Assembly (NCBI GenBank): GCA_016699595.1
Contig: CP064982.1
Coordinates: 643,118 to 707,117 of the forward strand
DNA length: 64,000 bases
Reading direction: 5' to 3'
Origin: a bacterium
GTDB lineage: Bacteria; Patescibacteriota; Dojkabacteria; GCA-016699595
Shown: positions 1 to 64,000 of the stretch, piece by piece
Numbering within the stretch: position 1 is the first letter of the stretch
How the letters are laid out: the number at the start of each line of letters is the position of its first letter
Notes under the pieces: generated by a model
The model's database searches: none
The model's input: only the letters and a program-made list of their open reading frames with translations
Told to the model about the DNA's origin: nothing
Made by a program: the position numbers and the translations under genes

Positions 1-2372
1 GGCACGACATTTTCCATTATTTTTTGCATTTTTTCTATATGTATTTGACGATCTTTCTCACTTAAAGTTACTTCAAAAACTAACTCATCATGAATCTGCA
101 AGAGCATCTTGACCTTGTCTTCCAATTTATTTGCTGTTATATATGCATAAACATCCCTCATAGCAAGTTTTGTCAAATCTGCACCACTACCTTGAATTGG
201 AAAATTCATCACCTCTCTTTGCACTTGAGAAACTATACCTTTGTTGTTAGAGTTTAGCATTGTTGTTTTTTTTCTCCTTCCTAGTATCGTCTCGATATAT
301 CCTTGAGCCTTTGCAATTTCAAACAGATTCTTATAATAATTCTTGATTGAATCATAATTATCAAAAAAGTCATCTATTATCCCTTTTGCTTCTACTTGGT
401 TTAAATTAAGAGAAATACCTAATGCTCTTGACCCTATCCCGTAAATAATTCCAAAGTTTATAGTTTTGGCTGTATTTCTTTGCTCTTTTGAAACGCTTTC
501 ATACTCAACATGAAATAGTTTTGAAGCAGTAACTTTGTGGATATCTAAACCTTGTTGAAATGCTTTAATCAAGGATTCTTCGTTGGCTAAGTAAGCTAGT
601 AACCTTATCTCCTGCTGTGAATAATCAAAACTCACTAAGTATGATTCTGGGTTCGACATATCAGCTACAAAACTCGCTTTGATTTGGTCAGCCAATTCAT
701 TGCCTTTTGGTATATTTTGCATATTCGGATTATTTGAAGAAAGTCGTCCAGTTACTACTTGCGCTTGGTTGTAGGTTGTATGTATTTTCTTATCAATCTG
801 CATTGAGTTTTTTAACCCTATAATGTATGTAGAATGTAACTTACTCAGTGTCCTGTACTCTAAAAGTTTTTCTATAATCGGATTGACTCCTAAATACTTT
901 TCTAAATCTTCTGCTGATGTTGCAAATTGCTTCGATTTACCTTTTCTCTTTAGTGGAATCCCTTGTTCCAAAGCCAAAGTATCACCTATTTGTTTTGGTG
1001 AATCCAAGTTTACTTCATGACCAATCAAAGCAAATATATCCTTCTTGAGTTCAGATACTTTTTGAACTATTTCATCTTCTACTATACTTAGGTTTGCTAT
1101 ATCAATGCAAATACCATTTAATTCCATCTCCAAAAGGATGTAAACTAATGGCATTTCAAGGTCATAAAACAACTTCTTCAGTTTGGCATTTGAACTTTTG
1201 TTTAATTCTTCCTCAATAGTGTGAAATAAATGCTCCAAGTCGTCATGACCATCGATGAAGATTTCCGCAGCTTCAGTATAACTCAATGGAGTTGAGAAGT
1301 TGATCAAAAAAGTTGCAAGCATTAGATCAAAAGATTTTTTGTTAGAGATCTTAAACTGTTGATACTCATCTAAATGCTCCTTAAAGTATTTTTTCAGATC
1401 CCAACCTACCAAGACATCTCCAATTAGAATTGGCTTTTCAACATTAACAGATAAAAGTACCTTGAGATCTTCCTTTTGATTTTTATTGTTTTGATTCATA
1501 GGCAGATTCTTCATTTTTCTAGCTTTATCTAGCAAACTTCTAAACTCAAACTTTCTAAAAGTATTTTCAACTTTTGCCAAATCAAATTCATAAAAATTAT
1601 GACTAATTATATCCTCAATATCAATATTCGTAGGCACATCTCTTTGTATAGTTGTAATTTGTTTGAATTTCATTGCCAATTCATATTGATCAATTAACTT
1701 ATTTGAGACTTTCGACTCTACTTGATCTATATTTATATAGATATTTTCAATAGTTTGAAATTGTTTGATTAGCTCAAGCGCAGTCTTCTCGCCTATACCT
1801 GCAATACCTGGGATATTATCTGAACTGTCACCTTTCAATGCCTTGAAATCAGGTAGTAAAAGTGGATCAAAACCTAGTTTTTGCTTGACTAAGGAAAGGT
1901 TTAGTAATCTTGATTGACTAAAAGATCTGCCAATCATGAAGATTGAAACATTCTCATTGACCAATTGATATTCATCATTATCCCCTGTCAGAATTATGAC
2001 CTGTTCATTGTTGGATAACTTTTGAGACAAAGTCCCAATAATGTCATCTGCTTCAAACCCATCAAGTTTGACTATTTTTACATCAAATGCAGCTACTATT
2101 TCTTCAACTAGAGAAAATTGAGCTGATAAAATATCATCCGTCTTTGATCTATTTGCCTTGTATCCAGAGTATTCTTGTGCTCGAAATGTTGGAGCTTTTG
2201 TATCAAATGCACAGATAACTCTATCTGGTTTCAGTTTTTCTATCGCTCCAAGTAACATTGATGTAAAGCCATATACTGCGTTTATAACTGTACCATCTTC
2301 TATGGTTAGAGTATCAGGGTAGGCATGAAAAGCTCTGTGAATAAGGGCGTGCGAATCAACGAGTAATATCAT
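1..2372 (-). CDS. polA: DNA polymerase I (5'-3' exonuclease N-terminus plus polymerase), truncated by the window edge
   Basis: The minus-strand frame is open from the ATG at 2370-2372 to position 1. It is absent from the ORF track because no stop lies inside the window. The N-terminus MILLVDSHALIHRAFHAYP..GTVINAVYGFTSMLL is the canonical Pol I 5'-3' exonuclease start. Confidence 0.85.
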   Translation of the reverse strand, partial: MILLVDSHALIHRAFHAYPDTLTIEDGTVINAVYGFTSMLLGAIEKLKPDRVICAFDTKAPTFRAQEYSGYKANRSKTDDILSAQFSLVEEIVAAFDVKIVKLDGFEADDIIGTLSQKLSNNEQVIILTGDNDEYQLVNENVSIFMIGRSFSQSRLLNLSLVKQKLGFDPLLLPDFKALKGDSSDNIPGIAGIGEKTALELIKQFQTIENIYINIDQVESKVSNKLIDQYELAMKFKQITTIQRDVPTNIDIEDIISHNFYEFDLAKVENTFRKFEFRSLLDKARKMKNLPMNQNNKNQKEDLKVLLSVNVEKPILIGDVLVGWDLKKYFKEHLDEYQQFKISNKKSFDLMLATFLINFSTPLSYTEAAEIFIDGHDDLEHLFHTIEEELNKSSNAKLKKLFYDLEMPLVYILLEMELNGICIDIANLSIVEDEIVQKVSELKKDIFALIGHEVNLDSPKQIGDTLALEQGIPLKRKGKSKQFATSAEDLEKYLGVNPIIEKLLEYRTLSKLHSTYIIGLKNSMQIDKKIHTTYNQAQVVTGRLSSNNPNMQNIPKGNELADQIKASFVADMSNPESYLVSFDYSQQEIRLLAYLANEESLIKAFQQGLDIHKVTASKLFHVEYESVSKEQRNTAKTINFGIIYGIGSRALGISLNLNQVEAKGIIDDFFDNYDSIKNYYKNLFEIAKAQGYIETILGRRKKTTMLNSNNKGIVSQVQREVMNFPIQGSGADLTKLAMRDVYAYITANKLEDKVKMLLQIHDELVFEVTLSEKDRQIHIEKMQKIMENVV

Positions 2373-2384
2373 AATTTGATTTTA

Positions 2385-3728
2385 TCACTTTTGCTTAGTA
2401 TAAAGAAAGATTGCAGCAAATGAAGTAGCAACTAAAACTGCAAGTATAATCAAAGGTGAGTTATTGATAGATTTACTCTTGACATGAGTTGCATCAAATT
2501 GACCTAATACATCATCTACCTCGTCGTTCTCTGTCAAAGTTTTCACATACGATTCATCAGACAAATCCAATCCTCGTTTATCCAAACTATTTGGGTCCAA
2601 AGAAATTTGGCTGTTGTTTTGACTTATATGTGAATTTAGTATATTCTTAATGCTTGTAGAGGACGAATTATTACTTGTAGTTTTTGCTACCTTTGCGTTA
2701 TCAAGATTACAAGGTTGTAAGGTATTCGCAGAGAATGCAGTTGGCTTGCAAGTCATTTTCAAAGTTCCATCAATTCTTATCCAGGATGCACCAGAATCTA
2801 TTTCTCCGTAATTAAGACTATCTATCAAACTGTTGTCATAGTAAATGTAAATAGTGTCTCCAGCATTATTGAGCGAAAATTTTGGAAAAAGTTGTAAATA
2901 CAAGCCAGGTTTAAGTAAAACCTTTTCAGGAACAAAGTTACCTCCTGATTCGTCTTTAAATGCTAAACTTGAGATATCTATATCTCGAGCTGTATTATTT
3001 TTGATTTCAAACCATTCTTTTTCTCCTAGCTTAGTGTCTGGTGACGGATACACCTCTGTAATGTTTACCTCTCCTGTCCTTACACCTTGGTCCATTGAGC
3101 TCAAACTATTAACAGACTGGGTAGATGTACTCGACATACTGTACTTGTCCATAGGAATACCATCTATAGACCAATTTGCTAATTCATCATTGCCCAAAAC
3201 ATCAATCTTTTTGAAAATCTTTCCTTGTCCATAATTATTTGTCCATACAAACCTAGACTGAAGAATCTCTACATTGTTCATTTTTAGTTTAATTACCACT
3301 TCATCTGAAGAATTTGCCAGTCCGTTTCCGAGGGTAGGACCAGCTGTCCAAAAAAGATAAGTACTTGAGTTTGGAATATCTATAGTGTTGCAGTTCGAAT
3401 CAAGAATCACTGCTTTTTCATTGGGATTTATGATACTTCCAGTTACTTCAATAAAGTCAGGAATATTCGGAGTAGAGTCCTTTATCAAATCCGTAGACTT
3501 GTTATCAGTAAGTGTAAGATCATTATTGACTATGTCTATAGTTTGATTTGAAATATTTTGGATAATTACATATTCACAATCTTGATTTACGGGGTTAGGA
3601 GATATCTCGATTAGCTTGAATATATTTTCTGCCTCAGTAGCAAAATAATTAGTTCGAAACAATAAAATTAGTAGCAAAAACAGAATACAAAATTGTATAG
3701 TTGAAAATTTTTGGAATTTTTTGTTCAT
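2385..3728 (-). CDS. secreted and C-terminally anchored protein with two lamin-tail-domain (LTD)-like segments
   Basis: N-terminal signal/TM (ILFLLLILLF) and a C-terminal TM (IILAVLVATSFAAIFLY) plus KQK tail. Two segments look like LTD motifs: IEISPNP..CEYVIIQNISNQTIDI..DLTL and ITEVYPSP..EKEWFEIKNNTARDIDISSLAF. Confidence 0.5.
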   Translation of the reverse strand: MNKKFQKFSTIQFCILFLLLILLFRTNYFATEAENIFKLIEISPNPVNQDCEYVIIQNISNQTIDIVNNDLTLTDNKSTDLIKDSTPNIPDFIEVTGSIINPNEKAVILDSNCNTIDIPNSSTYLFWTAGPTLGNGLANSSDEVVIKLKMNNVEILQSRFVWTNNYGQGKIFKKIDVLGNDELANWSIDGIPMDKYSMSSTSTQSVNSLSSMDQGVRTGEVNITEVYPSPDTKLGEKEWFEIKNNTARDIDISSLAFKDESGGNFVPEKVLLKPGLYLQLFPKFSLNNAGDTIYIYYDNSLIDSLNYGEIDSGASWIRIDGTLKMTCKPTAFSANTLQPCNLDNAKVAKTTSNNSSSTSIKNILNSHISQNNSQISLDPNSLDKRGLDLSDESYVKTLTENDEVDDVLGQFDATHVKSKSINNSPLIILAVLVATSFAAIFLYTKQK

Positions 3729-3765
3729 TCCTAAATTTTGATTAATTTTTGCTGATCAAACAATG

Positions 3766-4770
3766 TCAAAAACCTGCAGCCTTTCTTGTTTCCTTAATAA
3801 CTTCTGATATAAGTTTTTCATCAGATGAGAACTTATCTTTCATTGCTTCTTTCCCATTCGCGAGTTTTTCATCTTTGAAGCTAAACCAAGATCCAGACTT
3901 TGTCAAAATACTTTGAGATACAGCTGCATCTATAAGAGAAGAGATTTTGTCAATTCCATTTGGATATATCATATCAAATTCTGCTTCTTTGAATGGTGGG
4001 GCCATTTTATTTTTAATGACCTTGACTCTGCAAACATGACCTATGACTTGATCACCTTTTGAAATTTTCTCTATCTTTCTTATGTCCAACCTTACAGAAG
4101 CGTAAAACTTCAAAGCATTACCTCCAGTAGTGGTTTCTGGATTGCCGAACATTATTCCAATTTTCATCCTGAGCTGATTTAGAAAAACAATTGTAGTTCC
4201 GGCCTTACTTGATATAGAAGTTACCTTTCGCAATGCTTGTGACATCATTCTCGCTTGTAAACCCATGTGACTATCTCCCATATCACCTTCGATTTCTGCC
4301 TTTGGTGTTAGCGCGGCCACCGAATCAACGACTATAATATCAAATGCACCAGATTGAACGAACTTTTCCAATATGTCAAGACCTTGTTCTCCATAATCTG
4401 GTTGCGACAGGTACATATTATCTACATCAACTCCTATATTTTTTGCATAATTTACATCAAGTGCATGCTCTGCATCAATGAATGCTGCAACTCCACCTTT
4501 CTTTTGTGCCTCTGCAATTATATGCAGTGCTAGTGTAGTTTTGCCAGAACTCTCTGGACCATATATTTCAACAATCCTACCTCGCGGAATTCCTCCAATA
4601 CCCAGAGCAATGTCAAGTGATAAAGCGCCAGTAGATATCGCTTCAATATGCTCAATAGGTTTATCACCTAGTTTCATAACCGCTCCTTTGCCATATGATT
4701 TTTCCACTACACTCAATGTAGCTTCAATAGCTTTAAGTTTATTTGAGTCAATTTTTACTTTATCTGACAT
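3766..4770 (-). CDS. recA: recombinase RecA
   Basis: The conserved block [49 protein letters not shown] aligns with RecA from the Met at 4770. The ORF track extends to 4842 through an upstream in-frame Met. The stop codon is TGA. Confidence 0.95.
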
Positions 4771-4795
4771 ATACTTTTTGTTTATTAAGTTTGTT

Positions 4796-7126
4796 TTAAG
4801 AATGATTAATATTTGCTTGCCTCTTATACAAGGAAATTCCAAAACTAAATATTATTGAAGATAATATCAGATTTGGCAAACTACTTGCACCAGTTTCTCC
4901 TAGTATAGCACCTCCATCACCATTTCCTGTATCTGTCACTCCCAACACCGCAGGATTTGTTACAGTAACTGTATCTGAACTTGTATTATTAGCAGGATCT
5001 AGATCGCCACAAGCAAAGTAAACAGATGCTACATTCGTTGATGTTGTTTGAGTTTGATTTGTTATACTTACATTTATATTTATTTGAGATACTTCATTCA
5101 ACTGCATCGACGAATTTCTTGTGCAAGTAACATTTTGACCAACTGCTCCACAAACCCAACCGTTACCAGCATATGATAAAAATTGCATACCTAAAGGCAA
5201 TGTATCATTCACAATAATCGGTCCATTTGCTACATTGGGACCATAGTTACTCACTGAGAGTGTAAATGTTCCTGATTGGCCTTTCACGAAATTACCTATA
5301 TGAGATTTGATTAAGTTCAAGTTAGTATTCAGACAAACATTTCCAGCGCTAGATGTTGAATTTGTGTTTGCAGTTTGTGTACCTGCTACGTCCCCACTAC
5401 TGGTAGTAGTGACTGTTAGTGAAGAAGTATTTGCAACTTGAGTAGTATTTGTACTATTTACAGTATTAGTAGAAGCATTCGAAACTGAGGATGACATTGA
5501 TCCTGATTCACTAGTATTAGTTAAGTCGGAGGTATTTTGACTTGCTACACTTGATAACGAGTTGGTTGCTGAAGAACAGCTGCTTTGACACCTCACGCAA
5601 TTATTAACAATATTATTAATATTCTCAATATTTAGATTGTTATTATTGCCTATTATATTTATGTAAAAAACAGTAGTAGTCGCCATGTTTGAACAAGAAT
5701 TCTGACAAGTCATTTGATTACAAGTATTTTGCGAGCCAGCTATTTCTGATGAAATTGTACTAGTAGAATTTGCAGATATTGATGTACTTGTAGCTGTCCC
5801 TACTGAACTAAGTGTAGAATTACTTGTTGCAGAAGAATCTAAACTACTTACACTTGTACTGTTGATTTGAGTTGATGTATTACTAGATGTTGTAGAGCAA
5901 GAGCAATTACTAATTGTTGAACATTGAGCTTCATTCTCACAATTATTACAACAAGAATTTCCACAATAGTTATTCTCAAAGTGTTGATTTACTTCATTAT
6001 CATCACCAATAACAACTGCACCTTGAAAATTACCGCCGAAGTTGATATTTATTGGGTAAATCGAATTTATAGATGTTGAAGCGAATTGCGATGTTGAGGA
6101 GGTCATTGTAGAAACGGTAGAAACCGAACTAGTAGAAGATCCTGAACTATTCATACTACTTAGAGTCGAAGTCACAGTAACTGCACTTGATGCTGAGTCA
6201 GATGAAGTACTTGCTGTACAAACATTTGCAGTGACTAGTGTAGGGCCTATAAATGATATATTTTCATCAGTACCTTGTGTTGAAGATATACCTGCTACTT
6301 CGAACGGTAGTTCACCTTCTACATTTGTACTATTGACCGTATCATCGTCCCCAACAATTACAAGCATTTTTGATACTTTCGTTGAATCATCGGCTAGAAA
6401 TCCAATCCACCTTGTTGTTTTATTTCCACAACCTACATAATAGTTTTCTGAACTAGTCGAACCACACAGAGATTGATTTGAAGTACTTGTCGCTATGTTG
6501 GCATTTCCAATCTCATCATTGTCTTCATTATAATATTTAACAAATGCCAATGCTCCACCAAATACATCTGGATTTCGCGTTTCAAGATCTCCGAACCATG
6601 TACCAAATGCACTTACTGGACTAGAAAAACTAAACAAAAATCCAATTCTATTTCCATCTTCTGCATTTAGCAATTCATTTACATAACAACTATTATCCAC
6701 AAGGGATTGTGGTCTTGGAGAACTATCTTGAAGTATACTAGAATTTCCACATCCTGAAACTTTGCTATTCCAGTCACTGGTTCGATTTATCATATTCTGC
6801 GTCGAATCTATTTCAACAACCTGAACATGAACAGAAACTCCGTTTGCAACTACTAAATTTGTACCATCAAAAGAGTCATTTAGCAGTTTACGAGTGATCA
6901 GTGTTGAATTCTCTCCGTTGCATTGATACAATTCAGTTACATCTGAATACCACTCATTGTCTAAATCATCAACAGCACTGCGTATTGACTGTGTATTTGA
7001 ACCATTACCAACTTCATTGGATATATAGGATGTTACTGCAGCTTGAGATTGAGACGGAAACAAAATCGTGAATGCAGAAAAAAGCAAAAATGTATACGAT
7101 ATTGTTTGGACAGTTTTTTTGAACAT
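4796..7126 (-). CDS. large secreted Ser/Thr-rich, Cys-rich surface protein with a DUF11-type repeat domain and a C-terminal LPN-type anchor
   Basis: Signal peptide [29 protein letters not shown]. Long S/T-rich tracts. Cys clusters ([18 protein letters not shown]). DUF11-like segment [49 protein letters not shown]-terminus ...[25 protein letters not shown]. Confidence 0.7.
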
Positions 7127-7185
7127 AATAAAGTTTTCTACCTAACAAACTTGGGGAACTTGTTCGGCAGCTAATAAATAAATTG

Positions 7186-9417
7186 TTAATTTGATCTTTC
7201 AACTTTTTCTATAAATTGAATATCCTTTTTTAATGTATGTAAATTCATTTTTGTAACTATTGATAATACAAAGATCAATCCTACGACAAAAAATACAAAA
7301 CCCTTTTTCGAACTATCAGTAATTGCTGAGTTTGGTAATGTACTACTCGAAGTTATATTCACTGAACTAGCCAAACTTGTCAGTAATGAACTTCTTGTAT
7401 CACTCATGGATGATGTACTAACCTCACTTGAAACTGAACTAGACATTGAAGTGATATCGGTACAACTAGCAGAACAATTTACACTCAAACCACCATTGAC
7501 TCCATTGCATGACCAATTCGCTGTTCCATTATTAAATGTTGAAATATTACTTGATACCCCCTTTTGACATAAATCATATAAAGCTCTTGAACAAGAACCA
7601 ACTGAACCATTTGCTCCTCCGCAAAGACCATCGACCGGAGTACTAACTACATCGATATTCCACCCGTCACAATTATCGTAGTTATCATAGTTATTGACTG
7701 TATTGATAGGGTTGGAAACTACATCACAATTAATGTCTGTAGTATCAATTTCTCCACCTCCTGAGACACTAGCTACGTTTGAAATATTACCAATAAATCC
7801 TGTGTTTATGTTTGCAACAACTGTAATTATGGAATTTTGATTCACTCCTAATGCTTGACTTCTTGTACATGTAATATCATTACCTACATTACTACAATTC
7901 CAGTTAGTTCCACTAGCACTAACGAAAGTCAGTGTAGAAGGAAGATTTTCTGTAACTACTATTGGACTATTTGTTGCAACCTGACCTACATTCAGAACCT
8001 TAAGTTGGTAACTTACTTGTCCGCCTGTGGTGACATTTGTATCTGAAGTCTTTTGTATTATCAAATTTGGGTACTGAGCAACTGGAGTACTAGTAGTTGA
8101 GCTAGTTGCTGGTGTACTTGTTGGTGTTGAGCTTGAGACTGGGTTACTGCAACTAGCAGAACAATTTGCACTTGTTCCACCATTTGTTCCACTGCATGTC
8201 CATGAAACAGTTCCATTGGAGAACGTAGGATTTGCAGGATTTGCTGTCCCCTGTGCACATAGTGGTGTGAGAGTTCTGCTACATGATCCACTAGTTCCAT
8301 TTGCACTTCCACATACTCCATTGACTGGAGTTGGTGGTTTCAAACAACTAGCAGAACAATTTGCACTTGTTCCACCATTTGTTCCACTGCATGTCCATGA
8401 AACAGTTCCTCCATTTTGTGGGTATGAAATTGTTTCACTACCAGCATTACCTGGGTTACATAGATCTCCTGTAGGTATACTAGTGCCACATGTCCCTGTT
8501 CCTCCATTTGCACTTCCACATACTGCATTTATTGGAGTTTGCGTAATTGTCAGCGTCCAACCGTCACAATTATCTTGATTATTATCATTATTACTGTCAT
8601 TATCACCTTCTAGGTCTGCATCGCATGCCCAGTCAGTAGTATCACCATCTGTTGTATCGGTTGAATCTATAATTCTTGCATGGTCAACAATAGTATGGTT
8701 TACTGGTGCATTATCATTGATCTTCACATATACCTTTACAACTGTATCCCATACATTTATTGAAGGTACATATTGTTTTGTCGTTGTACATACTACTCTA
8801 TGATTTGGATTGTTGGGTGGATTTGGATCGTACTTTGTACATGTCCATCCAGTTCCTGCTACTAGTGATTGGTATGTATAGTATTCTCCTTGGACGGGTG
8901 CTTCTAGAACTGTAATTGTTCCATTTGTAGAAGCATTACCTATATTTGATATTTTCACTGTGTATTCAATTGTATCACCTGCTTTTGCTGAGCTTGCATT
9001 ACCTTGCTTTTGTATTATCAAGTTTGGCTTTGTAACAACTTGTGTACATGATTTGCCTGTTGTACACATAGCAGATACTGTCATTCCATCGGACGGTCTT
9101 GCTAGATTACAAGATACACCTGAGTTGGTAACGTATCCACTAGGTTTATATTCGGTAACATCAATTATTCCCCAGTCTAGTTGAACAGATCCACATCTAT
9201 CATATGGAGCTGTAGAGTTCATTGGATAATTTCTCCCGACTGTAATATTTTTTGTTTCTCCTGCTTGTAGCGTGATCTTTTGAACTGATTTATCGTTTTG
9301 GCCTGGATTTTGATCGCATGAGAAGTATTGATTATCTTGATCATCCCAGTGACTACCGTATTGTGACATACAAGAGTATGTCATTGATTCATTGTGGCAG
9401 TTTACCGTATCTAACAT
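7186..9417 (-). CDS. large Cys-rich repeat surface protein (two DUF11-like domains, three ~60-aa six-Cys repeats, S/T stalk, LPNSA + TM anchor); probably the 3' part of a frameshift-split gene
   Basis: Repeats of the form ...CGSANGGTGTCG..LCNPG..GTVSWTCSGTNGGTSANCSASC occur three times. DUF11-like blocks: GDTIEYTVKISNIGNAST.. and GGQVSYQLKVLNVGQVATNSPIVVTENLPSTLTFV.. C-terminus: SSSTLPNSAITDSSKKGFVFFVVGLIFVLSIVTK. No signal peptide at the annotated Met, and a TAG lies in frame just upstream. Confidence 0.65.
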   Translation of the reverse strand: MLDTVNCHNESMTYSCMSQYGSHWDDQDNQYFSCDQNPGQNDKSVQKITLQAGETKNITVGRNYPMNSTAPYDRCGSVQLDWGIIDVTEYKPSGYVTNSGVSCNLARPSDGMTVSAMCTTGKSCTQVVTKPNLIIQKQGNASSAKAGDTIEYTVKISNIGNASTNGTITVLEAPVQGEYYTYQSLVAGTGWTCTKYDPNPPNNPNHRVVCTTTKQYVPSINVWDTVVKVYVKINDNAPVNHTIVDHARIIDSTDTTDGDTTDWACDADLEGDNDSNNDNNQDNCDGWTLTITQTPINAVCGSANGGTGTCGTSIPTGDLCNPGNAGSETISYPQNGGTVSWTCSGTNGGTSANCSASCLKPPTPVNGVCGSANGTSGSCSRTLTPLCAQGTANPANPTFSNGTVSWTCSGTNGGTSANCSASCSNPVSSSTPTSTPATSSTTSTPVAQYPNLIIQKTSDTNVTTGGQVSYQLKVLNVGQVATNSPIVVTENLPSTLTFVSASGTNWNCSNVGNDITCTRSQALGVNQNSIITVVANINTGFIGNISNVASVSGGGEIDTTDINCDVVSNPINTVNNYDNYDNCDGWNIDVVSTPVDGLCGGANGSVGSCSRALYDLCQKGVSSNISTFNNGTANWSCNGVNGGLSVNCSASCTDITSMSSSVSSEVSTSSMSDTRSSLLTSLASSVNITSSSTLPNSAITDSSKKGFVFFVVGLIFVLSIVTKMNLHTLKKDIQFIEKVERSN
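8110..8540. repeat. two tandem ~195-bp (65-codon) near-identical repeat units inside the surface-protein gene, with a third diverged unit near 7440-7640
   Basis: A 64-nt identical stretch, aactagcagaacaatttgcacttgttccaccatttgttccactgcatgtccatgaaacagttcc, occurs at ~8151 and ~8347. The repeats also generate mirrored spurious ORFs on both strands (8061-8321, 8216-8578, 8340-8528). Confidence 0.75.
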
Positions 9418-9778
9418 CTATTGTATAGCCAGTTGTATTTCTCAAAGACAAAGTTTGAGTTAGGGAATCATTACTGTTGTTTCTTGTTCCACATCTATAT
9501 GCATCTTCTTTACTATATATCCCTCCAGATTGTGGGTCTCCGTAAAAACTACAGCCAGAATTACAATTATCTGATACTGATTCTATCTTCACTCCACATG
9601 TAATATTACTAGCAGGTGTAGGTATCTCTACTGCCCTCCCACTAAATGCTGAAGGTCGATCGGGAGCAATATTTTGCTTTCTTAAAATATTACTAATAAC
9701 AAGAAAACTTGCAACTAGAAGAATCAGAAAGATTATGAGTAAAACCAAAGATAATTTTCGTTTGTTTAAATGCAACAT
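9389..9778 (-). pseudogene. signal-peptide-bearing 5' fragment (129 aa), probably the N-terminal part of the 7186-9417 surface protein separated by a +1/-2 frame change
   Basis: MLHLNKRKLSLVLLIIFLILLVASFLVISN is a signal/anchor. It overlaps the downstream ORF by 29 nt in a different frame. The downstream ORF has no signal peptide although it has a C-terminal sorting-type anchor. Confidence 0.45.
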
Positions 9779-9848
9779 CTTGAGCAGTGTTTAATTTTAC
9801 GAGTAATTTTTGTAGTTTATATTTTTATTTTACAAATGTCAATAAAAA

Positions 9849-11627
9849 TCAATTCCCTGGCCACTTCATATTCCATTCTTTCATAATAGATACTTTTTCA
9901 AAATATGTTTTGTTTACTGGAAGCAGGTAAGCGAATGGATAATACAATATGTAACCAAGCAAAATAGCTAATAATGTCAGTATGATAAAAATTAGATTAA
10001 ACAAATCATTAAGTTCAAGTAGCTTCAATATACCAGATCTACTGAAAATAGATTTAGAACTTGGATCTGGATTTGGTTTCAAATTACTTTTAATATCATC
10101 CATTTCATTAAGATGTTCTTTGACGAAATCTTGCAACACATTGATCCTTGGCATTAGATAAAAATGTAAGATATACCCAAAGAGGATCATCCCAATAAGT
10201 AGTGCTGGCATATAATGATACATATACATAACTCTCTCTATAAGAGCGTAAGGTAACCAGTTGCCAAAGTATAATACAATAAGCCCTACCAAGACAGCAT
10301 CTTTAGATTCAAAATTTCTAAGGTTCAACAACTTCAGTAATAAAATGCTGACAGAAATAATGATTGATAATAGGGATATAAGCCAAATTACCGGATTTCC
10401 TACCAAGTAAACAAAAGCGTATTCATTTGATCCATCTGTTGACCAAAAATAACTTATCGTTCTACTCATGATAGGCCAAGTCATCCAACTAGACCCTATT
10501 TCATCTGGCTTTGTAAAATCTAGAGCAGGTACATTCTTGTTGTATCTAAGTTGAATAGAAGTATAGGCTTTCAGTTTGCACCAGTATGTCGCTGTATTCG
10601 TATTATTTCGTAAATCATTGACCCATTCAGGACAAAAATCGCTTACTTCTGCATTGTTTACATCTGGCAAAGCATTCCAATTTTTGATCATTGCAAAATG
10701 CATTGCAAAAATTGAGAGGTATATTAGGAGAGATATTCCCAAAATAGAACCAAGTTGGAGAATAGTTTTCGAAGTAACACTAAGAATAGTATTTGTCCAT
10801 GATTTCAACGATAATCTCACTTTATTTATATTTAACTTGCTACTGAACTGGTCTGCTTTTGAATTTATCAAATCAAGTAATTCGTCTCTTCTTAAAGTAT
10901 ATACTCTGTAGTTCTTTGCAAATAACAAGATAGCTAGAAAAGCAATTGTAGATATTGCAAACCATTTTGTAGATATTGCTAAACCCAAGGTGATACCACT
11001 AAGAAATGCCCAAAGCAATTGCATTTTCTTGTCTGCTGTATAGAAATATTTCAAACTGAAAAACATAGTTAACAGAATAAAAAATAATAAGATCTGCGAC
11101 AAAAGAGCATATCTTGACTCCACAATATAGCTAATCTCGAAAATACCAAGAAGTGATGCCATAAAGGGAACTATGTAACTTTTTGACCTACTTTTGTAAT
11201 TGATAATTTCATACACAATCAAAAATAGCATTGGTCCTATCATACTCCCAAATAATCTTGGAAATAATCTAAACCCTTCTGTATTCAATAAATTTTTATA
11301 ATTATCGAGCTTATTGCCTAATTGTGTAGAATCTAAAGATTCTTTGTTTGATAGGCCTCCTGGTGCTGTACCATCATATATTTTACTGCCTAAATAGAAA
11401 AGAAACTTACCCAAGGGGGGGTGTATATCAAAGTAATACTGGTTGAAGTAATAATTCTCAGTTTGAGGTATGAAGTATGCTTCATCAAATACAGTAGAAT
11501 CAGTTGGTTTCACAGTTACAGAAAACTTTCCAGAGTCATCAATATAAGGTTGAAATCGCGTCCATAAAGATAACAGAAGTATTAAACAGAAAATCAACCA
11601 TTTTGTTGGGTTAAGGAATTTTGACAT
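9849..11627 (-). CDS. GT39-family (PMT-like) protein O-mannosyltransferase, GT-C fold
   Basis: The first-loop motif FDEAYF..YYFDIHPPLGKFL matches the PMT family signature (FDEVHF..FFFDVHPPLGKLL). Polytopic membrane protein of 592 aa. Confidence 0.65.
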   Translation of the reverse strand: MSKFLNPTKWLIFCLILLLSLWTRFQPYIDDSGKFSVTVKPTDSTVFDEAYFIPQTENYYFNQYYFDIHPPLGKFLFYLGSKIYDGTAPGGLSNKESLDSTQLGNKLDNYKNLLNTEGFRLFPRLFGSMIGPMLFLIVYEIINYKSRSKSYIVPFMASLLGIFEISYIVESRYALLSQILLFFILLTMFFSLKYFYTADKKMQLLWAFLSGITLGLAISTKWFAISTIAFLAILLFAKNYRVYTLRRDELLDLINSKADQFSSKLNINKVRLSLKSWTNTILSVTSKTILQLGSILGISLLIYLSIFAMHFAMIKNWNALPDVNNAEVSDFCPEWVNDLRNNTNTATYWCKLKAYTSIQLRYNKNVPALDFTKPDEIGSSWMTWPIMSRTISYFWSTDGSNEYAFVYLVGNPVIWLISLLSIIISVSILLLKLLNLRNFESKDAVLVGLIVLYFGNWLPYALIERVMYMYHYMPALLIGMILFGYILHFYLMPRINVLQDFVKEHLNEMDDIKSNLKPNPDPSSKSIFSRSGILKLLELNDLFNLIFIILTLLAILLGYILYYPFAYLLPVNKTYFEKVSIMKEWNMKWPGN

Positions 11628-11630
11628 AAG

Positions 11631-13154
11631 TTAGTTTTTCGAATTAGGTTCTGACGAAAGCTTATCCAGAAGTTCTAACCATTGATTTTTGATGTTATAC
11701 TGAGAATACTTCTTAGCTTGTAGATATCCCAGCTCTATTTTCTCTTTAACTTCTTCCGAATCTCTATGTGTCAATATTTTCATTAGTTGCTCGCTTGCAT
11801 CTTTTATATCATAAGGGTCAGTATAAAAAGCTGCGTCACCTTGTGCCCATTTATGTACTGGAATTCCAGAAGACAAAACTGGACATCCACATGCCATAGC
11901 TTCTAGAGGAGGCATACCAAAACCTTCTTCAAAAGAAATAAAAGTGAATGCCTTAGCCATTGACATCAATATTCTGATTTCTGAGTTTGTTACATCAGAA
12001 AGCAATATGAATTCCCCCTTCAAAACATGGCTTCTCATGCTAGCAATAATATCTTGATACATCCAACCTAATCCACCTACATAAATATATTTTAGCTTCC
12101 TTTTGTTTTGGATAAAATACTTATCAGCAATCTCCGAATACATCTTAAGCATTCCCAAAATATTCTTCCTTGGCTCAATAGTTCCAACGGTTAAAATATA
12201 GTCGAATTCCAGGTTTTGCAATTGTTCTAAAATTTTATCTTTTTTGTCATCGTCAATGATTCCAAAAACATTTAAGCTGTATCGGCTTTCTATAATGTTT
12301 AAGAGCTTGGTTGCGTTCACTTCGTTAAAGTATATATCAGAAATAGCAGGAGCAATTGAAAAAGCATTTTCATTCCTTAAATTAGGATACATGCTTTGAA
12401 AATCCTTTATTACTGGCTCCGAATCAGCGACAAAAATGCTGCCAGTTTTTATTGATTGTCTTATGCTTTGATCTTGATACATTGATCTGTGAAATGCTCC
12501 TGCTACATATGTTGGACACAGTATCGGAATCAAATCATACACTCGTATGATTTGCTTAGTATTAGGGGATACTTTCAATCCTCTTTCAGTTGCAGTAATG
12601 AAGAAATCAAATTCATATGTATCAATGTTAGGTCGAGGTAACTTACTAGAAACTCTACTTCTTTGAATATCGGAAAAATCTGAATAGTTAGCTATGAATA
12701 TCTGAACATTACTCAGCTTGTCCCTGACATCTTTTGTAATAACCTTTGTCAAGAATTTGTCAATTATTAAATTATTGAAAACCTTGTCTATCTTGATTAG
12801 TTGAAAACTTCTTTTAAATAAAACATCATATACATGTGATAATAATTTGAGATTATTATAAAGTTTAGCTAATCTGCCGAGTCTATTTATAACCACACTG
12901 TCTGATCCAGTCAAAATTGCTACAGCCTGTGAATCTGCAACGATCTTTTGAGATTTAGATTTATGTTGTGAGTTTTTTAGTTTATAAATATCAAGTCTAC
13001 CCACAACATCGTACCAAAGTAGACTGATGTCGTACTTGTCATCTTGTATTAGCGCCTCCATGACCCGAAATAAATCCTGCTGAATCCCGCTTGCATAGTG
13101 TCCAGTATTGGCCATGTTGATAAGTACTTTTGTTTTTTTTGATGAATTTTCCAT
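11631..13154 (-). CDS. glycosyltransferase family 4 (GT-B, retaining)
   Basis: C-terminal motif FISFEEGFGMPPLEAMACGCPVLSSGIP is typical of GT4 (EX7E region). Confidence 0.7.
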   Translation of the reverse strand: MENSSKKTKVLINMANTGHYASGIQQDLFRVMEALIQDDKYDISLLWYDVVGRLDIYKLKNSQHKSKSQKIVADSQAVAILTGSDSVVINRLGRLAKLYNNLKLLSHVYDVLFKRSFQLIKIDKVFNNLIIDKFLTKVITKDVRDKLSNVQIFIANYSDFSDIQRSRVSSKLPRPNIDTYEFDFFITATERGLKVSPNTKQIIRVYDLIPILCPTYVAGAFHRSMYQDQSIRQSIKTGSIFVADSEPVIKDFQSMYPNLRNENAFSIAPAISDIYFNEVNATKLLNIIESRYSLNVFGIIDDDKKDKILEQLQNLEFDYILTVGTIEPRKNILGMLKMYSEIADKYFIQNKRKLKYIYVGGLGWMYQDIIASMRSHVLKGEFILLSDVTNSEIRILMSMAKAFTFISFEEGFGMPPLEAMACGCPVLSSGIPVHKWAQGDAAFYTDPYDIKDASEQLMKILTHRDSEEVKEKIELGYLQAKKYSQYNIKNQWLELLDKLSSEPNSKN

Positions 13155-13158
13155 GTTT

Positions 13159-14181
13159 TTAAAAATCTTTTTTGTCGCGAATATCGCTTTCTACCATTAA
13201 TTTGGCAAGCATTTTTGCATTAGTGTGGGCTTTCCAACCAAGTTCTTTTTCTGCCTTTGCAGCATCCCCCAACAGCAAATCTACTTCTGCAGGTCTATAG
13301 AATTTGGGATTGACCTTTACAAGCACTTTACCGCCTTCTTTATTTGTCGCAAACTCATTTTCATCCTTGCCATCCCAGACTAACTCTATACCTATATGGA
13401 AATAACATTCGGTTACAAAATCTCGAATCGAAGTAGTTTCTCCAGTTGCCAACACATATACATCTGGATGATCAGCTTGCAATATCTTGTGCATACCTTC
13501 AACATACTCTTTGGCATAACCCCAGTCACGCTTCGCATCTAAATTGCCTAGTTCTAAAAGAACATCTTGACCTTTTGCAACCGCTGCTGCATGCATGCTA
13601 ATCTTCCTAGTAACAAATTCTTGTCCCCTCAACTCGGATTCATGATTAAAAAGAATACCTGCAGTAGCGAATATATTGTAACTTTCTTGATAATTTCTTA
13701 CCATCCAATGCGCATATAATTTTGCTACACCATATGGACTTCTTGGATAAAAAGGCGTGGTTTCGGATTGCGGTGTTTCCTGCACCTTACCAAAAAGCTC
13801 GGATGTTGAGGCTTGGTAATACCTTATATCAGGTTTTAACTCCCTAAAGATCTCAAGTTGTTTTGCTACACTAGCTCCATCTATATCAAGTGTAGTAAGA
13901 GGTTGCTTGAAACTAGTTCCTACAAAACTTTGCGCTGCTAGATTATAGAATTCTTCCGGCATAACATCTTTTATAACCTGTCTCATATTTTCAAACTCAG
14001 ACAATTCAAATTCATGCATCGTTATTTGGTCCAAGATCCCTAGATACTTTAACTTAGGATAGGATGGATTACTTACTCTACGCACTCCTCCGTGGACTTC
14101 ATATCCAAGTGATAATAAATATTTTGCAAGCCAAGCACCATCTTGACCTGTAATACCAGTTATAAAGGCTTTCTTTGACAT
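13159..14181 (-). CDS. gmd: GDP-mannose 4,6-dehydratase
   Basis: AFITGITGQDGAWLAKYLLSLGYEVHG..YNLAAQSFV..YYQASTSELFGKVQETPQSETTPFYPRSPYGVAKLYAHW..ILFNHESELRGQEFVTRKI matches Gmd almost residue for residue. Confidence 0.9.
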   Translation of the reverse strand: MSKKAFITGITGQDGAWLAKYLLSLGYEVHGGVRRVSNPSYPKLKYLGILDQITMHEFELSEFENMRQVIKDVMPEEFYNLAAQSFVGTSFKQPLTTLDIDGASVAKQLEIFRELKPDIRYYQASTSELFGKVQETPQSETTPFYPRSPYGVAKLYAHWMVRNYQESYNIFATAGILFNHESELRGQEFVTRKISMHAAAVAKGQDVLLELGNLDAKRDWGYAKEYVEGMHKILQADHPDVYVLATGETTSIRDFVTECYFHIGIELVWDGKDENEFATNKEGGKVLVKVNPKFYRPAEVDLLLGDAAKAEKELGWKAHTNAKMLAKLMVESDIRDKKDF

Positions 14182-14192
14182 AAATTTAAAAT

Positions 14193-15653
14193 TTAGTTAA
14201 TAATATAAAATATTTTGTTTTCACATTTTATCATATAGAATCCATTTGCACACTCTTTGTTTATTTTTATATCTTTGTTAGATAATTTAACTATATATTC
14301 AATACTGGAATGAAATGCGTTGTAGTTATCTTGCAAACAGACATTTGAATCATTCGGGACTTTATCAATAATAAAGTTCATATCAACTGTATCAAATAGA
14401 CTGTCTTGAGAAGTAAATTGATTATCAATATACGACATTGTTTGTTTGTAATTTATCCCGATTGAAATGGCAATAAATGAGATTACGCAAATCCCAAGTA
14501 GCAAATTTCTGCTATTTATAGATACCCTCAAGAGGATGATAAAGTATAACATCACCAATATGGTAATAAGATATTGGTAATGAAAATGAATGTCACCAAA
14601 GTACATAGTTGCAAAAACCATATAAATAAGAAATATTGAAGCCGAGAGCTTCAATATGACATTACCTTTGAATAGTTTTTTTGACTCAGTGATAACAAAA
14701 AGTAATAATCCAGAACCCAATGATAAAGAGAATTTATCTAAGCTGTCTTTTGGAATTAAATATTTGGAAAACAAGTAATACAGCGTTCTCCCAAAATTGT
14801 TTAGGAGATCATCAAGGGTGTGGATTTCATTATTTGAACTTGCGAACAACTGCTTAATAAGATTCAATGAATTTACGAAGTGATTTTGAATTTCAGCATA
14901 TATATAAGGTATATGTAGAAGAAAAATTATGAGTAAACTAGCTAGAGCGCCAGGAACCGAGGACTTTCTATCCTTCATCATTTTGTATGCAACCGTTATC
15001 AAATATTGCATAGGAAATATCATCAGAGTAGTTGAATGTAGATTTGACCCTATCGCAGTCACAAGCCCTAAAAGTATCCACAGATAGAGACTTGGATTAC
15101 TTCGCTTGAGTACTATGTAACTTAGTAGTAACAAACTGATCGTAAAAAATGGAATCGGCGTTGGGTTCCATTCTACATCAGCAAGTATGACATCATTTAC
15201 GAGACACAACCACCAAACTGAGGATAGTATGGGCAAGTAAATCAGTAACAATTTATCTAACAGCTCAGATCGTACCTTCGAATCAGATATCATGTCCTTT
15301 ACCACAAAATAAACCAACAATCCAAATAAGAATATAGTAGAGAACGAAAAAACTGCATTTGGAATTACTTGGATCTTTGGATCATCACTGAGATAAACTG
15401 TTGGAGATATAAGATAATAATACAATGGAGGTAACGAATAGTTTCCTTGAGATGAAGCTGGACCTAATGTAATTAGTTGTCCCGTGTCTTTCATATGCGA
15501 AATTACCAATGCATCTCTTCCTTGATCACTTAAAAAGCCATGATAATAGTTAATCGTTCCAAATCTTGTATAACAAGCGAAAGCAAAAATAACTATCCAA
15601 ATAATTAATATAAATAATTTACTTGTCGTTAATTTTACAAATTTATTTAACAT
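14193..15653 (-). CDS. polytopic membrane protein, GT-C-like (ArnT/PMT-like) putative glycosyltransferase
   Basis: About 12 TM segments. An acidic first-loop motif GFLSDQGRDALVISHMKDTG resembles the DE-x-RYA loop motif of ArnT/PMT enzymes. Confidence 0.4.
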   Translation of the reverse strand: MLNKFVKLTTSKLFILIIWIVIFAFACYTRFGTINYYHGFLSDQGRDALVISHMKDTGQLITLGPASSQGNYSLPPLYYYLISPTVYLSDDPKIQVIPNAVFSFSTIFLFGLLVYFVVKDMISDSKVRSELLDKLLLIYLPILSSVWWLCLVNDVILADVEWNPTPIPFFTISLLLLSYIVLKRSNPSLYLWILLGLVTAIGSNLHSTTLMIFPMQYLITVAYKMMKDRKSSVPGALASLLIIFLLHIPYIYAEIQNHFVNSLNLIKQLFASSNNEIHTLDDLLNNFGRTLYYLFSKYLIPKDSLDKFSLSLGSGLLLFVITESKKLFKGNVILKLSASIFLIYMVFATMYFGDIHFHYQYLITILVMLYFIILLRVSINSRNLLLGICVISFIAISIGINYKQTMSYIDNQFTSQDSLFDTVDMNFIIDKVPNDSNVCLQDNYNAFHSSIEYIVKLSNKDIKINKECANGFYMIKCENKIFYIIN

Positions 15654-16851
15654 TTCTTTTTGAAACTATAAAGAATACTTCTGCTATAAAAACAATTGTA
15701 GTGATTATCATAATTGGAAACCAGGCTTTAGTGTAATGCAAACATCCATATATAACATTAAACCCGGTGAACGCAGGAAATGAACTATAAAAAAGAAATG
15801 ATATTGCCACAACACCATTTAGGATAGAAAGGTATTTGTTCTTCATTATTACAAAGTAAACAATTGATATCAGATAAACAAGCATCCATGGATATTTAAT
15901 TATTAATCCTGGATAGTTACTATTGATATTTGATTCATTTACATAAGTTTTCGGAAATAGCTTGGTATTTACTCCTGAGTTTGTCCCAAGAAATATAGAC
16001 TGCAAGCTTGGTAATATATATTTGGGAGAATATCTAGATACCTCTTGATCGTTTCCACCAGTTTCATCTTTATGATTTATATATGGAGTATTATAAATCT
16101 CACCAAAGTAGGTCTTATTTAGGTACAAAATTGGTGTTATAAAGACAATTAGTGATAACGAAAAGAATAGAATCTTTCTCAGTAATATTTTGCAATCTTG
16201 ATACTCAGTAATAATTATGTAAAACAAAACTAAAATAAAGAACCATACTACATCTACATATCTAGCACTGAAGACCCATGCAGTGAGAATGGAAAATAGT
16301 ATAAGTAGTTTATATGTTAGATGCTCCTTGGTTGAGGTGATAATTAAAAGAATAGAGATCACAAGCAAATTTATCGTCGAGTTCCACGGAACTATCGTAT
16401 TTTCTAAGACTGGTGTAAGAAATATATAAATTGCAACACCCATAAGAGAAAATATATATTTATACTTACTTTCATTGAGCAATGTCTTAACGCTCAGGTA
16501 TACAGCTATTATAGATAAAGAGTATATCATTACACCACCACACAAAAAGGGGTCTATCTTAGCCAAACCCAGCCAGATGCCTATACTTCCAATTATTGGA
16601 TATCCTGGACCATACAGAAATCTTTCGTGATTAAGAGTAAACTCTGACATATCAATAGCCATTTTTAGATATTCTCCCTGATCAAACCAGCCAAAATAGC
16701 CATTACCCAGAAATTCATTGATTCCATGAGGAATTGTATCCAAACTATTGTAGTTCTTTATGAAAGTGAAAAATCCAATTACTAACAAAAAAAACACCAA
16801 GAAGTTTGAGAATAACTTTGATGAAATGGCGTGCTTTATATTATCTTGCAT
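15643..16851 (-). CDS. polytopic membrane protein, possible third GT-C-like transferase or glycan polymerase
   Basis: Multiple TM segments. First-loop motif GWFDQGEYLKMAIDM. Operonic with the flanking sugar genes. Confidence 0.35.
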   Translation of the reverse strand: MQDNIKHAISSKLFSNFLVFFLLVIGFFTFIKNYNSLDTIPHGINEFLGNGYFGWFDQGEYLKMAIDMSEFTLNHERFLYGPGYPIIGSIGIWLGLAKIDPFLCGGVMIYSLSIIAVYLSVKTLLNESKYKYIFSLMGVAIYIFLTPVLENTIVPWNSTINLLVISILLIITSTKEHLTYKLLILFSILTAWVFSARYVDVVWFFILVLFYIIITEYQDCKILLRKILFFSLSLIVFITPILYLNKTYFGEIYNTPYINHKDETGGNDQEVSRYSPKYILPSLQSIFLGTNSGVNTKLFPKTYVNESNINSNYPGLIIKYPWMLVYLISIVYFVIMKNKYLSILNGVVAISFLFYSSFPAFTGFNVIYGCLHYTKAWFPIMIITTIVFIAEVFFIVSKRNVK

Positions 16852-16874
16852 GCTGAATATAAATCAGAAAACGG

Positions 16875-17912
16875 TTAATACTTAATATAACATTTATCCC
16901 TATTTGTTGTTAAGCTATATACTACATTGGCAGTATTTACGGATTGAACGAACCCACGTTTAAGAATTTTTCTATCAATTTCAGAGAAATATTCCTCATT
17001 ATTTAGCCAATCGTGATTTTCTATATATAAATAGTCAAACTTTTCTAATAGTTGCACATTTTGATCAGTAGCAAATAAGTCTTTCTCTGCACCTTCAATG
17101 TCAATCTTTAAAATATTGACATCTTCAAAAGTATGTTCGTTTAGCAAATCTAAGAACTTTATATTTGAACATTCTTCAATTAATGAACCTTTGGCGGAGG
17201 CTCTTGACTGTACTCCACCCCAATTTGTATTAATTTCATTAGGGAAATATAGTTCACTTTTACCTTCTGTTTCTGAAAGACATTTTTGTAGTAAATTAGC
17301 TTTTTGAATTCCAAGAATTTTTATGTTTCTTTTAGCAAGTAAAATGTTCGAGGTTAATGGCTCAACACCGGTTAATGAATTAATTTCCAAACCTAACTTC
17401 TGTAGTTGATCCTGAAACCTAACAACACTAAGTCCTACATTTAGACCAACATCCACAAGTGAAATCGTCTTGTGTACCAATCTTTCTATATCAAAAATTT
17501 CATATGCTCCAGCCTCCATTTCGCCTAAAATATACATATCATCGAGTCTTAGTGACAATATACGATCATTATACTGAATCTTTACTGGCGATAAGCGATC
17601 AATTCTTCCATATTGATTCTCCCATAATAATTTAAATATCTTTTTGAATAAGACCCTTTCTTCATCTTGCTGATTTTGTATAGTTATTTTCAATGTCTCA
17701 TTCTTCGAATCTATTTCTTTTTTACTTCTGATATTCACAGCCTCTTCTGAGTTTAAGACGAATGCTAGAATTTCTTCAATTGATATTGAAGAAATTAGAT
17801 AATAATTTAGCTCTTCTTCTTTTGGCTCTCTTGCCAAGTATTTATTGAATATAAGGATTATAATTTGTTTGCGTAAGGCAATAATTTGTTTATGTGTTGG
17901 TTTATTTAACAT
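16875..17912 (-). CDS. FkbM-family SAM-dependent methyltransferase
   Basis: VDVGLNVGLSVV..GVEPL..NIKFLDLL..NILKIDIEGAEKDLF matches the FkbM domain pattern (DiGAn.G..fEP...LKiDvEGaE). Confidence 0.6.
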   Translation of the reverse strand: MLNKPTHKQIIALRKQIIILIFNKYLAREPKEEELNYYLISSISIEEILAFVLNSEEAVNIRSKKEIDSKNETLKITIQNQQDEERVLFKKIFKLLWENQYGRIDRLSPVKIQYNDRILSLRLDDMYILGEMEAGAYEIFDIERLVHKTISLVDVGLNVGLSVVRFQDQLQKLGLEINSLTGVEPLTSNILLAKRNIKILGIQKANLLQKCLSETEGKSELYFPNEINTNWGGVQSRASAKGSLIEECSNIKFLDLLNEHTFEDVNILKIDIEGAEKDLFATDQNVQLLEKFDYLYIENHDWLNNEEYFSEIDRKILKRGFVQSVNTANVVYSLTTNRDKCYIKY

Positions 17913-18095
17913 TAAATTAATTATTTCTTACGAAGAAAACTTGTAAGTTATAAAACACTTATTTCGCACATAAAAAGGCATGTATTTACTTTACAAAAAA
18001 CTCCATTTTAAAAGTGCCTTATTTTACGAATTTGATTATCAGGACTCTCAAATTCAAAACGGTATTCATTTTTGAAAGAAAACCTACCAGCTTTA

Positions 18096-19217
18096 TTATT
18101 TTTTAAAGGTAAATTTTTTGTGCCCTATAAAGTTCCAAAGTAAAACGACAACAGAACTAATTGGTGTTGTATAGAAAGAATTTCCTTTGAACACTTCATT
18201 CCACAAAAAACTGACGACAATTGCAATAATTATTCCACTACCAAAGACAAGCCAAAATCTGACGAAACTTCCAAATTTATTTGGTTTGTCCCTATATTCG
18301 AATGAGAATCTTTTGTTCAGAAAGTAATTATATAATCCAGAAATAAAAAATCCTAATGCAACTGGGATGAAATAGTTTGGAAGACCAAGTACAGATGACC
18401 CTATCCTAGACTTCAGAAATTCAGTAATAATCCAATTTAAAATTAATGCAGTGCCACCAACCAGCAAAAACTTAATAAATTGATTAAATGTGCTTTGAGG
18501 GTTTGCATATTTGATAATTTCCCAAATTGCTTTGGCTCCATCTTTCCAATTAATTTTCTTACCCTCCTCTTTCGACCTACCATAATATGAAATTCCAACT
18601 TCGTACAGTCGTAAATTCTTAATTCTGCTTAGTCTTGCTGTAACTTCAGGTTCAAATCCAAATCTTTTTGCTTCTAAATCTTTTGCAATTTCTCTGATCA
18701 AATCTGCTTTAAAGACTTTATAACAAGTTTCCATATCTGTCAGGTCAAATCCAGTCATAAGATTTGAAAATGTTGTCAAAAAACTATTTGCTAGTTTGTT
18801 TGCATAATAAAAAGTCCTATGTGGTTCCCCACCTACGAACCTTGAACCATAAACTACATCAGCATTTCCTCTTTGAATAGGGTAAAGAAGCTTAGAATAT
18901 TCATGTGGATCATACTCCATATCTGCATCTTGAATTATCACTACATCTCCAGTTGATGCCAAAATTCCTCTTTTCAATGCAGCGCCTTTCCCTTGATTTA
19001 TTTCTTGATTCAATATTGTCAGGTTGTACTTACTCTTGACCTCTTGAAGTTTTTCTAATGTCCCATCTTTACTTGCATCGTTTATAACGATAATTTCTTT
19101 TTGAATTGAACCCAAATCTACATCTTTCACCTCATCCAAAATTTGAGTTATCGTCTTAGCTTCATTATAGGCAGGGATTATGATTGATAGTTTTTTGATT
19201 TCTACTTTTTGATGCAT
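18096..19217 (-). CDS. GT2 polyprenol-phosphate sugar (mannose) synthase fused to a GtrA-like membrane domain
   Basis: LSIIIPAYNEAKTI..EIIVINDASKDGT..GKGAALKRGILASTGDVVIIQDADMEYDP is a Dpm1/Ppm1-like GT2 signature. The C-terminal four TMs (FIKFLLVGGTALILNWII..) resemble a GtrA domain. Confidence 0.8.
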   Translation of the reverse strand: MHQKVEIKKLSIIIPAYNEAKTITQILDEVKDVDLGSIQKEIIVINDASKDGTLEKLQEVKSKYNLTILNQEINQGKGAALKRGILASTGDVVIIQDADMEYDPHEYSKLLYPIQRGNADVVYGSRFVGGEPHRTFYYANKLANSFLTTFSNLMTGFDLTDMETCYKVFKADLIREIAKDLEAKRFGFEPEVTARLSRIKNLRLYEVGISYYGRSKEEGKKINWKDGAKAIWEIIKYANPQSTFNQFIKFLLVGGTALILNWIITEFLKSRIGSSVLGLPNYFIPVALGFFISGLYNYFLNKRFSFEYRDKPNKFGSFVRFWLVFGSGIIIAIVVSFLWNEVFKGNSFYTTPISSVVVLLWNFIGHKKFTFKK

Positions 19218-20056
19218 TATTTTTCTTCTAAGTTTAATTTCTTAATTAATTCCTTATAACTTTTTAAATTATTTACTGCAATCCAACTACCTGTGGGAAT
19301 TGCAATTGCAAAGAGTTTTCTTTCATTCGATAATATAGGAAACAAAATTTTCTCAAAGTCAGTTGGTTTATCATATGAAAATATTTTAAACCTTTCAAAG
19401 ACCTTGTTCGAAAATAAGGTTATACCGGTATGAATTGGGATTGGCAACATCGGATACATCACTACTTCTGTTACAAATCCCTTTTCTATCATCATACCTG
19501 TATACTGATGAGGTGTTTCCAAAACATTTACAACAGTTGATTCACAGCCTTTAGATTCTGCATATTCATGGGCTGAGATTATATCTAAAGGAAAGCTCCC
19601 AGAATAATTGAGAATGACATCATCTGGATTGTGGACTATAAACTTTTCCTCTTTTTTCAGATGCCCCTTTTCATAAGCATTACGAATTGCACCACCTTTT
19701 CCTACTGGTTTTTCGGGATCAAAACAATAGTCGATATTCACTCCATACTTGTCACCTGAACCAAGAAGATCAATTATACTTGATGCATGATGATAAACTA
19801 AAATTAGAAAATCTTTTAAACCAGCTTCAGCATACATTCTAATTGTCATTTCTATCATAGTATCACCATTTGGAAGTGTAAAGGCAGATTTATTTGTAGC
19901 TGTACTTCCTGGAACTTCTTTAAATCTTGAACTCTCTCCGCCAGCCATTAAAACTATTTTGTAATTTTTCTTTACTTTATCAAATTCTTCTTGAGTTAAT
20001 TTCGGAGTTTCAATAACATCACATAATTGAGTTTTTAGTTGATCTAGTGCTTGCAT
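19217..20056 (-). CDS. YcaO-domain protein (possibly degenerate or pseudo-YcaO)
   Basis: 279-aa ORF overlapping the start of the upstream GT2 gene; operonic in the glycosylation locus. The call corrects my first reading of IVLMAGGESSRFKEV..NKSAF as a nucleotidyltransferase signature. Confidence 0.3.
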   Translation of the reverse strand: MQALDQLKTQLCDVIETPKLTQEEFDKVKKNYKIVLMAGGESSRFKEVPGSTATNKSAFTLPNGDTMIEMTIRMYAEAGLKDFLILVYHHASSIIDLLGSGDKYGVNIDYCFDPEKPVGKGGAIRNAYEKGHLKKEEKFIVHNPDDVILNYSGSFPLDIISAHEYAESKGCESTVVNVLETPHQYTGMMIEKGFVTEVVMYPMLPIPIHTGITLFSNKVFERFKIFSYDKPTDFEKILFPILSNERKLFAIAIPTGSWIAVNNLKSYKELIKKLNLEEK

Positions 20057-20065
20057 TAGTTTGGT

Positions 20066-20851
20066 TTAATGTTTAATATTTAATATTTGCCTTAGGTAGG
20101 TCTTAGTGTCTTCGACACTATCTACTTCAACACAATCGATACCCATCAACTTGATTGGATAATCGTTGCCATCTGGCTCCAAATGATCTCCAAAGAACAA
20201 AACATCTTCATTTCTTAGATTCCTTGATTCAAGAAACATGCTCATTCCATAAGCCTTATCCATGCCTACTCTTGTGATATCAATCGATGTCAGCCCTCCA
20301 ATCTTTGCCTCCATGGTTTCCGGGAGAAGTGGATCAATGAAGTTTCTAAGTTCTTTTCTCTTTTTCAAATCTGGATCCCATAATTGTTTTTCATCAGCTG
20401 GTGCTTTTTGTCCTAAAGTCGACAATGTGATTTGTGAACCTCGATCCTCAATGATATTTCCCCATTCAGCATTAGTTTTTAAATTAAATTTTTCTACTGC
20501 AATTTTAACCGCTTTGATGCTTTCTTCTTTTTCCATTCCTGTCAATTCTTCAAAGAAAACCCTATTCCAATTTAATTTATCATCGAATTCAAACCTTTGT
20601 GTTCCAACAACTGGACAAATTATAAGATTCTTTAAACTATCACTTTTGGGAAATTGGTCAACTATATTCTTTTTAAATACCTCCGCATTGGTCCCTGAGA
20701 TTATAACAATTAAGAATTTGTCCAGTAATTTATCCAAAACCTGAACCATTTCTGAATCCATTGTGGTTTTTGAAATCACAAGCGTTCCATCAGCATCAAA
20801 CGCAAGCACTTTTTTGCTTTTTACTGAACTTTGAATATTAATCATTTTCAT
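20066..20851 (-). CDS. HAD-superfamily (IIB-like) hydrolase, possibly phosphomannomutase-type
   Basis: HAD motif I AFDADGTLV, motif III/IV region ..FFGDHLEPDGNDYP. The sugar-pathway context suggests a PMM-like role. Confidence 0.5.
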   Translation of the reverse strand: MKMINIQSSVKSKKVLAFDADGTLVISKTTMDSEMVQVLDKLLDKFLIVIISGTNAEVFKKNIVDQFPKSDSLKNLIICPVVGTQRFEFDDKLNWNRVFFEELTGMEKEESIKAVKIAVEKFNLKTNAEWGNIIEDRGSQITLSTLGQKAPADEKQLWDPDLKKRKELRNFIDPLLPETMEAKIGGLTSIDITRVGMDKAYGMSMFLESRNLRNEDVLFFGDHLEPDGNDYPIKLMGIDCVEVDSVEDTKTYLRQILNIKH

Positions 20852-21570
20852 TTATCACTTCTCCACACCCTCTCCCTCATAACCCTCCACGAACCGCCCA
20901 GATCTGCTCTAGCAACTTTCTTTACATTTACTTTTGATTCTTTATCATCAATCCACGTGACTGGAAGCTCAAATACCTTGTACCCAAACTTCTCTGCTAA
21001 CAATGTAAGCTCAAAATCAAAAAACCATGTATCATCCTTCGTCAATGGAACCAAATTTTTTGCAGTATCAACATTGATAGCCTTAAATCCACACTTGAAA
21101 TCATGGAATCTTGATCTCGTTATCAGCTTTATCAAAATTACATTTATGATTGAAAGGGTGCTCCTCTTTAGAGATCTATTTATTACCTTAGAGCCTTTCG
21201 TCAATCTACTGCCAATTACCATGTCATATCCTTCTGCAAATTTACCCATTGCTTCTGCAATATGTTTGATATCTGTAGACAAATCTAAATCCATCATCAA
21301 TGCATAGTCATAGTCATAGCGCTCCAACGCAGTTCTTAGTGCAATTCCTTTTCCCTTTATCTCGAGTCGTATGAATTCAAATTCTTTGTAATCATTTTTG
21401 AGTTCAATGCAAATGTTGTTTGAATTATCACTAGATTTGTTATCAACTACTATAATTTTCCATTCCATTTCACCTAAATTTTTCAATGCATACTCTCGAA
21501 CTTTCTCAACATGTTCTCGAAGTTGCCTTTCTTCATTGTATATAGGTATGATTATATTTAATTTTTTCAT
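20848..21570 (-). CDS. soluble GT2-family glycosyltransferase (dolichyl/polyprenyl-P sugar synthase-like)
   Basis: LNIIIPIYNEERQLREHV..IIVVDNKSSDNS..GKGIALRTAL..DLDLSTD. Confidence 0.75.
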   Translation of the reverse strand: MKKLNIIIPIYNEERQLREHVEKVREYALKNLGEMEWKIIVVDNKSSDNSNNICIELKNDYKEFEFIRLEIKGKGIALRTALERYDYDYALMMDLDLSTDIKHIAEAMGKFAEGYDMVIGSRLTKGSKVINRSLKRSTLSIINVILIKLITRSRFHDFKCGFKAINVDTAKNLVPLTKDDTWFFDFELTLLAEKFGYKVFELPVTWIDDKESKVNVKKVARADLGGSWRVMRERVWRSDK

Positions 21571-21637
21571 AATGTTCGGTCAATGCAATTTTTTTGTGTA
21601 CCTAGAAAATTCTATCACTCAAATGCCTTAATGTAAA

Positions 21638-23032
21638 CTATGCAAATCTCAGACCCAATACTTTATCAAACTCGTGAATTAAATATAACTTTTCTTTTGA
21701 GTCTAATTTAGAATTTATAGTTTTGATCAATATTGACAAACAAACTGGCATATTGAAACTATCTTCAACTCCAGATTTAAATGCATGATATAGATCTTGA
21801 GCTTCTTGAGATAAATTAATTATTCCTTCCTCATAGGAAGGTGCCGAACTATCGTGAGGCGAAAGGTTTTCAGCATTTATTTTTTTAACTTTTTCAACCA
21901 ATTTCAGTCTCACTTCGCGAGTTTTAGTAAGTTCATCTAAAGTAAAATTTTGCGATTTTCTAAAATTTGCAGTAAGATAGTAATATCTCAAGTCCATTGG
22001 ATCAAAACCCTTTTCAACCAAGTCTTGAAGTTTATAAAAATTCCCAAGCGACTTACTCATTTTCTTTCCATCAATTAAAATAAATTCATTATGAATCCAA
22101 TATTTAGCAAAAGGTTGCAAACTTGAACCTTCTGACTGGGCAATTTCATTTGTATGATGAACAGGGATATGCTCCACTCCACCTGTATGTATATCGATAG
22201 TTTCGCCAAGAAGTGATCTACTCATAGCAGAACATTCTATATGCCAACCTGGAAAACCAACTCCCCAAGGACTTTCCCACTTCATAATATGTTCAGAATT
22301 ATTTCCAATTATTTTTTGCCAAAGTCGAAAGTCAGCAGGATTTTTTTTGTTTTGATCTTCATTCACTTCATCTCTTACTGCAGTTTTCTTTTCAGCTAAG
22401 TTTTGTCCCGTTAAAATTCCATAATTTAATAGTTTTAGTTCAGAATTAGCTTTTACAAATTCTTCATATTTCGCAGTATCGAAATAAACTGCTTCAGCAG
22501 TATCATAAGTAAATCCTCTTTTTTCTAGCTCTTGAATCATCTCAATTTGTTCTTTGATGTAATTTGTAGCTCTTGGTCTATCTGTAGGAGCTAAGAAATT
22601 CATCTCTTCACAGTCTTTATCAACAGCATTGATATAAAATTCAGCTATATCCCAAACAGTTTTACCCTCTCGCTTCGCAGCTTTGTCCATACGATCTAAA
22701 CCATCCTCAGCGTCAGTTATTTCAGCTTCTTTATTTAGTTCCCTTTGAACTTCAGTCATAGTCATATGGCCAACATCTGTATAATTTCTAACCTGATGAA
22801 CTTCGTAACCCAGAAATTCTAAACTTCGACGGATAATATCGGCCATCAAAAAAGCTCGCATGTTTCCGATATGAGCAAAGTCGTAAACAGTTGGACCACA
22901 GTTATACATTGTAACTAATCTGTCTGATTCCTTCCCTTGAGAAGGTGTCCCGCTTAACGGGACGGAATTCTTTTCGTATAAGGCATGAAACTCTTCTTTT
23001 TGTTTTGTTAGTGTATTATAGATTTTTAGCAT
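21638..23032 (-). CDS. cysS: cysteine--tRNA ligase
   Basis: [28 protein letters not shown] and KMSKSLGNF (KMSKS motif) fit the class I CysRS layout. There is a small N-terminal insertion. Confidence 0.88.
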
Positions 23033-23769
23033 TATATTTCAAATTCCACAAACTCGAAAATTGGTTCGTGGTCAATAATTTTTATAAAATATTCTTTTGG
23101 ATCAATTATAAACTTTGCAAATATTTGAATTCTTTTCAAAATCGGAAACTGTGATTTGTATATATTTATTGCTCTTATTTTTCTAATTGTATCAAAAATC
23201 GAAAGTTGAATGACTAAGTTTGCATCAAACTTGTGTTTATAATTTTCCAATTTACAAAAGTTTTGTATTTCGAACTGTCCTCCAGTTATAAGTAATAGCT
23301 CGAAAGTAAATTTATCTAACTTTTGTAAGTTATATAGAATTTCAGAAACTATTATATGATCTGGATGTCCAGTAACTCCAGTATTGTCATAAGTGATGAC
23401 TGAATCTGGTTTAAAACTTTCGATTTGTTCAATTATTAAATCTTTAATTTTTGATTTTTCTGCGTTCAATCCTCCATCTTCAAAATCAAATAATCTATAA
23501 TTTTCTATTTTCAATATCTTCATAGCATTTTCAAATTCTATAGATCGAATTTGTTCTAAACTCTTTCCGTCTTGCTTCGCAATTTTCTTTCCCCAAGGAA
23601 TGGGTGTCCTTTTTATATAATTCTTGCCTGCACCACCTTTTGTCAAAATAACGATTTTGATTTCATTGTTTGATTTTTTTAGTTTGTGGATCATTCCTGT
23701 GACAAAGTATGTTTCATCATCAGGATGTGGAAGTATAATTAAGTATTTCATTGTATAAATATAAAACAA
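23032..23769 (-). CDS. PIG-L/LmbE-family N-acetylglucosaminyl deacetylase
   Basis: LIILPHPDDETYFVTGMI..KIVILTKGGAG and ..VTGHPDHIIVSE carry the HPDDE and HPDH motifs of the family. The true start is probably the Met of MKYLII. Confidence 0.75.
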   Translation of the reverse strand: MFYIYTMKYLIILPHPDDETYFVTGMIHKLKKSNNEIKIVILTKGGAGKNYIKRTPIPWGKKIAKQDGKSLEQIRSIEFENAMKILKIENYRLFDFEDGGLNAEKSKIKDLIIEQIESFKPDSVITYDNTGVTGHPDHIIVSEILYNLQKLDKFTFELLLITGGQFEIQNFCKLENYKHKFDANLVIQLSIFDTIRKIRAINIYKSQFPILKRIQIFAKFIIDPKEYFIKIIDHEPIFEFVEFEI

Positions 23770-23864
23770 GAGTTAGTTGAAGTTTGTGTGAGAGTATGTG
23801 CCGTCAGGCACAACAGAAGATATTTGAATTATTAATTCGTATTTTATATGAGAGCATTTCTTAG

Positions 23865-25433
23865 TTAGTGTTCAACTTTGTACAAAACCACTACATCACC
23901 TACCATAGGTTCAATGTTAGGCTCTATCATTATTCCACACTCTTTTCCTTTTTCTACTTCTTTGACCTCGTTTTTAAGTATCTTCAATGATGTGATTTTA
24001 CCCTTCCCAACAATTTCTTCACTTCTTTCCAATCGAGCCTTGTATCCTTTTATTACAGTCCCTTTCTGAACACTACATCCCGCAATCCAATCTCCATTCG
24101 TAAGCTTAAAAACATTCTTGACACTTGCCCTTGCCACTTCTACTTCTTCCTCTTCTGGTTCCAATAACCCAGTTAGAGCATCTTCCAATTCTTCAACTAA
24201 TTCGTAAATTATCTGGTAGGATTTTACAAGAATTCTTTCTTGTCTTGCAAGTCTATTTGCATCATCTTGAACTTTACTTCGGAACCCAATTACTATAGCT
24301 CCAATATCCTTTGCCCTCCTAACCTCGGATTGATTGATTTCTCCAACTCCCTTTTCTTTTATCACAACTTCTACAAAATCATCATTCAGTTTCATTAATT
24401 CTTGTGCAACTACTTCTAGAGAACCCATTGTATCTGCCTTCAAAATTACATTTAGCCTCTTTCTCTCACTGGATGATTCGGCAGCATTTGATATATTTTT
24501 GAGAATTGAAATTGGATCCAAAAAGTCTACATTTTCACTTTCACGATCACGGATATCTTGAACTTCGTTCTCCGCTACTTTCTTGTCATCAAATATACGA
24601 ATCAGTTGTCCAACATTCGGAGTTTCTTCAAGCCCAACAAGCCATACTGGATCACCACTGAAAAAAACATCTTGTGGAATTTGATTTGAATTCAGTAAAG
24701 TTCTGATTTTTGAACTAAACTGGGAATTCGCGACATAGAAAGTACCTTTTGCAGCAATTTGACTCTTTTTCAAAATTACCAATGCAACATTGCCAAATGA
24801 CTTATCAACATTTGCCTCCAGCACTATACCTTCAGCAAGGCTACCAGTTAAGTCAGCGTCTTCTTTTGTCTGCAAGTCATACAAAAGGAATATACTATCT
24901 AGCAATTTATCCAAACCTTCTCCCGTTTTTGCTGATACCTTGACCAAGATCGCATCACCTCCAAATTCTTCAGTGTTCACTCCAGCTTTTGCAGATAAAT
25001 CGGTTAGTAACTTTTGTTCGTTTTCCCCTGGCAAATCTATTTTGTTTAGTGCAATTATGATTGGTAAATTATTCTCTTTTGCAAACTTTGCTGATTCTAT
25101 TGTTTGCGATTGTATCCCATCATTATGTGCAATCACGATAATTGCGACATCTGCTATTTCAGAACCTCTACTTCTCATCTGATGAAAAGCCTCGTGTCCT
25201 GGAGTATCAATAAATGTAATTTTTCTACTTTCTCCATCTCTTTCTACTTCAATTTGATGAGCCCTAACTGATTGTGTGATACCACCATGTTCAGTATCTA
25301 CTACCTTTGTTCCTCTTATTGAATCCAAAAGAGACGTCTTGCCATGATCTACATGACCCATCACAGCAACAATTGGAGTTTTTCTTTGCATGTCATTTTT
25401 CACAAAGGTGAGTATAGCAAATGTATTGGACAA
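23865..25433 (-). CDS. infB: translation initiation factor IF-2, short form (G domain onward)
   Basis: PIVAVMGHVDHGKTSLLDSIRGTKVVDTEHGGITQSVRAHQ is the IF-2 G1 region. At 522 aa it lacks the long N-terminal domains of E. coli IF-2. Confidence 0.88.
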   Translation of the reverse strand: MSNTFAILTFVKNDMQRKTPIVAVMGHVDHGKTSLLDSIRGTKVVDTEHGGITQSVRAHQIEVERDGESRKITFIDTPGHEAFHQMRSRGSEIADVAIIVIAHNDGIQSQTIESAKFAKENNLPIIIALNKIDLPGENEQKLLTDLSAKAGVNTEEFGGDAILVKVSAKTGEGLDKLLDSIFLLYDLQTKEDADLTGSLAEGIVLEANVDKSFGNVALVILKKSQIAAKGTFYVANSQFSSKIRTLLNSNQIPQDVFFSGDPVWLVGLEETPNVGQLIRIFDDKKVAENEVQDIRDRESENVDFLDPISILKNISNAAESSSERKRLNVILKADTMGSLEVVAQELMKLNDDFVEVVIKEKGVGEINQSEVRRAKDIGAIVIGFRSKVQDDANRLARQERILVKSYQIIYELVEELEDALTGLLEPEEEEVEVARASVKNVFKLTNGDWIAGCSVQKGTVIKGYKARLERSEEIVGKGKITSLKILKNEVKEVEKGKECGIMIEPNIEPMVGDVVVLYKVEH

Positions 25434-25467
25434 TAGTCAAAACTAAGTTGATATTATAAAGCAAGTT

Positions 25468-25549
25468 TACCGAAGACAGGAGTCGAACCTGCACCTGATG
25501 AAAGACTACGACCTGAACGTAGCGCGTCTACCAATTTCGCCACTTCGGC
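25468..25549 (-). tRNA. tRNA-Leu (anticodon CAG), type II with long variable arm
   Basis: Reverse complement: GCCGAAGTGGCGAAATTGGTAGACGCGCTACGTTCAGGTCGTAG..GCAGGTTCGACTCCTGTCTTCGGTA. Acceptor and D stems pair. Anticodon stem CTACG/CGTAG with loop TTCAGGT. T-loop TTCGACT. Coordinates within 1-2 nt. Confidence 0.75.
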
Positions 25550-25558
25550 TAAATACTT

Positions 25559-26377
25559 TTAAAAATATTCTGCTATTGAACTTACTTTCTTTTTGAAAAA
25601 GTAATTACCTATAACTATCAAAAAAACACCCATCGTTAGTAGCAGTACCAACTTATCAATACCAACAACCGAGGACGATAAACTTTGATTCATAACTATC
25701 AACGATCTGCCAAACTCGATCGGCCAACCTATGGGGTTATTTATAACCAAAGCATAAAATATGTTATTACTGTTTACAACAAACGCATAAGTAAACAGTA
25801 CTGGAGTCAACCAATAATACATAGCAAAAAATAATTCCATCACATGCTGAAGATCTCGGATTCTCACAATGATTATGCTAAGAAAAAAAGAAATCCCTAA
25901 AATGATCAAGTATAAAGCAAAGAGAAACGAAAGAAAAAGAATCATCCCAATTAAATAATTTCCTGGATTGGTCACACCTAAGAAATGCTCTGACTTGGCT
26001 GTATTTGAAATTGCAAATATAAATGCAAACAAAACTAAATTTATTGTCAAATTTATTACTGACATCAAACTTGACGATATGACAGCAATTTGCCTATTAA
26101 AGTTAACTTTAAGAATAATTGACGCTTTGTCAAGCAATCCATTCATTCCAAATATTACACCTTCATTGAAGAATGTCCAAATCACAATGCCAAGCATTAA
26201 TTTAGGTGCAAAGTATGATTCCTTGTTCCCGAAAAGGTTTGTCCATACAAAGTATAGGATCAGAAACATCAAAAACGGTTTCAAAATCACCCAAATCAGA
26301 CCCAAAACAGAATTGTTGTATCTAAGTTTAAAGCTTGTTTTGACGAGTTGTTTAAGCAAATCTTTAGTGTTTGACAT
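25559..26377 (-). CDS. ABC-2 type transporter permease (Wzm/TagG-like polysaccharide or teichoic-acid exporter)
   Basis: The N-terminus LVKTSFKLRYNNSVLGLIWVILKPFLMFLIL is the ABC-2 signature region, followed by six TMs. No cognate ATPase is adjacent. Confidence 0.65.
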   Translation of the reverse strand: MSNTKDLLKQLVKTSFKLRYNNSVLGLIWVILKPFLMFLILYFVWTNLFGNKESYFAPKLMLGIVIWTFFNEGVIFGMNGLLDKASIILKVNFNRQIAVISSSLMSVINLTINLVLFAFIFAISNTAKSEHFLGVTNPGNYLIGMILFLSFLFALYLIILGISFFLSIIIVRIRDLQHVMELFFAMYYWLTPVLFTYAFVVNSNNIFYALVINNPIGWPIEFGRSLIVMNQSLSSSVVGIDKLVLLLTMGVFLIVIGNYFFKKKVSSIAEYF

Positions 26378-26920
26378 CGTCGTATTTTAGCATATCTAGC
26401 AAATTTATATGTAACAAGATCCATTCTGGGAAATATCAGTATATTTATAAACAAACCTAATTAAGATTGTCAATATAAATCAACTTAAAAAGATATTTTT
26501 ATCCAAGCATTATTTTCATAATTCTTAGAATATTTTTTACATTTATAAACACTGCATTGAAATTTAAATTTGACAATGTTTGCATAATCCACAGTCATAA
26601 TGACTAAAAGTTTGCATTTTTATTTTGTAAAACAAAATAAAAAATTTTCTCATTTTTTACTTGCAATCATTTCAAAAATTTTGTAAAAATGTATTGGGAT
26701 CTTTTAAGTATAACTTAGTTACTAAATCTAGAAATTACTCAAGGCAATTTATTGCCACACAAGACTTGAAGGATTCAAGTTGCTTGTGTAATTTAAAAGA
26801 AAGATCAAAATTATTTTTGATAACTTTTATAGAATAATTATTTGGATTTTGTATAGACTAGTCGATAATGAAATGCGCAATCATTATTTATCGTAACTAA
26901 TGTGGTTTTAACTTAGGGAT

Positions 26921-26990
26921 CCCACACTGCCCAACTGTTACACGCCCCACCGAGACTGCCAGACTGCCTTTACTGCCAAACTGCCCAATT
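26921..26990. repeat. GC-rich island with five copies of ACTGCC at 8-10 bp spacing, abutting the DnaA box
   Basis: cccacACTGCCcaACTGttacacgccccaccgagACTGCCagACTGCCtttACTGCCaaACTGCCcaa. Local GC is >50% against a ~30% background. Confidence 0.6.
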
Positions 26991-26991
26991 T

Positions 26992-27000
26992 TGTGGATAA
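26992..27000 (-). promoter_or_regulatory. perfect DnaA box (TTATCCACA on minus strand) ~85 bp upstream of the dnaA start
   Basis: The plus strand reads tgtggataa. Confidence 0.6.
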
Positions 27001-27083
27001 CTTTTTGGAAAAATGCTATTCTACATCATTCGTTTATGACAATAGTTAGTTCTATAACATACAGATATTTACTTACCTAAAAC

Positions 27084-28445
27084 TTGGACTTATCGACAAT
27101 TTGGAAAAAAACACAAACTCAGCTTGAAATCAGACTTGAACCTAGTACATATAATAGATTTTTCAAGTACACTGAATTGAAAAAAATTGATGAAGGTACT
27201 GCGATAATTGGTACCCATTCGACTTTTAGTTCAAACATTTTACAGACAAAACATAAAAAAACTATCAGCGATTTGCTTTCAATAAATTACGGAAAATTGC
27301 TCAAAGTTAAGTTTGAAGTTGATCCTGACATGGTAGACTTAGCAACTAAAGATAGATCTACTCTTTTAGTTGATGAGCTTCCTATTTTCCAAACGAATGC
27401 AAACCCAGACCTAACTGCGAAACTTGGCTACTGCAACCTGAATTCAAAGTTCACTTTTGACAATTTCATTGTAGGTGATTCCAATAGACTTGCTCATGCA
27501 GCTGCAACTTCGATTTTGAACAAAAAAAACAGGTTTAATCCCTTTTTTATATATGGAAAAACCGGACTTGGAAAAACTCATCTAGTTCAAGCAATTGGAA
27601 TATCTTTTCTTGAAAAAGATTTGTCTAAGAAAGTTCTATATGTTCCTTCAGAAACTTTTTTAAATGATTTAGTTCGATCTATTCGAACACAAACTACTCT
27701 TGATTTTCGAAAAAAATACAGAGAACTTGATTTGTTGATAATTGACGATATTCAATTGATTTCAAAATGGGTAGAAACACAAAATGAATTTTTCAATACT
27801 TTCAATGTGTTGAATTTGTCAGACAAACAAGTTATCTTGATTTCAGACAGACCACCAGAAGAGATCCAGAATTTAGAAGATAGGCTTAAGTCTAGATTCC
27901 AAGGAGGACTGTCTGTTAGTATTAGCGAACCAGAGCTTGAAACGAGATACGCTATTTTGTTGCAAAAACAAAAAGATCTTGAAACCAACTTAAGAAATGA
28001 GATCTTAAGAGATATAGCACGGATAGTTACTACAAATATCCGAGAACTTGAAGGTGCTTTGACTAAAGTCAATCTTATGCAATCACTCAAAGACTCAGAT
28101 TTGACAAGTGAGGAAGTTGCATCGATTTTGGGAAAAGAACATTCAGAGCGTAAAATCGCCAACCCGAATGATGTCTTGAGAATAATTGGAGCAGAGTATG
28201 GCGTAAGTTTACAGGAATTGAAGTCTGAGAGACGCACTGCCAATATCGCATTTGCTCGCCAGATCGCTATGTATATATTTGCAATAGAATTAGGTTTCAA
28301 ACTAGAGAAAATTGCAGAAATTTTGAAAAGGAAGGATCATACTACAGTTTTGCACGGTCGAAATAAAATAGAAACTCAAATGAAAATGGATGCTGGACTT
28401 CGAAGTAGAATTGAAAAAATTACCAATCAAGTCTTTTATAATTAA
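27084..28445 (+). CDS. dnaA: chromosomal replication initiator DnaA
   Basis: Walker A NPFFIYGKTGLGKTHLVQAIG, AAA+ motifs (LLIIDDIQ), and a C-terminal DNA-binding helix-turn-helix region ..ANIAFARQIAMYI..HTTVLHG. The start codon appears to be TTG. Confidence 0.95.
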   Translation: MDLSTIWKKTQTQLEIRLEPSTYNRFFKYTELKKIDEGTAIIGTHSTFSSNILQTKHKKTISDLLSINYGKLLKVKFEVDPDMVDLATKDRSTLLVDELPIFQTNANPDLTAKLGYCNLNSKFTFDNFIVGDSNRLAHAAATSILNKKNRFNPFFIYGKTGLGKTHLVQAIGISFLEKDLSKKVLYVPSETFLNDLVRSIRTQTTLDFRKKYRELDLLIIDDIQLISKWVETQNEFFNTFNVLNLSDKQVILISDRPPEEIQNLEDRLKSRFQGGLSVSISEPELETRYAILLQKQKDLETNLRNEILRDIARIVTTNIRELEGALTKVNLMQSLKDSDLTSEEVASILGKEHSERKIANPNDVLRIIGAEYGVSLQELKSERRTANIAFARQIAMYIFAIELGFKLEKIAEILKRKDHTTVLHGRNKIETQMKMDAGLRSRIEKITNQVFYN

Positions 28446-29245
28446 TGACACTACCACAGTACTTAAAAAGCAAACGAGAAGAAATTGGGGAAACTGTTGA
28501 AGATATCTCCACTAGGTCTAAAGTTAGTAAAGAATATATTTATGCGATTGAATCTGGTGATTACTCAATTTTCGAGGCAGAGGTTTTCAGAAAAGGTTGG
28601 ATCAAAATTTACGCGAGATTATTAAACTTAGATGAAGAGTATGTACTTGCACTTGATAGAAGAGAAAATCCTAATATCCAATCAAAACCAATTATCCAAA
28701 AAGGCAGTAATAAATACAAAGTCTCATTAACTGACCAAAAAGTCAGTCAAAATTCCTCAACAAATTCAAATAAAAAGCTTACTAGTATCGAGAGATTTCA
28801 AAAACCAAAGTTTTTCTTCACAAAATCAAAAGTTTCATTTATAGTTGGGGTAATTTTGGCTATTGGTTTTGTTTTTTTTGGATTACGACAATTTCGTTTG
28901 GTAAATGAATCTCCTGAATTGAACTTAAATTCTCCGATTACACTTTCAATGAAAGATATGAACGAGGACTCCGTCACACAAACCCTAACTACAAACAAAA
29001 GTCAAATTACTATCTCAGGTAATATTGATCCAAACGATCAGCTATATATACAAGGAGCTTTGTCTAGATGGAATTCGACAGGACAATTTAGGTTTGAAAA
29101 CTACATGCTCAATAAAGGCGAGAATGTACTAAAAATCGAAGCAAAAAACAAGTTGGGTAAAAGTAGCGTAATTGAACTTAAGATCATCTATGATGAAACG
29201 GAGCCTACTTTTACAACAAGCTCTAGTACTAGCATTAGTCTTTAG
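28445..29245 (+). CDS. HTH (XRE-type) domain, single-TM membrane protein with RodZ-like topology
   Basis: N-terminal LKSKREEIGETVEDISTRSKVSKEYIYAIESGDY is an XRE-like HTH. TM FIVGVILAIGFVFFGL follows, then a ~110-aa extracytoplasmic domain. The start overlaps the dnaA stop. Confidence 0.4.
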   Translation: MTLPQYLKSKREEIGETVEDISTRSKVSKEYIYAIESGDYSIFEAEVFRKGWIKIYARLLNLDEEYVLALDRRENPNIQSKPIIQKGSNKYKVSLTDQKVSQNSSTNSNKKLTSIERFQKPKFFFTKSKVSFIVGVILAIGFVFFGLRQFRLVNESPELNLNSPITLSMKDMNEDSVTQTLTTNKSQITISGNIDPNDQLYIQGALSRWNSTGQFRFENYMLNKGENVLKIEAKNKLGKSSVIELKIIYDETEPTFTTSSSTSISL

Positions 29246-29248
29246 TCT

Positions 29249-30283
29249 TTGATTTTGATCTTTTTTTGTGATTCAATACTAACTATAATGAATTATACAA
29301 GAAGGAATATAACTGCATCGAAACCTGGGACTAAGAAAGTTTTGGTAGCCAAAAAAATTGTTTTGGCTATTCTCTTTTTCTTGATTTCTGCATTTCTCTA
29401 CAGTCTCTATGCTCTAAAAATCCGCATCATTGATCTTGAAGGAAACGATGATAACTTGAAATCTCAAATCTATAGCGTTGTAGAGAAATATGAAAATACA
29501 AGATTTTTGTTTATATCTCCATCCAAACTACAATCTGAGTTAGATGAACAATTTGGAAGTGTCAGTATTATACAAGTTGACAAACTTTATCCAAATAAAT
29601 TAATCATTAAGTACGAAAAGGCTAAGCCTATCGCAAGAATCTTTTGCGAAGAAGACTCAGCAATATTGAGTAGCAATTTTTTGTTAATGAACATTGTAGA
29701 GCAGCCTAATTATAGGTTAGAGCCAAAATTACGGGCATTGCTGAAAGATGAAGTTACTGTAAATAATAACTCTATGTCGCAAAGCTCTACTAGCACAGAG
29801 AGTACTTTGGCATCATCAGCTATCGCTAACATTAGTTCCATTGCTTCATCATTAGAATCAAATAGTTTAAATATTACTCTAAACTCCGAAGAACTTTTGG
29901 CATCTAGAAGAACCATGTATTCTGATGCATTCAAATTTATAAATGATCTTAGAAAATCTGATTCTGTTACATCAGAAACTAGCTTGCTTGAGGTAGAAAA
30001 TTTACCATCTATCTTTTGCCTTGATTCCTCTGCAACAATAAATTTGGAAATGATAAAAAAGTTCAAAGAACTTCTAGAGAATGTTCCTTCAAAGGAAAAC
30101 AATGTCTTCATCATTGATAACAGATTTATCTATGACAATCAAGGTGTGATTGAAATATACTCCATACTTGAGTCTTATGAAGTTCAAAATTTTCGATTAT
30201 CAAAAGTCATGGAGCATCTAGAGATCGATGGACAAGGATATAGACAGATTGATATAAGAAGGGATAAGGTTGTCGTTTATTGA
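29249..30283 (+). CDS. FtsQ/DivIB-like cell-division protein (TM plus POTRA-like domain)
   Basis: TM LAILFFLISAFLYSLYAL followed by KIRIIDLEGNDDNLKSQIYSVVEKY..FLFISPSKLQSEL..SIIQVDKLYPNKLIIKYEKAKPIARI, which matches the FtsQ POTRA pattern. The true start is probably the Met of MNYTRRN near 29288. Confidence 0.5.
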   Translation: MILIFFCDSILTIMNYTRRNITASKPGTKKVLVAKKIVLAILFFLISAFLYSLYALKIRIIDLEGNDDNLKSQIYSVVEKYENTRFLFISPSKLQSELDEQFGSVSIIQVDKLYPNKLIIKYEKAKPIARIFCEEDSAILSSNFLLMNIVEQPNYRLEPKLRALLKDEVTVNNNSMSQSSTSTESTLASSAIANISSIASSLESNSLNITLNSEELLASRRTMYSDAFKFINDLRKSDSVTSETSLLEVENLPSIFCLDSSATINLEMIKKFKELLENVPSKENNVFIIDNRFIYDNQGVIEIYSILESYEVQNFRLSKVMEHLEIDGQGYRQIDIRRDKVVVY

Positions 30284-30285
30284 AA

Positions 30286-30311
30286 AAGGAGGCATGTATA
30301 TTAGCCTCCTT
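30286..30311. terminator. bidirectional rho-independent terminator between the convergent ftsQ-like and ssb genes
   Basis: Stem aaggaggc / gcctcctt (8 bp) with a 10-nt loop, flanked by A-run and T-rich sequence (tgaaaa ... tatctctt). Confidence 0.5.
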
Positions 30312-30342
30312 ATCTCTTGCTATCGCACCTATATATTTTCAT

Positions 30343-30768
30343 TTAGAATGGAAGATCGTCTACATTCACATCGTTCGTTGAATCATTGTTATTTTCCAAG
30401 GCGACATCAGAATCACCTAGCAAAAGGACTTCCTGTGCTGAAACTTCTGTCTTATATTGCTTTTGACCTGTAGACTGATCTACCCATGATCGTGAAGTTA
30501 GCTCACCTTTGACTTTGACTCTAGTTCCCATTTTCAATTTTCCATTCATAGCAGAAGCTATATCTCTCCAGGCTACAACATTATGATAAGCTGAAGCTGT
30601 TTTTGGCTCTTGTGTGGTTGGGTCAACCCATTTTCTTGTTGTCATAACTGTAAAGTTGACAAGTGGAGTCGCATTTGCACCTACATTTTTGAAAATTGGA
30701 TCTCTTGGTAGAGTACCAACTAACATTACGTAGTTCACATCTTTGTTGGGATCGAATTGTGTGTCCAT
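30343..30768 (-). CDS. ssb: single-stranded DNA-binding protein
   Basis: OB-fold core NYVMLVGTLPRDPIFKNVGANATPLVNFTVMTTRKW..YHNVVAWRDIA..KGELTSRSWVDQSTGQKQYKTEVSAQEV and an acidic tail ending DDLPF. Confidence 0.9.
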   Translation of the reverse strand: MDTQFDPNKDVNYVMLVGTLPRDPIFKNVGANATPLVNFTVMTTRKWVDPTTQEPKTASAYHNVVAWRDIASAMNGKLKMGTRVKVKGELTSRSWVDQSTGQKQYKTEVSAQEVLLLGDSDVALENNNDSTNDVNVDDLPF

Positions 30769-30872
30769 AATTTTTTTTTGAAATATCTTGAAAAAATTAG
30801 TAATGGATTTGATATTTCTTGCTAAATTTTATAATAGCGAAGTTGAAGTTGCAATGAAAATTTTTGAAATTT

Positions 30873-30946
30873 CGTCCCCAGCGTGATTTGAACACACAAC
30901 CCTCACTTCCGCAAAGTGATGCTCTATCCAATTGAGCTATGGGGAC
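30873..30946 (-). tRNA. tRNA-Arg; anticodon read as GCG (unusual for bacteria, verify)
   Basis: Reverse complement GTCCCCATAGCTCAATTGGATAGAGCATCACTTTGCGGAAGTGAGGGTTGTGTGTTCAAATCACGCTGGGGACG. Acceptor GTCCCCA/TGGGGAC, D stem GCTC/GAGC, anticodon stem TCACT/AGTGA with loop TTGCGGA, T stem GTGTG/CACGC with loop TTCAAAT. Confidence 0.7.
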
Positions 30947-30976
30947 AATAATACCGAATTATATCATGAGAAATTA

Positions 30977-32644
30977 TCACTCCTGCTGCAATCTATAACT
31001 CAGTGCTTCAGCTACATGACTTGAACTTATACTGTCAACAAGTTCCAAGTCTGCAATCGTTCTTGCAACTTTAAGTAATCTAAAATATGATCTTGCTGAT
31101 AAGTTTAACTTTTCAACTGCATTTTTAAGTAAAGCTTTTGAAGTTTCATCAATTTTTATAAATTTCTCTAAGTCTTTTTGCGGAAGTTCTGAATTTTGGA
31201 CTATTTTTAAATTATTATTTTTATATCTTTCAAGTTGAACTTCGCGAGCTTTTTGAACACGCTCTTTTATATCTTTTGAACTTTCTTCTGGCTCAACTTG
31301 GGTAAGTTTATCAAAATTTACTCTAGGAACCCAAACTTGAAGATCAATTCTATCCAAAATAGGTCCGGAAACTTTCTTTTGATAACGAGAAACATCAACA
31401 GAGGTACAAACACAAGGTTTTTCTGGATCTCCATGCCAACCACATTTGCAAGGATTCATAGCAGCAATAAGCATAAAGTTTGCTGGAAATGTAATTGAAC
31501 CAGTTGCTCGAGAGATTGTAACAATCCTGTCTTCCAGTGGTTGCCTTAGACTTTCGAGTGCAGTTTGACTAAACTCGGGAAACTCATCCAAAAACAAGAG
31601 TCCTCTATGAGCTAGAGAAATTTCTCCAGGTTTTGGATATGCTCCACCTCCGACTAAACTAACATCAGACGCTGTATGGTGTGGATGACGAAATTGGCGA
31701 ATTGAGATAATTGGTTTGTCTTTGGGAAGTAATCCAGCAACAGAGTAAATTCTAGTAACTTCCAAAGCTTCTGGAAAAGTTAGTTTTGGCAGAATTGAGG
31801 GTAGAGATTTTGCAAGTAAGCTTTTTCCAGATCCTGGAGTTCCAGAAAGTAAAATGTTGTGTCCACCAGCTGCTGCAACTTCAAGCGCTCTTTTTGCATT
31901 CTTTTGACCTTTCACTGCAGAAAAGTCGTACTCAAAAACTTCGTCTTGATCAAGTTCTGCATTAAATTCAATTTTAGGAATATCTTGAAGTTCATTTAAA
32001 TAATCAGCAAATTCTTTGAGTGAATTTATACCATAAGAATTTATTTCTTTTACAAGTCCTGCTTCAGTTGAGTCAACTTCTGGAACAAAAAGTTCTGCAT
32101 TTGAATAGTTTATCTTTAGGCTTTGATTTAGGTGAATTATTTCAGTAGCAATTTCTTTCACTAATTCATTACTTTTTTCATCAGGTTCTTCAATGTTACT
32201 TTCTGAAATTAAGTATTCATTATTCAAATTATTTTTCAAATTTAACTTTTTCGAATAAAGAAAATCTGCAACAGGTAAAATTCCATTCACATGCCGAACT
32301 GCGCCATTTAACGATAACTCTCCTAAAATAATTTTTGTACTTGATTCAAATTTTGCGCTTTTTACTTGGCCAGATGCCAAAAGTATTCCAATTGCAATAG
32401 GTAGATCATATCCAGTTCCTGACTTTGGAAGATCAGCTGGAGCAAGATTGACTATGATATTTTTACTTGGAAATTCAAAACCAGAGTTACGAATTGCTGA
32501 AATTACACGCTCTTTACTTTCTTGGACTGCTTTTCCCGCAAGTCCAGCAATTTCAAATTTTGGCATAGCGCCTCTGATATCTACCTCAACTTCTACTATT
32601 TGAACATTTAAGCCAATAACGGCTGTTGTGAAGATTCGGATCAT
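30977..32644 (-). CDS. yifB: YifB/ComM-family Mg-chelatase-like AAA+ ATPase
   Basis: N-terminal Lon-like region SKERVISAIRNSGFEFPSKNIIVNLAPADLPKSGTGYDLPIAIGILLAS. Walker A ILLSGTPGSGKSLLAK. A Cys-rich segment (NPCKCGWHGDPEKPCVCT) typical of the family. Confidence 0.85.
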   Translation of the reverse strand: MIRIFTTAVIGLNVQIVEVEVDIRGAMPKFEIAGLAGKAVQESKERVISAIRNSGFEFPSKNIIVNLAPADLPKSGTGYDLPIAIGILLASGQVKSAKFESSTKIILGELSLNGAVRHVNGILPVADFLYSKKLNLKNNLNNEYLISESNIEEPDEKSNELVKEIATEIIHLNQSLKINYSNAELFVPEVDSTEAGLVKEINSYGINSLKEFADYLNELQDIPKIEFNAELDQDEVFEYDFSAVKGQKNAKRALEVAAAGGHNILLSGTPGSGKSLLAKSLPSILPKLTFPEALEVTRIYSVAGLLPKDKPIISIRQFRHPHHTASDVSLVGGGAYPKPGEISLAHRGLLFLDEFPEFSQTALESLRQPLEDRIVTISRATGSITFPANFMLIAAMNPCKCGWHGDPEKPCVCTSVDVSRYQKKVSGPILDRIDLQVWVPRVNFDKLTQVEPEESSKDIKERVQKAREVQLERYKNNNLKIVQNSELPQKDLEKFIKIDETSKALLKNAVEKLNLSARSYFRLLKVARTIADLELVDSISSSHVAEALSYRLQQE

Positions 32645-32663
32645 GGCAGTTAGTAAGTTTTTG

Positions 32664-33338
32664 TTAAAAGTATATCGTTTTGTTAGGATTCAATTTTTCA
32701 ACTAAAGATTCGTAATGCGTAATCCACAAAATACTAGATTTATGTTTGACATTCATGTCTTTAATCACTTTTATTGCCATGTCTACGCCTGCTTTATCAA
32801 GTCCAGAATCAACTTCATCTAGCATAATAAGACTCGGTTTGATAAGCAAAAGCTGAAGAAGTTCAAACTTCTTTCTTTCTCCACCAGAAAACCCTTCGTT
32901 TAAGTTTCTATTTAGAAAATTTTCCTCTAATTCCACTATCTCGAGATACTCGCGTACTACTTGTCGAATCTTGTAGACTGATATTTTTTCCTTATGATGA
33001 ATCTCAAATATTACTTTCAAAAAACTTACTATATCTACACCCGGAATATCAATTGGAGACTGGAAAGCAAGAAATATACCAAGCTTCGACCTAGCATCAG
33101 GAGTCAAATCATTTAGTTCAAGACCATTAAAAGTGATTTCCCCAGACACAATTTCAAAATTAGGATTACCCATTATACTTTGAACTAGCGTAGATTTCCC
33201 AGAACCGTTTTTCCCAGACACAGACATAATTTCACCTCCGTGTAGTTCAAATGAAACATCATCTAGTATAATTTTATCTGCACTGTTCAGTTTTACTTTT
33301 AAATTCTTAACTACTAACATTTCAAGGAAATAATTCAA
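32664..33338 (-). CDS. sufC: SufC-like ABC ATPase, solitary
   Basis: GEIMSVSGKNGSGKSTLVQSIMGNPNFEIVSGEITFNG..FLAFQSP..GFSGGERKKFELLQLLLIKPSLIMLDEVDSGLD..ITHYESLV follows SufC closely. No sufB/sufD is adjacent. Confidence 0.65.
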   Translation of the reverse strand: MNYFLEMLVVKNLKVKLNSADKIILDDVSFELHGGEIMSVSGKNGSGKSTLVQSIMGNPNFEIVSGEITFNGLELNDLTPDARSKLGIFLAFQSPIDIPGVDIVSFLKVIFEIHHKEKISVYKIRQVVREYLEIVELEENFLNRNLNEGFSGGERKKFELLQLLLIKPSLIMLDEVDSGLDKAGVDMAIKVIKDMNVKHKSSILWITHYESLVEKLNPNKTIYF

Positions 33339-33347
33339 ATTTATATA

Positions 33348-33821
33348 TTATCTCATAGACAATTCAAAAATCCTTGAATTATCGTGATTTACAATTATTT
33401 GCAATTTTGCCAAATTAGGCAATTTGATTAAACTATTTGAAATCAAGCTTTCTATTCTTTCTGGCCATTCTACAAGCACAAAATTATTCCCAATATTATC
33501 AAGAAAAGAAATTTGATTCAAAATCTGTAGCTTTTCATCATCTTCGGTTGATTCATTTATTCTATACAAATCATAATGAGAAATGTTCACTTTTTCATCC
33601 AAGTAATTACCTAAATATTCTTTAAGATAAACAAAAGTTGGGCTAGTAACTTCGTCAGTAATATCTAGCAACTTCAAAAAACTCTTGGCGAAAGTTGTTT
33701 TACCAGCTCCAAGTTCGCCTGACAAAAACAATAATCTAAAATCACTTTCACTTAATATTTCTTTAACTTTTTGAGCGATTTGAGAAATATCTTCAATTGT
33801 TGAAATTGTTCCAAGTAACAT
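33348..33821 (-). CDS. tsaE: tRNA t6A37 biosynthesis ATPase TsaE (YjeE)
   Basis: LLFLSGELGAGKTTFAKSF..TSPTFVYLKEY..HYDLYRI. Confidence 0.85.
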   Translation of the reverse strand: MLLGTISTIEDISQIAQKVKEILSESDFRLLFLSGELGAGKTTFAKSFLKLLDITDEVTSPTFVYLKEYLGNYLDEKVNISHYDLYRINESTEDDEKLQILNQISFLDNIGNNFVLVEWPERIESLISNSLIKLPNLAKLQIIVNHDNSRIFELSMR

Positions 33822-33872
33822 AAGGAAATTATAGCATTTGAGGTGTTATAATAAATTAGATTAGTGTAAATA

Positions 33873-35015
33873 ATGTCTCAAATAAAACTTATAAAACTAC
33901 TTTCACTTTGTACAAACTTACTTTTTTGGAATAGTATTTGGCTTTTGTATTATCTTAAGTTTGTAAATAATCAGCAAATTGGAACTATAGAACTAATAGT
34001 GTTTTTCACAGCTCAAATATTCGAAATTCCAACAGGGTTTATTGGTGATAAAGTAGGTTGGAAAAAATCAGTACTTTTCGGGCTTCCATTTTTAGCAATT
34101 GGAAATATAGTTATGGGAGCAATTCCATCATTCAATGCATTTCTAGTCTCAGGTTTAATTATGGGAATTGGAGATGCTTTTTTATCAGGAAGCGTTCAGT
34201 CATTGCAATATCACACAGCAAAATCAGAAAGTTATGACTTTAGTAAACTTCAAAAGGAGATAAATAAATACAAAGCAATCGGAACTGTGATCGCAACTTT
34301 AGTTGGTGGATTGATTTTTATGGTTGATATTCATGTCCCATATTATCTTCGAGCGATTGGATTTTTGGCAGCTTTTGTGGTTACTTTGTTTATAAAAGAT
34401 ATCGAAATAGTTAATAAGGTTGATATTAAATCAGAAAAGAAAAAGCTGAAAGAAAATATAAAAAATTATTTAACAATTTTCAAAAAGTTGATTTCAATTC
34501 GAGAAATACTTGGAATTTCAATTGTCATGATTGTTTGTCAATTTGTATATCAATACTTATATGACTTTTCACTTATCAGAATTGGACTTGATTCTGCCGC
34601 ATTAACTATTCTGATGGTTTCAGCTTACATAATAAGTGCAATTTATTTCCATTTTCATGATAAAGTAGAATTTCTTTCTAGATATAAATATATTATATAT
34701 TTATCAACTCTGGTTCTAGTTTTAATAAATATCCGATTCATTTTAATAATAATTTCAATAATTAGACCAACTTTTTATCAACAAATAGAAAATGAAAGCG
34801 AAAAGATAATTTTGGATAATTCAAAAGCTGAGAATAGTGCTTCGAATCTCTCGGTAATTAATTTCTTACGAGGTTTAATTTATCCAATTGGGATCTTTGT
34901 AGTTGGAGGATTACTTGACAAAGGATTTTTCATGCAGATTATGTTAGTATTAATCTTGATATTTATCGTTGGTTTATTTATCAAAAATTTTAAACTTAAA
35001 AACTATGAAAAATAA
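33873..35015 (+). CDS. MFS-type transporter, probable
   Basis: About 10-11 TM helices with an MFS-like early motif (GFIGDKVGWKKSVLFGLPFLAIGNIVMG). Confidence 0.5.
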   Translation: MSQIKLIKLLSLCTNLLFWNSIWLLYYLKFVNNQQIGTIELIVFFTAQIFEIPTGFIGDKVGWKKSVLFGLPFLAIGNIVMGAIPSFNAFLVSGLIMGIGDAFLSGSVQSLQYHTAKSESYDFSKLQKEINKYKAIGTVIATLVGGLIFMVDIHVPYYLRAIGFLAAFVVTLFIKDIEIVNKVDIKSEKKKLKENIKNYLTIFKKLISIREILGISIVMIVCQFVYQYLYDFSLIRIGLDSAALTILMVSAYIISAIYFHFHDKVEFLSRYKYIIYLSTLVLVLINIRFILIIISIIRPTFYQQIENESEKIILDNSKAENSASNLSVINFLRGLIYPIGIFVVGGLLDKGFFMQIMLVLILIFIVGLFIKNFKLKNYEK

Positions 35016-35643
35016 ATATATAATACTCTCAACTTCAATAATTACAATTCTTCTAAATATTCTGGCAAATGCACTCCCACTTGCAGGAAATTCAACTAAG
35101 TTCGTTTCAGATAAGTTCTTCACACTTATAACCCCAGCTCCTTTTACTTTCATCATTTGGGGAGTCATTTATCTAACATGGCTTTATTTAACTTTTCTTA
35201 CCGTGAAAGAAAAGGTTGTAATTTCATCAAAGTTTACCAAACTATTTATGATATCTGGATTGCTCAACTGTTTTTGGCTTGTTATGTGGCACACTTTGAA
35301 TATTAATTTTTCAGTTCCAGTTATAATTTTACTTTTAGCTTCAGTCACTTTAGCATATTTAGAACTAAAGAAACTTGGTAATTCAAAATTAAACTTAAAT
35401 ATTTTTGCAATTTACTTAGGTTGGCTAATAGTTGCAAGTGTTGCTAATGTTTCAAGTATGCTTGTTGCAAATGGGTTTGGAGGTGATAAATTATTACTTA
35501 GTATTTCTCCGTATATTTGGAGAATGGCAATTTTAGCTGTTGCGTTTCTTGTTAACTTGGCATTTCTAATTCGAGAGAAAGTTTATACGCCAATGATAGT
35601 TTTGCTTTGGGCATATTTGGGTATATTTGTACAACAAAACTAA
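34969..35643 (+). CDS. TspO/MBR-family (tryptophan-rich sensory protein)-like membrane protein
   Basis: NALPLAGNSTKFVSDKFFTLITPAPFTFIIWGVIYL resembles the TspO N-terminal motif (..LP.nG..T.eis..y..lftPag.tFsIWg.IY). Five TMs. The real start is probably the internal Met of MKNKYI near 35005. Confidence 0.5.
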   Translation: MVYLSKILNLKTMKNKYIILSTSIITILLNILANALPLAGNSTKFVSDKFFTLITPAPFTFIIWGVIYLTWLYLTFLTVKEKVVISSKFTKLFMISGLLNCFWLVMWHTLNINFSVPVIILLLASVTLAYLELKKLGNSKLNLNIFAIYLGWLIVASVANVSSMLVANGFGGDKLLLSISPYIWRMAILAVAFLVNLAFLIREKVYTPMIVLLWAYLGIFVQQN

Positions 35644-35690
35644 AGTGGTAATTATTGTCAAATCGTAACTTTTTGTAAAATAAAATCACT

Positions 35691-36278
35691 ATGTCATCAG
35701 AATCTAATACACAAAAAAAGTCTATACCAACTTGGAGGAAAAGACTAATTCCACAATCTCACCTTATGGACCTGGGTGAGAAACTTCGAGAAAAGGACAA
35801 GAAAGTAGTTTATACGGCTGGAGCGTGGGATATGATACATGTAGGACAAGCAAGATACTTAGAGGAAGCAAAAAATAGAGGTGATATATTGGTAGTAGGA
35901 ATCGTAAGCGACTCAGTGATCAAACGACTGAAAGGGCCAAATCGTCCTATATTGGGAGAGCAACTTAGAGCTGAAATGGTAGCTTCTTTGAGATGTGTAG
36001 ACTTCGTAACTATAGTCAACGAACCTTCAAGTCAACCAGTTTTAGGGTTACTTAAACCTGATGTGTACCAAACTGTTCAAGAAGATTGGAACAAAGATTA
36101 CAAAGAATCGATTGAGTACAAAACTGTCATAAAGTATGGTGGGGAAGTAGTTTTGATTGACAGGCAATCACCAGCCATTTCAACTACAAAGATATTGGAA
36201 AGAACTGTCGCTGCTCAATTATCTGATATATTTAAAGAATATATGAAATTGGTTGAAAAACCTTTGAAAGAGCGCTAA
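35691..36278 (+). CDS. cytidylyltransferase-like nucleotidyltransferase (HldE domain II / TagD-type)
   Basis: VVYTAGAWDMIHVGQARYLEEAKNRGDILVVGIVSDSVIKRLKGPNRPI..ERAEMVASLRCVDFV carries the FDxxHxGH-type nucleotidyltransferase signature. Confidence 0.7.
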   Translation: MSSESNTQKKSIPTWRKRLIPQSHLMDLGEKLREKDKKVVYTAGAWDMIHVGQARYLEEAKNRGDILVVGIVSDSVIKRLKGPNRPILGEQLRAEMVASLRCVDFVTIVNEPSSQPVLGLLKPDVYQTVQEDWNKDYKESIEYKTVIKYGGEVVLIDRQSPAISTTKILERTVAAQLSDIFKEYMKLVEKPLKER

Positions 36279-36287
36279 ACAAGCTTT

Positions 36288-36809
36288 ATGAGTACCAACC
36301 TAAAAAAAATTACAAGTGCCCGAGCTTCTGACTGGTATGGGAATATCTGGAAGACTGTTGGTAAATGTGTTTTTTGTGATTTGAATGAAAAGTACATTTT
36401 AGCAGAAGAAGAGGAAATGGCGCTAGTAATGAACAAATATCCTTATACTGACGGACATTTACTAGTAGTTCCAAGAGTTCACATAGCATCTTGCAAAGAA
36501 TTAACAGAATCTCAGTGGCAAATAATTCGTAAGTTTCAATATATTGCAAGAAAACTTTTCAAGAAGTATTTAGACTCAAAAAGTTCTTCCATTTGGACTT
36601 TGATCAGAGAGGGTGGAGTCGAAGCTCAAGTTACTGTTTCAGATCACTTGCATATTCACCTAATCCCGTTTTCCAATCCTGAACTTTGCAAGTGGAATTT
36701 TCAAGAGGAAATTTACGAGGTTGAAGATATGAAAAATCTACTTATCTCAGAATGTGAAATCGAAAAATATGCAAAAAAGTGGGAAAAGAAGTACAAAACT
36801 ACACTGTAA
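36288..36809 (+). CDS. HIT-family (histidine triad) nucleotide hydrolase/transferase
   Basis: CVFCD at the N-terminus and ...GHLLVVPRVH..DHLHIHLIPF (HxHxHxx histidine triad). Confidence 0.75.
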   Translation: MSTNLKKITSARASDWYGNIWKTVGKCVFCDLNEKYILAEEEEMALVMNKYPYTDGHLLVVPRVHIASCKELTESQWQIIRKFQYIARKLFKKYLDSKSSSIWTLIREGGVEAQVTVSDHLHIHLIPFSNPELCKWNFQEEIYEVEDMKNLLISECEIEKYAKKWEKKYKTTL

Positions 36810-36860
36810 GCAAATGCAGATAATCCCACAAAAGTAAAAAGGTACAAGTTGATTCAACCT

Positions 36861-37043
36861 TCAGGCTTTTTTGAGAAATTTTCCAGCTACGCCAACCATT
36901 ATGAAGACCAAAGGTGTAAGCCATCTTACAATCTCTGGTACATTGTCAAATCTTCTTGGCACTAGTTTTAAAAAGTACATCAACAAGAATATGGCACCTA
37001 GTGTTAGAAAATAGTTTGAGTATTTGATTAAGTAATTTTTCAT
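36861..37043 (-). CDS. small two-TM membrane protein, hypothetical
   Basis: 60 aa with two hydrophobic helices and a KKA tail, sitting alone in a 440-bp gap. Confidence 0.3.
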   Translation of the reverse strand: MKNYLIKYSNYFLTLGAIFLLMYFLKLVPRRFDNVPEIVRWLTPLVFIMVGVAGKFLKKA

Positions 37044-37247
37044 TTGTTATAATAAAGCAAACAGATTTGTTTGAAGTAATTGTACATTAGATTACTGATA
37101 ATTTGCAAGACCTATCCGTACAAATAATTTCATAATATTCAAAACTTGTATAATTACTTTAGTTATTGAAAAATGATCGTTTTGTAATTCTAAAAGCCTA
37201 GAGTATTATCTAAATAAATTTACAAGTTATATTCTAGCTTTCAAAGT

Positions 37248-38255
37248 TTGAAGGTAATTTCATTGATGCAAATTCTCAACTATTCACCACAAAACCCAGA
37301 CTTAACTTCAAAAAAGTTTGTATTCATCATAGGATCTCGCAAAATTACACAGAAAAGAATTATTGAACTGTTTATGAAATACGATACTTCTGTGTCTTCA
37401 ACACATCTCCCTTCTGAAGGGAGACAAAATACGCAGATTTTATGGGGAATTCTGAATGAAAAGTATATCAAAGGACTTGAAAATTCACCTCAATTCGAAA
37501 GTATGCAACTTGCATATTTAACTACTACTTTTGAAAAGTTTGCAAAGAAGTATCCTAAGTACAATTTAGACAATTTAACTATTCTCAAATATAATTTTGA
37601 TAATTGGAAAGATATTTTGCAAGAACTTGATTTTGAAAAAGTTATTTTGATAAATGCTTCATGGCACAGATCATTTCATAGAAGAGCTGAATATGAAATT
37701 TTGAAATCTCGCAACATTCCCTATCAATTTTCTAGTTCTTATTTTTCAGATGAAGAAGCAAAGTTAGATTCAAATGTTGATTATTCAAAGTTAGATAAAC
37801 TTATTGGAACTGAACTTCTTGAAACAGATACAGAATCTATTTGGAATATATTAAATGAGATCAAAGTTTATTCTTATGATCATCTTTTTCAAACGAGTTG
37901 CTTGATTTTGAATGATAATCAAATTCTTTCTTGGGGAGTAAACAAGATAATGCCTTATGAAACTTATGATTTTCATCATGTAAGTTCAAATGAAAAAATG
38001 CTAACTCCGATGAATAGTAGTGATGCACAAGATACAATTCATGCTGAGATGAATGCAATTTTGAAAGTTGGAAACAAAGATGACCTGAAAGGTGCAAAAT
38101 TATTTATAGAACTTATGCCATGTCCGTGGTGCGCTAAAGTGATAGCTGAAAGTGGAATCGGTGAAGTTAGTTGCAAACTAGTGCATAATGGAGGACATGC
38201 AGCAGAGCTATTTAAGGAAATGGGGGTGAGGATGAAGGTAATTAGAGAAATGTGA
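37248..38255 (+). CDS. cytidine/dCMP deaminase-family protein with a ~220-aa N-terminal domain of unknown function
   Basis: The C-terminal part SCLILNDNQILSWGVNK..HAEMNAILKVG..KLFIELMPCPWCAKVIAESGI has the H-A-E and P-C-x-x-C zinc motifs of the CDA fold. Confidence 0.65.
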   Translation: MKVISLMQILNYSPQNPDLTSKKFVFIIGSRKITQKRIIELFMKYDTSVSSTHLPSEGRQNTQILWGILNEKYIKGLENSPQFESMQLAYLTTTFEKFAKKYPKYNLDNLTILKYNFDNWKDILQELDFEKVILINASWHRSFHRRAEYEILKSRNIPYQFSSSYFSDEEAKLDSNVDYSKLDKLIGTELLETDTESIWNILNEIKVYSYDHLFQTSCLILNDNQILSWGVNKIMPYETYDFHHVSSNEKMLTPMNSSDAQDTIHAEMNAILKVGNKDDLKGAKLFIELMPCPWCAKVIAESGIGEVSCKLVHNGGHAAELFKEMGVRMKVIREM

Positions 38256-38270
38256 TTTCTGGTATAAATT

Positions 38271-39851
38271 ATGTCTTATCCAATCTTTTATAAAGAACAA
38301 CTCACAATTGGAAACCTGAATTCCAATGTCGGAATTGTTACCCTTTGGACTCCGAGGCAAACTTTTACTTCTAGACTTGATCCAAGTTCTTTTGCAATTT
38401 GTGGGCAACTTTATTCAAAACGAGGAATCAACTATATCATCCGAAACATTTTGGCAAATCCCATTATAGATACTTTGATAATTTGTGGAGCAAATAGATC
38501 AGAAAGTGCAGAAAGTTTGAAAAACTTTATAGATCTAGGAATTGATGAAAATCATAATGTCAAATCTTGCGAAAAATCTCCGGTTGACAAAGAAATTACA
38601 AAAGAATATTTAGAACTATTTAGAAAGAATATAAAGTATATTGATTTAACTGGCGAACTTAAGGCGAGTGAAATCCAAAAGAAATTAGATGAAATAAATA
38701 AAAATAATAATAACACTGAAATTAAACATTGGGCAGAACCGAAAGAATTTCCTATAGCTGAAGCTGAAACTGCAAGTGAATTTCCCAGTGAACAAAATGT
38801 TTTTAGTATTCGATCCGAATATGTAGATGAAGCTTGGATTCAGATTTTGAGACACATCATGAAGTTTGGAGAAGATAGTTATATGCTTTCAGGTGCTAAA
38901 GTGAAAGTTTTGAGTAATTTGATAGTTACAATTTCAAAAGAAGATCCAGATAAACCAGAACTTCCTGATTTTATGACTTTCAATCAAGGTGACCTCAAAC
39001 TTTATTACAAAGGTTTTTTTGAAAAAACTAAACAAAGTGAAGATTATGGGTATGGTGAGAGAATGTTCAATTATCCAAACCCACTGCAAGCCCCCATTGA
39101 AAAGGGGGAAAGTCACGAAGTGAGTGGGGGTTTACTTCTCAATCAAGTTGAAATAATTTACAAAAAACTCAAAGCTAGAAAATATGATGCGGGAGCAATT
39201 ATATCTATTTGGAATCCTTGGATTGACAATGGATCGTTTTTGAAATATTCAAATAATAGTGATAATGGAGTTCAACAAGTGAAACCCCTACAAACTCAGA
39301 ATGTTCCTTGTATGACACAACTTCAATTTTCTTATGTCAATCACAAGTTAAACCTAACTGCATACTTTAGATCAAATGATATGTTTGACGCATGGCCTAG
39401 AAATACTTTCGCACTTAGAAAACTTCAAATGATGCTTGCAACAAAACTTGGGATGAAAGTTGGTGAACTTACAACAATTTCAAATCTGGCTCAAATATAT
39501 GAACTGAATTATCAAAATGCAGAAGAAGTTATCAAGAAATTTGAAAACAAGATGTTTTGTATGCAAGATAAAAGAGGAAATTTGATAATGGAAATCGAAG
39601 AAAGAAATGGAGAACTTTTTATAATTGCAAAGCATATGAGCCGTGACGGAAACGAAGTTTTGCAAGCTTACTCAATTAATGGTAATGATACAAACTCAGC
39701 TCAAAAACTAGGTGATATCTTACTTTCAAATTTAGTTATCTCAGATCTTTCGCACAGCATGGATATTGGACGTGAACTTATGAAAGCAGAAATTGCAATT
39801 AAGTCAGGCAGGGCAAAAAATTATCAGCAGGATAAAGGCTTGGATCTTTAA
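38271..39851 (+). CDS. thymidylate-synthase-superfamily protein with an MtrA-like N-terminal domain and a C-terminal extension
   Basis: ThyA-family blocks: ISIWNPW, VPCMTQLQFSYV (nucleophile Cys), YFRSNDMFDAWPRNTFAL (Arg and Asn177 equivalents). GD(A/T)HxY is replaced by SNLAQIY. The N-terminal VGIVTLWT..AICGQLYSKRGINYIIRNILANPIIDTLIICGAN resembles the MtrA motif [38 protein letters not shown], recalled from memory. Confidence 0.55.
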   Translation: MSYPIFYKEQLTIGNLNSNVGIVTLWTPRQTFTSRLDPSSFAICGQLYSKRGINYIIRNILANPIIDTLIICGANRSESAESLKNFIDLGIDENHNVKSCEKSPVDKEITKEYLELFRKNIKYIDLTGELKASEIQKKLDEINKNNNNTEIKHWAEPKEFPIAEAETASEFPSEQNVFSIRSEYVDEAWIQILRHIMKFGEDSYMLSGAKVKVLSNLIVTISKEDPDKPELPDFMTFNQGDLKLYYKGFFEKTKQSEDYGYGERMFNYPNPLQAPIEKGESHEVSGGLLLNQVEIIYKKLKARKYDAGAIISIWNPWIDNGSFLKYSNNSDNGVQQVKPLQTQNVPCMTQLQFSYVNHKLNLTAYFRSNDMFDAWPRNTFALRKLQMMLATKLGMKVGELTTISNLAQIYELNYQNAEEVIKKFENKMFCMQDKRGNLIMEIEERNGELFIIAKHMSRDGNEVLQAYSINGNDTNSAQKLGDILLSNLVISDLSHSMDIGRELMKAEIAIKSGRAKNYQQDKGLDL

Positions 39852-39931
39852 ATGATTTGTAGATATGTGTATAATATTTCTTATAGATTTATCAGTATTT
39901 TGACAAATTTGATTAATTATTTGCATTACCA

Positions 39932-40777
39932 GTGATGAATACTTTTAACTCAATTAATGTCACCAATTTCGATTTGGATAAAACGCTTACAAGTGGACAG
40001 TTTTTTGTTTGGGAAAAATCTAATGAATACTGGGTCGGTGCTACAATAGATGGTTTAATAGTGTTATTGCAACCAAATGAACACACTATCTTGTGGCAAA
40101 CATACCCCGAAAACAATAATCTTTCGCTTGTTACTAGATATCTTCGATTAGATTTTGACATAGATCCATTAGCAATTGCATTATCTAAGGATGCCTATAC
40201 GAAAAAAGCATATGATAAATATCGAGGACTACGCTTACTGAGGCAAAATGTTCACGAAGCTACAATCTCTTTCATTGTATCGGCCAACAACAATATTCCT
40301 GCAATTCGGAAGTCGATTAAGAAACTATCTACTATGTGTAATAGATCTGTATTATTTCAGAATAAAGAATACTATTTATTTCCTAAAATAAGTGCAATTG
40401 CTGAACTATCTATAGAGGAATTGAAGACTTGTTCATTTGGATATCGTGCAAAATATATAAAAGAAAGCGCTGCCAGGCTTATTACTTGGAATCTGGAAAA
40501 CTTCACACGTGAGAATGAAGCCACAATCCGAAATGATTTACTCACATTACCGGGAGTAGGCAATAAGGTAGCCGATTGCGTTCTATGCTACGCATTGGGG
40601 TTTGATAATGTAACGCCACTAGATGTGTGGGGACAAAGGATCCTGACGCAGTATTATGACATTGATCCAAAACTCTCGTATGAGAAAATGCGTAATTGGA
40701 CGCAAGAAAAGTTTTTTGGCTATGCAGCTTGGGCAGGGCAATATTTATTTGAATATATCCGTAATTCTTCCAAATAA
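39932..40777 (+). CDS. MutM/Nei-family (Fpg/Nei-like) bifunctional DNA glycosylase/AP lyase
   Basis: 281-aa ORF in a cluster of base-excision-repair genes with xth at 46099-46872 and a Nudix hydrolase at 45536-46102. The call corrects my first reading of the motifs LTSGQFFVWEKS, LLRQNVHEATISFIVSANNNIPAI and LPGVGNKVADCVL..TPLDVW as an OGG1-type HhH-GPD enzyme. Confidence 0.7.
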   Translation: MMNTFNSINVTNFDLDKTLTSGQFFVWEKSNEYWVGATIDGLIVLLQPNEHTILWQTYPENNNLSLVTRYLRLDFDIDPLAIALSKDAYTKKAYDKYRGLRLLRQNVHEATISFIVSANNNIPAIRKSIKKLSTMCNRSVLFQNKEYYLFPKISAIAELSIEELKTCSFGYRAKYIKESAARLITWNLENFTRENEATIRNDLLTLPGVGNKVADCVLCYALGFDNVTPLDVWGQRILTQYYDIDPKLSYEKMRNWTQEKFFGYAAWAGQYLFEYIRNSSK

Positions 40778-41052
40778 ATAACACATAAAAAACTTCATAA
40801 CAAAAAATATTAAACTTATCTTGCTCTTGCTTGTAATTCTGATTTGTTCAATTACTGCTATCTTATTTCTAAGTAATGGTGGTATCAGCAATGGTGTGAA
40901 CACTAGGAGTCGAAATATAGTAACCTTTTCCGAAACCTCTGGAGATTCTGCTCAAATCTCTCAAGCATACACAAGTGTTGTACTTTTCGTATATGATATT
41001 ATATTTTGGCAATTTACAAATTACTAATTTTGCAAATTAGAAACAATATTTT

Positions 41053-41478
41053 ATGATTATAAATTTTCATCCTAAAGAAATAGAAAGTAAACTTGGAGTT
41101 CAAGTTATTTCAGAATTAAATAAAGATAATAAACATCAAGTTTTTCATTCAACTGATAAATCAAAACAAGAATGGCAAGATATTATTAGATCAGAAGAAG
41201 AACTTCATTTGGTTGCTCCAGTTTATTGGTGGGGTTTTAGTTATAATTTTGATAAATGGGTTCAAGACGTGATTGCTTATGGTTTTGCATTTTTATTTGA
41301 TGAAACTGGAAAAAAAGGTTTGATGAATGGTAGAAAGTTTAATGTGCATTTAACTCATGGACATACACCAGATGGAGATCCTACAATGAAAGAAAATTTA
41401 GAGGAAAGACTTCGAACTGGAATATTTAACTATGTTGGAGCTGAAGTTGAGATAATTTGGTACATGGTACAAAGATAA
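41053..41478 (+). CDS. MazG-like NTP pyrophosphohydrolase
   Basis: 141-aa ORF immediately downstream of the Fpg/Nei-family glycosylase gene. The call corrects my first reading of INFHP..LVAPVYWWGFSYNFDKWVQDV as a flavodoxin-like NAD(P)H oxidoreductase motif. Confidence 0.5.
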   Translation: MIINFHPKEIESKLGVQVISELNKDNKHQVFHSTDKSKQEWQDIIRSEEELHLVAPVYWWGFSYNFDKWVQDVIAYGFAFLFDETGKKGLMNGRKFNVHLTHGHTPDGDPTMKENLEERLRTGIFNYVGAEVEIIWYMVQR

Positions 41479-41509
41479 AGTTATTCAATAAAATTGAATT
41501 CAAAATATT

Positions 41510-41953
41510 ATGCAAATACAAGATTATTTTCATGAAGCTTTTCAAGTTTCAGGATACAACTTTACAATTCAAAAATCTGAAATGACTTCTCAAATTCAAG
41601 AAATTTGGGCTAAGTTTAGGACTTCAGACTTACTTTCAAAAATAGAGAATGTCGAAAATGGTTCTCTACATGCTGTTTATCATAATTATAATTCAGAAAG
41701 TTTTGATATGCTGATTGGACTTTTGACTAAGAAAGATTCAATACAGTCAAGCTCAGAAATTACAACTTTGCAAATTCCAGATCAAAAGTATAAATTTGTT
41801 GAGCTAGATTTTATTGGTCCAGATTCTGTTGCTGAAGCTTGGAACGAGATAAATTCTAAATCTCAAGAAGAAATTGATAGAAATTATAAATATGATCTTG
41901 AGATGTATTCCCTAGATATGAAAAAGTGTTGGATTGCAGTTTCAGTTAAATGA
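41510..41953 (+). CDS. DNA-ligase-family protein with divergent motifs (second of two in this island)
   Basis: 147-aa ORF; start 31 nt after the MazG-like gene and end overlapping the next ORF by 4 nt, so operonic within the repair island. Small size and no clear enzyme motif; my first guess was a GyrI-like ligand-binding fold. Confidence 0.35.
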   Translation: MQIQDYFHEAFQVSGYNFTIQKSEMTSQIQEIWAKFRTSDLLSKIENVENGSLHAVYHNYNSESFDMLIGLLTKKDSIQSSSEITTLQIPDQKYKFVELDFIGPDSVAEAWNEINSKSQEEIDRNYKYDLEMYSLDMKKCWIAVSVK

Positions 41954-42675
41954 CAACTATTCAAAACAAGATCTTAAAACTCAAAGAAATTTGGGATTTG
42001 AACTTGATTCCTCAAGAACACAAGCATGAGGTTCATCCAAACTTAGATATTTCTGATCGGTTGAATTATACTTACTTCACTTTTCCAGTTGCACTGAATT
42101 TTCAAAGAAATTCGCCAGCTTTGTGGAAAGCTGCACTTGACACTTTTGAAGACACTGCTACAAACTATTTGTTTTATCCTGAAAAAGTTGTAGAGACTGA
42201 TATAGAGAAAGTTAGAATTGATCTAAGAAAACATAAACTATCATTGCAACCAAATAAACACACCGATATTTGGATAAAGTTAGCAAAAACTTTTCGTGAT
42301 AAATTTGAAGATGATCCTAGAATATTTTTTAAGAAATATGATTTTGATGTTGTAAAAATCAAACAAGCACTTGAAAAAGATTTGAAATCAAGCTTTCCAT
42401 ATTTATCTGGCGCTAAGATGGCAAATTATTGGTTATATATTTTGTATAATTATTCTGATGCTAAGTTTGCAAATTTAGATAAAATTAGTATAATTCCAGA
42501 TACTCATGTGATGCAATGTTCGATTCAACTTGGAATCGCAACTGAAAGTGATAGTAGGGAAGTAGTTGCTGAGAAATGGTTTGAGGTACTGAAAGGAACT
42601 AACTTGATTCCAATTGATATGCATCCAATTCTTTGGAATTGGAGTAGAAATAATTTCAAGCCGGAAATAAATTAA
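41950..42675 (+). CDS. class I SAM-dependent methyltransferase
   Basis: 241-aa ORF in the repair island, translationally coupled to the upstream 147-aa gene (4-nt overlap). The call corrects my first reading of ..FPYLSGAKMANYWLYIL..IIPDTHVMQCSIQLGI as a loose HhH-GPD glycosylase motif. Confidence 0.3.
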   Translation: MTTIQNKILKLKEIWDLNLIPQEHKHEVHPNLDISDRLNYTYFTFPVALNFQRNSPALWKAALDTFEDTATNYLFYPEKVVETDIEKVRIDLRKHKLSLQPNKHTDIWIKLAKTFRDKFEDDPRIFFKKYDFDVVKIKQALEKDLKSSFPYLSGAKMANYWLYILYNYSDAKFANLDKISIIPDTHVMQCSIQLGIATESDSREVVAEKWFEVLKGTNLIPIDMHPILWNWSRNNFKPEIN

Positions 42676-42698
42676 AAATTTTTATATAAATTAAAATT

Positions 42699-42899
42699 AT
42701 GAACTCAACAAATCCAAATTCAACAACTCAAAACCTAGAAGATTCTGAGATGAATCAAGCACAAGCACTTTCTCAAACTGAAGAAACTAAACCTCAAGAA
42801 TCAAAACCGGATGGTTACTATGGAGATTATGCTGACTTATCTGATGCTGAATTAGATTTAAGTTTTCTTGATGATGAAAAACCTGCAGATGCAGAATAA
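42699..42899 (+). CDS. small acidic protein, hypothetical
   Basis: 66 aa, strongly acidic (..DYADLSDAELDLSFLDDEKPADAE). Its stop overlaps the likely ATG of the downstream GT4 gene (ATGCAGAATAA), suggesting translational coupling. Confidence 0.3.
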   Translation: MNSTNPNSTTQNLEDSEMNQAQALSQTEETKPQESKPDGYYGDYADLSDAELDLSFLDDEKPADAE

Positions 42900-44187
42900 A
42901 TTAAGAATTGCATTAGTTGTTCCGCATATTTTCATGCAAAATGGATTTGAGGAAACTCTAATTTTTGCTCCCGGAAAACTTGCAATTGATTTAGCTAGAA
43001 ACTTATCAAAACTTGGAGTTGAGGTGCATTTTTTTACTCCAGACCTGCAAATTCCTGAGGTTGAAAATTATAATGTTGATCTGAACAAGTTTTACGAGAT
43101 TGCAAGTGAGAAAACAAATAACCACTTCAATCCTTCGGACAGCTTCCCAAAGGGAGCAATAAATCAGAATGATATTTTAGATTATTCTCAAAAACAAAAG
43201 TTAGAATTACTTCAAGAATTTTTGAAAAAACATCCATTAACTTGTATAACTTTATCTCGGCAAGTATTAACCGAACTTATTTCAAAAGCATATGAACTTG
43301 GCAATTTTGGTGAGTTTGATTTGATTCACTTTTTTACAGCAGAAGAAGAAATTGCTCCAGCATTTGCAAAGTTATCCAAAGTTCCTGTTTGTTTTACGCA
43401 TCACGAACCGTTTGATTTTCTTGCTAAATACAAGTCCCAATTTGAAAAATATAAAGACCTAAATTGGATCTCAATTTCTAACTCTCAACAAAAATCATTA
43501 CCTCAAGGAAACTTTATTGCAAATGTTTATAATGGTTTTGATAATGAATTTGATTTTGAGAACCAGAGGCAAAACCTTCCGTCTTCTCACCTTGTTCAAA
43601 GCCACCTTCCTATAGGGAAGGACAATAAAGATATTGACTTACTTTATATCGGAAGAATCATCAAACCCAAAGGCGTTTCTTTAGCTGTAAAATTGGCTGA
43701 AAAGTACAATCTAAAGCTGAAAATAGTTGGTAAATATTATTCTGGGTTTGGCAATGACAACTATTTTGAAGAAGAAATAAAGCCTTTTTTATCTCAAGAT
43801 ATTGAGTATTTAGGCTATATTTCAGGTTTGAAAACAAAGTCAGAACTTATGGCAAGGTCAAAATGTTTGATAATGCCATCAATTTGGGAAGAACCATTTG
43901 GGATGGTAATGATTGAAGCAATGTCAGTTGGAACGCCGGTTTTAGGTTTAGATTCTGGATCAATTCCGGAAGTTATCAAAAATGATGTTTCTGGGATTGT
44001 AGTTGAAAAGAAGATGTCTGATCCTTTTCATATGGATGAGATTGGAATTGTGGATTGGTTGTACGATGGGTTTCAAAAAGTTGTGAAGTTAGATAGTGAG
44101 AAAGTTTACGAACATTACAAACAAAACTTTACGGTTGAAAAAATGGCAAAAGGATATTTGGAAGTGTATGAAAGGCTTTTAGATTAA
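42868..44187 (+). CDS. DNA-ligase-family protein with divergent motifs
   Basis: One of two DNA-ligase-family ORFs in this window. The call replaces my first GT4 reading of the C-terminal IMPSIWEEPFGMVMIEAMSVGTPVLGLDSGSIPEV. The real start is probably the Met of MQNKLRIALVVP near 42892. Confidence 0.75.
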   Translation: MMMKNLQMQNKLRIALVVPHIFMQNGFEETLIFAPGKLAIDLARNLSKLGVEVHFFTPDLQIPEVENYNVDLNKFYEIASEKTNNHFNPSDSFPKGAINQNDILDYSQKQKLELLQEFLKKHPLTCITLSRQVLTELISKAYELGNFGEFDLIHFFTAEEEIAPAFAKLSKVPVCFTHHEPFDFLAKYKSQFEKYKDLNWISISNSQQKSLPQGNFIANVYNGFDNEFDFENQRQNLPSSHLVQSHLPIGKDNKDIDLLYIGRIIKPKGVSLAVKLAEKYNLKLKIVGKYYSGFGNDNYFEEEIKPFLSQDIEYLGYISGLKTKSELMARSKCLIMPSIWEEPFGMVMIEAMSVGTPVLGLDSGSIPEVIKNDVSGIVVEKKMSDPFHMDEIGIVDWLYDGFQKVVKLDSEKVYEHYKQNFTVEKMAKGYLEVYERLLD

Positions 44188-44530
44188 ACTCAACCTTTGA
44201 TAATTCTTTATATCTTCAACGATTTTATTTGCAATTTGTGTGAGGCGGTCAATAACAAACCTGTCTCCAAACCTATAATTCCTACTCTAAATTCAGGTAA
44301 TTCCATATTATCAATTTTAACAAATAGTATTGGATATTTATAAGCATCATCTGGTGGCATTGAAATGCAAGTATCTTCTTTATTCAGCAAAATGCTTGAA
44401 GTTAATTGAGATGCTGCTGATTTACTAACTTCAGTAAGTAATTTACTTAGAATTTGTGTCGTAATACCTGCAAGTTTATGATTCTGATTATTTTGATCTT
44501 CAATAACAGATAATTTTATTTCATATGAAA

Positions 44531-45496
44531 TTATGTCATGATACCTATACTTGTCAATATAACCTTAGAATTTAACAAATAATCTCTCGTCCTCACAAAA
44601 TGTTCATTTTCACCCAAAAATTCATATGGATTATGCTTTAAGAATTTATAAAAATCATAAATCAAATAAAAGATCAGCAACTTTTCAACTAAATTTATAT
44701 CAAAACTATTTCCATAACTTGCCAAAAACTTCTCTCTAACTTCATGCTCAAGTTTGTATTTTGAATCAATTATCAAAAAAACCAAAGTCCTTGCTATGTC
44801 AAATTCAACTTTTCCTAAACTCATCTTCTCAAAATCTATAATACCAACTATTCTGTTTTGATCTTCATCCCAAATGATGTTTCCTCTTACAAAATCCATA
44901 TGCAAAACTTTATTTTCACTTTCAATTTGCGAAACCAGACTTTCTAATTTTTCAAAATTTACATTCAAAATTATTCCTAACTTTTTGTACATAGCAAGTT
45001 TCACTTCAAGCCTCGCAAAATAACTCTTCATTTCTCTTGTTTGATCTAAGCAAATTTGTTTTTGTGGATATAACTTTGAAAGTAACCTTCGATCAAAGTT
45101 TAGTGCTTCAAAACCTAAATGTAACTCAGCAAGACACTTCCCAATCTGTTTAAGCCGACTGCTTGTATAATTTTCCCAAGAAATAGTTTGACCTTCAATA
45201 TAGTTATACAAACAAGCCAAAGTTTCAAAGTTATTCTTTTTATTTATAATCTGAATAATCCTAGATTTTGGATAGCGAATTTGAAAACTTAAATTTAACT
45301 TTGCAAGTTCTGAGCAGGCTTTATTTTGAATTTGGATTGTTTCGATTGAACCAATTTCATTATTAAAAATAACTAGGTTAAGTATTTCATTTTGGGTAAC
45401 CAATTTATAATTAGAATTTCGATAACCACGATAGGGACCCGAGATAGTATTAACTTTGAGATTGAGTTTTTTGATAATTTTCAAAACTAGTTCCAT
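44531..45496 (-). CDS. protein-kinase-like phosphotransferase (APH / choline-kinase / CotS family)
   Basis: KVLHMDFVRGNIIWDEDQNRIVGIIDFEKMSLGKVEFDIARTL contains the catalytic HxDxxxxN loop and the DFE motif of the family. Confidence 0.65.
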   Translation of the reverse strand: MELVLKIIKKLNLKVNTISGPYRGYRNSNYKLVTQNEILNLVIFNNEIGSIETIQIQNKACSELAKLNLSFQIRYPKSRIIQIINKKNNFETLACLYNYIEGQTISWENYTSSRLKQIGKCLAELHLGFEALNFDRRLLSKLYPQKQICLDQTREMKSYFARLEVKLAMYKKLGIILNVNFEKLESLVSQIESENKVLHMDFVRGNIIWDEDQNRIVGIIDFEKMSLGKVEFDIARTLVFLIIDSKYKLEHEVREKFLASYGNSFDINLVEKLLIFYLIYDFYKFLKHNPYEFLGENEHFVRTRDYLLNSKVILTSIGIMT

Positions 45497-45535
45497 AAAT
45501 TTGATAGAATTGATTATAACTTAAACATTCATTTT

Positions 45536-46102
45536 ATGAATATCACAAATTTTCCCTATAAAAATGGACCTTGGACAATACTAAGTAGGAAACTTGCATA
45601 TGATGGTAAGTATGCAAAATTATATGAAGATGAAGTTGTAAGGCCAGATGGGACTGAAGGTATTCACATTTATTTACCTACCAAAGATGGCGTCTCAATA
45701 TTGCCTTACGATAAAGATGGAAATGTATATCTAATAAGTATCTTTCGCTACTCACACCAAGATTATTTGATTGAATTAACTGCAGGTGGAATTGATAAAG
45801 GAGAAGACCATTTGATTGCTGCTAAAAGAGAACTCAAAGAAGAAACTGGAATAGTTGGAAAGAATTATGAGCTAGTTGCAATAACTGCACCTAAATCTGA
45901 AATTTATTCTGCAAAAGATTATACATATATTTGTGAAGTTGAGAAATTTGAAGAAAACCGTATTGAAAACACAGAAAACATTAAATTGATTAAAATGAAA
46001 CTAAAAGATGCGCTGGGTATGGTAGATAAGTTGGAAATATTTCAGGCTTCTGCAATTATTGCTTTACTTAAATTAAAAGATAAATTTAACAAAACCTCAT
46101 GA
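45536..46102 (+). CDS. Nudix hydrolase (ADP-ribose pyrophosphatase-like)
   Basis: Nudix box AGGIDKGEDHLIAAKRELKEETGIVG. Confidence 0.8.
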   Translation: MNITNFPYKNGPWTILSRKLAYDGKYAKLYEDEVVRPDGTEGIHIYLPTKDGVSILPYDKDGNVYLISIFRYSHQDYLIELTAGGIDKGEDHLIAAKRELKEETGIVGKNYELVAITAPKSEIYSAKDYTYICEVEKFEENRIENTENIKLIKMKLKDALGMVDKLEIFQASAIIALLKLKDKFNKTS

Positions 46103-46872
46103 AAATAATTACTTGGAATGTAAATGGACTTCGAGCTTGTATCAAAAAAGGCTTTGAAAGTTCAATTCAAAAACTAAACCCAGACATTCTCTTGATTCAA
46201 GAGCTTCGCGCTGACAGGTCCCAAATTCTATATGATATGAAAGGTTATACTGAGTTTTATAATACTGGAAACAGGCCAGGTTACTCAGGGACTTTGGCAT
46301 TATATAAAGAAAGTATTAAACCAATATCTCAAAGTATTACTACAGAGATTAAGCAACTTTCAGAATATGAACAAGAAGGTAGAGTACAAAGTTTGGAATT
46401 TGAAAACTTCTACTTAGTAAATGTTTATACTCCAAATTCAAGAAGAGATCTTACAAGACTAGACTTGAGATATAGAACTTGGGATCCACTATTTTTGGAG
46501 TTCGTAAAGGCCTTAGAATCAAGAAAACCTGTCATATTTGCTGGAGATCTAAATGTTGCGCCTGAAGAAATTGACTTGGCTAACCCTACAACAAATCATA
46601 GGAGCGCAGGTTTTACTGATGAAGAAAGAGAAGGCTTTCATAATTATATAAACTCAGGATTCGCTGATGTGTTTCGAAATTTTGATAATTCTGCTGAAAA
46701 GTATACTTGGTGGTCAAACTTTTTCAACAGCCGTTCAAGAAATGTTGGTTGGAGAATTGATCACTTTTTAGCAAGTGAAAAATTAATTAAAAATATTAAA
46801 ACTTGTGTTATCCATCCTGATGTAATGGGATCTGATCATTGTCCCGTGGAAATTGAATTAAATATAGATTGA
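46099..46872 (+). CDS. xth: exodeoxyribonuclease III (AP endonuclease)
   Basis: MKIITWNVNGLRA..PDILLIQELRAD..FAGDLNVAPEEID..WRIDHFLAS..GSDHCPV. Confidence 0.9.
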   Translation: MKIITWNVNGLRACIKKGFESSIQKLNPDILLIQELRADRSQILYDMKGYTEFYNTGNRPGYSGTLALYKESIKPISQSITTEIKQLSEYEQEGRVQSLEFENFYLVNVYTPNSRRDLTRLDLRYRTWDPLFLEFVKALESRKPVIFAGDLNVAPEEIDLANPTTNHRSAGFTDEEREGFHNYINSGFADVFRNFDNSAEKYTWWSNFFNSRSRNVGWRIDHFLASEKLIKNIKTCVIHPDVMGSDHCPVEIELNID

Positions 46873-46891
46873 ATCTATTAAAATTATTCTT

Positions 46892-48313
46892 GTGCAAACT
46901 CAACTTGATTCAGGTCAATTTTCAAAAACGAATACACTCTCAACCGTTACTACTCTACCTCCAGACTTTACCTTAACTCCTGAGTTTAAAAGTGCTTTTG
47001 AGCTTATGGAGAATACACAAGATACTATTTTTTTAACTGGTCGAGCAGGAACTGGAAAGTCAACATTACTTTCATATTTTAGACAAAATTCAAAGAAAAA
47101 TATTGCAGTCGTTTCTCCAACTGGAATTGCAGCTATGAATATTGGTGGACAAACTATACATTCCTTTTTTGATTTTCCGCTAACTTATATAGACCCGCAA
47201 GCAATTCATAGTTCAAGAAAACTTAAAGCAATTTATGAAAACATAGAAACAATTGTAGTTGATGAAATTTCGATGGTTCGAGCTGATATGCTTGATGGAA
47301 TGGATAAAGCATTGAGAGTGAACAAAAATTCTACTCAACTTTTTGGTGGAGTTCAAATGATTTTTATAGGCGATCTTTTTCAACTTCCCCCTGTCGTTGC
47401 TGACGATAATTCAAAACGATACCTGGCAGAACGTTATGACACTCCATATTTCTTTTCAGCTAAAGTTTTTTCTCAAAGTGACCAAGCTGATATATTTGAT
47501 AAACCATTTATAGATAATTTGAGATATGTTGAACTTGAAAGTATTTTCAGGCAAAAAGATATTGATTTTAAAAATGTTTTGAATAGAATCAGAGTTGGTA
47601 AAGTTGAAGAGCAAGATTTAGATTTATTAAATACTAGACTAATTCATATACCGTTTAATGTTGCTAATACAGGGGTTCAACATGTTGAATCATTACAAAC
47701 TGAACCAATTACTTTGACAACCACAAATAAAGTTGCAAATAATATTAATACAATAAGGTTAGAGGAAATAAATTCAAAAGAATTTATTTATAACGCTGAT
47801 ATTTCTGGAGATTATCCTGAGAAAAGTTATCCAACCGACCTGGACTTAAAGTTAAAAATTGGAGCTCAAGTTATGATGCTCAAAAATGACCAAGAGAGGC
47901 GATTTGTAAATGGAAGCTTAGGAGTTATAGATTACCTAGATCCAAACTCCGTTTCAGTTCGAATCGGGGAAGTTAGTTACAAGATTGAAAAATCTGATTG
48001 GAGAGTTATAGAATATGGTTGGAGTAGTGAAAGTAAACGACTTGAAGAAGTTGAAAAGGGAAGTTTTCATCAATACCCACTCAAACTTGCTTGGGCAGTA
48101 ACAATTCATAAATCTCAAGGTCAAACTTTCGATAAAGTAAAAATAAATTTAGGAACAGGAGCTTTTGCACATGGGCAACTTTATGTAGCATTATCTCGCT
48201 GCAAAAGTTTGGAAGGAATAAGTTTAACTAGAAAAGTTAATTTAAGCGACGTGATAGTAGATGCAAGAGTGCAAGAATTTGTTGGAAAGGTTAGCGTAAA
48301 GTTACTCAATTAG
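46892..48313 (+). CDS. MoxR/RavA-type AAA+ ATPase
   Basis: Walker A block IFLTGRAGTGKSTLL..VVSPTGIAAMNIGGQTIHSFF and a second ATPase block ..WAVTIHKSQGQTFDKVKINL. The call corrects my first reading of the same two blocks as PIF1/RecD-like helicase motifs. Confidence 0.8.
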   Translation: MQTQLDSGQFSKTNTLSTVTTLPPDFTLTPEFKSAFELMENTQDTIFLTGRAGTGKSTLLSYFRQNSKKNIAVVSPTGIAAMNIGGQTIHSFFDFPLTYIDPQAIHSSRKLKAIYENIETIVVDEISMVRADMLDGMDKALRVNKNSTQLFGGVQMIFIGDLFQLPPVVADDNSKRYLAERYDTPYFFSAKVFSQSDQADIFDKPFIDNLRYVELESIFRQKDIDFKNVLNRIRVGKVEEQDLDLLNTRLIHIPFNVANTGVQHVESLQTEPITLTTTNKVANNINTIRLEEINSKEFIYNADISGDYPEKSYPTDLDLKLKIGAQVMMLKNDQERRFVNGSLGVIDYLDPNSVSVRIGEVSYKIEKSDWRVIEYGWSSESKRLEEVEKGSFHQYPLKLAWAVTIHKSQGQTFDKVKINLGTGAFAHGQLYVALSRCKSLEGISLTRKVNLSDVIVDARVQEFVGKVSVKLLN

Positions 48314-48502
48314 ATATAGTGATTAACTAGTAAAATAAAATACCCGTTGAATATCAGCCTCTCTAAATTTGATATAAATTTATTAACTTCAAATTTAGCT
48401 TTCAAAACTTTGCAATCAAGTAATGAATTATGTGCATTTGAGTTTGTATTTTCATAAAATGAGCCGAAGTAATGACAAAAGTTATGCTAAAATTACTACT
48501 TA

Positions 48503-49996
48503 ATGTCAAACTATAAAACATACATAGGACTTGAAGTCCATATACAATCAAAAACAAAATCAAAGATGTTTTGCTCATGTGATGCGAATTATTTCGGAGC
48601 AGAACCAAATACTCATACCTGTCCAGTTTGTCTTGGAATGCCTGGAGCATTACCAGTTGCAAATAAAGTTGCGATTGAAAAATGTATCAAATTGGCACTC
48701 GCTCTAAATTGCAATGTAAACCAACTAACTAAGTTTGATCGAAAAAATTATTTTTATCCAGATCTTCCAAAAGCTTATCAAATTTCTCAATATGATTTAC
48801 CAATTGGCGAAAATGGATACTTAGAAATTTCTGGAGGTGAAACTGATGATGATAAAACTAGAATTCGAATTCGTCGAGTTCATCAAGAAGAAGATACTGC
48901 AAAATCAATTCATTCAAACTTAGGTTCTGCAATTGATTGCAATAAGTCAGGAGTTCCACTAGTTGAAGTTGTGACTGAACCAGATTTTGAAAATTCTGAT
49001 CAAGTTTTGGAGTTTGCAAGAAAGCTTCAGCAAGTTGTAAGATATTGTGAAATTTCAGATGCGAATATGGAAATGGGTCAAATGAGATTTGAACTAAATA
49101 TTTCAGTTGGATTAACCCACCCCGTTCCTACGGAACACCCCTCCCAAGATAGGAATAAATTGCCGAATTACAAAGTTGAGGTAAAAAATATATCATCTAT
49201 TTCGATTTTGCAAAAAGTTATAGAATTTGAAGAAAAAAGACAAAGAGAATTACTCGAACAAAATCAAACTCCAATTCAAGAAACTCGTGGAATTGATGAT
49301 CTAACCGGAGAAACTTATTCTCAGCGTGTAAAAGAAGATGCTGAAGATTATCGATATTTTCCAGAACCTGATTTACCAATTATCAAAATTGCAGATGAAG
49401 AACTTACAAGAATAAATAATTCTATTCCTGAGCTTCCAGATCAAAAACTAATAAGATATACTACAAAATTGTTTTTGCCACAAGATCAAGCAGAAATCAT
49501 AATATCTGAAATTGCAAAAATGAAGTTCTTTGAAAGTGTAATTATAGATCATTCTGAAGATCCTGAGTTTATAAAACAAAGTGCAAACTTTATAGTTGGA
49601 GAATTATCAGCATTACTTAAAAAACGAAGCGAAGAATTTGAAAGTATGAAGTTATCGCAAGTTCAACTTTCTCAAATTATAGAACTTCTTATCCAAAATC
49701 AAATTTCTGGAGCAACTGTAAAAAAGCTTTTAGAAACATATCTAAATGGAGAAAGTATTGCAATTTCAGAATATGTAGAAAAAAATGATTTAATTCAAAT
49801 TTCAGATGAAACTAAAATATTACCAGTAGTATTAGAAATCATTTCAAACAATTCAAAAATCGTTGAAGATTATAAGTCAGGAAAAGTTGCAGCTAAAGGA
49901 AGTTTAGTTGGACAAATTATGGCAAAATTCAAAGGCAAAGCAAATCCAAAGGTTATTGACAAGATTGTTGAAGAAGTTTTAGCAAAAGCTTTTTAG
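48503..49996 (+). CDS. gatB: Asp/Glu-tRNA amidotransferase subunit B
   Basis: YKTYIGLEVHIQSKTKSKMFCSC..PNTHTCPVCLGMPGALPV..KFDRKNYFYPDLPKAYQISQYD is a canonical GatB N-terminus. gatA and gatC are not adjacent. Confidence 0.9.
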   Translation: MSNYKTYIGLEVHIQSKTKSKMFCSCDANYFGAEPNTHTCPVCLGMPGALPVANKVAIEKCIKLALALNCNVNQLTKFDRKNYFYPDLPKAYQISQYDLPIGENGYLEISGGETDDDKTRIRIRRVHQEEDTAKSIHSNLGSAIDCNKSGVPLVEVVTEPDFENSDQVLEFARKLQQVVRYCEISDANMEMGQMRFELNISVGLTHPVPTEHPSQDRNKLPNYKVEVKNISSISILQKVIEFEEKRQRELLEQNQTPIQETRGIDDLTGETYSQRVKEDAEDYRYFPEPDLPIIKIADEELTRINNSIPELPDQKLIRYTTKLFLPQDQAEIIISEIAKMKFFESVIIDHSEDPEFIKQSANFIVGELSALLKKRSEEFESMKLSQVQLSQIIELLIQNQISGATVKKLLETYLNGESIAISEYVEKNDLIQISDETKILPVVLEIISNNSKIVEDYKSGKVAAKGSLVGQIMAKFKGKANPKVIDKIVEEVLAKAF

Positions 49997-50018
49997 CTAG
50001 AAGTCTTCTAAAGATATA

Positions 50019-50285
50019 TTATTTCAAAGTATTTCTATCTGAAATTTGGCTAGTCGAGGAGCTTCGTTCTGAACTTGAATTCCAAAAAGTCTTCGTGCTA
50101 TTTGTATTTGTAGATATTTGGATATCTTCTGAACTACCTTGCTTTGATAAATAGTCATTAACCATATTTCTTCTAACTAATGCCCAAAAAAATGAACAGC
50201 TTATACCTACAAAAGCTATAGTCAAAACTAACAAAATCACACTTTTGCTAGATATTTCTGATTTGTCATACCTTGGATCGTCCAT
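50019..50285 (-). CDS. small single-TM protein, hypothetical
   Basis: TM ILLVLTIAFVGISCSFFWALV. Immediately downstream of, and co-oriented with, the HAD-like gene. Confidence 0.3.
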   Translation of the reverse strand: MDDPRYDKSEISSKSVILLVLTIAFVGISCSFFWALVRRNMVNDYLSKQGSSEDIQISTNTNSTKTFWNSSSERSSSTSQISDRNTLK

Positions 50286-50288
50286 AAA

Positions 50289-50972
50289 CTATATTTCAGA
50301 AAGTGACTTAATCACATTATATTCTGTATCTACTTCTTCTATATAACTTGAATATTGCCCCTTTGGTCTTTGTAGCAAGTAGTAATTTACTGTCACTTCA
50401 CCTGTTGACATTGTCTTTTTGATTTCATCCAAATTCAATTTCCTATCATCAATCAGTGTAAGTTCACTTATGTCTAAGTCTTTTGCAATCTGAACTATCG
50501 CTTGTCCTTTTGGAATTTTTGTATAATAAGCGCCTTTAAAGTATTTAGACAAACCTGTGGATACTAGTTTTTGCAGCTGGAAATCTTCTGCTCCTAAAGA
50601 AAATACAAACAAATTTTCATCTTTATTTCTACTCAAAAAATCTTCTACATCATAGTAGATATACTTGCTGTAATTATCCCAAACAGAATCAAAAATCTCT
50701 CGAAGCTTCACCTCTTCAAGGTTTATAGTTTCAGAAAGCTCCTTTACGAAATCTTTTTCCATAAAAACATGGATATCATTTTTGTGTTTCAAATAAAGCC
50801 TATCCCAAAGTTCTTTTGTAAGCCCAAATACCTCAAGCATTCTAAGGAGCTCAAACTTTGCTGTTCCGAAGTTCGCTATGGTATAATCAAAGTCAATGAA
50901 ACAATATTTACCTTCCTTTCGTATTTCTTCAAGTTTAATGTACTTGTAATTTGTTTGATCTTGTATTTGCAT
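50289..50972 (-). CDS. HAD-like hydrolase, hypothetical
   Basis: Motif I CFIDFDYTIAN (DxDxT). Confidence 0.45.
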   Translation of the reverse strand: MQIQDQTNYKYIKLEEIRKEGKYCFIDFDYTIANFGTAKFELLRMLEVFGLTKELWDRLYLKHKNDIHVFMEKDFVKELSETINLEEVKLREIFDSVWDNYSKYIYYDVEDFLSRNKDENLFVFSLGAEDFQLQKLVSTGLSKYFKGAYYTKIPKGQAIVQIAKDLDISELTLIDDRKLNLDEIKKTMSTGEVTVNYYLLQRPKGQYSSYIEEVDTEYNVIKSLSEI

Positions 50973-51036
50973 ACATATATTCTAACAAAATTTTTCAAAT
51001 TAAATAAGAAGATTTATTAACCAAAAAACTTTAGGC

Positions 51037-51795
51037 ATGACAAAGAGTGGAGTTAAACAAATTTTGCAAATTGGAGATCCATTATTATCCAAAGTATCTC
51101 ATGAGGTCAACTTTCCACTACGTACAGATTTAGAAAAAGTTATTAATTACCTTTTTGCTACTTTGCAATCTGTAGGAGATCTAGGTGTTGGCCTCTCTGC
51201 TGTCCAAATTGGATATTTGCATAGGATATGTATAGTGAAAAGGCTTGATTGGGAAGAACAAATTGAGACTTTGTTCCATGTGAATACAAAAGGGGATCTC
51301 GTGTCCATTCTTGATCTTGATAACGGTGACTTTGTTCAAAAATTACAAGGAAGCATGAAAAATGTTGATTTTGAGGAGCTTATGGGTCTTTTATCTTCTG
51401 AAAGGCTACATACAAAACAAATTCAATTTATCAAAGACTTGCTTGCTCCATATCTCCTTGAAGTTCTAATCAACCCAATTGTTCTTGCTAGTTCTGAAGA
51501 AGAATCAATAGTTTGGGAAGGCTGTTTATCTGTTGGAGTGGGTGATTCTGCACTATATGCACCAGTCAGTAGGGCAAATGAAATCACAGTAGAATACCAA
51601 AACATACTTGGACAAAAAAAAACTTTTACAGTAGAAAACTGGATGTCACATCTTATCTTGCACGAAATAGACCATATGAATGGTTTACTTTTTTTATCAA
51701 AAGTAGAAAATATTGAAGATATTCACAAGTCAAAAGAACTTGACGACTTTTTCTATACACACAAAAGGTATCCCAGAGTAGATGAGTCTTTTTGA
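51037..51795 (+). CDS. def: peptide deformylase (with insertions)
   Basis: GVGLSAVQIGYLHRICIV (motif I), EGCLSVG (motif II), HLILHEIDHMNGLLF (motif III, HExxH). Confidence 0.8.
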   Translation: MTKSGVKQILQIGDPLLSKVSHEVNFPLRTDLEKVINYLFATLQSVGDLGVGLSAVQIGYLHRICIVKRLDWEEQIETLFHVNTKGDLVSILDLDNGDFVQKLQGSMKNVDFEELMGLLSSERLHTKQIQFIKDLLAPYLLEVLINPIVLASSEEESIVWEGCLSVGVGDSALYAPVSRANEITVEYQNILGQKKTFTVENWMSHLILHEIDHMNGLLFLSKVENIEDIHKSKELDDFFYTHKRYPRVDESF

Positions 51796-51810
51796 CTAAG
51801 ATTTGATAAA

Positions 51811-52101
51811 TTACAAACCAAGTTCCTTAATTACTTTGGAATGTAACTTTGAGTCAGTTTTCTTAAGATATTCTATCAACCTTCTTCTTTGACCAACCAT
51901 CTTCAAAAGACCTCTTCTAGATGAATTGTCCTTTTTATGGACCTTTAAATGCTCTGCTAGGCTAGAGATCTTTTCGGAAAGTTTAACGATTTGGACTGAA
52001 GGGGATCCAGTATCAGTCTCATGTAGTCTAATTTTTTCAATAACTGACATGGTATCCTTTTGAGTTGTACTTTTTGTTGTTTTCATGAAATTATACGCCA
52101 A
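51811..52101 (-). CDS. rpsO: 30S ribosomal protein S15
   Basis: [55 protein letters not shown] is a near-canonical S15. The true start is probably an internal Met (MKTTKS). Confidence 0.9.
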
Positions 52102-52180
52102 TCAAGCAGAAGGCAGATAAACATCCACTTGAAGGTAAAAATATTTAGTAGATTATACCAGAGATTTCTAATTTTTCAAT

Positions 52181-52609
52181 TTATTCTTGACAGGCAGTAT
52201 TTAATGGAAGTTCGTCAGCCATCCAAGAAAGATATCCAAAGGCTTCTCCCAAGGTTAGTTCTGGTTTATTGTTTTGTGCTGTTGAACATGCACTTGCTAC
52301 ATCATAAACTCGTCCTCTGCATTCATTCTTCCAGTAAAATTTTCCTTCTTCGCTTAAGACATTATTCCAGCAAACTGCTTTGTAGTCTGTTTCAAGAATT
52401 TCAGATTCATTTTCTTTTTCTGAATTTGCATAATATGATGACTTTTTCGAATTATATGCATCCATAACTTTTTGAATATTATCATCTACCTTCGCTGATG
52501 TCCTGTTATCAAGACTTGGACCTAGTAAGTTATAAAGTATCAATCCAGTAAGTATTGTTATGGTGACAAGTAACACAAAGGCTATTGATTTATTTAGTGA
52601 GTTTTTCAT
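52181..52609 (-). CDS. N-terminally anchored or secreted small Cys-containing protein (142 aa)
   Basis: Signal/anchor IAFVLLVTITILTGLILYNLL, with four Cys in the exported domain. Last gene of the co-oriented small-membrane-protein array. Confidence 0.45.
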   Translation of the reverse strand: MKNSLNKSIAFVLLVTITILTGLILYNLLGPSLDNRTSAKVDDNIQKVMDAYNSKKSSYYANSEKENESEILETDYKAVCWNNVLSEEGKFYWKNECRGRVYDVASACSTAQNNKPELTLGEAFGYLSWMADELPLNTACQE

Positions 52610-52631
52610 ATTTTAATATAAAATAAAATTA

Positions 52632-53006
52632 TTAATTACAAATTGTAGGAAAAATGAAATCAAACTTGATCTGTTTTCCATTTACTATACTAGTATTTTT
52701 GTCAAAACAGTTTGCTGGATCTTTGATACCTACAATAATTGCAAATGTGCTTACTATAAGCCAAGCAAAAAAAGTTACAATTATCCTAATAATTGGTGCA
52801 AACAAAGTTCCTCTAAGTAATTCTGAATAATTCTTCACAGAATCAGTATTCACAAGATACTGAATAACTCTCAAAGAAATCTGAACCGTTGACAAAAAGA
52901 TCGACAGCGTCATCATTGCACCTATTGCATACTTGATGACTGTTTGTATTTCTGACAAAGCTGGAAACATATGTAGAAGTGTAAAACAAAAAAAAAAAGA
53001 AGTCAA
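52632..53006 (-). CDS. small membrane protein (124 aa), TM-loop-TM hairpin plus Cys-containing tail
   Basis: AIGAMMTLSIFLSTVQISL - loop - APIIRIIVTFFAWLIVSTFAIIVGI, then ..CFDK..PTICN. Confidence 0.45.
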   Translation of the reverse strand: MTSFFFCFTLLHMFPALSEIQTVIKYAIGAMMTLSIFLSTVQISLRVIQYLVNTDSVKNYSELLRGTLFAPIIRIIVTFFAWLIVSTFAIIVGIKDPANCFDKNTSIVNGKQIKFDFIFPTICN

Positions 53007-53049
53007 TCTAAATTGATTGACTTCTTAAAAAGAATTGATTTATCTCAGC

Positions 53050-53556
53050 TTAAATATTACATTCACCGTCACCTCCAAGTAAACAATTTACAAAATCATT
53101 TACATTTTGGTTCTCACCTAAATCTGCGTTTTGTATATTCATTGCATAAAGTGCCACTGCACCTACAAGAACAAATCCAAATAACAAACCTGCCATTGTT
53201 GCAAAATTCTTTGTTCTCTTTATTGCTGCTTCTTTGCTTTTTTCATCGTCAGATTTTCTCATGTTTGACAATATACCCAAAACTGTCAAAACAACTGCTA
53301 CTGCAAACATTATGACGATTACCCATGTTGCAACTGTCTTTCCTACATTGAAAGTGGTTTCCACTGCACCACCTGGATTTGTAACAATCGTTTCACCTAA
53401 TTTATTTGAACACATACTTTCTAAAATAGGAATCCCTTGAAACAAACATGATTGTGCTTGAGTTGACTCAGCAAAAACTGTAGGTACCGAAAGAGAAAAT
53501 AAAGCCATGACAAAGGTCACAACCATCATTACTTTTGTTGAAATACTTTTATACAT
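53050..53556 (-). CDS. small membrane protein (168 aa): signal peptide, Cys-containing ectodomain, TM-loop-TM hairpin
   Basis: Signal MMVVTFVMALFSLSVPTVFA. Hairpin TWVIVIMFAVAVVLTVLGIL-SNMRKSDDEKSKEAAIKRTKN-FATMAGLLFGFVLVGAVALYA. Paralogous to the 202-aa protein (loop motif R.SD.EKS.E.A.K). Confidence 0.5.
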   Translation of the reverse strand: MYKSISTKVMMVVTFVMALFSLSVPTVFAESTQAQSCLFQGIPILESMCSNKLGETIVTNPGGAVETTFNVGKTVATWVIVIMFAVAVVLTVLGILSNMRKSDDEKSKEAAIKRTKNFATMAGLLFGFVLVGAVALYAMNIQNADLGENQNVNDFVNCLLGGDGECNI

Positions 53557-53617
53557 ATATTTTTGTCCTAGAAATCAGTTTTGATTCTAGCAATTTTTCA
53601 TTTAATAATTTTGTTAT

Positions 53618-54226
53618 TTATTTACAAACTGTTTCATTGCAAGCATCCAAACAGCCTTGGTATTCTACTTGTGCTGCTGGAGTTCCTGCTAGTGATCCAG
53701 TCAAAATCTTTGCACATTCGTTTTGACAACGTTCACACATTGTATATCCTCCACCACCTTCACACCCAGCCGGCAATGTTTCGTTCCTTCGAATATAATA
53801 TATGGCCATATTACCATTGTCACAAACTTGAAATGCATTTACTTTCATTCCTTTACCAATTGTAGCATAAATTGCTAAATTCATCAATGGAATAAATAAT
53901 ACTATAAGTAATATCATAGTTACAAGTGATTTTACAACTTTTTTTGCCTTTTCTGGAGACTTTTCATTGTCTGACTGTCTAGCTAGATTCAATATCTTGA
54001 CAATCTTTGCAGTAAATAGAAAAAGTATAAGTCCAAGTATAATTATCTTCACAACCTCTAAACCTGCTACTATAACTAAACTACTTGCATCGTTTGAAAG
54101 CAAGCTATACCCCGGCAACATTTTCGAGAGCAAGGTTGTGGCCTTAGCATCTCCAAATATTTGAGTAACCAAGTCAGTTGTTGAAGCTAATGCTAGGAGT
54201 TTATTAAAAATATTTATCGGTGCCAT
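53618..54226 (-). CDS. small membrane protein (202 aa): TM-loop-TM hairpin plus a C-terminal 9-Cys domain
   Basis: VIVAGLEVVKIIILGLILFLFTAKIV-KILNLARQSDNEKSPEKAKKVVKS-LVTMILLIVLFIPLMNLAIYA, then ..VCDNG..GCEGGGGYTMCERCQNECAKIL..GCLDACNETVCK. Confidence 0.5.
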   Translation of the reverse strand: MAPINIFNKLLALASTTDLVTQIFGDAKATTLLSKMLPGYSLLSNDASSLVIVAGLEVVKIIILGLILFLFTAKIVKILNLARQSDNEKSPEKAKKVVKSLVTMILLIVLFIPLMNLAIYATIGKGMKVNAFQVCDNGNMAIYYIRRNETLPAGCEGGGGYTMCERCQNECAKILTGSLAGTPAAQVEYQGCLDACNETVCK

Positions 54227-54255
54227 TTTATTTTCTGTTATTTAATGTGAATTGA

Positions 54256-54861
54256 TCAAAGTCTAAATCCAACTTGCCAAAAGTAACCTAAATCTGCTAA
54301 CTTGGTAAAGACAGATGCAACAATTACAAAAATTCCCAACCCAAGTAATACTGAAATCTTGTACTTGCTACTCTTCATAAAGTTTTCCATACCCTTCTCT
54401 TCATCAAATCCAACTATAAATATATCATAAAATACCTTCAAAATCAGAATAACTATTATTGCCGAAACTACTATAAAAGCTATATCTGCAAATATTCTTC
54501 GTACTGTGAAGTTAAATGCTTCGTTACCTGCTTCATAACTTCCTGTTGCACTGTTGCATTGAAACCTAGTACAGGCGACATCATACTTAATCCTCCAAAA
54601 ATCATTGTAAAAGCTATCAAACCCAGTAAATAGTATATTATTTTTCAAATTAATTTGTGTTTGTATGTTATTTGAGTCTGAGTTCAGACATTCCGCCCAA
54701 GATATATATGAACCATCGTCTTTCAAACATGTCCCTTTATCAACTGCGTTTAAATTGCTAGAAAAAACTACAAACGCAAAAATTGTAATTGCTAAGAATA
54801 AAAATGCCTTTGTTGGTTTGAATAAGTAAAATTTTATATCAAGAAGATTCTTCATTTTCAT
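54256..54861 (-). CDS. small membrane protein (201 aa): signal peptide, 4-Cys ectodomain, TM-loop-TM hairpin
   Basis: Signal AFLFLAITIFAFVVFSSNLNA. Ectodomain ..GTCLKDDGSYISWAECLN..VACTRFQCN. Hairpin IAFIVVSAIIVILILKVFYDIFIV-GFDEEKGMENFMKSSKYK-ISVLLGLGIFVIVASVF. Confidence 0.5.
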   Translation of the reverse strand: MKMKNLLDIKFYLFKPTKAFLFLAITIFAFVVFSSNLNAVDKGTCLKDDGSYISWAECLNSDSNNIQTQINLKNNILFTGFDSFYNDFWRIKYDVACTRFQCNSATGSYEAGNEAFNFTVRRIFADIAFIVVSAIIVILILKVFYDIFIVGFDEEKGMENFMKSSKYKISVLLGLGIFVIVASVFTKLADLGYFWQVGFRL

Positions 54862-55226
54862 TATGTAATCAAATTTGCAGGAACACCTAAGACTGCAAGA
54901 ACCAACGCTATCAAAACACTACCAAATAACGCTACTCCTAATAATATTATTTTGAATCCTATTGTCGAATAGAACTTTTTTCTAGATTCTGGACTATAAT
55001 TCGATGATAACAGTCCAAAACCAGCAGTTAAAATTATACTTACAAATGTAAATATGACTACCATTGGCAATATCAATGACGAAAACCTGTCTATCAATTG
55101 AGGAATACTATCAATCGCTAATGGATTTTTGACTTCAAGACTTGCTGCCACCAATCCTTTTTGAAAGAATACAAACAACAATAAAGTAGTAGTTGATATT
55201 TTTAATTGTTCAATGACTTTGTACAT
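54861..55226 (-). CDS. small membrane protein (121 aa): signal-like segment plus TM-loop-TM hairpin, no Cys
   Basis: TTLLLFVFFQKGLVAAS; then LILPMVVIFTFVSIILTAGFGLL-SSNYSPESRKKFYST-IGFKIILLGVALFGSVLIALVLAVLGV. A VirB2/TrbC-like topology. Start overlaps the stop of the next gene. Confidence 0.5.
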   Translation of the reverse strand: MYKVIEQLKISTTTLLLFVFFQKGLVAASLEVKNPLAIDSIPQLIDRFSSLILPMVVIFTFVSIILTAGFGLLSSNYSPESRKKFYSTIGFKIILLGVALFGSVLIALVLAVLGVPANLIT

Positions 55227-55246
55227 ATTAGATTAACTTAATACTT

Positions 55247-56380
55247 TTAATCAATTCTCATCGTCATTATCAAATGAAGATAGTTATCTTCCCCATAAAA
55301 TAGTGCTGGAGAATTGGCATTTTTTGTTTGGAATATTATATCATCTTTTGAAAAACATCTCAAAGCATCTTGCAAGTACTTTAGATTGAATGCAATATCT
55401 AGTTCCTCTTGTCCTTGGTTTTCAACGATCATTGTTGTTTCAATTTTACCTTTCTCAATATCTGTTGAAAAAATTTTTAAATTCTTTCCTCTTAGTGAGA
55501 GTATAGTTTTATAACCAAGTAGATTTCTTGACACATTATTTACAATTTTCAAATTCATCAACATCTCATCTCTATTGAAAATAAATTTGTAACTTTCTTC
55601 TGTTGGAATTAAACTTTTGTAATCTGGGAAATTTGCATCAATTATTCTTGCAAAACAAGATATCTCATTCTTTTCAACAATTCTAAACTCAACTTGACTT
55701 AAATTTCCTTCTTTATCATCTATTGGGTATAGTTTTACTTGGTCAAAATCAAAATCAAGTAACGATTGAAATATTGATGCGTTTAATATAAATGGCTTTT
55801 TCAATTTTGACATTGTAGAAACTTCTAATTTGGCTAATCTAAAACCATCTACTGAAACAAGATGCACATTTTCTTTATTATCACTATTTAGAAAATCAAA
55901 GTAAATGCCCTCTAGTGCTGGTCTTGAAGGATCTTGTGATATTGAACTCAATAGTTTATCAACAATATTTTGAACTTCTTGCCTACTTAGTGTCATAAAG
56001 TTATCTTGGAAACTTTTGTCAAAGCTTGGAAATTCGTTTGACTCAGAAATACTAAAGTCTCCACTTGCAAAGTTTGTTTTCATCTCTAATTTATTTTTGC
56101 CAAAGTTCAACTCAACATCAACTTCTGGCAGTGAGCTTAGAAAACCTAGAAAATCTTTTGTTCCAATTGCAAAACTATCAAAACTTTCTAAGTTATCAAT
56201 TTCTGAAAAAGTATAAATAATTGATTTTTCAAGATCTGTTGCTTTTATTTGCAATTTACTTTCTTCAAATGAAAAAATGAGTTTTCCAAGTGAAGAGTCT
56301 ATCATCTTTGTAGATGAGAACTTTGAGATAGATACTAGTATCTTGGTTAATTTTGATGATGAAAATTTGAGTTTAGACAC
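55247..56380 (-). CDS. dnaN: DNA polymerase III beta sliding clamp
   Basis: N-terminus ..SKLQIKATDLEKSIIYTF and C-terminus YLQDALRCFSKDDIIFQTKNANSPALFYGEDNYLHLIMTMRID fit the DnaN pattern (YLlDaL...MPmRl). 377 aa. Confidence 0.8.
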   Translation of the reverse strand: MSKLKFSSSKLTKILVSISKFSSTKMIDSSLGKLIFSFEESKLQIKATDLEKSIIYTFSEIDNLESFDSFAIGTKDFLGFLSSLPEVDVELNFGKNKLEMKTNFASGDFSISESNEFPSFDKSFQDNFMTLSRQEVQNIVDKLLSSISQDPSRPALEGIYFDFLNSDNKENVHLVSVDGFRLAKLEVSTMSKLKKPFILNASIFQSLLDFDFDQVKLYPIDDKEGNLSQVEFRIVEKNEISCFARIIDANFPDYKSLIPTEESYKFIFNRDEMLMNLKIVNNVSRNLLGYKTILSLRGKNLKIFSTDIEKGKIETTMIVENQGQEELDIAFNLKYLQDALRCFSKDDIIFQTKNANSPALFYGEDNYLHLIMTMRID

Positions 56381-56760
56381 TTTGATTTGTTAAATTAATA
56401 TAATGTAAATTAATTAAATAAGATAAGTATTTTTATTAGAGACTGTATATATGTGCATAAGTCAATAATTATGAAACAGTAAATTACTTTGACCTATTTT
56501 AACATCTACATTTCTCAAAAACAAAAGTTATAGAAAAGTTTGTAGACAAAAGTTTATTATTAGTATATCTAGATTTTGTTAAGTATATATAAGGTAGTTT
56601 TCAAAGAATAAGAAGTTTATATGTCAATTACATTGTGGATGTAATTTTAAGTTGGTGTATAAAAGCTAAGAAAGTTAATTATGAAATAATATTCAAAAAG
56701 AGAAAGAAAGGAAAGTAAACATAAACTTTTATAAAGAAGAAATTTCACAATAAAGAAATT

Positions 56761-57198
56761 CTATAATTTCTTAGGATCAAATTGTTCAAAGCCAAAGTCC
56801 TTTGGTTGAAAAGTTAACAAGATTAAGTCATCAACAGATAAAACCTGACTTTTACTTTCCAAGTTATTCTGAACAATTGGTGGAATAGAAACATTATTAG
56901 TCAACCCATTAGCAAAATCAGACTCTAAAGAAACGGATGTACTTGAACTACCAGCTTGACCACTGTCAATGTTACCCATAGATATTAAATTATCAACTGA
57001 GAAATCTACTTGGGTAAGTTCAAAATCAAACTTCTCTTTGTCATTTTTTGCCCAAAAAACTTTGTGATTTAGGTCAACGAGGTCTTGTGTCAACTTAATC
57101 ATACTTTTAGTAATTTGAGTTTTCGTATTTACAAAAATATTCATATTAGATAAATTAAATATTGTAACTGAAAGGTTTGTTAATCTCTCCTCCACCAA
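56761..57198 (-). CDS. hypothetical protein (145 aa)
   Basis: ORF overlapping the upstream secreted-protein gene by 19 nt. No recognisable motif. Confidence 0.3.
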   Translation of the reverse strand: MVEERLTNLSVTIFNLSNMNIFVNTKTQITKSMIKLTQDLVDLNHKVFWAKNDKEKFDFELTQVDFSVDNLISMGNIDSGQAGSSSTSVSLESDFANGLTNNVSIPPIVQNNLESKSQVLSVDDLILLTFQPKDFGFEQFDPKKL

Positions 57199-57899
57199 AG
57201 TGCAAACTTTTTGAATAGAAAGATAAACAAAAAAATCAAAATTATGAACCCAAAGAACTTCAAACCGAATTTAATTCTTTCCCAAGTTTGATAATTTTTC
57301 TTAAATTCATCACTTTGAGGTGTAACTTGCAAATCCTTGTCAAAGTTAATAGTAATTGAAGTTACATCTGTTAAAGTCAAATCATTTTGCCAAGCTTGAC
57401 CATATATGTATATAGTTGTTGAACCTGACTTCTTGGGATATACATATAGTACAAAAGATTTTTTATCACCAATCTTCAATTTACCAACAACATTATTTGG
57501 AATAGACAATTCAACACTACTTTTATCGGGAGAAATGATATAGCTCAATTCAAACCTGTCAGTATCAATGAAAGATTCAATATTTAGTTCAATAGGTACT
57601 TTCAAAGAAAAAATATCTTGAATTCCTGGTTTTATTTTTAGAGAAAAACTATTTCCAGTACTATCTTTGATTACAAAATTTCCCTGGTTAATACTTGTTG
57701 AACTTGAATTCATCAATGGGTCTTCAGTTACTGAACTCGCTGAAACAATTGAACTATTAGTTGTAGAGACAAGCTCTTCTGCCGAGGTTTGTGAAGTAAG
57801 ACCCCATGCAGGCGTTACAAACAAACAGAACAACAATGTTGTTAGAAATATATATTTTTTCATATTAACTATATCATATAAAGGTAAAACAAACGTCAT
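57180..57899 (-). CDS. secreted protein with a C-terminal TM anchor (239 aa), hypothetical
   Basis: Signal peptide MKKYIFLTTLLFCLFVTPAWG (internal start likely). C-terminal FFGFIILIFLFIFLF plus KKFALWWRRD. Confidence 0.45.
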   Translation of the reverse strand: MTFVLPLYDIVNMKKYIFLTTLLFCLFVTPAWGLTSQTSAEELVSTTNSSIVSASSVTEDPLMNSSSTSINQGNFVIKDSTGNSFSLKIKPGIQDIFSLKVPIELNIESFIDTDRFELSYIISPDKSSVELSIPNNVVGKLKIGDKKSFVLYVYPKKSGSTTIYIYGQAWQNDLTLTDVTSITINFDKDLQVTPQSDEFKKNYQTWERIKFGLKFFGFIILIFLFIFLFKKFALWWRRD

Positions 57900-58164
57900 G
57901 TAAACTTTAAATTTACTTGAAGCAGTAATGCTTGTATTCTAAAAATTTAGAATTATAATTCTAGCTAAAATATTTACAAACAGATTATTTATAGATTATA
58001 AATAGCTATACATTTATACACTAAATGCAAAAAGTAATAAACTTGAAAATATATAAATTAAAAAAACGAAACAAAAATTGTTTACTTGCATTATTTTATA
58101 AAAATTGATAACCTACATCAATAAATTTAAATTAACCAATAGTTTTGTGATTGACTAAACAATA

Positions 58165-58509
58165 TTGGTAAAGAAATTAGTAATGCCCTTAATTGCTCAA
58201 AATCAAACAACGATCGATGTTGTAGCTAGACCTACCTTTGCTCAGAATTACTTTACTTCAAGTACGAAAACTTCAACCTTGACTTCTCAAAATGTACAAA
58301 CATCTTCAGTATCGAGTAAATCAAGTACTCAAGTAAGTTTATCTAGTATGTCAAGTCAAAGCGGACTTCCAAATAGTGCAATTGAATCAAGGTTTGTTTC
58401 AACAACTATTATAATTGTTTCAACAATTGTCATTCTACTATCAATATTTTTAAACTTCTTTAAGTACAAAAACTTACAAATTTTTGAAAAAACTATTTCA
58501 AAAGATTGA
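58165..58509 (+). CDS. small Ser/Thr-rich protein with a C-terminal LPNSA + TM + KYK anchor module; no clear signal peptide
   Basis: ..SSMSSQSGLPNSAIESRFVSTTIIIVSTIVILLSIFLNFFKYKN. The same LPNSAI motif appears in the 743-aa surface protein. Start codon is TTG, with a TAA two codons upstream. Confidence 0.4.
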   Translation: MVKKLVMPLIAQNQTTIDVVARPTFAQNYFTSSTKTSTLTSQNVQTSSVSSKSSTQVSLSSMSSQSGLPNSAIESRFVSTTIIIVSTIVILLSIFLNFFKYKNLQIFEKTISKD

Positions 58510-58539
58510 GATTGAAATTAAGGTTGAGCTCAGTTAAGT

Positions 58540-59652
58540 ATGTACCAAAAATTTACTTTCCAATCTACTAGTATGAATACCCAAGTAAAAGTTATTGCTT
58601 GGACAGACAAAGACGAACTTACTGTGAAAGATTACTTTAGCAAAGCAATCCAAGAAATTCAAAGGATAGAAAAACTCTATACTAGATTTCAAAAAGATTC
58701 ATACTTATCAAGCTTCAATAACAGGAAATTTACAGTAGTCACAAAAGAATTTTTTCAAATAGCACTGTTTTTGTTTTTTTTCGCCAGCAAGTCAGAGGAT
58801 TACTTTGATCCAACAATTATAGATTTCTTGGAAGCCTATGGATATGGCCCTGGATATCATTTTGAGAAGCTGAATAATGAAATTGAACTGAAAAAAAGTA
58901 TAGAAAAACTGAAAGCAAGTAGGCCAAGTATAAAAGATACGAAATTTAAAGTAATCCAAAATGGTATAGAGAAGTTCAAGTTTTCAATAGATGAATTTCA
59001 AGGTCAAGTGAAAAATGATCTCAAAAACCTTTTAGATTATGAGTTTAAAAGTTTAATTGATTTTGTAGATAAAGTATCAAACGATGAAGTTCAAAAGAAA
59101 ATTGAAGCAGATCAATTTAGTACAAAAACTTTTAGGAAAAAATTGCTAGGTCCAAATGACCAACACAACTTGCAGTTTGAAATAATACTTGCGCAAGACC
59201 AAAGGATTGAATTTGGAGGTTGTGGCAAGGGATATGCAATAGATAGGATGTATCATATACTTGAACCACTTGAAAACTTTGTGATAGATATAGGAGGTGA
59301 TATAAGGTGCTGTGGACAGATTGAAGAAAGAAATTGGACGACATCTATATATGGAACTTCAGATGCAATTGCAATGTTATCAGGGGATGTAGTTTGCGTA
59401 TCAGGTAAAGCTGCTAGGCAAGTAGGAAATTTCCATCACTTACTAAATCCCAAAGATGCAAACCCTACAGGAAGTTTTGATCAAATTTTGGTTTATGCAT
59501 CTTATAAAGATACTTGTAACCTCAGCCTTTTGACTACATTTGCTGATGCATATTCAACATTATCTTATGTATCACCAATAGAGAAAAACATGTTTTATGA
59601 AGTAGAAAACAAAGGTGTGTATAAAAAGTATATTAACACTTATTTAAATTGA
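58540..59652 (+). CDS. apbE: ApbE-family FAD:protein FMN transferase (with insertions)
   Basis: GGCGKGYAIDRMYHIL..NFVIDIGGDIRCCG matches the ApbE core (GiaKGyavD..LvnlGGDi..G). The N-terminal region reads ..YTRFQKDSYLSSFN. Confidence 0.65.
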   Translation: MYQKFTFQSTSMNTQVKVIAWTDKDELTVKDYFSKAIQEIQRIEKLYTRFQKDSYLSSFNNRKFTVVTKEFFQIALFLFFFASKSEDYFDPTIIDFLEAYGYGPGYHFEKLNNEIELKKSIEKLKASRPSIKDTKFKVIQNGIEKFKFSIDEFQGQVKNDLKNLLDYEFKSLIDFVDKVSNDEVQKKIEADQFSTKTFRKKLLGPNDQHNLQFEIILAQDQRIEFGGCGKGYAIDRMYHILEPLENFVIDIGGDIRCCGQIEERNWTTSIYGTSDAIAMLSGDVVCVSGKAARQVGNFHHLLNPKDANPTGSFDQILVYASYKDTCNLSLLTTFADAYSTLSYVSPIEKNMFYEVENKGVYKKYINTYLN

Positions 59653-59779
59653 ATTTGAAAAGTTTCCCTTTAAATAAATTATAAACACTGCTAATCCATT
59701 TTGGAAAATCCTTAAATAAGCAGTTAATAAGGTAGGTATACAAAAACAGCTCTAAGTTTGGCCCGTTCAAATTTGAAAC

Positions 59780-59808
59780 TTGACAGGAACATCTTTTTTT
59801 GATAAAAA
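59780..59808 (+). promoter_or_regulatory. sigma70-like promoter candidate for ftsA
   Basis: TTGACA (59780-59785), 17-bp spacer, TAAAAA (~59803-59808), ~55 nt upstream of the ftsA ATG. Confidence 0.35.
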
Positions 59809-59863
59809 TTGCGTAAGGATTACTTCAAATATGTGATTTCTTAATTTATTCTATATAAATAAT

Positions 59864-61219
59864 ATGAAAAAAATTATTGCAGGAATTGATATTGGCTCAA
59901 CAAAGATAGCTTGTATAGTATCTTCTGTAAAAGACGGTGAAGAACCAAAGGTAATAGGCGTTGCCAGTCAACCAAGTATGGGTATAAAAAAAGGTGTAGT
60001 AGTAAATATAGATCAAGCAACAAAAGCAATTTCTATGGTAGTTGAGGCTGCAGAAAGAATGGCAGGTGTTAGAGTTAATTCAGTTTATATAACCGTTAAT
60101 GGTAAACATCTGACTTCAACAAACAATAAGGGAGTTGTTGCAACGGCAGATCCAAATGAAATTTCGCAAAATGATGTACTAAGGGCAATTGAATCAGCAA
60201 GAACAATATCTATCCCATCATCTAGAGAAATAATTCATGTTGTCCCAAGAGAATTTATAATTGACACACAACCAGGTATAAAAGATCCGATAGGTATGAG
60301 TGGTTCTAGGTTGGAAGTAGATGCTCATATAGTCTCTGCAGTATCGAATTCACTACAAAATTTAGTCAAATGCGTAGAGGCATTAGGTTTGAATGTTACT
60401 GATATAGTTTTTACAGGTTGGGCTTCAACTATATCTACACTATCTGAAACAGAGAAACAGTTAGGTGTAACTCTTTTAGATATTGGTGGCGGAACTACAT
60501 CAATTTGTTCTTTTATTGAAGATGCAATTACATACTCAGGTTCGTTGGAGTATGGTGGAATGAACTTAACTTCGGATATGGCTATAGTTCTAAGGACTAC
60601 TCTTGAGGATGCTGAGAAATTAAAAATAAATCTTAATAAAGTAATAGATTATAACCTTAAAACAAAATTGAAAGGTTCCGATGATGCAACAGCTTACCAA
60701 AGGTTGATGTCACCAAAAAAAGACAAAAAGGAAGATGAGCAAATTAGTATTGAAGAAGAAAAGGACATGTTGGATATCTCAATTCTCAACATAGGTAACT
60801 TGCAAATGGTTTCGAAAAAAATGATTGAAAGAATCATAGAAGCAAGACTCAAAGAAATCTTTGGAATGTGCAAAGATCAAATTGAACAAGCAGGTTTCAA
60901 TCCGAGAATGCCAGCAGGTGTTGTAATTACAGGAGGATCAGCTATGATACCCGGCATTGCACAAATTGCACAGTCTGTGTTTGGAATCCCAGCGCGAGTT
61001 GCATATCCAAAAGGTTTAGGCGGGATGATAGAAGAAGTAGAAAACCCTCAGTTTTCTGCACTTCAAGGTTTGATAATGCATGCTGCTGTTTATGGAATGG
61101 ATAATGAACCACAGTTGAAAACAGGGAATACATTGAGGGGCAATGGTTCAGTTGAGGATAATTTGAAAGGAGGGATATTTGATAAAGTAAAAAGAATTTT
61201 CGGAGGAATGAAAGTATAA
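59864..61219 (+). CDS. ftsA: cell-division protein FtsA
   Basis: MKKIIAGIDIGSTKIACIV..VIGVAS..GIKKGVVVNIDQATKAI. Actin-like ATPase motifs (LDIGGGTTSI). C-terminal amphipathic membrane-targeting helix GGIFDKVKRIFGGMKV. Confidence 0.9.
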   Translation: MKKIIAGIDIGSTKIACIVSSVKDGEEPKVIGVASQPSMGIKKGVVVNIDQATKAISMVVEAAERMAGVRVNSVYITVNGKHLTSTNNKGVVATADPNEISQNDVLRAIESARTISIPSSREIIHVVPREFIIDTQPGIKDPIGMSGSRLEVDAHIVSAVSNSLQNLVKCVEALGLNVTDIVFTGWASTISTLSETEKQLGVTLLDIGGGTTSICSFIEDAITYSGSLEYGGMNLTSDMAIVLRTTLEDAEKLKINLNKVIDYNLKTKLKGSDDATAYQRLMSPKKDKKEDEQISIEEEKDMLDISILNIGNLQMVSKKMIERIIEARLKEIFGMCKDQIEQAGFNPRMPAGVVITGGSAMIPGIAQIAQSVFGIPARVAYPKGLGGMIEEVENPQFSALQGLIMHAAVYGMDNEPQLKTGNTLRGNGSVEDNLKGGIFDKVKRIFGGMKV

Positions 61220-61221
61220 AA
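61166..61221 (+). repeat. direct repeat copy 1 (56 bp, 3' end of ftsA including stop)
   Basis: aaaggagggatatttgataaagtaaaaagaattttcggaggaatgaaagtataaaa. Copy 2 at 61981-62036 differs at one position. Confidence 0.8.
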
Positions 61222-61232
61222 ATTAAAATAAA

Positions 61233-61979
61233 ATGAAATTAAACACGAAAAAAGTAATATTTATAATTTTGGGAGTAATATTTGCAATACTTCTAGTGTT
61301 AATCGTTATAGATTCTATTGCTATTTATGAAAACCGCGATAATTATTCTGGTAACATTAAGTGCAGTTTACAAAATATTCCGATACTTAGAAGAATCTGT
61401 GGAGATACTAGCGATATTATTGTTAAGAAACCTGCACTTTACTTTTATCCGGTTCAAACTGAAGAAATAAATGTCAAACTAAACTTTGAAGGAAATATAT
61501 TCAAATATCCAGCTTATGATAATGATCTTGGTTGGAATATAGTAGCTAAACCAACAGGCGAATTAAATGTTGGAGATAGAAGTTATGATTATTTATTTTG
61601 GGAAGGAAAAACTGAGGCAAGTTTAAACTTTGACCTTACTAAAGGATTTATTGTTAAAAAAGAAAATGTAGTAAATTTTCTTGAAGAAAATTTAAGTAAG
61701 TTTGGACTAAACGATAAAGAAAAGTCGGAATTTATAATTTACTGGGCACCAATAATGCAGGGAAATGAAAATACTTTAGTTCATTTCGCAACAAAGGGAG
61801 AATACGATGATATACTTCCTATAGAGATTAGTCCTAAACCAGATAATTTTAATAGATTGTTTATGGTTATTAAGTCTGTTTCTAGTAAGTATAGAGTAAC
61901 CGAACAAAGCATTACAAAGTTTGATAGAAGTGGATACAATGTTTTAGAATGGGGTGGAGCAAACTTAGATGAAAAATGA
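61233..61979 (+). CDS. N-terminally anchored extracytoplasmic protein (248 aa), hypothetical, inserted between ftsA and ftsZ
   Basis: TM VIFIILGVIFAILLVLIVI followed by a ~220-aa soluble domain with no recognisable motif. Preceded by a good RBS and flanked by a 56-bp direct repeat. Confidence 0.5.
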   Translation: MKLNTKKVIFIILGVIFAILLVLIVIDSIAIYENRDNYSGNIKCSLQNIPILRRICGDTSDIIVKKPALYFYPVQTEEINVKLNFEGNIFKYPAYDNDLGWNIVAKPTGELNVGDRSYDYLFWEGKTEASLNFDLTKGFIVKKENVVNFLEENLSKFGLNDKEKSEFIIYWAPIMQGNENTLVHFATKGEYDDILPIEISPKPDNFNRLFMVIKSVSSKYRVTEQSITKFDRSGYNVLEWGGANLDEK

Positions 61980-61980
61980 A

Positions 61981-62036
61981 AGGAGGAATATTTGATAAAG
62001 TAAAAAGAATTTTCGGAGGAATGAAAGTATAAAAGA
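61981..62036 (+). repeat. direct repeat copy 2 (56 bp), untranslated duplicate of the FtsA C-terminal coding sequence
   Basis: aaaggaggaatatttgataaagtaaaaagaattttcggaggaatgaaagtataaaa, immediately after the stop of the inserted 248-aa ORF. Confidence 0.8.
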
Positions 62037-62072
62037 TGTTGATCCAAAAGTTTGTGAGATACTAAATACTTT

Positions 62073-62558
62073 ATGCAAGAGATCAAAAGAACCACAATAC
62101 TTTTTCCGATTATTCGAGATGAGCAGAGGTCAATTACACAAGTTTGGCTCGCAATGAAGAAAAGGGGATTCGGAGTAAATAAGTGGAATGGTGTTGGAGG
62201 CAAGCTTGCTGGAGCTGAAACATTTGAAGAAGCCGCTATTCGTGAAGCAAAGGAAGAAATTGGAATTGATATACTAAATTTGAGCAAATATGCAGAGATA
62301 AGTTTCAAATTCGAAAATGGGCTTCAAATATTTAGTGAAGTTTTTCTTTCTGATAGTTGGAGCAACGATCCTGCAGAATCAGAAGAAATGATGCCAAAAC
62401 TATATGATATTCAGAATATCCCCTATGATCAGATGTGGGGTGATGACAAAAAATGGTTACCATTAGTTTTAAACTTTGAAAAGTTACAAGCCAGCTTTGA
62501 ATTTGATCTAGAGGATAATATAATTAAAAGAGAAATAGTGAAAATTAAGGAATTTTAG
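62073..62558 (+). CDS. Nudix hydrolase, MTH1/NUDT1-like 8-oxo-dGTP diphosphatase
   Basis: VWLAMKKRGFGVNKWNGVGGKLAGAETFEEAAIREAKEEIGIDI closely parallels the MTH1 segment [40 protein letters not shown]. Confidence 0.8.
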   Translation: MQEIKRTTILFPIIRDEQRSITQVWLAMKKRGFGVNKWNGVGGKLAGAETFEEAAIREAKEEIGIDILNLSKYAEISFKFENGLQIFSEVFLSDSWSNDPAESEEMMPKLYDIQNIPYDQMWGDDKKWLPLVLNFEKLQASFEFDLEDNIIKREIVKIKEF

Positions 62559-62598
62559 TTAAAATATTAAATACACAAACTGCCGAAATAAAAAATAA

Positions 62599-63951
62599 AT
62601 GTTAATACAATCATCAAACAACAACTTTGCAAAAATAAAAGTAGTGGGAGTAGGAGGAGGAGGAGGCAATGCTGTGAATAATATGGTTTTGAACTACATG
62701 ATTGAAGGTGTAGAATTTGTGTCAGCCAATACAGACGCACAGGCACTTGCAAACAATAATGCAGAAGTAAAGCTTCAACTTGGACCAGAAACGACTAGAG
62801 GGCTTGGTGCTGGCGGAAATGCTAGCGTGGGAAGAAAGGCGGCAGAAGAATCTACAAGCGCAATTCAAGAGATGGTTGCAGGAGCTGACATGGTCTTTGT
62901 TACAGCTGGTATGGGTGGTGGAACTGGCACAGGTGCTGCACCAATTATTGCTAAAATTGCAAAAGAGGCAGGAGCATTGACAGTTGGGGTGGTAACAAAA
63001 CCATTTGAATTCGAAGGCAAAAGAAGGATGGTTAATGCCTTAGAGGGTATCCAAGAAATGGTAGGAGCTGTTGACACATTAATTGTTATTCCAAATCAGA
63101 GATTACTAGATATTGTAGATAAAAATGTAAGTTTTTTTGAAGCAATGAGGAAGGTTGATGATGTTTTGGGCCAAGCTGTCAAGTCAATAGCTTCGCTTGT
63201 AGTTTCTCCAGGTCTTATCAATGTCGATTTTGCTGATGTTAAGACCGTAATGACAAATGCAGGAACTGCACTTATGGGAATTGGTACAGCTCAAGGTGAT
63301 GATAGGGCAATTGAGGCTGCCAAAATGGCAGTAAACTCACCGTTGCTTGATGTGACTATAGATGGAGCAACTGGGGTGCTGTTCAATATTTCTGGTGGTC
63401 CAGATGATTTGACAATGACAGAAATTGATGATGCTGCAAAGCTTATACATCAAGTAGTTGATCCAGAGGCGAATATTATATTTGGTGCAACAATCGATCC
63501 GAATATGAAAGGTACAGTTTCAATAACAGTTATTGCTACAGGGTTTAGAGAAGATGTAAATCAATATGGTGATTATCAAGACCGCACTGATCTTGCTGAT
63601 ATGAGCAAGGCTCATACTACAAGTCAGGATTTCTATACACCAACATTTTCAATTCCTAGCTACAATATTAACGAAAGTCAAAAAGATAAAGCTGATGAAT
63701 ATAACTTAGGGGATTATCGAGAAAATGCGCTGGTTGATGACACTATAGAATTTGATGAAGTTGATAATGAGGAGAAAGCGGAGTATCCAAATTATGTAAA
63801 TTATGTGAAGCAAGAAAGTATTGATCCTCAAACGCAAAAAAATGAACCTAAAGCAGGATTTATGAGGTTTCCATTTGCAAAAAAGCAAGAAGATATAGAT
63901 CCAAATACAAATATGGATGATTTTGATACTCCTGCAATATTTAGGAGTTAA
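62599..63951 (+). CDS. ftsZ: cell-division GTPase FtsZ
   Basis: [18 protein letters not shown] (tubulin signature), ..[24 protein letters not shown].., T7 loop NVDFADV. Long acidic C-terminal tail. Confidence 0.95.
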
Positions 63952-64000
63952 GTTTGCTGACTTTCAAAACTAATTTGGTTATTGAGATTCAATCGTTGAG

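What the first reader, a model, noticed from the sequence alone, without database searches (positions are those of the whole stretch)
37248..39851. Operon pairing a dCMP-deaminase-family enzyme and a thymidylate-synthase-family enzyme, each with a large extra domain (MtrA-like + ThyA-like fusion)
Two adjacent genes separated by a 15-bp gap encode (i) a CDA-fold deaminase with H-A-E / PCxxC zinc motifs, preceded by ~220 aa of unknown sequence, and (ii) a 526-aa protein. The central region of the second protein keeps the ThyA nucleophile Cys (VPCMTQLQF), the dUMP-phosphate Arg (FRSND) and the Asn that specifies uracil over cytosine (PRNTF). The GD(A/T)H loop is replaced by SNLAQ. Its N-terminal ~130 aa resemble, by recollection, the corrinoid-binding MtrA domain (V.VTL...GI..V.NI.ANP.I..LI.CGA), and a ~90-aa C-terminal extension is present. 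ThyA-superfamily enzymes include thymidylate synthase, dCMP and dUMP hydroxymethylases, and other C5-pyrimidine one-carbon transferases used for DNA hypermodification in phages. A deaminase plus a C5-modifying enzyme is the T4-like route to non-canonical pyrimidines. Here both carry novel domains and sit in a cellular chromosome next to a DNA-repair island. This could be an uncharacterised pyrimidine nucleotide or DNA/RNA base modification system, or a divergent thymidylate synthesis route that uses an unusual one-carbon carrier.
Basis: partly seen in the sequence, partly recalled or inferred. Interest (0 to 1): 0.7.

Follow-up and report, generated by a model that had tools for sequence, protein, structure and literature searches.

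The report
Three-domain thymidylate synthase with dCMP deaminase
The two genes are most likely the ordinary dCMP-to-dUMP-to-dTMP step of DNA-precursor synthesis in an ultra-small (CPR) bacterium, but both enzymes carry conserved extra domains that nobody has characterised, and these same domains recur in hundreds of CPR bacteria, DPANN archaea and uncultivated phages.

Summary
ORF 37266-38255 is a dCMP-deaminase-type enzyme. ORF 38271-39851 has three domains: MtrA-like, archaeal-type ThyA and DUF4346.

The architecture is not unique to this genome. It occurs in at least 277 protein clusters and 214 species genomes of CPR bacteria and DPANN archaea, and in 104 uncultivated viral contigs. The ThyA core keeps the nucleophile Cys, the Arg166 equivalent and the uracil-specifying Asn in every sequence examined. 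Neighbouring genes are thymidylate kinase, ribosomal and translation genes, or phage nrdA/nrdB. This points to housekeeping dTMP synthesis, not DNA hypermodification.

The function of the accessory domains and the one-carbon donor are unknown. I found no paper on this architecture. I rate it a new variant of a known kind, of moderate to high interest.

The parts
37266..38255 (+). Two-domain dCMP-deaminase-type protein (329 aa from ATG 37266; TTG 37248 is an alternative start). NCBI QQR93460, 'hypothetical protein'.
37266..37835 (+). N-terminal domain of the deaminase (aa ~1-190): a degenerate cytidylyltransferase-like (HUP-class nucleotidyltransferase) domain in which the HxGH motif is lost (FIIGSRKITQKR).
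37884..38174 (+). CDA-fold zinc deaminase domain (HAE 38040-38048; PCPWC 38118-38132).
   Evidence: Pfam PF00383 E 1.3e-13. H259, E261, C286 and C289 are invariant in 41 homologues. Motifs verified.
38271..39851 (+). Three-domain thymidylate-synthase-family protein (526 aa). NCBI QQR93461, 'hypothetical protein'.
   Evidence: AF2 model pLDDT 90.1, pTM 0.77.
38271..38708 (+). MtrA-like Rossmann-type N-domain (aa 1-146) with the invariant GQLYSK motif (aa 45-50). It lacks the corrinoid ligands.
38805..39551 (+). Archaeal (methanogen-type) ThyA catalytic core (aa 179-427): Cys347 (39309-39311), Arg367 (39369-39371), Asn378 (39402-39404), Tyr261, Asp370, Gln408, Tyr410.
39564..39833 (+). C-terminal DUF4346 ('PterinBD-DUF4346') domain (aa 432-521). 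It lies where the last ~55 residues of bacterial ThyA would be.
35691..36278 (+). Cytidylyltransferase-like protein (RfaE-II/ECT-like; motif HVGQ instead of HxGH). Part of the conserved upstream domain set.
   Evidence: Pfam PF01467. TIGR02199 122 bits. PDB: ECT 3elb E 4e-16, HldC 5x9q E 9e-14. Conserved upstream of the fusion in 47 of 66 loci.
36288..36809 (+). HIT-family protein (HLHIHLIP triad). Part of the conserved upstream domain set.
   Evidence: Pfam HIT/DcpS_C. PDB HIT proteins and Ap4A phosphorylase. Upstream of the fusion in 40 of 66 loci. Fused to the deaminase or to CTL in several genomes.
36861..37043 (-). Small opposite-strand ORF (60 aa, hydrophobic). In this genome it separates the CTL-HIT genes from the deaminase-ThyA genes, so these are two transcription units here.
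   Evidence: The NCBI accession numbering leaves one slot (QQR93459) between HIT and the deaminase.

Best explanation
The two genes are the lineage's housekeeping dTMP-synthesis step. The first enzyme deaminates dCMP to dUMP. The second is a thymidylate synthase built on the minimal archaeal-type ThyA core. It activates dUMP through Cys347 and methylates C5 to give dTMP, which thymidylate kinase then phosphorylates in many related genomes. These steps are inferred from residues and gene context; no activity was measured.

The extra domains are lineage-wide accessories rather than a new pathway. The MtrA-like and DUF4346 domains most likely form a cofactor-handling module for the reduced one-carbon carrier. 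The minimal ThyA core lacks the C-terminal segment that closes over folate in bacterial ThyA. The MtrA-like domain keeps a conserved ligand face (GQLYSK and the CGxDxSGSG loop) but is not a His-ligated corrinoid site.

The deaminase's N-terminal domain is a catalytically dead cytidylyltransferase-like domain. It probably pairs with the upstream active cytidylyltransferase-like protein, as in the pseudo-dimer of tandem cytidylyltransferases. This would tether the deaminase to a cytidylyltransferase + HIT pair, which may supply or sense cytidine nucleotides, for example dCTP -> dCDP-X -> dCMP. That last step is speculative.

For: In the ThyA core, the equivalents of Cys146, Arg166, Asn177 and Tyr94 are invariant in 87 cellular sequences. 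The first three are also present in all 75 viral sequences. Asp169 and Tyr209 are mostly kept.

The family is large and vertically conserved. It has 277 protein clusters and 214 species genomes across CPR and DPANN, and NCBI and JGI often name it 'thymidylate synthase'.

Gene context supports a housekeeping role. A deaminase gene lies upstream on the same strand in 51 of 66 loci and is directly adjacent in 29. Thymidylate kinase lies directly downstream or within 4 kb in 21 loci. Other neighbours are NusG, L11, L1, S2, EF-Ts, RRF and GatB. In viral contigs the same three-domain protein sits next to nrdA/nrdB.

For the accessory domains, DUF4346 also ends the pterin-enzyme family TIGR00284, and it co-occurs with an MtrA-like region in NF002128. 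A stand-alone archaeal ThyA (L066) ends exactly at the Tyr209-equivalent position.

The domain set of 2 CTL-like + 1 HIT + 1 CDA is found in 40 of 60 loci, in five different fusion arrangements.
Against: No member of this family, and as far as I know no archaeal-type ThyA, has a defined one-carbon donor. A 2022 comparative-genomics paper says ThyA biochemistry in methanogens is little known (PMC9012536).

Every ThyA NCBIfam model scores below its curated cut-off.

The window protein and its 94% relative lack two residues conserved in the family. These are E213->V and R/K307->A, the E. coli R126' position. They also have Gln at the His207 position.

The residue at the L143 position is polar (N/R/S/K). 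This removes one textbook argument against hydroxymethylation.

I could not scan the rest of the 762-kb genome for another thyA or thyX, or for folA. The roles proposed for the accessory domains and for the CTL/HIT pair rest on inference only.
Confidence: 0.7

Rival explanations
1. The protein is a cofactor-autonomous thymidylate synthase, a mechanistically new class. In this reading the MtrA-like domain binds a redox or methyl-carrying cofactor (flavin, NAD(P)H, or a corrinoid without a His ligand), and DUF4346 binds the pterin. The enzyme then either re-reduces its own dihydropterin, as a functional analogue of DHFR-TS, or transfers a methyl group through the cofactor. Either way, no separate DHFR would be needed.
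For: The N-domain is Rossmann-type and sits N-terminal to TS, as in DHFR-TS. Its ligand-face loops are invariant (GQLYSK, CG..SGSG). No FolA-like or ThyX-like ORF was found in any of 81 cellular or 80 viral loci, whereas thyA-folA synteny is common in bacteria (PMC11974145). ThyA-fold enzymes are now known to use flavin (PMC13326640). Phages carry the three-domain unit as a portable module beside nrdAB.
Against: The corrinoid ligands His84 and Glu54 are absent. No NAD(P)- or flavin-binding family matches the N-domain. Asp370, the folate-contacting Asp169 equivalent, is mostly kept, as expected for a classical pterin-oxidising ThyA. Absence of folA from 20-kb flanks says little about whole genomes, and some CPR do encode functional folA.
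Confidence: 0.15
2. The pair is a pyrimidine hypermodification route. The ThyA homologue makes 5-hydroxymethyl-dUMP or another C5-modified nucleotide, leading to non-canonical DNA.
For: The ThyA superfamily includes dUMP and dCMP hydroxymethylases, CMP hydroxymethylase and 5-hydroxy-dCMP synthase. The L143-equivalent residue is polar rather than bulky and hydrophobic. Relatives occur in uncultivated phages. The window protein has unusual substitutions.
Against: Asn177 is invariant, so dCMP routes are excluded, and no acidic residue sits at the L143 position. The pair is conserved in core housekeeping neighbourhoods, with thymidylate kinase, in hundreds of cellular species. No glycosyltransferase, kinase or other hypermodification genes are conserved beside it. 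In phages it sits beside nrdA/nrdB, where T4 (by my recollection) carries td.
Confidence: 0.06
3. In this particular lineage the ThyA domain is impaired or repurposed, as a regulatory or binding protein, because conserved residues were lost. Another enzyme or salvage pathway makes dTMP.
For: E213V, R307A and H408Q occur in the window protein and its 94% relative. No tmk is present in the 64-kb window.
Against: All strictly invariant catalytic residues are kept. Ala at the R126' position is the normal state in 66 of 75 viral homologues, and Gln at 408 occurs in 41 of 87 cellular ones. The two sequences are 94% identical over 526 aa, with an intact frame and the adjacent deaminase retained.
Confidence: 0.05
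4. The deaminase is an anti-phage nucleotide-depletion enzyme (dCTP-deaminase type defence), with the ThyA homologue as an accessory.
For: There is a weak NCBIfam match to the anti-phage dCTP deaminase family NF041025, 36 bits.
Against: That score is far below the 400-bit cut-off and covers only the zinc motif. The best structural and sequence relatives are metabolic dCMP deaminases. The gene context is housekeeping and conserved.
Confidence: 0.02

Closest known systems
Archaeal (methanogen-type) thymidylate synthase, NCBIfam TIGR03283. From memory, it includes M. jannaschii MJ0757.
   Same: This is the best-scoring ThyA model (113 bits, aligned over aa 179-416). The motifs match a stand-alone 202-aa archaeal ThyA in L066: YTYGER, PCM, FRSND, AWP.NAF, SAHIY. 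The core is minimal and ends at the Tyr209 equivalent.
   Different: The score is below the 174.55-bit equivalog cut-off. The core here is embedded between an MtrA-like domain and a DUF4346 domain. CPR members have lost the second inter-subunit Arg, and the window protein has lost both.
Bifunctional DHFR-TS of protozoa and plants
   Same: An alpha/beta nucleotide-binding-type domain is fused N-terminal to a ThyA domain in one polypeptide of about 500 aa. Foldseek aligns the model over ~500 columns, but with rmsd ~24 A.
   Different: The N-domain is MtrA-like, not DHFR (no PF00186 match). There is an additional C-terminal DUF4346. No reductase activity is shown or predicted.
MtrA and the cytoplasmic MtrA homologues (PDB 5LAA, 5L8X; Wagner et al. 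2016, PMC4915002)
   Different: His84 (cobalt ligand) and Glu54 are missing in the whole family. There is no membrane anchor, and the neighbouring genes examined in the window and the fetched loci are not Mtr partners. The domain is fused to ThyA.
dCMP deaminase + thymidylate synthase routes (T4 Cd/Td; ComEB-type dCMP deaminase of Gram-positive bacteria; eukaryotic DCTD/TYMS)
   Same: The two chemical steps are inferred to be the same, dCMP -> dUMP -> dTMP. The deaminase domain is closest to T4 Cd, cyanophage, S. mutans and human dCMP deaminases.
   Different: The deaminase carries, or is flanked by, cytidylyltransferase-like and HIT domains. TIGR02571 scores 36 bits against a cut-off of 219. 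Allosteric dCTP/dTTP site residues were not assessed.
Other ThyA-fold enzymes: flavin-dependent 5-hydroxy-dCMP synthase (PDB 9iqc; PMC13326640), MilA, T4 dCMP hydroxymethylase
   Different: Those enzymes have Asp at the Asn177 position and an acidic residue at the L143 position. Here Asn is invariant and the L143 position is N/R/S/K. Sequence identity is only 15-21%.
Tandem cytidylyltransferases such as ethanolamine-phosphate cytidylyltransferase (PDB 3elb) and HldC/RfaE domain II
   Same: The upstream CTL protein is closest to these. The conserved set always contains two CTL-like domains, one of which is degenerate, like the pseudo-dimer of ECT.
   Different: The second domain is fused either to the first CTL or to the deaminase. 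The substrate is unknown. In the window clade the HxGH motif reads HVGQ in the 'active' copy as well.

Membership tests
Thymidylate synthase ThyA superfamily (PF00303) | Profile and fold match to ThyA | tested here: met
   [not shown]
Thymidylate synthase ThyA superfamily (PF00303) | Catalytic nucleophile Cys146 and phosphate-binding Arg166/Ser167 | tested here: met
   C347 and R367 are invariant in 87/87, and S368 is present in 84/87.
Thymidylate synthase ThyA superfamily (PF00303) | Asn177, specifying uracil (dUMP) over cytosine | tested here: met
   N378 is present in 87/87 cellular and 75/75 viral homologues.
Thymidylate synthase ThyA superfamily (PF00303) | Inter-subunit arginine pair R126'/R127' | tested here: not met
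   The window has A307/G308. The family has R/K at 307 in 85/87, and the consensus 'DRGA' puts Gly at the R127' position.
Thymidylate synthase ThyA superfamily (PF00303) | C-terminal segment (E. coli 210-264) that closes over the folate | tested here: not met
   The core ends at the Tyr209 equivalent and is followed by a helix and DUF4346.
Thymidylate synthase ThyA superfamily (PF00303) | Conversion of dUMP + CH2-H4folate to dTMP + H2folate | not testable with these tools
   Needs an enzyme assay or complementation.
Archaeal-type thymidylate synthase TIGR03283 (equivalog) | Score at or above the curated cut-off of 174.55 bits | tested here: not met
   113 bits. This is the best of all ThyA models; the bacterial TIGR03284 scores 30.5 bits.
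MtrA, corrinoid-binding subunit of the H4MPT:CoM methyltransferase | MtrA fold and Pfam PF04208 match | tested here: met
   [not shown]
MtrA, corrinoid-binding subunit of the H4MPT:CoM methyltransferase | His84 lower axial cobalt ligand and its Glu54 hydrogen-bond partner (PMC4915002) | tested here: not met
   His84 falls in a 2-residue deletion. I found no His at positions 72-83 in the 87 sequences. Glu54 is replaced by Lys50 in 85/87.
MtrA, corrinoid-binding subunit of the H4MPT:CoM methyltransferase | Equivalog score (TIGR01111, 249 bits), membrane anchor and Mtr partner genes | tested here: not met
   31.6-34.8 bits. The domain is an internal N-terminal module. None of the neighbouring genes examined in the window or the loci is an Mtr partner.
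DUF4346 (PF14251) | Profile match above the gathering score | tested here: met
   44 bits, cut-off 29.6. Viral homologues score 44-75 bits.
dCMP deaminase (CDA fold, PF00383; ComEB TIGR02571) | H(A)E and PCxxC zinc and catalytic motifs | tested here: met
   H259, E261, C286 and C289 are invariant in 41 sequences.
dCMP deaminase (CDA fold, PF00383; ComEB TIGR02571) | Closest relatives are dCMP deaminases rather than tRNA, cytidine or guanine deaminases | tested here: met
   [not shown]
dCMP deaminase (CDA fold, PF00383; ComEB TIGR02571) | Equivalog score (219 bits) and the dCTP/dTTP allosteric site | tested here: not met
   36.2 bits. The allosteric residues were not examined.
Anti-phage dCTP deaminase (NF041025) | Score at or above 400 bits over the full architecture | tested here: not met
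   36.4 bits, covering the zinc-motif region only.
Phage dCMP/dUMP C5-modifying ThyA homologues (T4 gp42, MilA, 5hodCMP synthase) | Asp at the N177 position and an acidic residue at the L143 position | tested here: not met
   Asn is invariant. The L143 position is N/R/S/K in cellular sequences and mostly G in viral ones.
Cytidylyltransferase-like family (PF01467), for the deaminase N-domain | HUP nucleotidyltransferase fold | tested here: met
   [not shown]
Cytidylyltransferase-like family (PF01467), for the deaminase N-domain | Catalytic (H/T)xGH motif | tested here: not met
   GSRKITQKR replaces G.FD..H.GH. There is no Pfam hit to PF01467 in any of the 41 members.
Bifunctional DHFR-TS | DHFR domain (PF00186) fused to TS | tested here: not met
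   No DHFR profile match. No FolA-like ORF was found in any locus.

The most novel reading that the evidence does not exclude
The MtrA-like/ThyA/DUF4346 protein could be a third mechanistic type of thymidylate synthase. In it, the fused domains would hold and regenerate, or replace, the one-carbon cofactor, so that dTMP synthesis needs no separate dihydrofolate reductase. The fusion would also act as a 'Rosetta stone' naming the missing partners of the poorly understood minimal ThyA of methanogens. Together with the conserved cytidylyltransferase-HIT-deaminase domain set, it would define a previously unrecognised dCTP-to-dTMP conversion module typical of ultra-small symbiotic prokaryotes and some phages.
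Probability: 0.15. Interest if true: 0.9.

Novelty: new variant of a known kind. Interest (0 to 1): 0.55.

Why it matters
Thymidylate synthesis is essential and is a classic drug target. Only two enzyme classes are known, ThyA and ThyX, and which cofactor archaeal-type ThyA uses is still unsettled.

A three-domain ThyA conserved across CPR bacteria, DPANN archaea and uncultivated phages shows that the minimal archaeal core normally works with two extra domains. One of these is a remodelled corrinoid-protein fold. This gives concrete constructs for testing what the one-carbon donor is and whether DHFR is dispensable.

The shuffled but constant domain set (two cytidylyltransferase-like, one HIT, one dCMP deaminase) upstream suggests an undescribed way of feeding cytidine nucleotides into dTMP synthesis in organisms that depend on salvage.

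If instead the accessories turn out to be only structural, the locus is ordinary housekeeping metabolism. The value is then a corrected annotation, because both proteins are currently 'hypothetical' in the source genome.

Tried and rejected
- **Riboswitch or other RNA element upstream.** Rfam found only two tRNAs elsewhere in the window at gathering threshold, and nothing credible in 36700-37400.
- **Promoter and terminator scan of 36700-40100.** No enrichment over shuffled sequence.
- **Literature.** There were no papers for 'DUF4346' or 'PterinBD'. No relevant paper combined MtrA with thymidylate synthase, and nothing covered CPR dTMP operons with HIT or cytidylyltransferase genes.
- **Corrinoid-binding reading of the N-domain.** Rejected as a His-on site because His84 and Glu54 are absent. 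A ligand-free corrinoid site cannot be excluded.
- **dCMP-directed chemistry** (methylating dCMP and then deaminating). Rejected because Asn177 is invariant.
- **Anti-phage deaminase reading.** Rejected on score and context.
- **Search for FolA-like or ThyX-like genes near the fusion.** None in 161 loci. The flanks are short, so this is only weak evidence.
- **GenBank phages.** No full-length relative was found.
- **Limits of the tools.** I could not obtain model coordinates, so domain contacts, the position of E213/R307 and the location of the accessory domains relative to the active site remain unknown. I could not read the rest of the source genome.


Full report
**Observation.** Both ORFs are present as described. 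The first runs to 38255. The listed TTG start at 37248 is possible, but NCBI's protein (QQR93460, 329 aa) and the homologue alignment begin at ATG 37266. The second is 38271-39851 (526 aa, QQR93461), after a gap of exactly 15 bp.

Pfam assigns dCMP_cyt_deam_1 to aa 213-309 of the first protein. For the second it assigns three domains above their curated thresholds: MtrA (aa 9-146, 42.2 bits against a cut-off of 25), Thymidylat_synt (aa 259-427) and PterinBD-DUF4346 (aa 432-521). NCBIfam's best ThyA model is the methanogen-type TIGR03283 (113 bits, aa 179-416), which is below its equivalog cut-off. The window has about 32% G+C. It comes from a 761,814-bp contig of an NCBI MAG labelled 'bacterium', in which both proteins are named 'hypothetical protein'.

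**How common it is.** The three-domain protein is not a singleton. A word-indexed search returned 277 protein clusters, nearly all with the same three Pfam domains. They came from Dojkabacteria, WWE3, many Parcubacteria lineages and Aenigmarchaeota, and NCBI or JGI often named them 'thymidylate synthase'. A scan of one genome per GTDB species found relatives in 214 genomes, including Woesearchaeota. A scan of IMG/VR then found 104 viral contigs that encode full-length relatives (24-31% identity, 470-533 aa, matching the family HMM end to end). Pfam sees ThyA and DUF4346 in these, while the N-domain is more diverged. No GenBank phage genome has a full-length relative. I found no paper that mentions DUF4346 or discusses MtrA together with thymidylate synthase.

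**The ThyA core.** Profile alignment to E. coli ThyA maps Cys146 to C347, Arg166 to R367, Ser167 to S368, Asp169 to D370, Asn177 to N378, Tyr94 to Y261, His207 to Q408 and Tyr209 to Y410. Among 87 cellular homologues C347, R367, N378 and Y261 are invariant. Position 408 is His or Gln in about equal numbers. All 75 viral homologues examined keep Cys, Arg, Asn, His and Tyr.

The invariant Asn argues for dUMP as substrate. Enzymes that act on dCMP or CMP have Asp there and an acidic residue at the L143 position (PMC13326640). Here the L143 position is N/R/S/K. That is neither the hydrophobic residue of classical ThyA nor the acidic residue of hydroxymethylases.

The core is the minimal archaeal type. 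A stand-alone 202-aa ThyA in a Woesearchaeota-labelled contig has the same motifs and ends at the Tyr209-equivalent position. The roughly 55 C-terminal residues of bacterial ThyA, which include the tail that closes on folate, therefore have no counterpart. In the fusion that position is occupied by DUF4346.

The ~190-aa N-terminal region has no Pfam hit in any of the 41 members. Even so, it is a degenerate cytidylyltransferase-like domain, on two lines of evidence:
- **hhalign.** It links to the N-domains of 270-335-aa deaminases from other CPR bacteria, which keep an HKGY motif (prob 98.2, E 5.5e-14). Those in turn link to stand-alone cytidylyltransferase-like proteins (prob 94.6, E 7e-8). 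A HIT control scores prob 1.9.

The catalytic HxGH motif is replaced by GSRKITQKR.

**Gene context.** I called ORFs in 80 fetched genomic loci and searched them with the window's proteins. A deaminase gene lies upstream on the same strand in 51 of 66 loci with enough flank, and is directly adjacent in 29. A cytidylyltransferase-like gene (window 35691-36278) is upstream in 47 loci and a HIT gene (window 36288-36809) in 40.

Counting domains rather than genes shows a constant set. Two cytidylyltransferase-like domains, one HIT domain and one deaminase domain occur together in 40 of 60 loci. They appear in five different fusion arrangements:
- [ctl][hit][ctl-like-CDA]
- [ctl-ctl][hit][CDA]
- [ctl-ctl][hit-CDA]
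- [ctl-ctl-hit][CDA]
- [ctl][ctl-hit][CDA]

A constant domain set with shuffled fusions is strong evidence that these domains work together. The window has the first arrangement. In this genome, however, a 60-aa opposite-strand ORF (36861-37043) separates ctl-hit from deaminase-ThyA.

The cytidylyltransferase-like protein is closest to ethanolamine-phosphate cytidylyltransferase and HldC/RfaE-II. In the window's clade its motif reads HVGQ. Downstream of the ThyA fusion, thymidylate kinase follows on the same strand in 15 loci and lies within 4 kb in 21. In two Woesearchaeota loci it sits directly upstream. Other frequent neighbours are NusG, L11, L1, S2, EF-Ts, RRF and GatB. In the largest group of viral loci the fusion sits about 1 kb upstream of class I ribonucleotide reductase nrdA and nrdB. 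By my recollection of the T4 gene map, this is where td lies. No FolA-like or ThyX-motif ORF occurs in any of the 161 loci. The OGG glycosylase downstream in the window is not a conserved neighbour.

**Interpretation.** The evidence favours housekeeping dTMP synthesis, dCMP to dUMP to dTMP. The substrate-defining residues, the linkage to thymidylate kinase and to RNR, the housekeeping neighbourhoods and the wide vertical distribution all point that way. I put this at about 0.7.

The extra domains are real, conserved and uncharacterised. I think the MtrA-like and DUF4346 pair most likely handles the reduced one-carbon carrier for a ThyA core that lacks its own folate-closing tail. The dead cytidylyltransferase-like domain on the deaminase probably pairs with the upstream cytidylyltransferase-like protein. 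A plausible but untested chemical logic for the upstream pair is dCTP + X-phosphate -> dCDP-X -> dCMP, which would feed the deaminase. The gene order ctl-hit-deaminase-ThyA(-tmk) follows that pathway order.

**Caveats.** No family member has been assayed. The window protein and its 94% relative carry E213V and R/K307A at otherwise conserved positions. Ala at 307 is, however, the usual state in the viral clade, so I read this as a tolerated or co-varying change rather than inactivation. The closest solved structure uses flavin rather than folate, so the superfamily can switch cofactors. I could not inspect model coordinates or the rest of the genome.

**Verdict.** The hypermodification interpretation is not supported. 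The idea of a divergent thymidylate synthesis enzyme with unusual cofactor handling remains open. I rate it a new variant of a known kind, with interest 0.55. The most novel reading not excluded is a DHFR-independent, cofactor-autonomous thymidylate synthase, at a probability of about 0.15.

Noticed in passing
window 35691-36809 (+); loci L003-L079: A cytidylyltransferase-like gene and a HIT gene lie upstream of the pair. They belong to a conserved domain set (2 CTL-like + 1 HIT + 1 CDA) found in 40 of 60 related loci in five different gene-fusion arrangements. The function of the CTL/HIT pair is unknown.
   Followed up: yes
L082-L161 (IMG/VR viral contigs), e.g. L102 3467-5011, L131 3952-6204: 104 uncultivated viral contigs encode full-length relatives of the three-domain ThyA protein, with all dUMP-type catalytic residues. 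In about 30 loci the gene lies ~1 kb upstream of nrdA/nrdB. No relative is found in GenBank phage genomes.
   Followed up: partly
L066 3105-9232 (-): A Woesearchaeota-labelled contig carries, besides the fusion, a stand-alone 202-aa archaeal-type ThyA. It is embedded among acetyl-CoA synthase/CO dehydrogenase genes (CdhD, CooC-like, CdhC/ACS).
   Followed up: no
window 38907-38909 (V213) and 39189-39191 (A307): The window protein and its 94%-identical relative replace two residues conserved in 85 other cellular homologues: Glu213 and Arg/Lys307, the E. coli R126' position. Another co-varying set (M213/K307/F408/D410) occurs in three homologues. This may reflect an ion pair, but it is unresolved.
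   Followed up: partly
window 36861-37043 (-): A 60-aa hydrophobic ORF on the opposite strand sits in the 440-bp gap between the HIT gene and the deaminase gene, splitting the conserved cluster into two transcription units in this genome.
   Followed up: partly
window 35814-35843; loci L003-L008, L014: In the window's clade (the fusion's closest named relatives are Dojkabacteria MAGs) the stand-alone cytidylyltransferase-like protein has HVGQ instead of the catalytic HxGH motif. Other CPR clades keep H(I/V)GH.
   Followed up: partly
[not shown]
   Followed up: partly
window 39932-40777, 41053-42675: Downstream genes are an OGG-type 8-oxoguanine glycosylase, a truncated flavodoxin-like-fold protein, a Cass2/GyrI-like protein and a 241-aa ORF (41950-42675) with no Pfam match. 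None is conserved next to the pair in other genomes.
   Followed up: partly
window 25468-25549 (-) and 30873-30946 (-): Two tRNA genes are the only Rfam matches at gathering threshold in the whole window.
   Followed up: no

Follow-up and report, generated by a model that had tools for sequence, protein, structure and literature searches.

Introduction

Tandem series of VirB2-type pilin genes have been described for Patescibacteria in a survey that found 441 such arrays, of 2-11 genes each, in 383 assemblies; their mean identity is ~25%, they are sometimes interrupted by non-pilin genes, and an array of six occurs as well (PMC12102498). In the same survey, the pilin gene was not near virB4 in 813 of 1,948 assemblies, and dnaN and dnaA were among the commonest genes near virB4 (PMC12102498). 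Ca. Southlakia epibionticum ML1 has an essential series of predicted pilins in its type IV secretion system (T4SS) cluster, and T4SS genes including this series are essential for epibiotic growth of this species, the sole genetically tractable patescibacterium (PMC10633639, PMC12857230). For the tandem VirB2 paralogues of Bartonella and Anaplasma, a role in varying the cell surface and its interaction with the host has been suggested (cited in PMC12102498).

Here, we analyze six small genes between dnaN and rpsO in a 0.76-Mb genome (761,814 bp, 32% GC, standard genetic code) from activated sludge. The size, GC content, source and gene content of this genome agree with Patescibacteria, so that the host, an ultra-small wastewater bacterium, is probably a member of that phylum. 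In the accessible portion of the supplementary tables of the survey (PMC12102498), this genome is not among the entries. We propose, with confidence about evenly balanced for and against, that the chromosomal locus encodes, in tandem, highly divergent paralogues of a VirB2/TrbC-like (type IV secretion) pilin. Throughout, the window is the 64-kb stretch of DNA that was analyzed as a whole.

Results and Discussion

Organization and transcription of the locus

The six genes, A to F, are all co-oriented on the minus strand (Table 1), and the packed series downstream of dnaN that had been predicted was recovered in full. From dnaN to rpsO, the successive gaps measure 20, -1, 29, 61, 43 (78 from the ATG start of E), 22 and 79 nt, so that the predicted 1-nt overlap is real and falls between A and B. 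The lengths of the ORFs are far above expectation at 32% GC, which excludes chance ORFs for A-F. NCBI annotates hypothetical proteins at IPJ91_03450 (F), IPJ91_03460 (D), IPJ91_03465 (C), IPJ91_03470 (B) and IPJ91_03475 (A). For E, the ATG start is probable because the TTG start falls within the stem of a terminator; the gene call on a Logan contig begins at ATG.

Table 1. Features of the locus, in window coordinates
Feature	Position	Strand	Remarks
rpsO (ribosomal protein S15)	51811..52101	(-)	Pfam Ribosomal_S15, E 1.4e-29; downstream neighbour
Promoter-like site TTGAAA-16-TG-TATAAT, 11/12	52152..52179	(-)	consensus scan; directly upstream of rpsO
Gene F, 142 aa	52181..52609	(-)	ORF
Gene E, 112 aa from ATG 52970	52632..52970	(-)	124 aa (to 53006) if TTG 53006 is the start
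Intrinsic terminator after D	52997..53026	(-)	12-bp perfect stem, 6-nt loop, U11 tail
Gene D, 168 aa	53050..53556	(-)	ORF
Gene C, 202 aa	53618..54226	(-)	ORF
Gene B, 201 aa	54256..54861	(-)	ORF; 1-nt overlap with stop codon of A
Gene A, 121 aa	54861..55226	(-)	ORF
Promoter-like site TTGAGA-17-TG-TATAAT, 11/12	55335..55363	(-)	consensus scan; in dnaN 3' end, ~110 nt upstream of A
dnaN (beta sliding clamp)	55247..56380	(-)	Pfam DNA_pol3_beta, beta_2, beta_3; identical to NCBI QQR93482.1; upstream of A
Two genes upstream of dnaN, 239-aa and 145-aa products	56761..57899	(-)	kept in relative L004

The original prediction placed all six genes in one operon between dnaN and rpsO. This has to be given up, since D is followed by a strong terminator (-16.4 kcal/mol by RNA folding, z = -3.9 relative to shuffled sequences) and rpsO has a promoter-like site of its own. 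dnaN is probably co-transcribed with A-D, and rpsO is probably a separate transcription unit. The site inside dnaN, one of just two 11/12 matches to the promoter consensus in a 6-kb region, is a candidate internal promoter that could serve the array. The predicted transcripts would thus comprise dnaN and A-D (possibly also starting from the dnaN-internal promoter), end at the terminator, and resume with E-F. An Rfam scan of the 64-kb window returned nothing beyond two tRNAs.

Protein architecture

Topology was derived from hydropathy and charge counts, and signal peptides were judged by inspection. Hydropathy gives two TM helices for each of A to E, preceded in A, B and D by a signal peptide or N-terminal helix. 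In all five, the helices form a hairpin of TM, basic loop and TM, with 3-7 K+R in the loop. The signal peptides of A, B and D are Sec-type, with an n-h-c pattern and A-x-A-like sites. In A, the signal peptide (ending ..GLVAA, before SLE) is followed by a short outside segment with NPLAIDSIPQLIDR, TM1, the loop SSNYSPESRKKFYST and TM2; in B, the signal peptide (ending ..NLNA, before VD) precedes an 82-aa outside domain with 4 Cys and then the hairpin. C is without a clear signal peptide; its hairpin, with loop RQSDNEKSPEKAKKVVKS, leads into a 79-aa C-terminal outside tail with 8 Cys. D combines a signal peptide (ending ..TVFA, before ES), a 2-Cys outside segment, a hairpin with loop RKSDDEKSKEAAIKRTKN and a 2-Cys outside tail, and in E the two helices are joined by RVIQYLVNTDSVKNYSELLR and followed by a 30-aa outside tail with 2 Cys. 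F is not a hairpin protein: it begins with a single TM helix, either an anchor or an uncleaved signal, and its 112-aa outside domain contains 4 Cys.

The architecture proposed in the original prediction (signal peptide, outside Cys module, TM-basic loop-TM) fits these proteins, and the loops that it quoted for the 168-aa and 202-aa proteins are correct. Its range of 2-9 Cys per protein needs correction to 0, 4, 8, 4, 3 (2 from the ATG start) and 4 for A to F. All 22 Cys of B-F lie in predicted extracytoplasmic segments, in even numbers.

The form of a pilin precursor (signal peptide, two hydrophobic helices, short basic loop) is present, though B, C and D are larger than such precursors typically are. 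An AF2 model of A is a helical hairpin (H41-76 and H79-113, pLDDT 63). The structure models are of low confidence and the fold searches unspecific; sequence and fold searches of the PDB retrieved no pilin structures, the sequence searches yielding rhodopsin, K2P-channel and ClpC noise only. A type IV pilin or pseudopilin identity (T4P, T2SS) was rejected, as inspection of the six N-termini revealed no class III motif (G before F/M-x-x-x-E), also not in F with its single N-terminal helix, and there was no N_methyl/pilin match in Pfam.

Relationships within the array

The paralogy of the 168-aa and 202-aa proteins (D and C) is borne out by blastp (E 8e-8, 32% identity over 90 aa), and at the level of sequence, homology is demonstrable for this pair only. 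Among the five hairpin genes in tandem, identity between all other pairs is undetectable. Comparison of the A family with C/D by hhalign gave a probability of 1.6%, and nothing in the sequences of B, C, D and E connects them with A or with pilin models. When a profile of A was run against all ORFs of the window and reversed decoys, D, C and E ranked third to fifth, after a decoy; with a C/D profile, reversed C and D outscored B. Because reversed decoys score equally well or better, the cross-similarity beyond C/D is topological. A conserved hairpin core in four or five of the proteins, as originally predicted, therefore holds by sequence for C and D, whereas A, B and E share the topology.

Relatives

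A and B, together with flanking genes, are conserved in one relative, L004, whose dnaN is 49% identical. The A orthologue has 34% identity (E 2e-13), and the N-terminal part of B has an orthologue with 30% identity (E 2e-11), in which all four Cys of B are matched when the two sequences are compared by eye. The two genes upstream of dnaN belong to the same syntenic block (phmmer against L004 proteins 2e-72 for the 239-aa and 4e-12 for the 145-aa product). Both products lack a Pfam match, and the 239-aa protein combines a signal peptide with a TM anchor at its C-terminus. Conservation as a block, a point raised in the original prediction, was thus found for A and B with dnaN, in one relative.

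Beyond L004, a full HMMER search of 1.84 billion representative proteins with a profile of the C/D core yielded just C/D fragments and one eukaryotic kinase, a spurious match aligned to the charged loop. Word-indexed homology searches with A and D retrieved nothing beyond the organism itself or a strain at 95% identity, D returning itself alone. Scans of GTDB species representatives and JGI metagenomes with dnaN, as a single sequence and then as an alignment, gave no relative above 26% identity, and the loci that they delivered were set aside as unrelated and of higher GC. A tblastn search of plasmids with the A orthologue found no match.

This scarcity of relatives speaks for an alternative in which A-F are lineage-specific small envelope proteins with no tie to T4SSs, fast-evolving and anchored by their hairpins, that would display disulfide modules at the cell surface (e.g. 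as adhesins or envelope organisers), remain in the membrane and form no filament. We consider this alternative a tangible possibility, though one that falls short of probable. The absence of T4SS genes from the 64-kb window points in the same direction, as do the Cys-rich modules, which VirB2 proteins are not known to have. Against it stands the fit of tandem divergent hairpin genes near dnaN to the published patescibacterial pattern, and the matches to pilin models bear on it from both sides.

Matches to pilin models

In two independent libraries (Pfam and NCBIfam), the top matches of the L004 A orthologue are VirB2-type pilin models: NF045849 (E 1.6e-5, 24.5 bits against a cut-off of 40, model positions 8-77 of 80), PF18895 (E 2.6e-4, 21.4 bits, cut-off 26.6, model 8-67 of 71) and PF04956 (residues 3-112 against model 7-96 of 98, E 8e-3, 16.8 bits, cut-off 27.9). 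The reversed orthologue matches none of the three. That its best matches in both libraries are all of this type, with a clean reversed control, argues against envelope proteins without a T4SS tie; that all pilin-model matches remain under their cut-offs and close to decoy noise argues for them.

The noise floor for these hairpins, from reversed-sequence controls, is ~5e-4 to 2e-3; such noise is exemplified by the match of reversed D to DctQ (5.5e-4) and that of C to a nematode GPCR family (3.4e-4). Measured against this floor, PF18895 at 2.6e-4 barely clears the noise. NF045849 attracts generic hairpins, since reversed D matches the model too (0.0077); the match of D itself (0.081) was discarded because its reversed sequence scores better. 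NF045849 is the top or second NCBIfam match for A and C, with E 0.0047 and 16.6 bits for A and 16.8 bits for C, against the 40-bit cut-off. A has no match to PF18895 or PF04956 at E <= 1, and in P0002, a 95% variant of A, even the NF045849 match is gone. D scores 11.5 bits against PF18895 (cut-off 26.6), and E and F have no family match in Pfam, NCBIfam or PHROGs. No window protein reaches the curated cut-off of any pilin family. The survey of patescibacterial pilins called them by a looser rule, hmmscan i-E < 0.001 with >50% model coverage (PMC12102498), under which none of the six window proteins would be called; the PF18895 match of the L004 orthologue would be (whole-protein E-value, single matched stretch).

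The predicted resemblance to VirB2/TrbC thus finds some support in the top Pfam and NCBIfam matches of the L004 orthologue and in the arrays documented in Patescibacteria (PMC12102498), although the hits are sub-threshold. Judged from sequence, the evidence for membership in a VirB2-like array is marginal.

Comparison with known systems

Of the known systems, the patescibacterial VirB2 arrays (PF18895 T4SS_pilin; S. epibionticum; the TM7x 'Sec secreted array'; PMC12102498, PMC10633639, PMC12857230) resemble the locus in their tandem, co-oriented small genes, in very low identity between neighbours with possible interruption by a non-pilin gene (here F), in the signal peptide and the pair of hydrophobic helices that a basic loop connects, and in a chromosomal position near the replication gene dnaN of a sub-Mb, low-GC genome. 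The locus differs from them in the extra Cys-rich outside modules of B, C and D (168-202 aa), in scores below the PF18895 and PF04956 cut-offs, and in the lack of T4SS machinery over the 52 kb to one side and the 8 kb to the other. An adjacent secretion ATPase had been reported missing, and indeed there is none anywhere in the window: VirB4, VirB6, VirB3, VirB8 and T4CP were all absent from the scanned ORFs of at least 120 aa.

With TrbC/VirB2 of diderm T4SSs (PF04956; Agrobacterium VirB2, RP4 TrbC, F TraA), A shares its size, and the long signal peptide and the hairpin with basic loop are alike. The alignment of the L004 orthologue to PF04956 is near full-length, but its E-value lies within noise; moreover, the host here is presumably monoderm, a VirB5, VirB1 or VirB4 context is missing, and there are several paralogues with ectodomains. 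The best-scoring model for the L004 orthologue, NF045849, represents the Mbov_0395/MMCAP2_0565 pilin-like protein of Mycoplasma ICEs, whose carriers are wall-less or monoderm and have MPF-FATA-type systems; here, the scores stay below its 40-bit cut-off and there is no ICE context. Like the VirB2 genes of Bartonella and Anaplasma, the genes of the locus would have been amplified in tandem and diversified; unlike here, the VirB2 identity of those paralogues is easily recognised, and they lie in T4SS loci of diderm animal pathogens.

The proteins could instead serve a secretion or competence machine as small subunits in the inner membrane (VirB3/PrgI-like or of another two-TM accessory type), since VirB3/PrgI-type proteins have the same two-TM hairpin topology. 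We nevertheless think this quite improbable: Pfam and NCBIfam gave no match to such a family, and the signal peptides of A, B and D and the Cys-rich outside domains are atypical for VirB3. In its favor, T4SS loci of Patescibacteria encode a number of small membrane proteins without an assigned role, PrgF and TrsJ among them (PMC12102498).

More improbable still are holins, other phage or mobile-element membrane proteins, two-TM defence effectors or bacteriocin/immunity pairs. The proteins are small and membrane-spanning, and D weakly matches a holin PHROG (0.021, the sole PHROGs match) and Saf_2TM (0.08), but both matches are within noise, and the defence-effector reading was rejected. Holin membership was likewise dismissed, there being no lysin or phage gene in the window, nor an integrase or defence partner. 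Holins would not be expected to carry signal peptides and outside Cys domains, GC is uniform, the neighbours are housekeeping genes, and synteny is kept in a relative at 49% dnaN identity. Matches to holins or an ordinary family, which would have counted against the original prediction, are absent in Pfam, NCBIfam and PHROGs apart from such noise.

A model for a putative divergent pilin array

VirB2-type filaments expose the termini of their subunits outward, and the loop faces the lumen. If A-E are VirB2-like pilins, Sec would insert them such that the two termini lie outside and the basic loop is cytoplasmic. A would be a plain pilin-like subunit, and B, C, D and perhaps E would carry N- or C-terminal modules stabilised by disulfides. 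Since filament termini point outward, these modules would be displayed on the surface, and their carriers may act as alternative or minor subunits for contact with host cells. F could be an anchored or secreted accessory protein, and for assembly the genome would have to encode a VirB4-type machine at another locus.

In view of the published patescibacterial pilin arrays, the original prediction of a new, lineage-specific appendage system overstated the novelty; the array is probably a new, extremely divergent member of the arrays already described. It seems rather unlikely to us that a lineage-restricted, fast-evolving hairpin family builds or decorates a new envelope structure or, if VirB2-like, that these are the first pilins with fused Cys-rich modules serving as interchangeable host-recognition tips. 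The array alone opens no new kind of biology; as a very divergent one, it would extend the catalogue of patescibacterial T4SS pilin systems. In deep-branching lineages, genes of this sort escape the standard HMM cut-offs, so that present counts of pilin arrays are lower bounds.

Variation between strains

The locus would also suggest a simple hypothesis of how a host is recognised, by variable surface modules on a shared filament scaffold: in this array, the hairpin is fused to differing Cys-stabilised outside modules, and the array evolves faster than the adjacent housekeeping genes. Between strains, A and B evolve faster than dnaN, with nonsynonymous/synonymous counts of 7/5 for A and 6/5 for B against 2/9 for dnaN, as is expected for surface-exposed variable subunits.

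The array and its likely transcription units

The six minus-strand open reading frames that the original prediction had placed between dnaN and rpsO, here called A to F with A nearest dnaN, are all present at the positions claimed, and the observation of a six-gene array of small membrane proteins is confirmed. In the NCBI annotation they are hypothetical proteins. Topology and signal peptides, which we assigned from hydropathy and charge counts, follow the same predicted order in A, B and D: signal peptide, outside segment, first TM helix, K/R-rich loop, second TM helix and outside tail. C and E are predicted to contain the same hairpin (two TM helices joined by the short basic loop) without a clear signal peptide, and F a single N-terminal anchor followed by an outside domain of 112 aa. 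All 22 cysteines of B to F fall into predicted outside segments, with none in helices, loops or signal peptides, and their number per outside segment is always even (4 in B, 8 in C, 2 and 2 in D, 2 in E, 4 in F). This placement and these counts support the predicted topology, and the pattern suggests disulfide bonding.

The array had been proposed to form a single operon bracketed by dnaN and rpsO, which does not hold, since a terminator lies 3' of D (12-bp stem, 6-nt loop, U11; z = -3.9) and a promoter-like site matching at 11/12 positions belongs to rpsO itself. The remaining 11/12 site, with a near-consensus extended -10, falls within dnaN, in the 3' end of that gene some 110 nt upstream of A, and could allow transcription of the array separately from dnaN. 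As the TTG start of E overlaps the terminator, E probably starts at ATG 52970, where the gene call on a Logan contig also begins. A TTGACT-17-TACACT element ends 7 nt upstream of this ATG, and E-F transcripts made from it would be leaderless. A Shine-Dalgarno sequence could not be recognised for any of the six genes. The likely transcription units are dnaN with A to D, then E-F, then rpsO.

Features of the window discussed in the text
Feature	Positions	Strand	Remark
Gene A	54861-55226	-	121 aa
Gene B	54256-54861	-	201 aa
Gene C	53618-54226	-	202 aa
Gene D	53050-53556	-	168 aa
Gene E	52632-53006	-	124 aa; 112 aa from ATG 52970
Gene F	52181-52609	-	142 aa
Cys-Leu...Cys motif region in D	53440-53480	-	
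Cys-Leu...Cys motif region in B	54690-54735	-	
Promoter-like site before A	55335-55363	-	11/12
Terminator after D and TTGACT-17-TACACT element	52970-53026	-	
Gene upstream of dnaN	57180-57899	-	239 aa
Non-coding stretch upstream of dnaN	56381-56760		380 bp, AT-rich
DnaA-box-like 9-mer in this stretch	56452-56460		one mismatch
dnaA	27084-28445	+	
GC skew minimum, probable oriC	26378-28445		
DnaA-box-like 9-mers near dnaA	26585, 26992, 27090		26992 exact
dCMP-deaminase-like gene	37248-38255		
Fusion gene	38271-39851	+	526 aa
DUF11-repeat and lamin-tail genes	2385-9417	-	

Kinship within the array

Of the hairpin homology claimed across the array, one pair stands: C and D are the only proteins demonstrably homologous (blastp E 8e-8, 32% identity over 90 aa), whereas A, B and E share the topology only. 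A C/D profile gives B about 10 bits and A a score below zero, and when the A family is aligned to C/D with hhalign the probability is 1.6%. When all 270 window ORFs and their reversed copies were searched with both profiles, the A-family profile ranked D, C and E at places three to five with a decoy at place two, and with the C/D profile B (11 bits) fell behind both reversed D (18 bits) and reversed C (17 bits). Because decoys match as well as the genuine proteins and the hhalign probability is so low, the likeness of A, B and E to C/D is one of topology, and homology is unsupported. Directly behind their signal peptides, B and D have a short motif in common, in which Cys-Leu is followed after 10-11 further residues by Cys (CLKDDGSYISWAEC and CLFQGIPILESMC); it hints at kinship of the two outside the hairpin.

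Conservation next to dnaN

A word-indexed search with A and D found no relatives outside the same species, the C/D profile found nothing real among 1.84 billion representatives, and neither the GTDB species representatives nor the JGI metagenomes yielded a close relative when scanned. The search with dnaN gave one informative relative (49% identity) on the 5.3-kb contig JBEFFE010099057.1, here L004, from a Korean biogas-reactor metagenome. Gene order is preserved on it as ApbE, 106 aa, 228 aa, 158 aa, dnaN, followed by an extra 163-aa multi-TM gene (L004:4073-4564, +), an A-orthologue (34% identity, E 2e-13) and a B-orthologue (30% identity, E 2e-11). The extra gene has no window counterpart, and its protein has no match in Pfam, NCBIfam or PHROGs. 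By reading of the sequences, the B-orthologue has counterparts for all four cysteines of B, and it likewise carries the Cys-Leu...Cys motif (CFDKTTGQFTTWSEC). A and B are thus conserved as a block with dnaN; the contig ends inside the B-orthologue.

In a comparison of two strains with 98.1% nucleotide identity, nonsynonymous and synonymous differences numbered 2 and 9 in dnaN, 7 and 5 in A, and 6 and 5 in the first 124 codons of B. At the protein level A and B thus diverge faster than dnaN, by counts that are small. The 239-aa protein encoded upstream of dnaN, which combines a signal peptide with a Ser-rich stretch and a C-terminal TM anchor with a WW(K/R)RD tail, is conserved far above A or B (phmmer 2e-72 against its counterpart at L004:1370-2056) and has no family match.

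Possible relation to VirB2-type pilins

The curated cut-offs of Pfam, NCBIfam and PHROGs are reached by none of the window proteins. The suggested resemblance to VirB2/TrbC pilins finds some support in the A-orthologue of L004, whose top matches are pilin models. Its top Pfam matches are T4SS_pilin PF18895 (E 2.6e-4 and 21.4 bits, over positions 8-67 of the 71 in the model) and, near full length, TrbC/VirB2 PF04956 (E 8e-3); its top NCBIfam match is the Mycoplasma ICE pilin-like NF045849 (1.6e-5, positions 8-77 of 80). A and C match NF045849 weakly (0.0047 and 0.004). No pilin model is matched by A, C or the A-orthologue when these are reversed; reversed D scores better against NF045849 (0.0077) than forward D (0.081). 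As decoy and unrelated matches score in this range (reversed D against DctQ, 5.5e-4; forward C against a nematode GPCR family, 3.4e-4), we place the noise floor at about 5e-4 to 2e-3. The A-orthologue clears this floor by a factor of 30 to 100 with its NF045849 match, its PF18895 match is marginal, and the other pilin-model matches are noise.

A published survey that covered 3,035 Patescibacteria genomes, with PF04956, PF18895 and CONJScan profiles at i-E < 0.001 and > 50% coverage, detected VirB2-like pilins in 1,948 assemblies (PMC12102498). By this criterion the A-orthologue would pass, and none of the six window proteins would. The pilin gene was near virB4 in 1,135 of the 1,948 assemblies, DnaN and DnaA were among the commonest functions near virB4, and identity within arrays averaged 25%, with a maximum of 54% (PMC12102498). 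The T4SS cluster of Ca. Southlakia epibionticum includes an essential series of predicted pilins (PMC10633639).

The best reading, to which we give an even chance, takes the array for a highly divergent example of such patescibacterial pilin arrays. Its main rival, that the genes encode lineage-specific, hairpin-anchored surface proteins with no tie to type IV secretion, is somewhat improbable. No T4SS machinery gene was found among the scanned ORFs of 120 aa or more in the 64-kb window. Readings of the array genes as holins, phage proteins, defence effectors or type IV pilins were rejected. The earlier interpretation as a whole is supported in part.

In VirB2-type filaments, as known from the F-pilus and T-pilus structures, the termini are on the outer face and the basic loop is turned to the lumen. 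If the array encodes VirB2-like pilins, A would be a plain subunit, each of B to E would join a hairpin to disulfide-stabilised modules, which by this geometry would be shown on the filament surface, and F would be an accessory outside protein. The array would then probably be an unusually divergent case of a known type, with the Cys-rich modules as its sole distinctive feature.

Genomic setting

The window is chromosomal DNA of about 32% GC with the housekeeping genes recA, infB, cysS, dnaA, ssb, comM-like, gatB, def, rpsO, dnaN, ftsA and ftsZ. Its dnaN product is identical to NCBI QQR93482.1, whose contig is 761,814 bp long; proteins QQR93476-QQR93482, with IPJ91_* locus tags, are encoded at this locus. 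Identical DNA turns up in reads obtained at a Danish wastewater plant, in Fredericia. Low GC, standard genetic code, small genome and wastewater habitat are compatible with Patescibacteria (mean genome 919 +/- 256 kb, mean GC 33.6 +/- 6.7%).

The replication origin probably lies at dnaA, because the cumulative GC skew has its minimum there and DnaA-box-like 9-mers are found nearby. dnaN lies on the opposite strand at a distance of 27 kb, so that the usual dnaA-dnaN pair is split. The non-coding stretch upstream of dnaN, which contains a further DnaA-box-like 9-mer, is unusually long for so compact a genome. Elsewhere, a dCMP-deaminase-like gene adjoins a gene for an unusual fusion of MtrA-like N-terminal, thymidylate-synthase-like and PterinBD-DUF4346 domains. 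The window also holds a large cluster of glycosylation genes and genes for giant DUF11 proteins. Two DUF11-repeat proteins, very large at 776 and 743 aa, and one protein with a lamin-tail domain are probably surface proteins; recA lies among their genes.

Follow-up and report, generated by a model that had tools for sequence, protein, structure and literature searches.

The locus studied here, from a strain of an uncultured Candidatus Dojkabacteria (CPR/Patescibacteria) bacterium, holds ftsA, a nudix gene and ftsZ on one strand, with an additional gene, ORF248, set between two copies of the ftsA 3' end. Pfam and NCBIfam confirmed the identities of ftsA, the nudix gene and ftsZ. All coordinates refer to the window, by which we mean the whole 64-kb stretch of DNA that was analysed. 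Its relevant features are as follows.

3766–4842, minus strand: recA, for host homologous recombination (Pfam RecA, E 7e-135).
59864–61219, plus strand: ftsA, intact, 451 aa (Pfam FtsA and SHS2_FTSA; NCBIfam TIGR01174, E 6.8e-113).
61164–61221, plus strand: repeat copy 1, the last 18 ftsA codons with the TAA stop and 2 nt, which keeps ftsA complete.
61222–61976, plus strand: cargo of 755 nt, an 11-nt A/T leader followed by 248 sense codons, missing from the empty-site relative.
61233–61979, plus strand: ORF248, with an N-terminal transmembrane helix and a beta-rich extracytoplasmic domain of ~190 aa (both predicted), its TGA stop lying in copy 2.
61976–62032, plus strand: potential mini-ORF of 18 codons (MKGGIFDKVKRIFGGMKV and a stop) formed at the junction, with an ATGA overlap with the ORF248 stop.
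61977–62034, plus strand: repeat copy 2, a displaced ftsA pseudo-tail that supplies the ORF248 stop and is identical to the single copy of the empty site.
62073–62558, plus strand: nudix (MutT-like) hydrolase gene (Pfam NUDIX, E 1.4e-11; named 8-oxo-dGTP diphosphatase in the source).
62599–63951, plus strand: ftsZ (Pfam Tubulin and FtsZ_C).

Repeat finding and a DNA search returned exactly two copies of the 58-nt segment in the window, 57/58 identical and spaced 813 nt from start to start. The sole mismatch falls at repeat position 11, with G at 61174 in copy 1 and A at 61987 in copy 2, and is synonymous in the FtsA frame (GGG/GGA, Gly). None of 100 dinucleotide-preserving shuffles yielded a repeat match, and a rough analytic estimate puts the chance expectation at ~4e-21. 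Apart from repeats within a repetitive gene for a surface protein (7.4–9.0 kb), the window has no other long dispersed repeat. The original prediction described a near-perfect 56-nt repeat of the ftsA end; the duplication and its one mismatch stand, with the length corrected to 58 nt. Its layout of repeat, ~760-bp cargo with one ORF, and repeat also holds, the exact cargo being 755 nt. The second copy had been placed after the stop of the 248-aa ORF, which is wrong because the TGA of that ORF is formed by the first three bases of copy 2. Nor did we find support for the ORF having its own ribosome binding site: ORF248 is not preceded by a Shine-Dalgarno site, and since such sites stand before only 1 of the 48 window genes, none would be expected.

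A nudix search led to a close, conspecific relative from another sample in which the site is empty; the best relatives reached by an FtsA search are only 62% identical. The relative's contig (Logan contig L018, run SRR30164251) is 98.0% identical to window positions 56411–61221 and 97.6% identical to positions 61977–64000. It has the gene order ApbE-ftsA-nudix-ftsZ and one 58-mer, with the junctions otherwise unchanged, and blastn against the window skips 61222–61976 together with one repeat copy. This is the arrangement, ftsA followed by nudix and ftsZ, that had been proposed as a check in relatives, and an exact empty site at ~98% identity supports the predicted origin, an insertion or recombination by which the 3' end of ftsA was used or duplicated. 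The only 58-mer of L018 has the sequence of copy 2, with A at position 11, and copy 1 alone carries G. At this one polymorphic site, the pattern fits copy 1 being the newcomer that was brought in with the insert.

Could the duplication be an assembly artefact, through a chimeric join or an artificial duplication? A single full assembly of the strain is on record and an A5 homopolymer lies at the junction, both of which would suit such an error. When ORF248 and FtsA were looked up as exact sequences in further assemblies, nothing was on record, as expected because contigs built with k = 31 break in the repeat. Two independent Logan assemblies speak against an artefact. Logan contigs are built on 31-mers (PMC12424806), and contigs L023 and L024 (runs SRR11674035 and SRR11673978) are identical or near-identical to the window, the former at 100% over 1,996 nt and the latter at 99.8%. 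Both begin at 62005 and so include only the last 30 nt (k-1) of the repeat, a break point that a k = 31 graph predicts for a true repeat; L018, by contrast, runs unbroken through its single copy. Both repeat-to-flank junctions are present in independent read sets. The artefact that the original prediction had named as a refutation is contradicted by these breaks. In addition, a single base separates the two copies, the gene in the cargo is intact and conserved, and the 761,814-bp contig with its complete-genome style of accession suggests long reads. We consider an artefact extremely unlikely, and are nearly certain that an insertion/deletion polymorphism with target duplication is real. The insertion is strain-specific and measures 813 bp, composed of the 755-bp cargo and a 58-bp target duplication, and it lies at the extreme 3' end of ftsA. 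As an event it is real, tidy and fairly ordinary.

Polarity might also be reversed, with the occupied allele being older and L018 having become empty by precise deletion between the 58-nt repeats. Direct repeats of this length and a recA gene would ease such a deletion, and the mismatch of 1/58 (1.7%) is close to the ~2% divergence between strains, so that the duplication need not postdate the strain split. Against this reading, a crossover anywhere in the 47 identical nucleotides to the right of position 11 would leave G, but L018 has A, which argues weakly for insertion; moreover, ORF248 follows ftsA in none of the more distant relatives examined. We regard reversed polarity as unlikely. It would alter the direction of change only, and the occupied allele would still require another origin.

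The reading frame of ftsA is 451 aa in the occupied and empty alleles alike, and the two genes differ by 14 synonymous and 2 non-synonymous codons, the proteins by 2 residues out of 451. The gene stayed intact because 58 bases of its end were duplicated. Copy 1 encodes an end of ...LKGGIFDKVKRIFGGMKV followed by the stop, which forms a C-terminal amphipathic helix after a variable linker, and the helix core IFDKVKRIFGG has a hydrophobic moment of 0.68. This tail aligns with a motif that most of the other listed relatives share, of the type G-x-F-G-K-[IV]-K-x-F-x-K-N-L-[LM]-P; these relatives are mostly Dojkabacteria. The C-terminal helix is described as the membrane anchor of FtsA (PMC4252000 and PMC8897712). 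Judged from its sequence, the tail is a native, conserved C-terminal membrane-targeting sequence that is predicted to bind the membrane. ftsA is essential for division, and an insertion that reached into its coding end was tolerated because the membrane-anchor codons were duplicated.

Because ftsA and ftsZ are so widely adjacent, the original prediction called it unusual for a secreted-protein gene to land here with a long duplication, which overstates the surprise of breaking this pair. The 248-aa ORF does separate ftsA from the nudix gene and ftsZ, as had been claimed; however, in the empty allele, too, these two genes are kept apart by the nudix gene, and the break in adjacency is of low surprise. 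The closest other relatives have other genes in this position, with recA between ftsA and ftsZ. Downstream of ftsA they carry recA, small ORFs, a gene for a 3098-aa surface protein or an ABC transporter gene on the opposite strand. Their ftsA-ftsZ intervals contained no repeats. The pair has been broken up repeatedly in this Dojkabacteria lineage, where genes turn over recurrently downstream of ftsA, so that ftsA-ftsZ adjacency is no safe assumption.

ORF248 is the single gene of the cargo and is intact and full length relative to its homologs. It is predicted to be a membrane-anchored extracytoplasmic protein with its domain outside the cell. The family is large and uncharacterised, with >8,000 clusters at 50% identity, and has no Pfam model, no fold match in the PDB and no solved structure. 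In a search over 5.8 billion protein clusters the best homolog was 45% identical, and no second copy or source of ORF248 was visible; nor did a donor or a circular form of the cargo turn up. Base composition and codon usage of the cargo are native (GC 0.292, GC3 0.193, codon chi-square 60, all typical of window genes), leaving recent transfer from a compositionally different donor unsupported. We also considered whether ORF248, as a bitopic protein in a division cluster without ftsQ upstream, might be a substitute for FtsQ/DivIB. We rejected this, as it shows neither a POTRA match nor fold similarity, and a POTRA protein is encoded elsewhere in the window at 29249–30283.

At the right-hand junction, the last A of the cargo and the TG of the repeat form the ATG of the mini-ORF. 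Copy 2 might have been retained for a function, in one of three versions. In the first, the mini-ORF would give a free amphipathic peptide of 18 aa, translationally coupled to ORF248 through the ATGA overlap; both the overlap and the mini-ORF are intact, although the chance of an in-frame TGA plus an A before TG is ~0.1 and therefore unremarkable. In the second, copy 2 would encode a C-terminal membrane anchor on ORF248, reached by -1 frameshifting on A AAA A or present outright if an A6 run had been mis-called as the A5 run at 61972–61976. One added A would fuse ORF248 to the helix as ...LDEKMKGGIFDKVKRIFGGMKV and a stop, but a C-terminal helix is missing from ORF248 homologs, and an FtsA-type membrane-targeting helix would make little sense on a domain predicted to be extracellular. 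In the third, the ftsA 3' end would hold a cis-element required for expression of nudix and ftsZ, in keeping with the native 99 nt ahead of these genes being retained by copy 2. RNA structure does not bear this out: the repeat yielded fold z-scores of -0.15 and +0.67, no terminators and no Rfam match, and an RNA element, terminator or riboswitch was rejected. The one synonymous difference between the copies gives no power to detect selection. Most probably, copy 2 and its mini-ORF arose as by-products and serve no function themselves, and retention for function seems highly improbable.

The layout of target, cargo and target with nothing else altered leads us to infer a single reciprocal crossover with a circular molecule. 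Our best explanation of the locus overall is a strain-specific insertion with duplication of the ftsA tail through such a Campbell-type event, an account in which we place roughly even confidence. The mechanism itself, in which a small circular molecule and the ftsA tail would have crossed over once, as for e14 in icd, is the likeliest of those considered, though slightly more apt to be wrong than right. A circle of 813 bp, carrying ORF248 and a copy of the ftsA tail, would recombine once and reciprocally with the chromosomal tail to leave a target copy, the cargo and a second target copy. Host RecA might make the crossover, given 58 nt of homology to work on, or a recombinase might act in trans, and the same repeats would permit precise loss of the gene again. 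We also count for this model the tight packing of the insert (an 11-nt leader and a stop codon borrowed from the repeat), the recA gene encoded in the window, and the precedent of e14 in icd. Since a homology of 58 nt is short by the standards of RecA-dependent exchange, such a crossover would seldom occur.

Several results weigh against the Campbell-type model. A Pfam scan of ~45 window ORFs, which covered the cargo and its neighbours, detected no recombinase of any kind (integrase and transposase included) and no reverse transcriptase, and ORF248 itself is without a recombinase domain. Neither the circle nor a donor or second copy of the cargo came to light. The 58-mer is absent from IMG/VR, no repeats were found flanking ORF248 homologs elsewhere, and the newcomer copy is indicated by one polymorphic site only. 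A circle bearing the ftsA tail also presupposes an earlier joining of ORF248 to that tail, and for this reason the model accounts better for how the unit spreads than for how it first arose.

The main rival to the Campbell-type crossover is an illegitimate or template-switch event in one step, which would be a true origin, as it requires no such prior joining. Here, 755 nt of ORF248 would have been copied or joined and re-entry 58 nt behind the point of departure in ftsA would have duplicated the tail. Possible routes are template switching of the MMBIR/FoSTeS type at a fork or homology-facilitated illegitimate recombination (HFIR) of incoming foreign DNA anchored on ftsA, the latter being documented for several bacteria (PMC3240628); in a further variant, a 58-nt staggered break would have been filled in with captured DNA. 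The missing recombinase suits this reading, as do the ends of the insert, which show no att-like structure, terminal inverted repeats, hairpins, terminator or Rfam match. So does the genome-typical composition and codon usage of the cargo, as would be expected had it come from this genome or from one much like it. Possible microhomologies occur at the left edge of the repeat (TGAAA, which would include ORF248's own stop) and at its right edge (AAAA), but being short and A/T-rich they carry little weight. The cargo, however, is trimmed almost exactly to one ORF, with 11 nt before the start and 0 nt past the last sense codon, which random template switches are unlikely to achieve unless the stop codon was the microhomology. 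The 5.8 billion clusters held no other ORF248 copy that could have served as source, and SNP density in ftsA beside the junction is not clearly raised, so that no donor tract is visible. We judge a one-step event possible but somewhat unlikely.

Alternatively, ORF248 and the 58-bp site might be a non-autonomous site-specific cassette, comparable to a cis-mobilisable element or an integron cassette, for which the ftsA 3' end would serve as attB and which would carry a replacement tail. Its mover would be a tyrosine or serine recombinase from elsewhere in the genome, a phage or a plasmid. The geometry is that of attL and attR, with a length of identity as in integrase systems that target gene 3' ends, and the unit is minimal, with one gene and 66 nt of non-coding sequence as in an integron cassette. 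A distant homolog of ORF248 lies on an IMG/VR contig (L020) between two large serine recombinase genes. Yet no recombinase was found among the window ORFs scanned, and the 58-mer has no dyad symmetry (fold -4.1 kcal/mol, z -1.67) and no GTTRRRY core on either strand. No further copy of the site occurs in the window or in IMG/VR, ORF248 homologs elsewhere are not flanked by repeats, and this is a single known instance. These points make a cassette improbable. More improbable still would be a whole class of cassettes in CPR bacteria, so far undescribed, each with a single gene and no recombinase, to which ORF248 and the 58-bp ftsA tail would belong. Members would enter essential genes at their 3' ends, bringing a replacement tail, and would be moved by a trans-acting recombinase or would arise by reverse transcription of mRNA and target-primed insertion with a long target duplication. 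If true, such a class would help explain the variability downstream of ftsA in this Dojkabacteria lineage.

The two alleles offer a natural comparison, and a clean one, of a locus before and after it gained a gene, in a CPR genome that is tiny and was assembled as one contig. They also illustrate how pseudo-tails and junction mini-ORFs originate, with the attendant risk of annotation errors. A dedicated mechanism, if true, would amount to a new form of single-gene mobility in organisms that have few mobile elements of the classical kind. Nothing in the present evidence calls for one.

Among known systems, insertion sequences and transposons also leave direct target duplications flanking the insert. 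Known target-site duplications measure 2–15 bp. At 58 bp the present duplication is far too long, and with no inverted repeats at the cargo ends and no transposase, we rejected an IS, transposon or MITE. A TR/VR pair of a diversity-generating retroelement (DGR), in which many adenine-specific differences would be expected, was rejected as well: the ORFs scanned included no reverse transcriptase, the copies differ at only 1 of their 29 adenines, and comparison with the empty site identifies the second copy as part of an insertion. The 58-mer, judged by eye, contains no dif-like palindrome, and a dif/Xer-type element was likewise set aside.

Islands and integrative plasmids at tRNA 3' ends resemble the locus in that the insert is flanked by direct repeats, tens of bp long, through which the target gene recovers its 3' end. 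The att identity segment of pSAM2 in tRNA-Pro is 58 bp long. Here, unlike in those systems, the target is protein-coding, no integrase was found and a lone gene makes up the cargo. With tRNA genes no nearer than about 30 kb, we discarded a tRNA-linked island.

Integron cassettes, with an attC of 57–141 bp, share with the insert one tightly packed promoterless ORF, a site of ~60 nt and an implied circle, in this case of 813 bp. Here, by contrast, the site is ftsA coding sequence, with neither an attI nor an array. An integron attC was rejected on the lack of dyad symmetry and of the GTTRRRY core in the 58-mer, and of intI among the ORFs scanned. HFIR and microhomology template switching are similar in inserting foreign or ectopic DNA without mobile-element functions, with short junction similarities and possible adjacent duplication. 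They usually leave ragged cargo ends, whereas the cargo here is trimmed to one ORF and its junctions are otherwise scar-free.

Compared with attL/attR-type integration, the locus has flanking direct repeats that are single-copy at the empty site and an ftsA frame restored by the insert-proximal copy, with no element-encoded tyrosine or serine recombinase beside the site. The e14 element is a prophage-like element of ~15 kb that integrates site-specifically with its own integrase. In icd it leaves a 163-bp pseudo-icd' duplication (PMC6379469), as against 58 bp here, where the 755-bp cargo holds one non-recombinase gene. In other respects, e14 and phage 21 in icd of E. coli offer a close likeness. 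The insert lies inside the 3' end of a housekeeping gene whose frame stays intact, the gene end is present twice as a direct repeat with the displaced original end forming a pseudo-tail on the far side, and the two copies of the end differ by conservative or synonymous changes only (PMC6379469).

A 58-nt sequence is present exactly twice in the window according to both repeat and DNA searches (61164–61221 and 61977–62034), and the two copies are identical at 57 of 58 positions, the single mismatch falling at repeat position 11 (G at 61174, A at 61987). Shuffled window sequences contained no match to this 58-mer, and the chance expectation for its duplication is ~4e-21 by a rough analytic estimate. 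Barring the internal repeats of one repetitive surface-protein gene, the 64 kb contain no other long dispersed repeat. Internal repeats of 56–65 nt occur in two large DUF11-containing surface-protein genes (4796–9417, minus strand), the copies at 8150–8214 and 8345–8409 being 100% identical; codon usage in both genes is strongly atypical, with chi-square values of 418 and 499 against ~50–140 in the other genes. The 58-nt copies lie among the following features:

59864–61219, ftsA (Pfam and NCBIfam)
61164–61221, repeat copy 1: the last 18 codons of ftsA, its TAA stop and 2 nt, encoding ...LKGGIFDKVKRIFGGMKV*
61233–61979, ORF248, with its TGA stop in copy 2
61976–62032, putative 18-codon mini-ORF, MKGGIFDKVKRIFGGMKV*, created by an ATGA junction
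61977–62034, repeat copy 2, whose first three bases are the TGA stop of ORF248
62073–62558, nudix gene (Pfam and NCBIfam)
62599–63951, ftsZ (Pfam and NCBIfam)

The encoded proteins are QQR93487–QQR93490, on a contig of 761,814 bp. The original prediction of an ftsA-tail direct repeat flanking ORF248 is borne out, as is its order of repeat, cargo and repeat; the proposed length of 56–58 bp is refined to 58 nt, but the second copy does not follow the ORF248 stop, since the TGA lies within it. Between the copies are 755 nt, in which an A/T leader of 11 nt precedes the 248 sense codons of ORF248. The junction of ORF248 with copy 2 reads ATGA, which gives rise to the putative mini-ORF. In the repeat and its flanks we found neither significant RNA structure nor a terminator, and nothing that matches Rfam; we consider it very improbable that the second copy has a function.

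Named FtsA homologs belong to Candidatus Dojkabacteria, and the best match outside the species is just 62% identical. Most other listed FtsA homologs share a C-terminal motif of the G-x-F-G-K-[IV]-K-x-F-x-K-N-L-[LM]-P type, of which the closest relatives have a variant and with which the window FtsA tail can be aligned. For the tail core IFDKVKRIFGG the hydrophobic moment as a helix is 0.68, in agreement with the membrane-targeting role established for the amphipathic helix at the FtsA C-terminus (PMC4252000, PMC8897712). On this evidence copy 1 is the native ftsA terminus and the functional one.

Genome and metagenome searches started from FtsA retrieved distant relatives only. A search with the nudix protein returned a 96%-identical homolog (P0146) on a 10,699-bp Logan contig, SRR30164251_67133 (L018), with the gene order ApbE-ftsA-nudix-ftsZ. 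This contig aligns to window 56411–61221 at 98.0% identity and to window 61977–64000 at 97.6%, and the two alignments overlap on it by exactly the 58-mer (L018 4755–4812). It reads ...GATAATT[58-mer]GATGTTGATCC..., in which a single 58-mer joins the left flank of copy 1 to the right flank of copy 2 without other change. Between the two ftsA genes there are 14 synonymous and 2 non-synonymous codon differences, so that the proteins are unlike at 2 of 451 residues, and we read the two sequences as coming from strains of one species. The single 58-mer and unchanged junctions indicate that the window carries an 813-bp insertion/deletion polymorphism, composed of the 755-nt cargo and a 58-nt duplicated target. 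This empty site supports the proposal that insertion or recombination used or duplicated the ftsA 3′ end, and shows an insertion (or the precise loss of one) with a 58-bp target duplication that kept ftsA intact. The L018 58-mer is identical to copy 2, the lone difference sitting in copy 1; this one site fits copy 1 as part of the incoming DNA and copy 2 as the original, now displaced, and mildly favours gain in the window strain over loss in the L018 strain. In the L018 nudix gene (4851–5336) codon 20 is an in-frame TGA, against TCA in the window, and the gene is for that reason called from Met28, giving 134 aa; truncation, decay of the gene or a sequencing error could each account for this.

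Logan contig L023 (SRR11674035) encodes the same nudix protein as the window, and L024 (SRR11673978) a near-identical variant; the two contigs match the window at 100% across 1,996 nt and at 99.8%, respectively. Both begin at window 62005 and take in exactly the last 30 nt of copy 2, unlike the L018 assembly, which continues uninterrupted through its single 58-mer. Logan contigs are built on 31-mers, each distinct within one accession's contigs (PMC12424806). A start k-1 = 30 nt inside the repeat end is explained if the reads continue from the last repeat 31-mer in two ways, here with A (into ORF248) or with G (towards nudix), and these start positions indicate that two further read sets back both repeat junctions. 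The exact FtsA and ORF248 proteins have no Logan record, as is expected for FtsA if contigs break in the repeat. An assembly artefact, considered in the original prediction, is extremely improbable.

Searches of Pfam, NCBIfam and PADLOC gave no match to ORF248, and PHROG a marginal one only (E 0.0085). The ORF is full length against its homologs, terminating at a conserved EWGGxE motif; in its AlphaFold model (pLDDT 85.6) a transmembrane helix at the N-terminus is followed by a disordered linker and then by a beta-rich domain that includes two helices. A profile search places the family at 8,262 clusters (50% identity) for E ≤ 0.001 and at 4,909 for E ≤ 1e-30. The domain, roughly 190 aa and mostly C-terminal within proteins, lacks a Pfam model and matches no PDB fold; its partners in larger proteins (SH3_3, Big_14, LRR_5, subtilase, CarboxypepD_reg and BlaR1-M56) indicate an extracytoplasmic or surface domain. 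GC content (0.292), GC3 (0.193) and codon chi-square (60) are typical for window genes, and therefore suggest either a donor of similar composition or long residence in such a genome. The gene had been credited with its own ribosome-binding site; no Shine-Dalgarno site was found upstream of it, and only 1 of 48 predicted window genes has a Shine-Dalgarno-like core. With leaders that are A/T-rich (e.g. AAATAAA), initiation in window genes appears largely Shine-Dalgarno-independent.

In more distant Dojkabacteria (L001, L002, L006) ftsZ directly follows ftsA, whereas in the closest relatives outside the species the two are not adjacent. There the order is ftsQ-ftsA-recA-ftsZ (L011) or ftsA, two small ORFs, recA and ftsZ (L014, L015), or ftsA is followed by a 3098-aa surface protein (L016) or an opposite-strand ABC transporter (L017). 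In the window/L018 species nudix already separates ftsA from ftsZ, and recA and the FtsQ-like gene are elsewhere; in the window genome recA is ~56 kb away, and the POTRA/FtsQ-like gene adjoins dnaA. The ftsQ-ftsA-ftsZ cluster is eroded in this sub-lineage, and the varied genes after ftsA, nudix included, show its downstream side to be a recurrent site of gene turnover, making a gene landing there less surprising. The arrangement had been called unusual, which holds for the long duplication but less for the adjacency, already broken repeatedly in the lineage. Elsewhere in the window, dnaA (27084–28445, plus strand) and dnaN (55247–56380, minus strand) are 27 kb apart rather than adjacent. A 526-aa ORF (38271–39851, plus strand) is an unusual fusion of an MtrA-like N-terminal region with thymidylate-synthase-like and PterinBD-DUF4346 domains, neighboured by a gene (37248–38255) with a dCMP/cytidine deaminase domain. 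Two plus-strand ORFs, an MFS transporter (33873–35015) and one with no match (34969–35643), overlap by 47 nt, which may reflect either a frameshift in one gene or a misassembled homopolymer.

No inverted repeats were found at the cargo ends, no tRNA gene near the insertion and no attC-like core in the 58-mer. No integrase, transposase or reverse transcriptase was detected among ~45 window ORFs scanned with Pfam, which include recA (3766–4842), dnaA, the POTRA/FtsQ-like protein (29249–30283) and dnaN. The 58-mer had no match in IMG/VR. Twenty-two ORF248 homologs (35–45% identity) occur in unrelated contexts. Homologs elsewhere, four on IMG/VR contigs among them, lack flanking repeats, and relatives with other genes after ftsA have no duplicated ftsA tail. 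A site-specific cassette moved in trans is accordingly an unlikely source. IMG/VR contig L020 holds a distant homolog (35% identity) with a large serine recombinase gene on either side (these features at 1147–2868, 3641–4588 and 5803–7350) and an Mrr-type restriction endonuclease gene nearby.

A scar-free order of target copy, cargo and target copy is the textbook product of one reciprocal crossover between circular DNA and a chromosomal target. We tentatively favour such a Campbell-type crossover, the mode of origin being our reading of the arrangement, although it stands at somewhat less than even probability. A circle carrying the cargo and a target copy would have recombined once with the chromosomal target; it would have been only 813 bp, devoid of a recombinase, and would have depended on RecA, with 58 nt of homology to work on, or on a recombinase supplied in trans. 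This route presupposes that ORF248 had already been joined to an ftsA tail. A one-step illegitimate event, whether template switching or homology-facilitated illegitimate recombination, would require no prior construct, re-entry occurring 58 nt behind the departure point via short edge similarities (TGAAA, AAAA); it would account for a cargo trimmed so closely to the ORF only if the microhomology was the stop codon of ORF248 itself, and we hold it possible with a lower likelihood than the crossover.

Whichever route was taken, the feature is a genuine insertion polymorphism within the species; its target duplication is unusually long, and it has no mobile-element machinery that could be recognised. 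Other cargos at the site, a circular form or a dedicated recombinase would, if found, give it much greater significance. It is best classed with a known kind of event, in which integration restores the 3′ end of the gene it targets. Among documented cases, e14 in icd comes closest: there, too, the 3′ end of a gene is duplicated, leaving a pseudo-icd′ 3′ end (PMC6379469).
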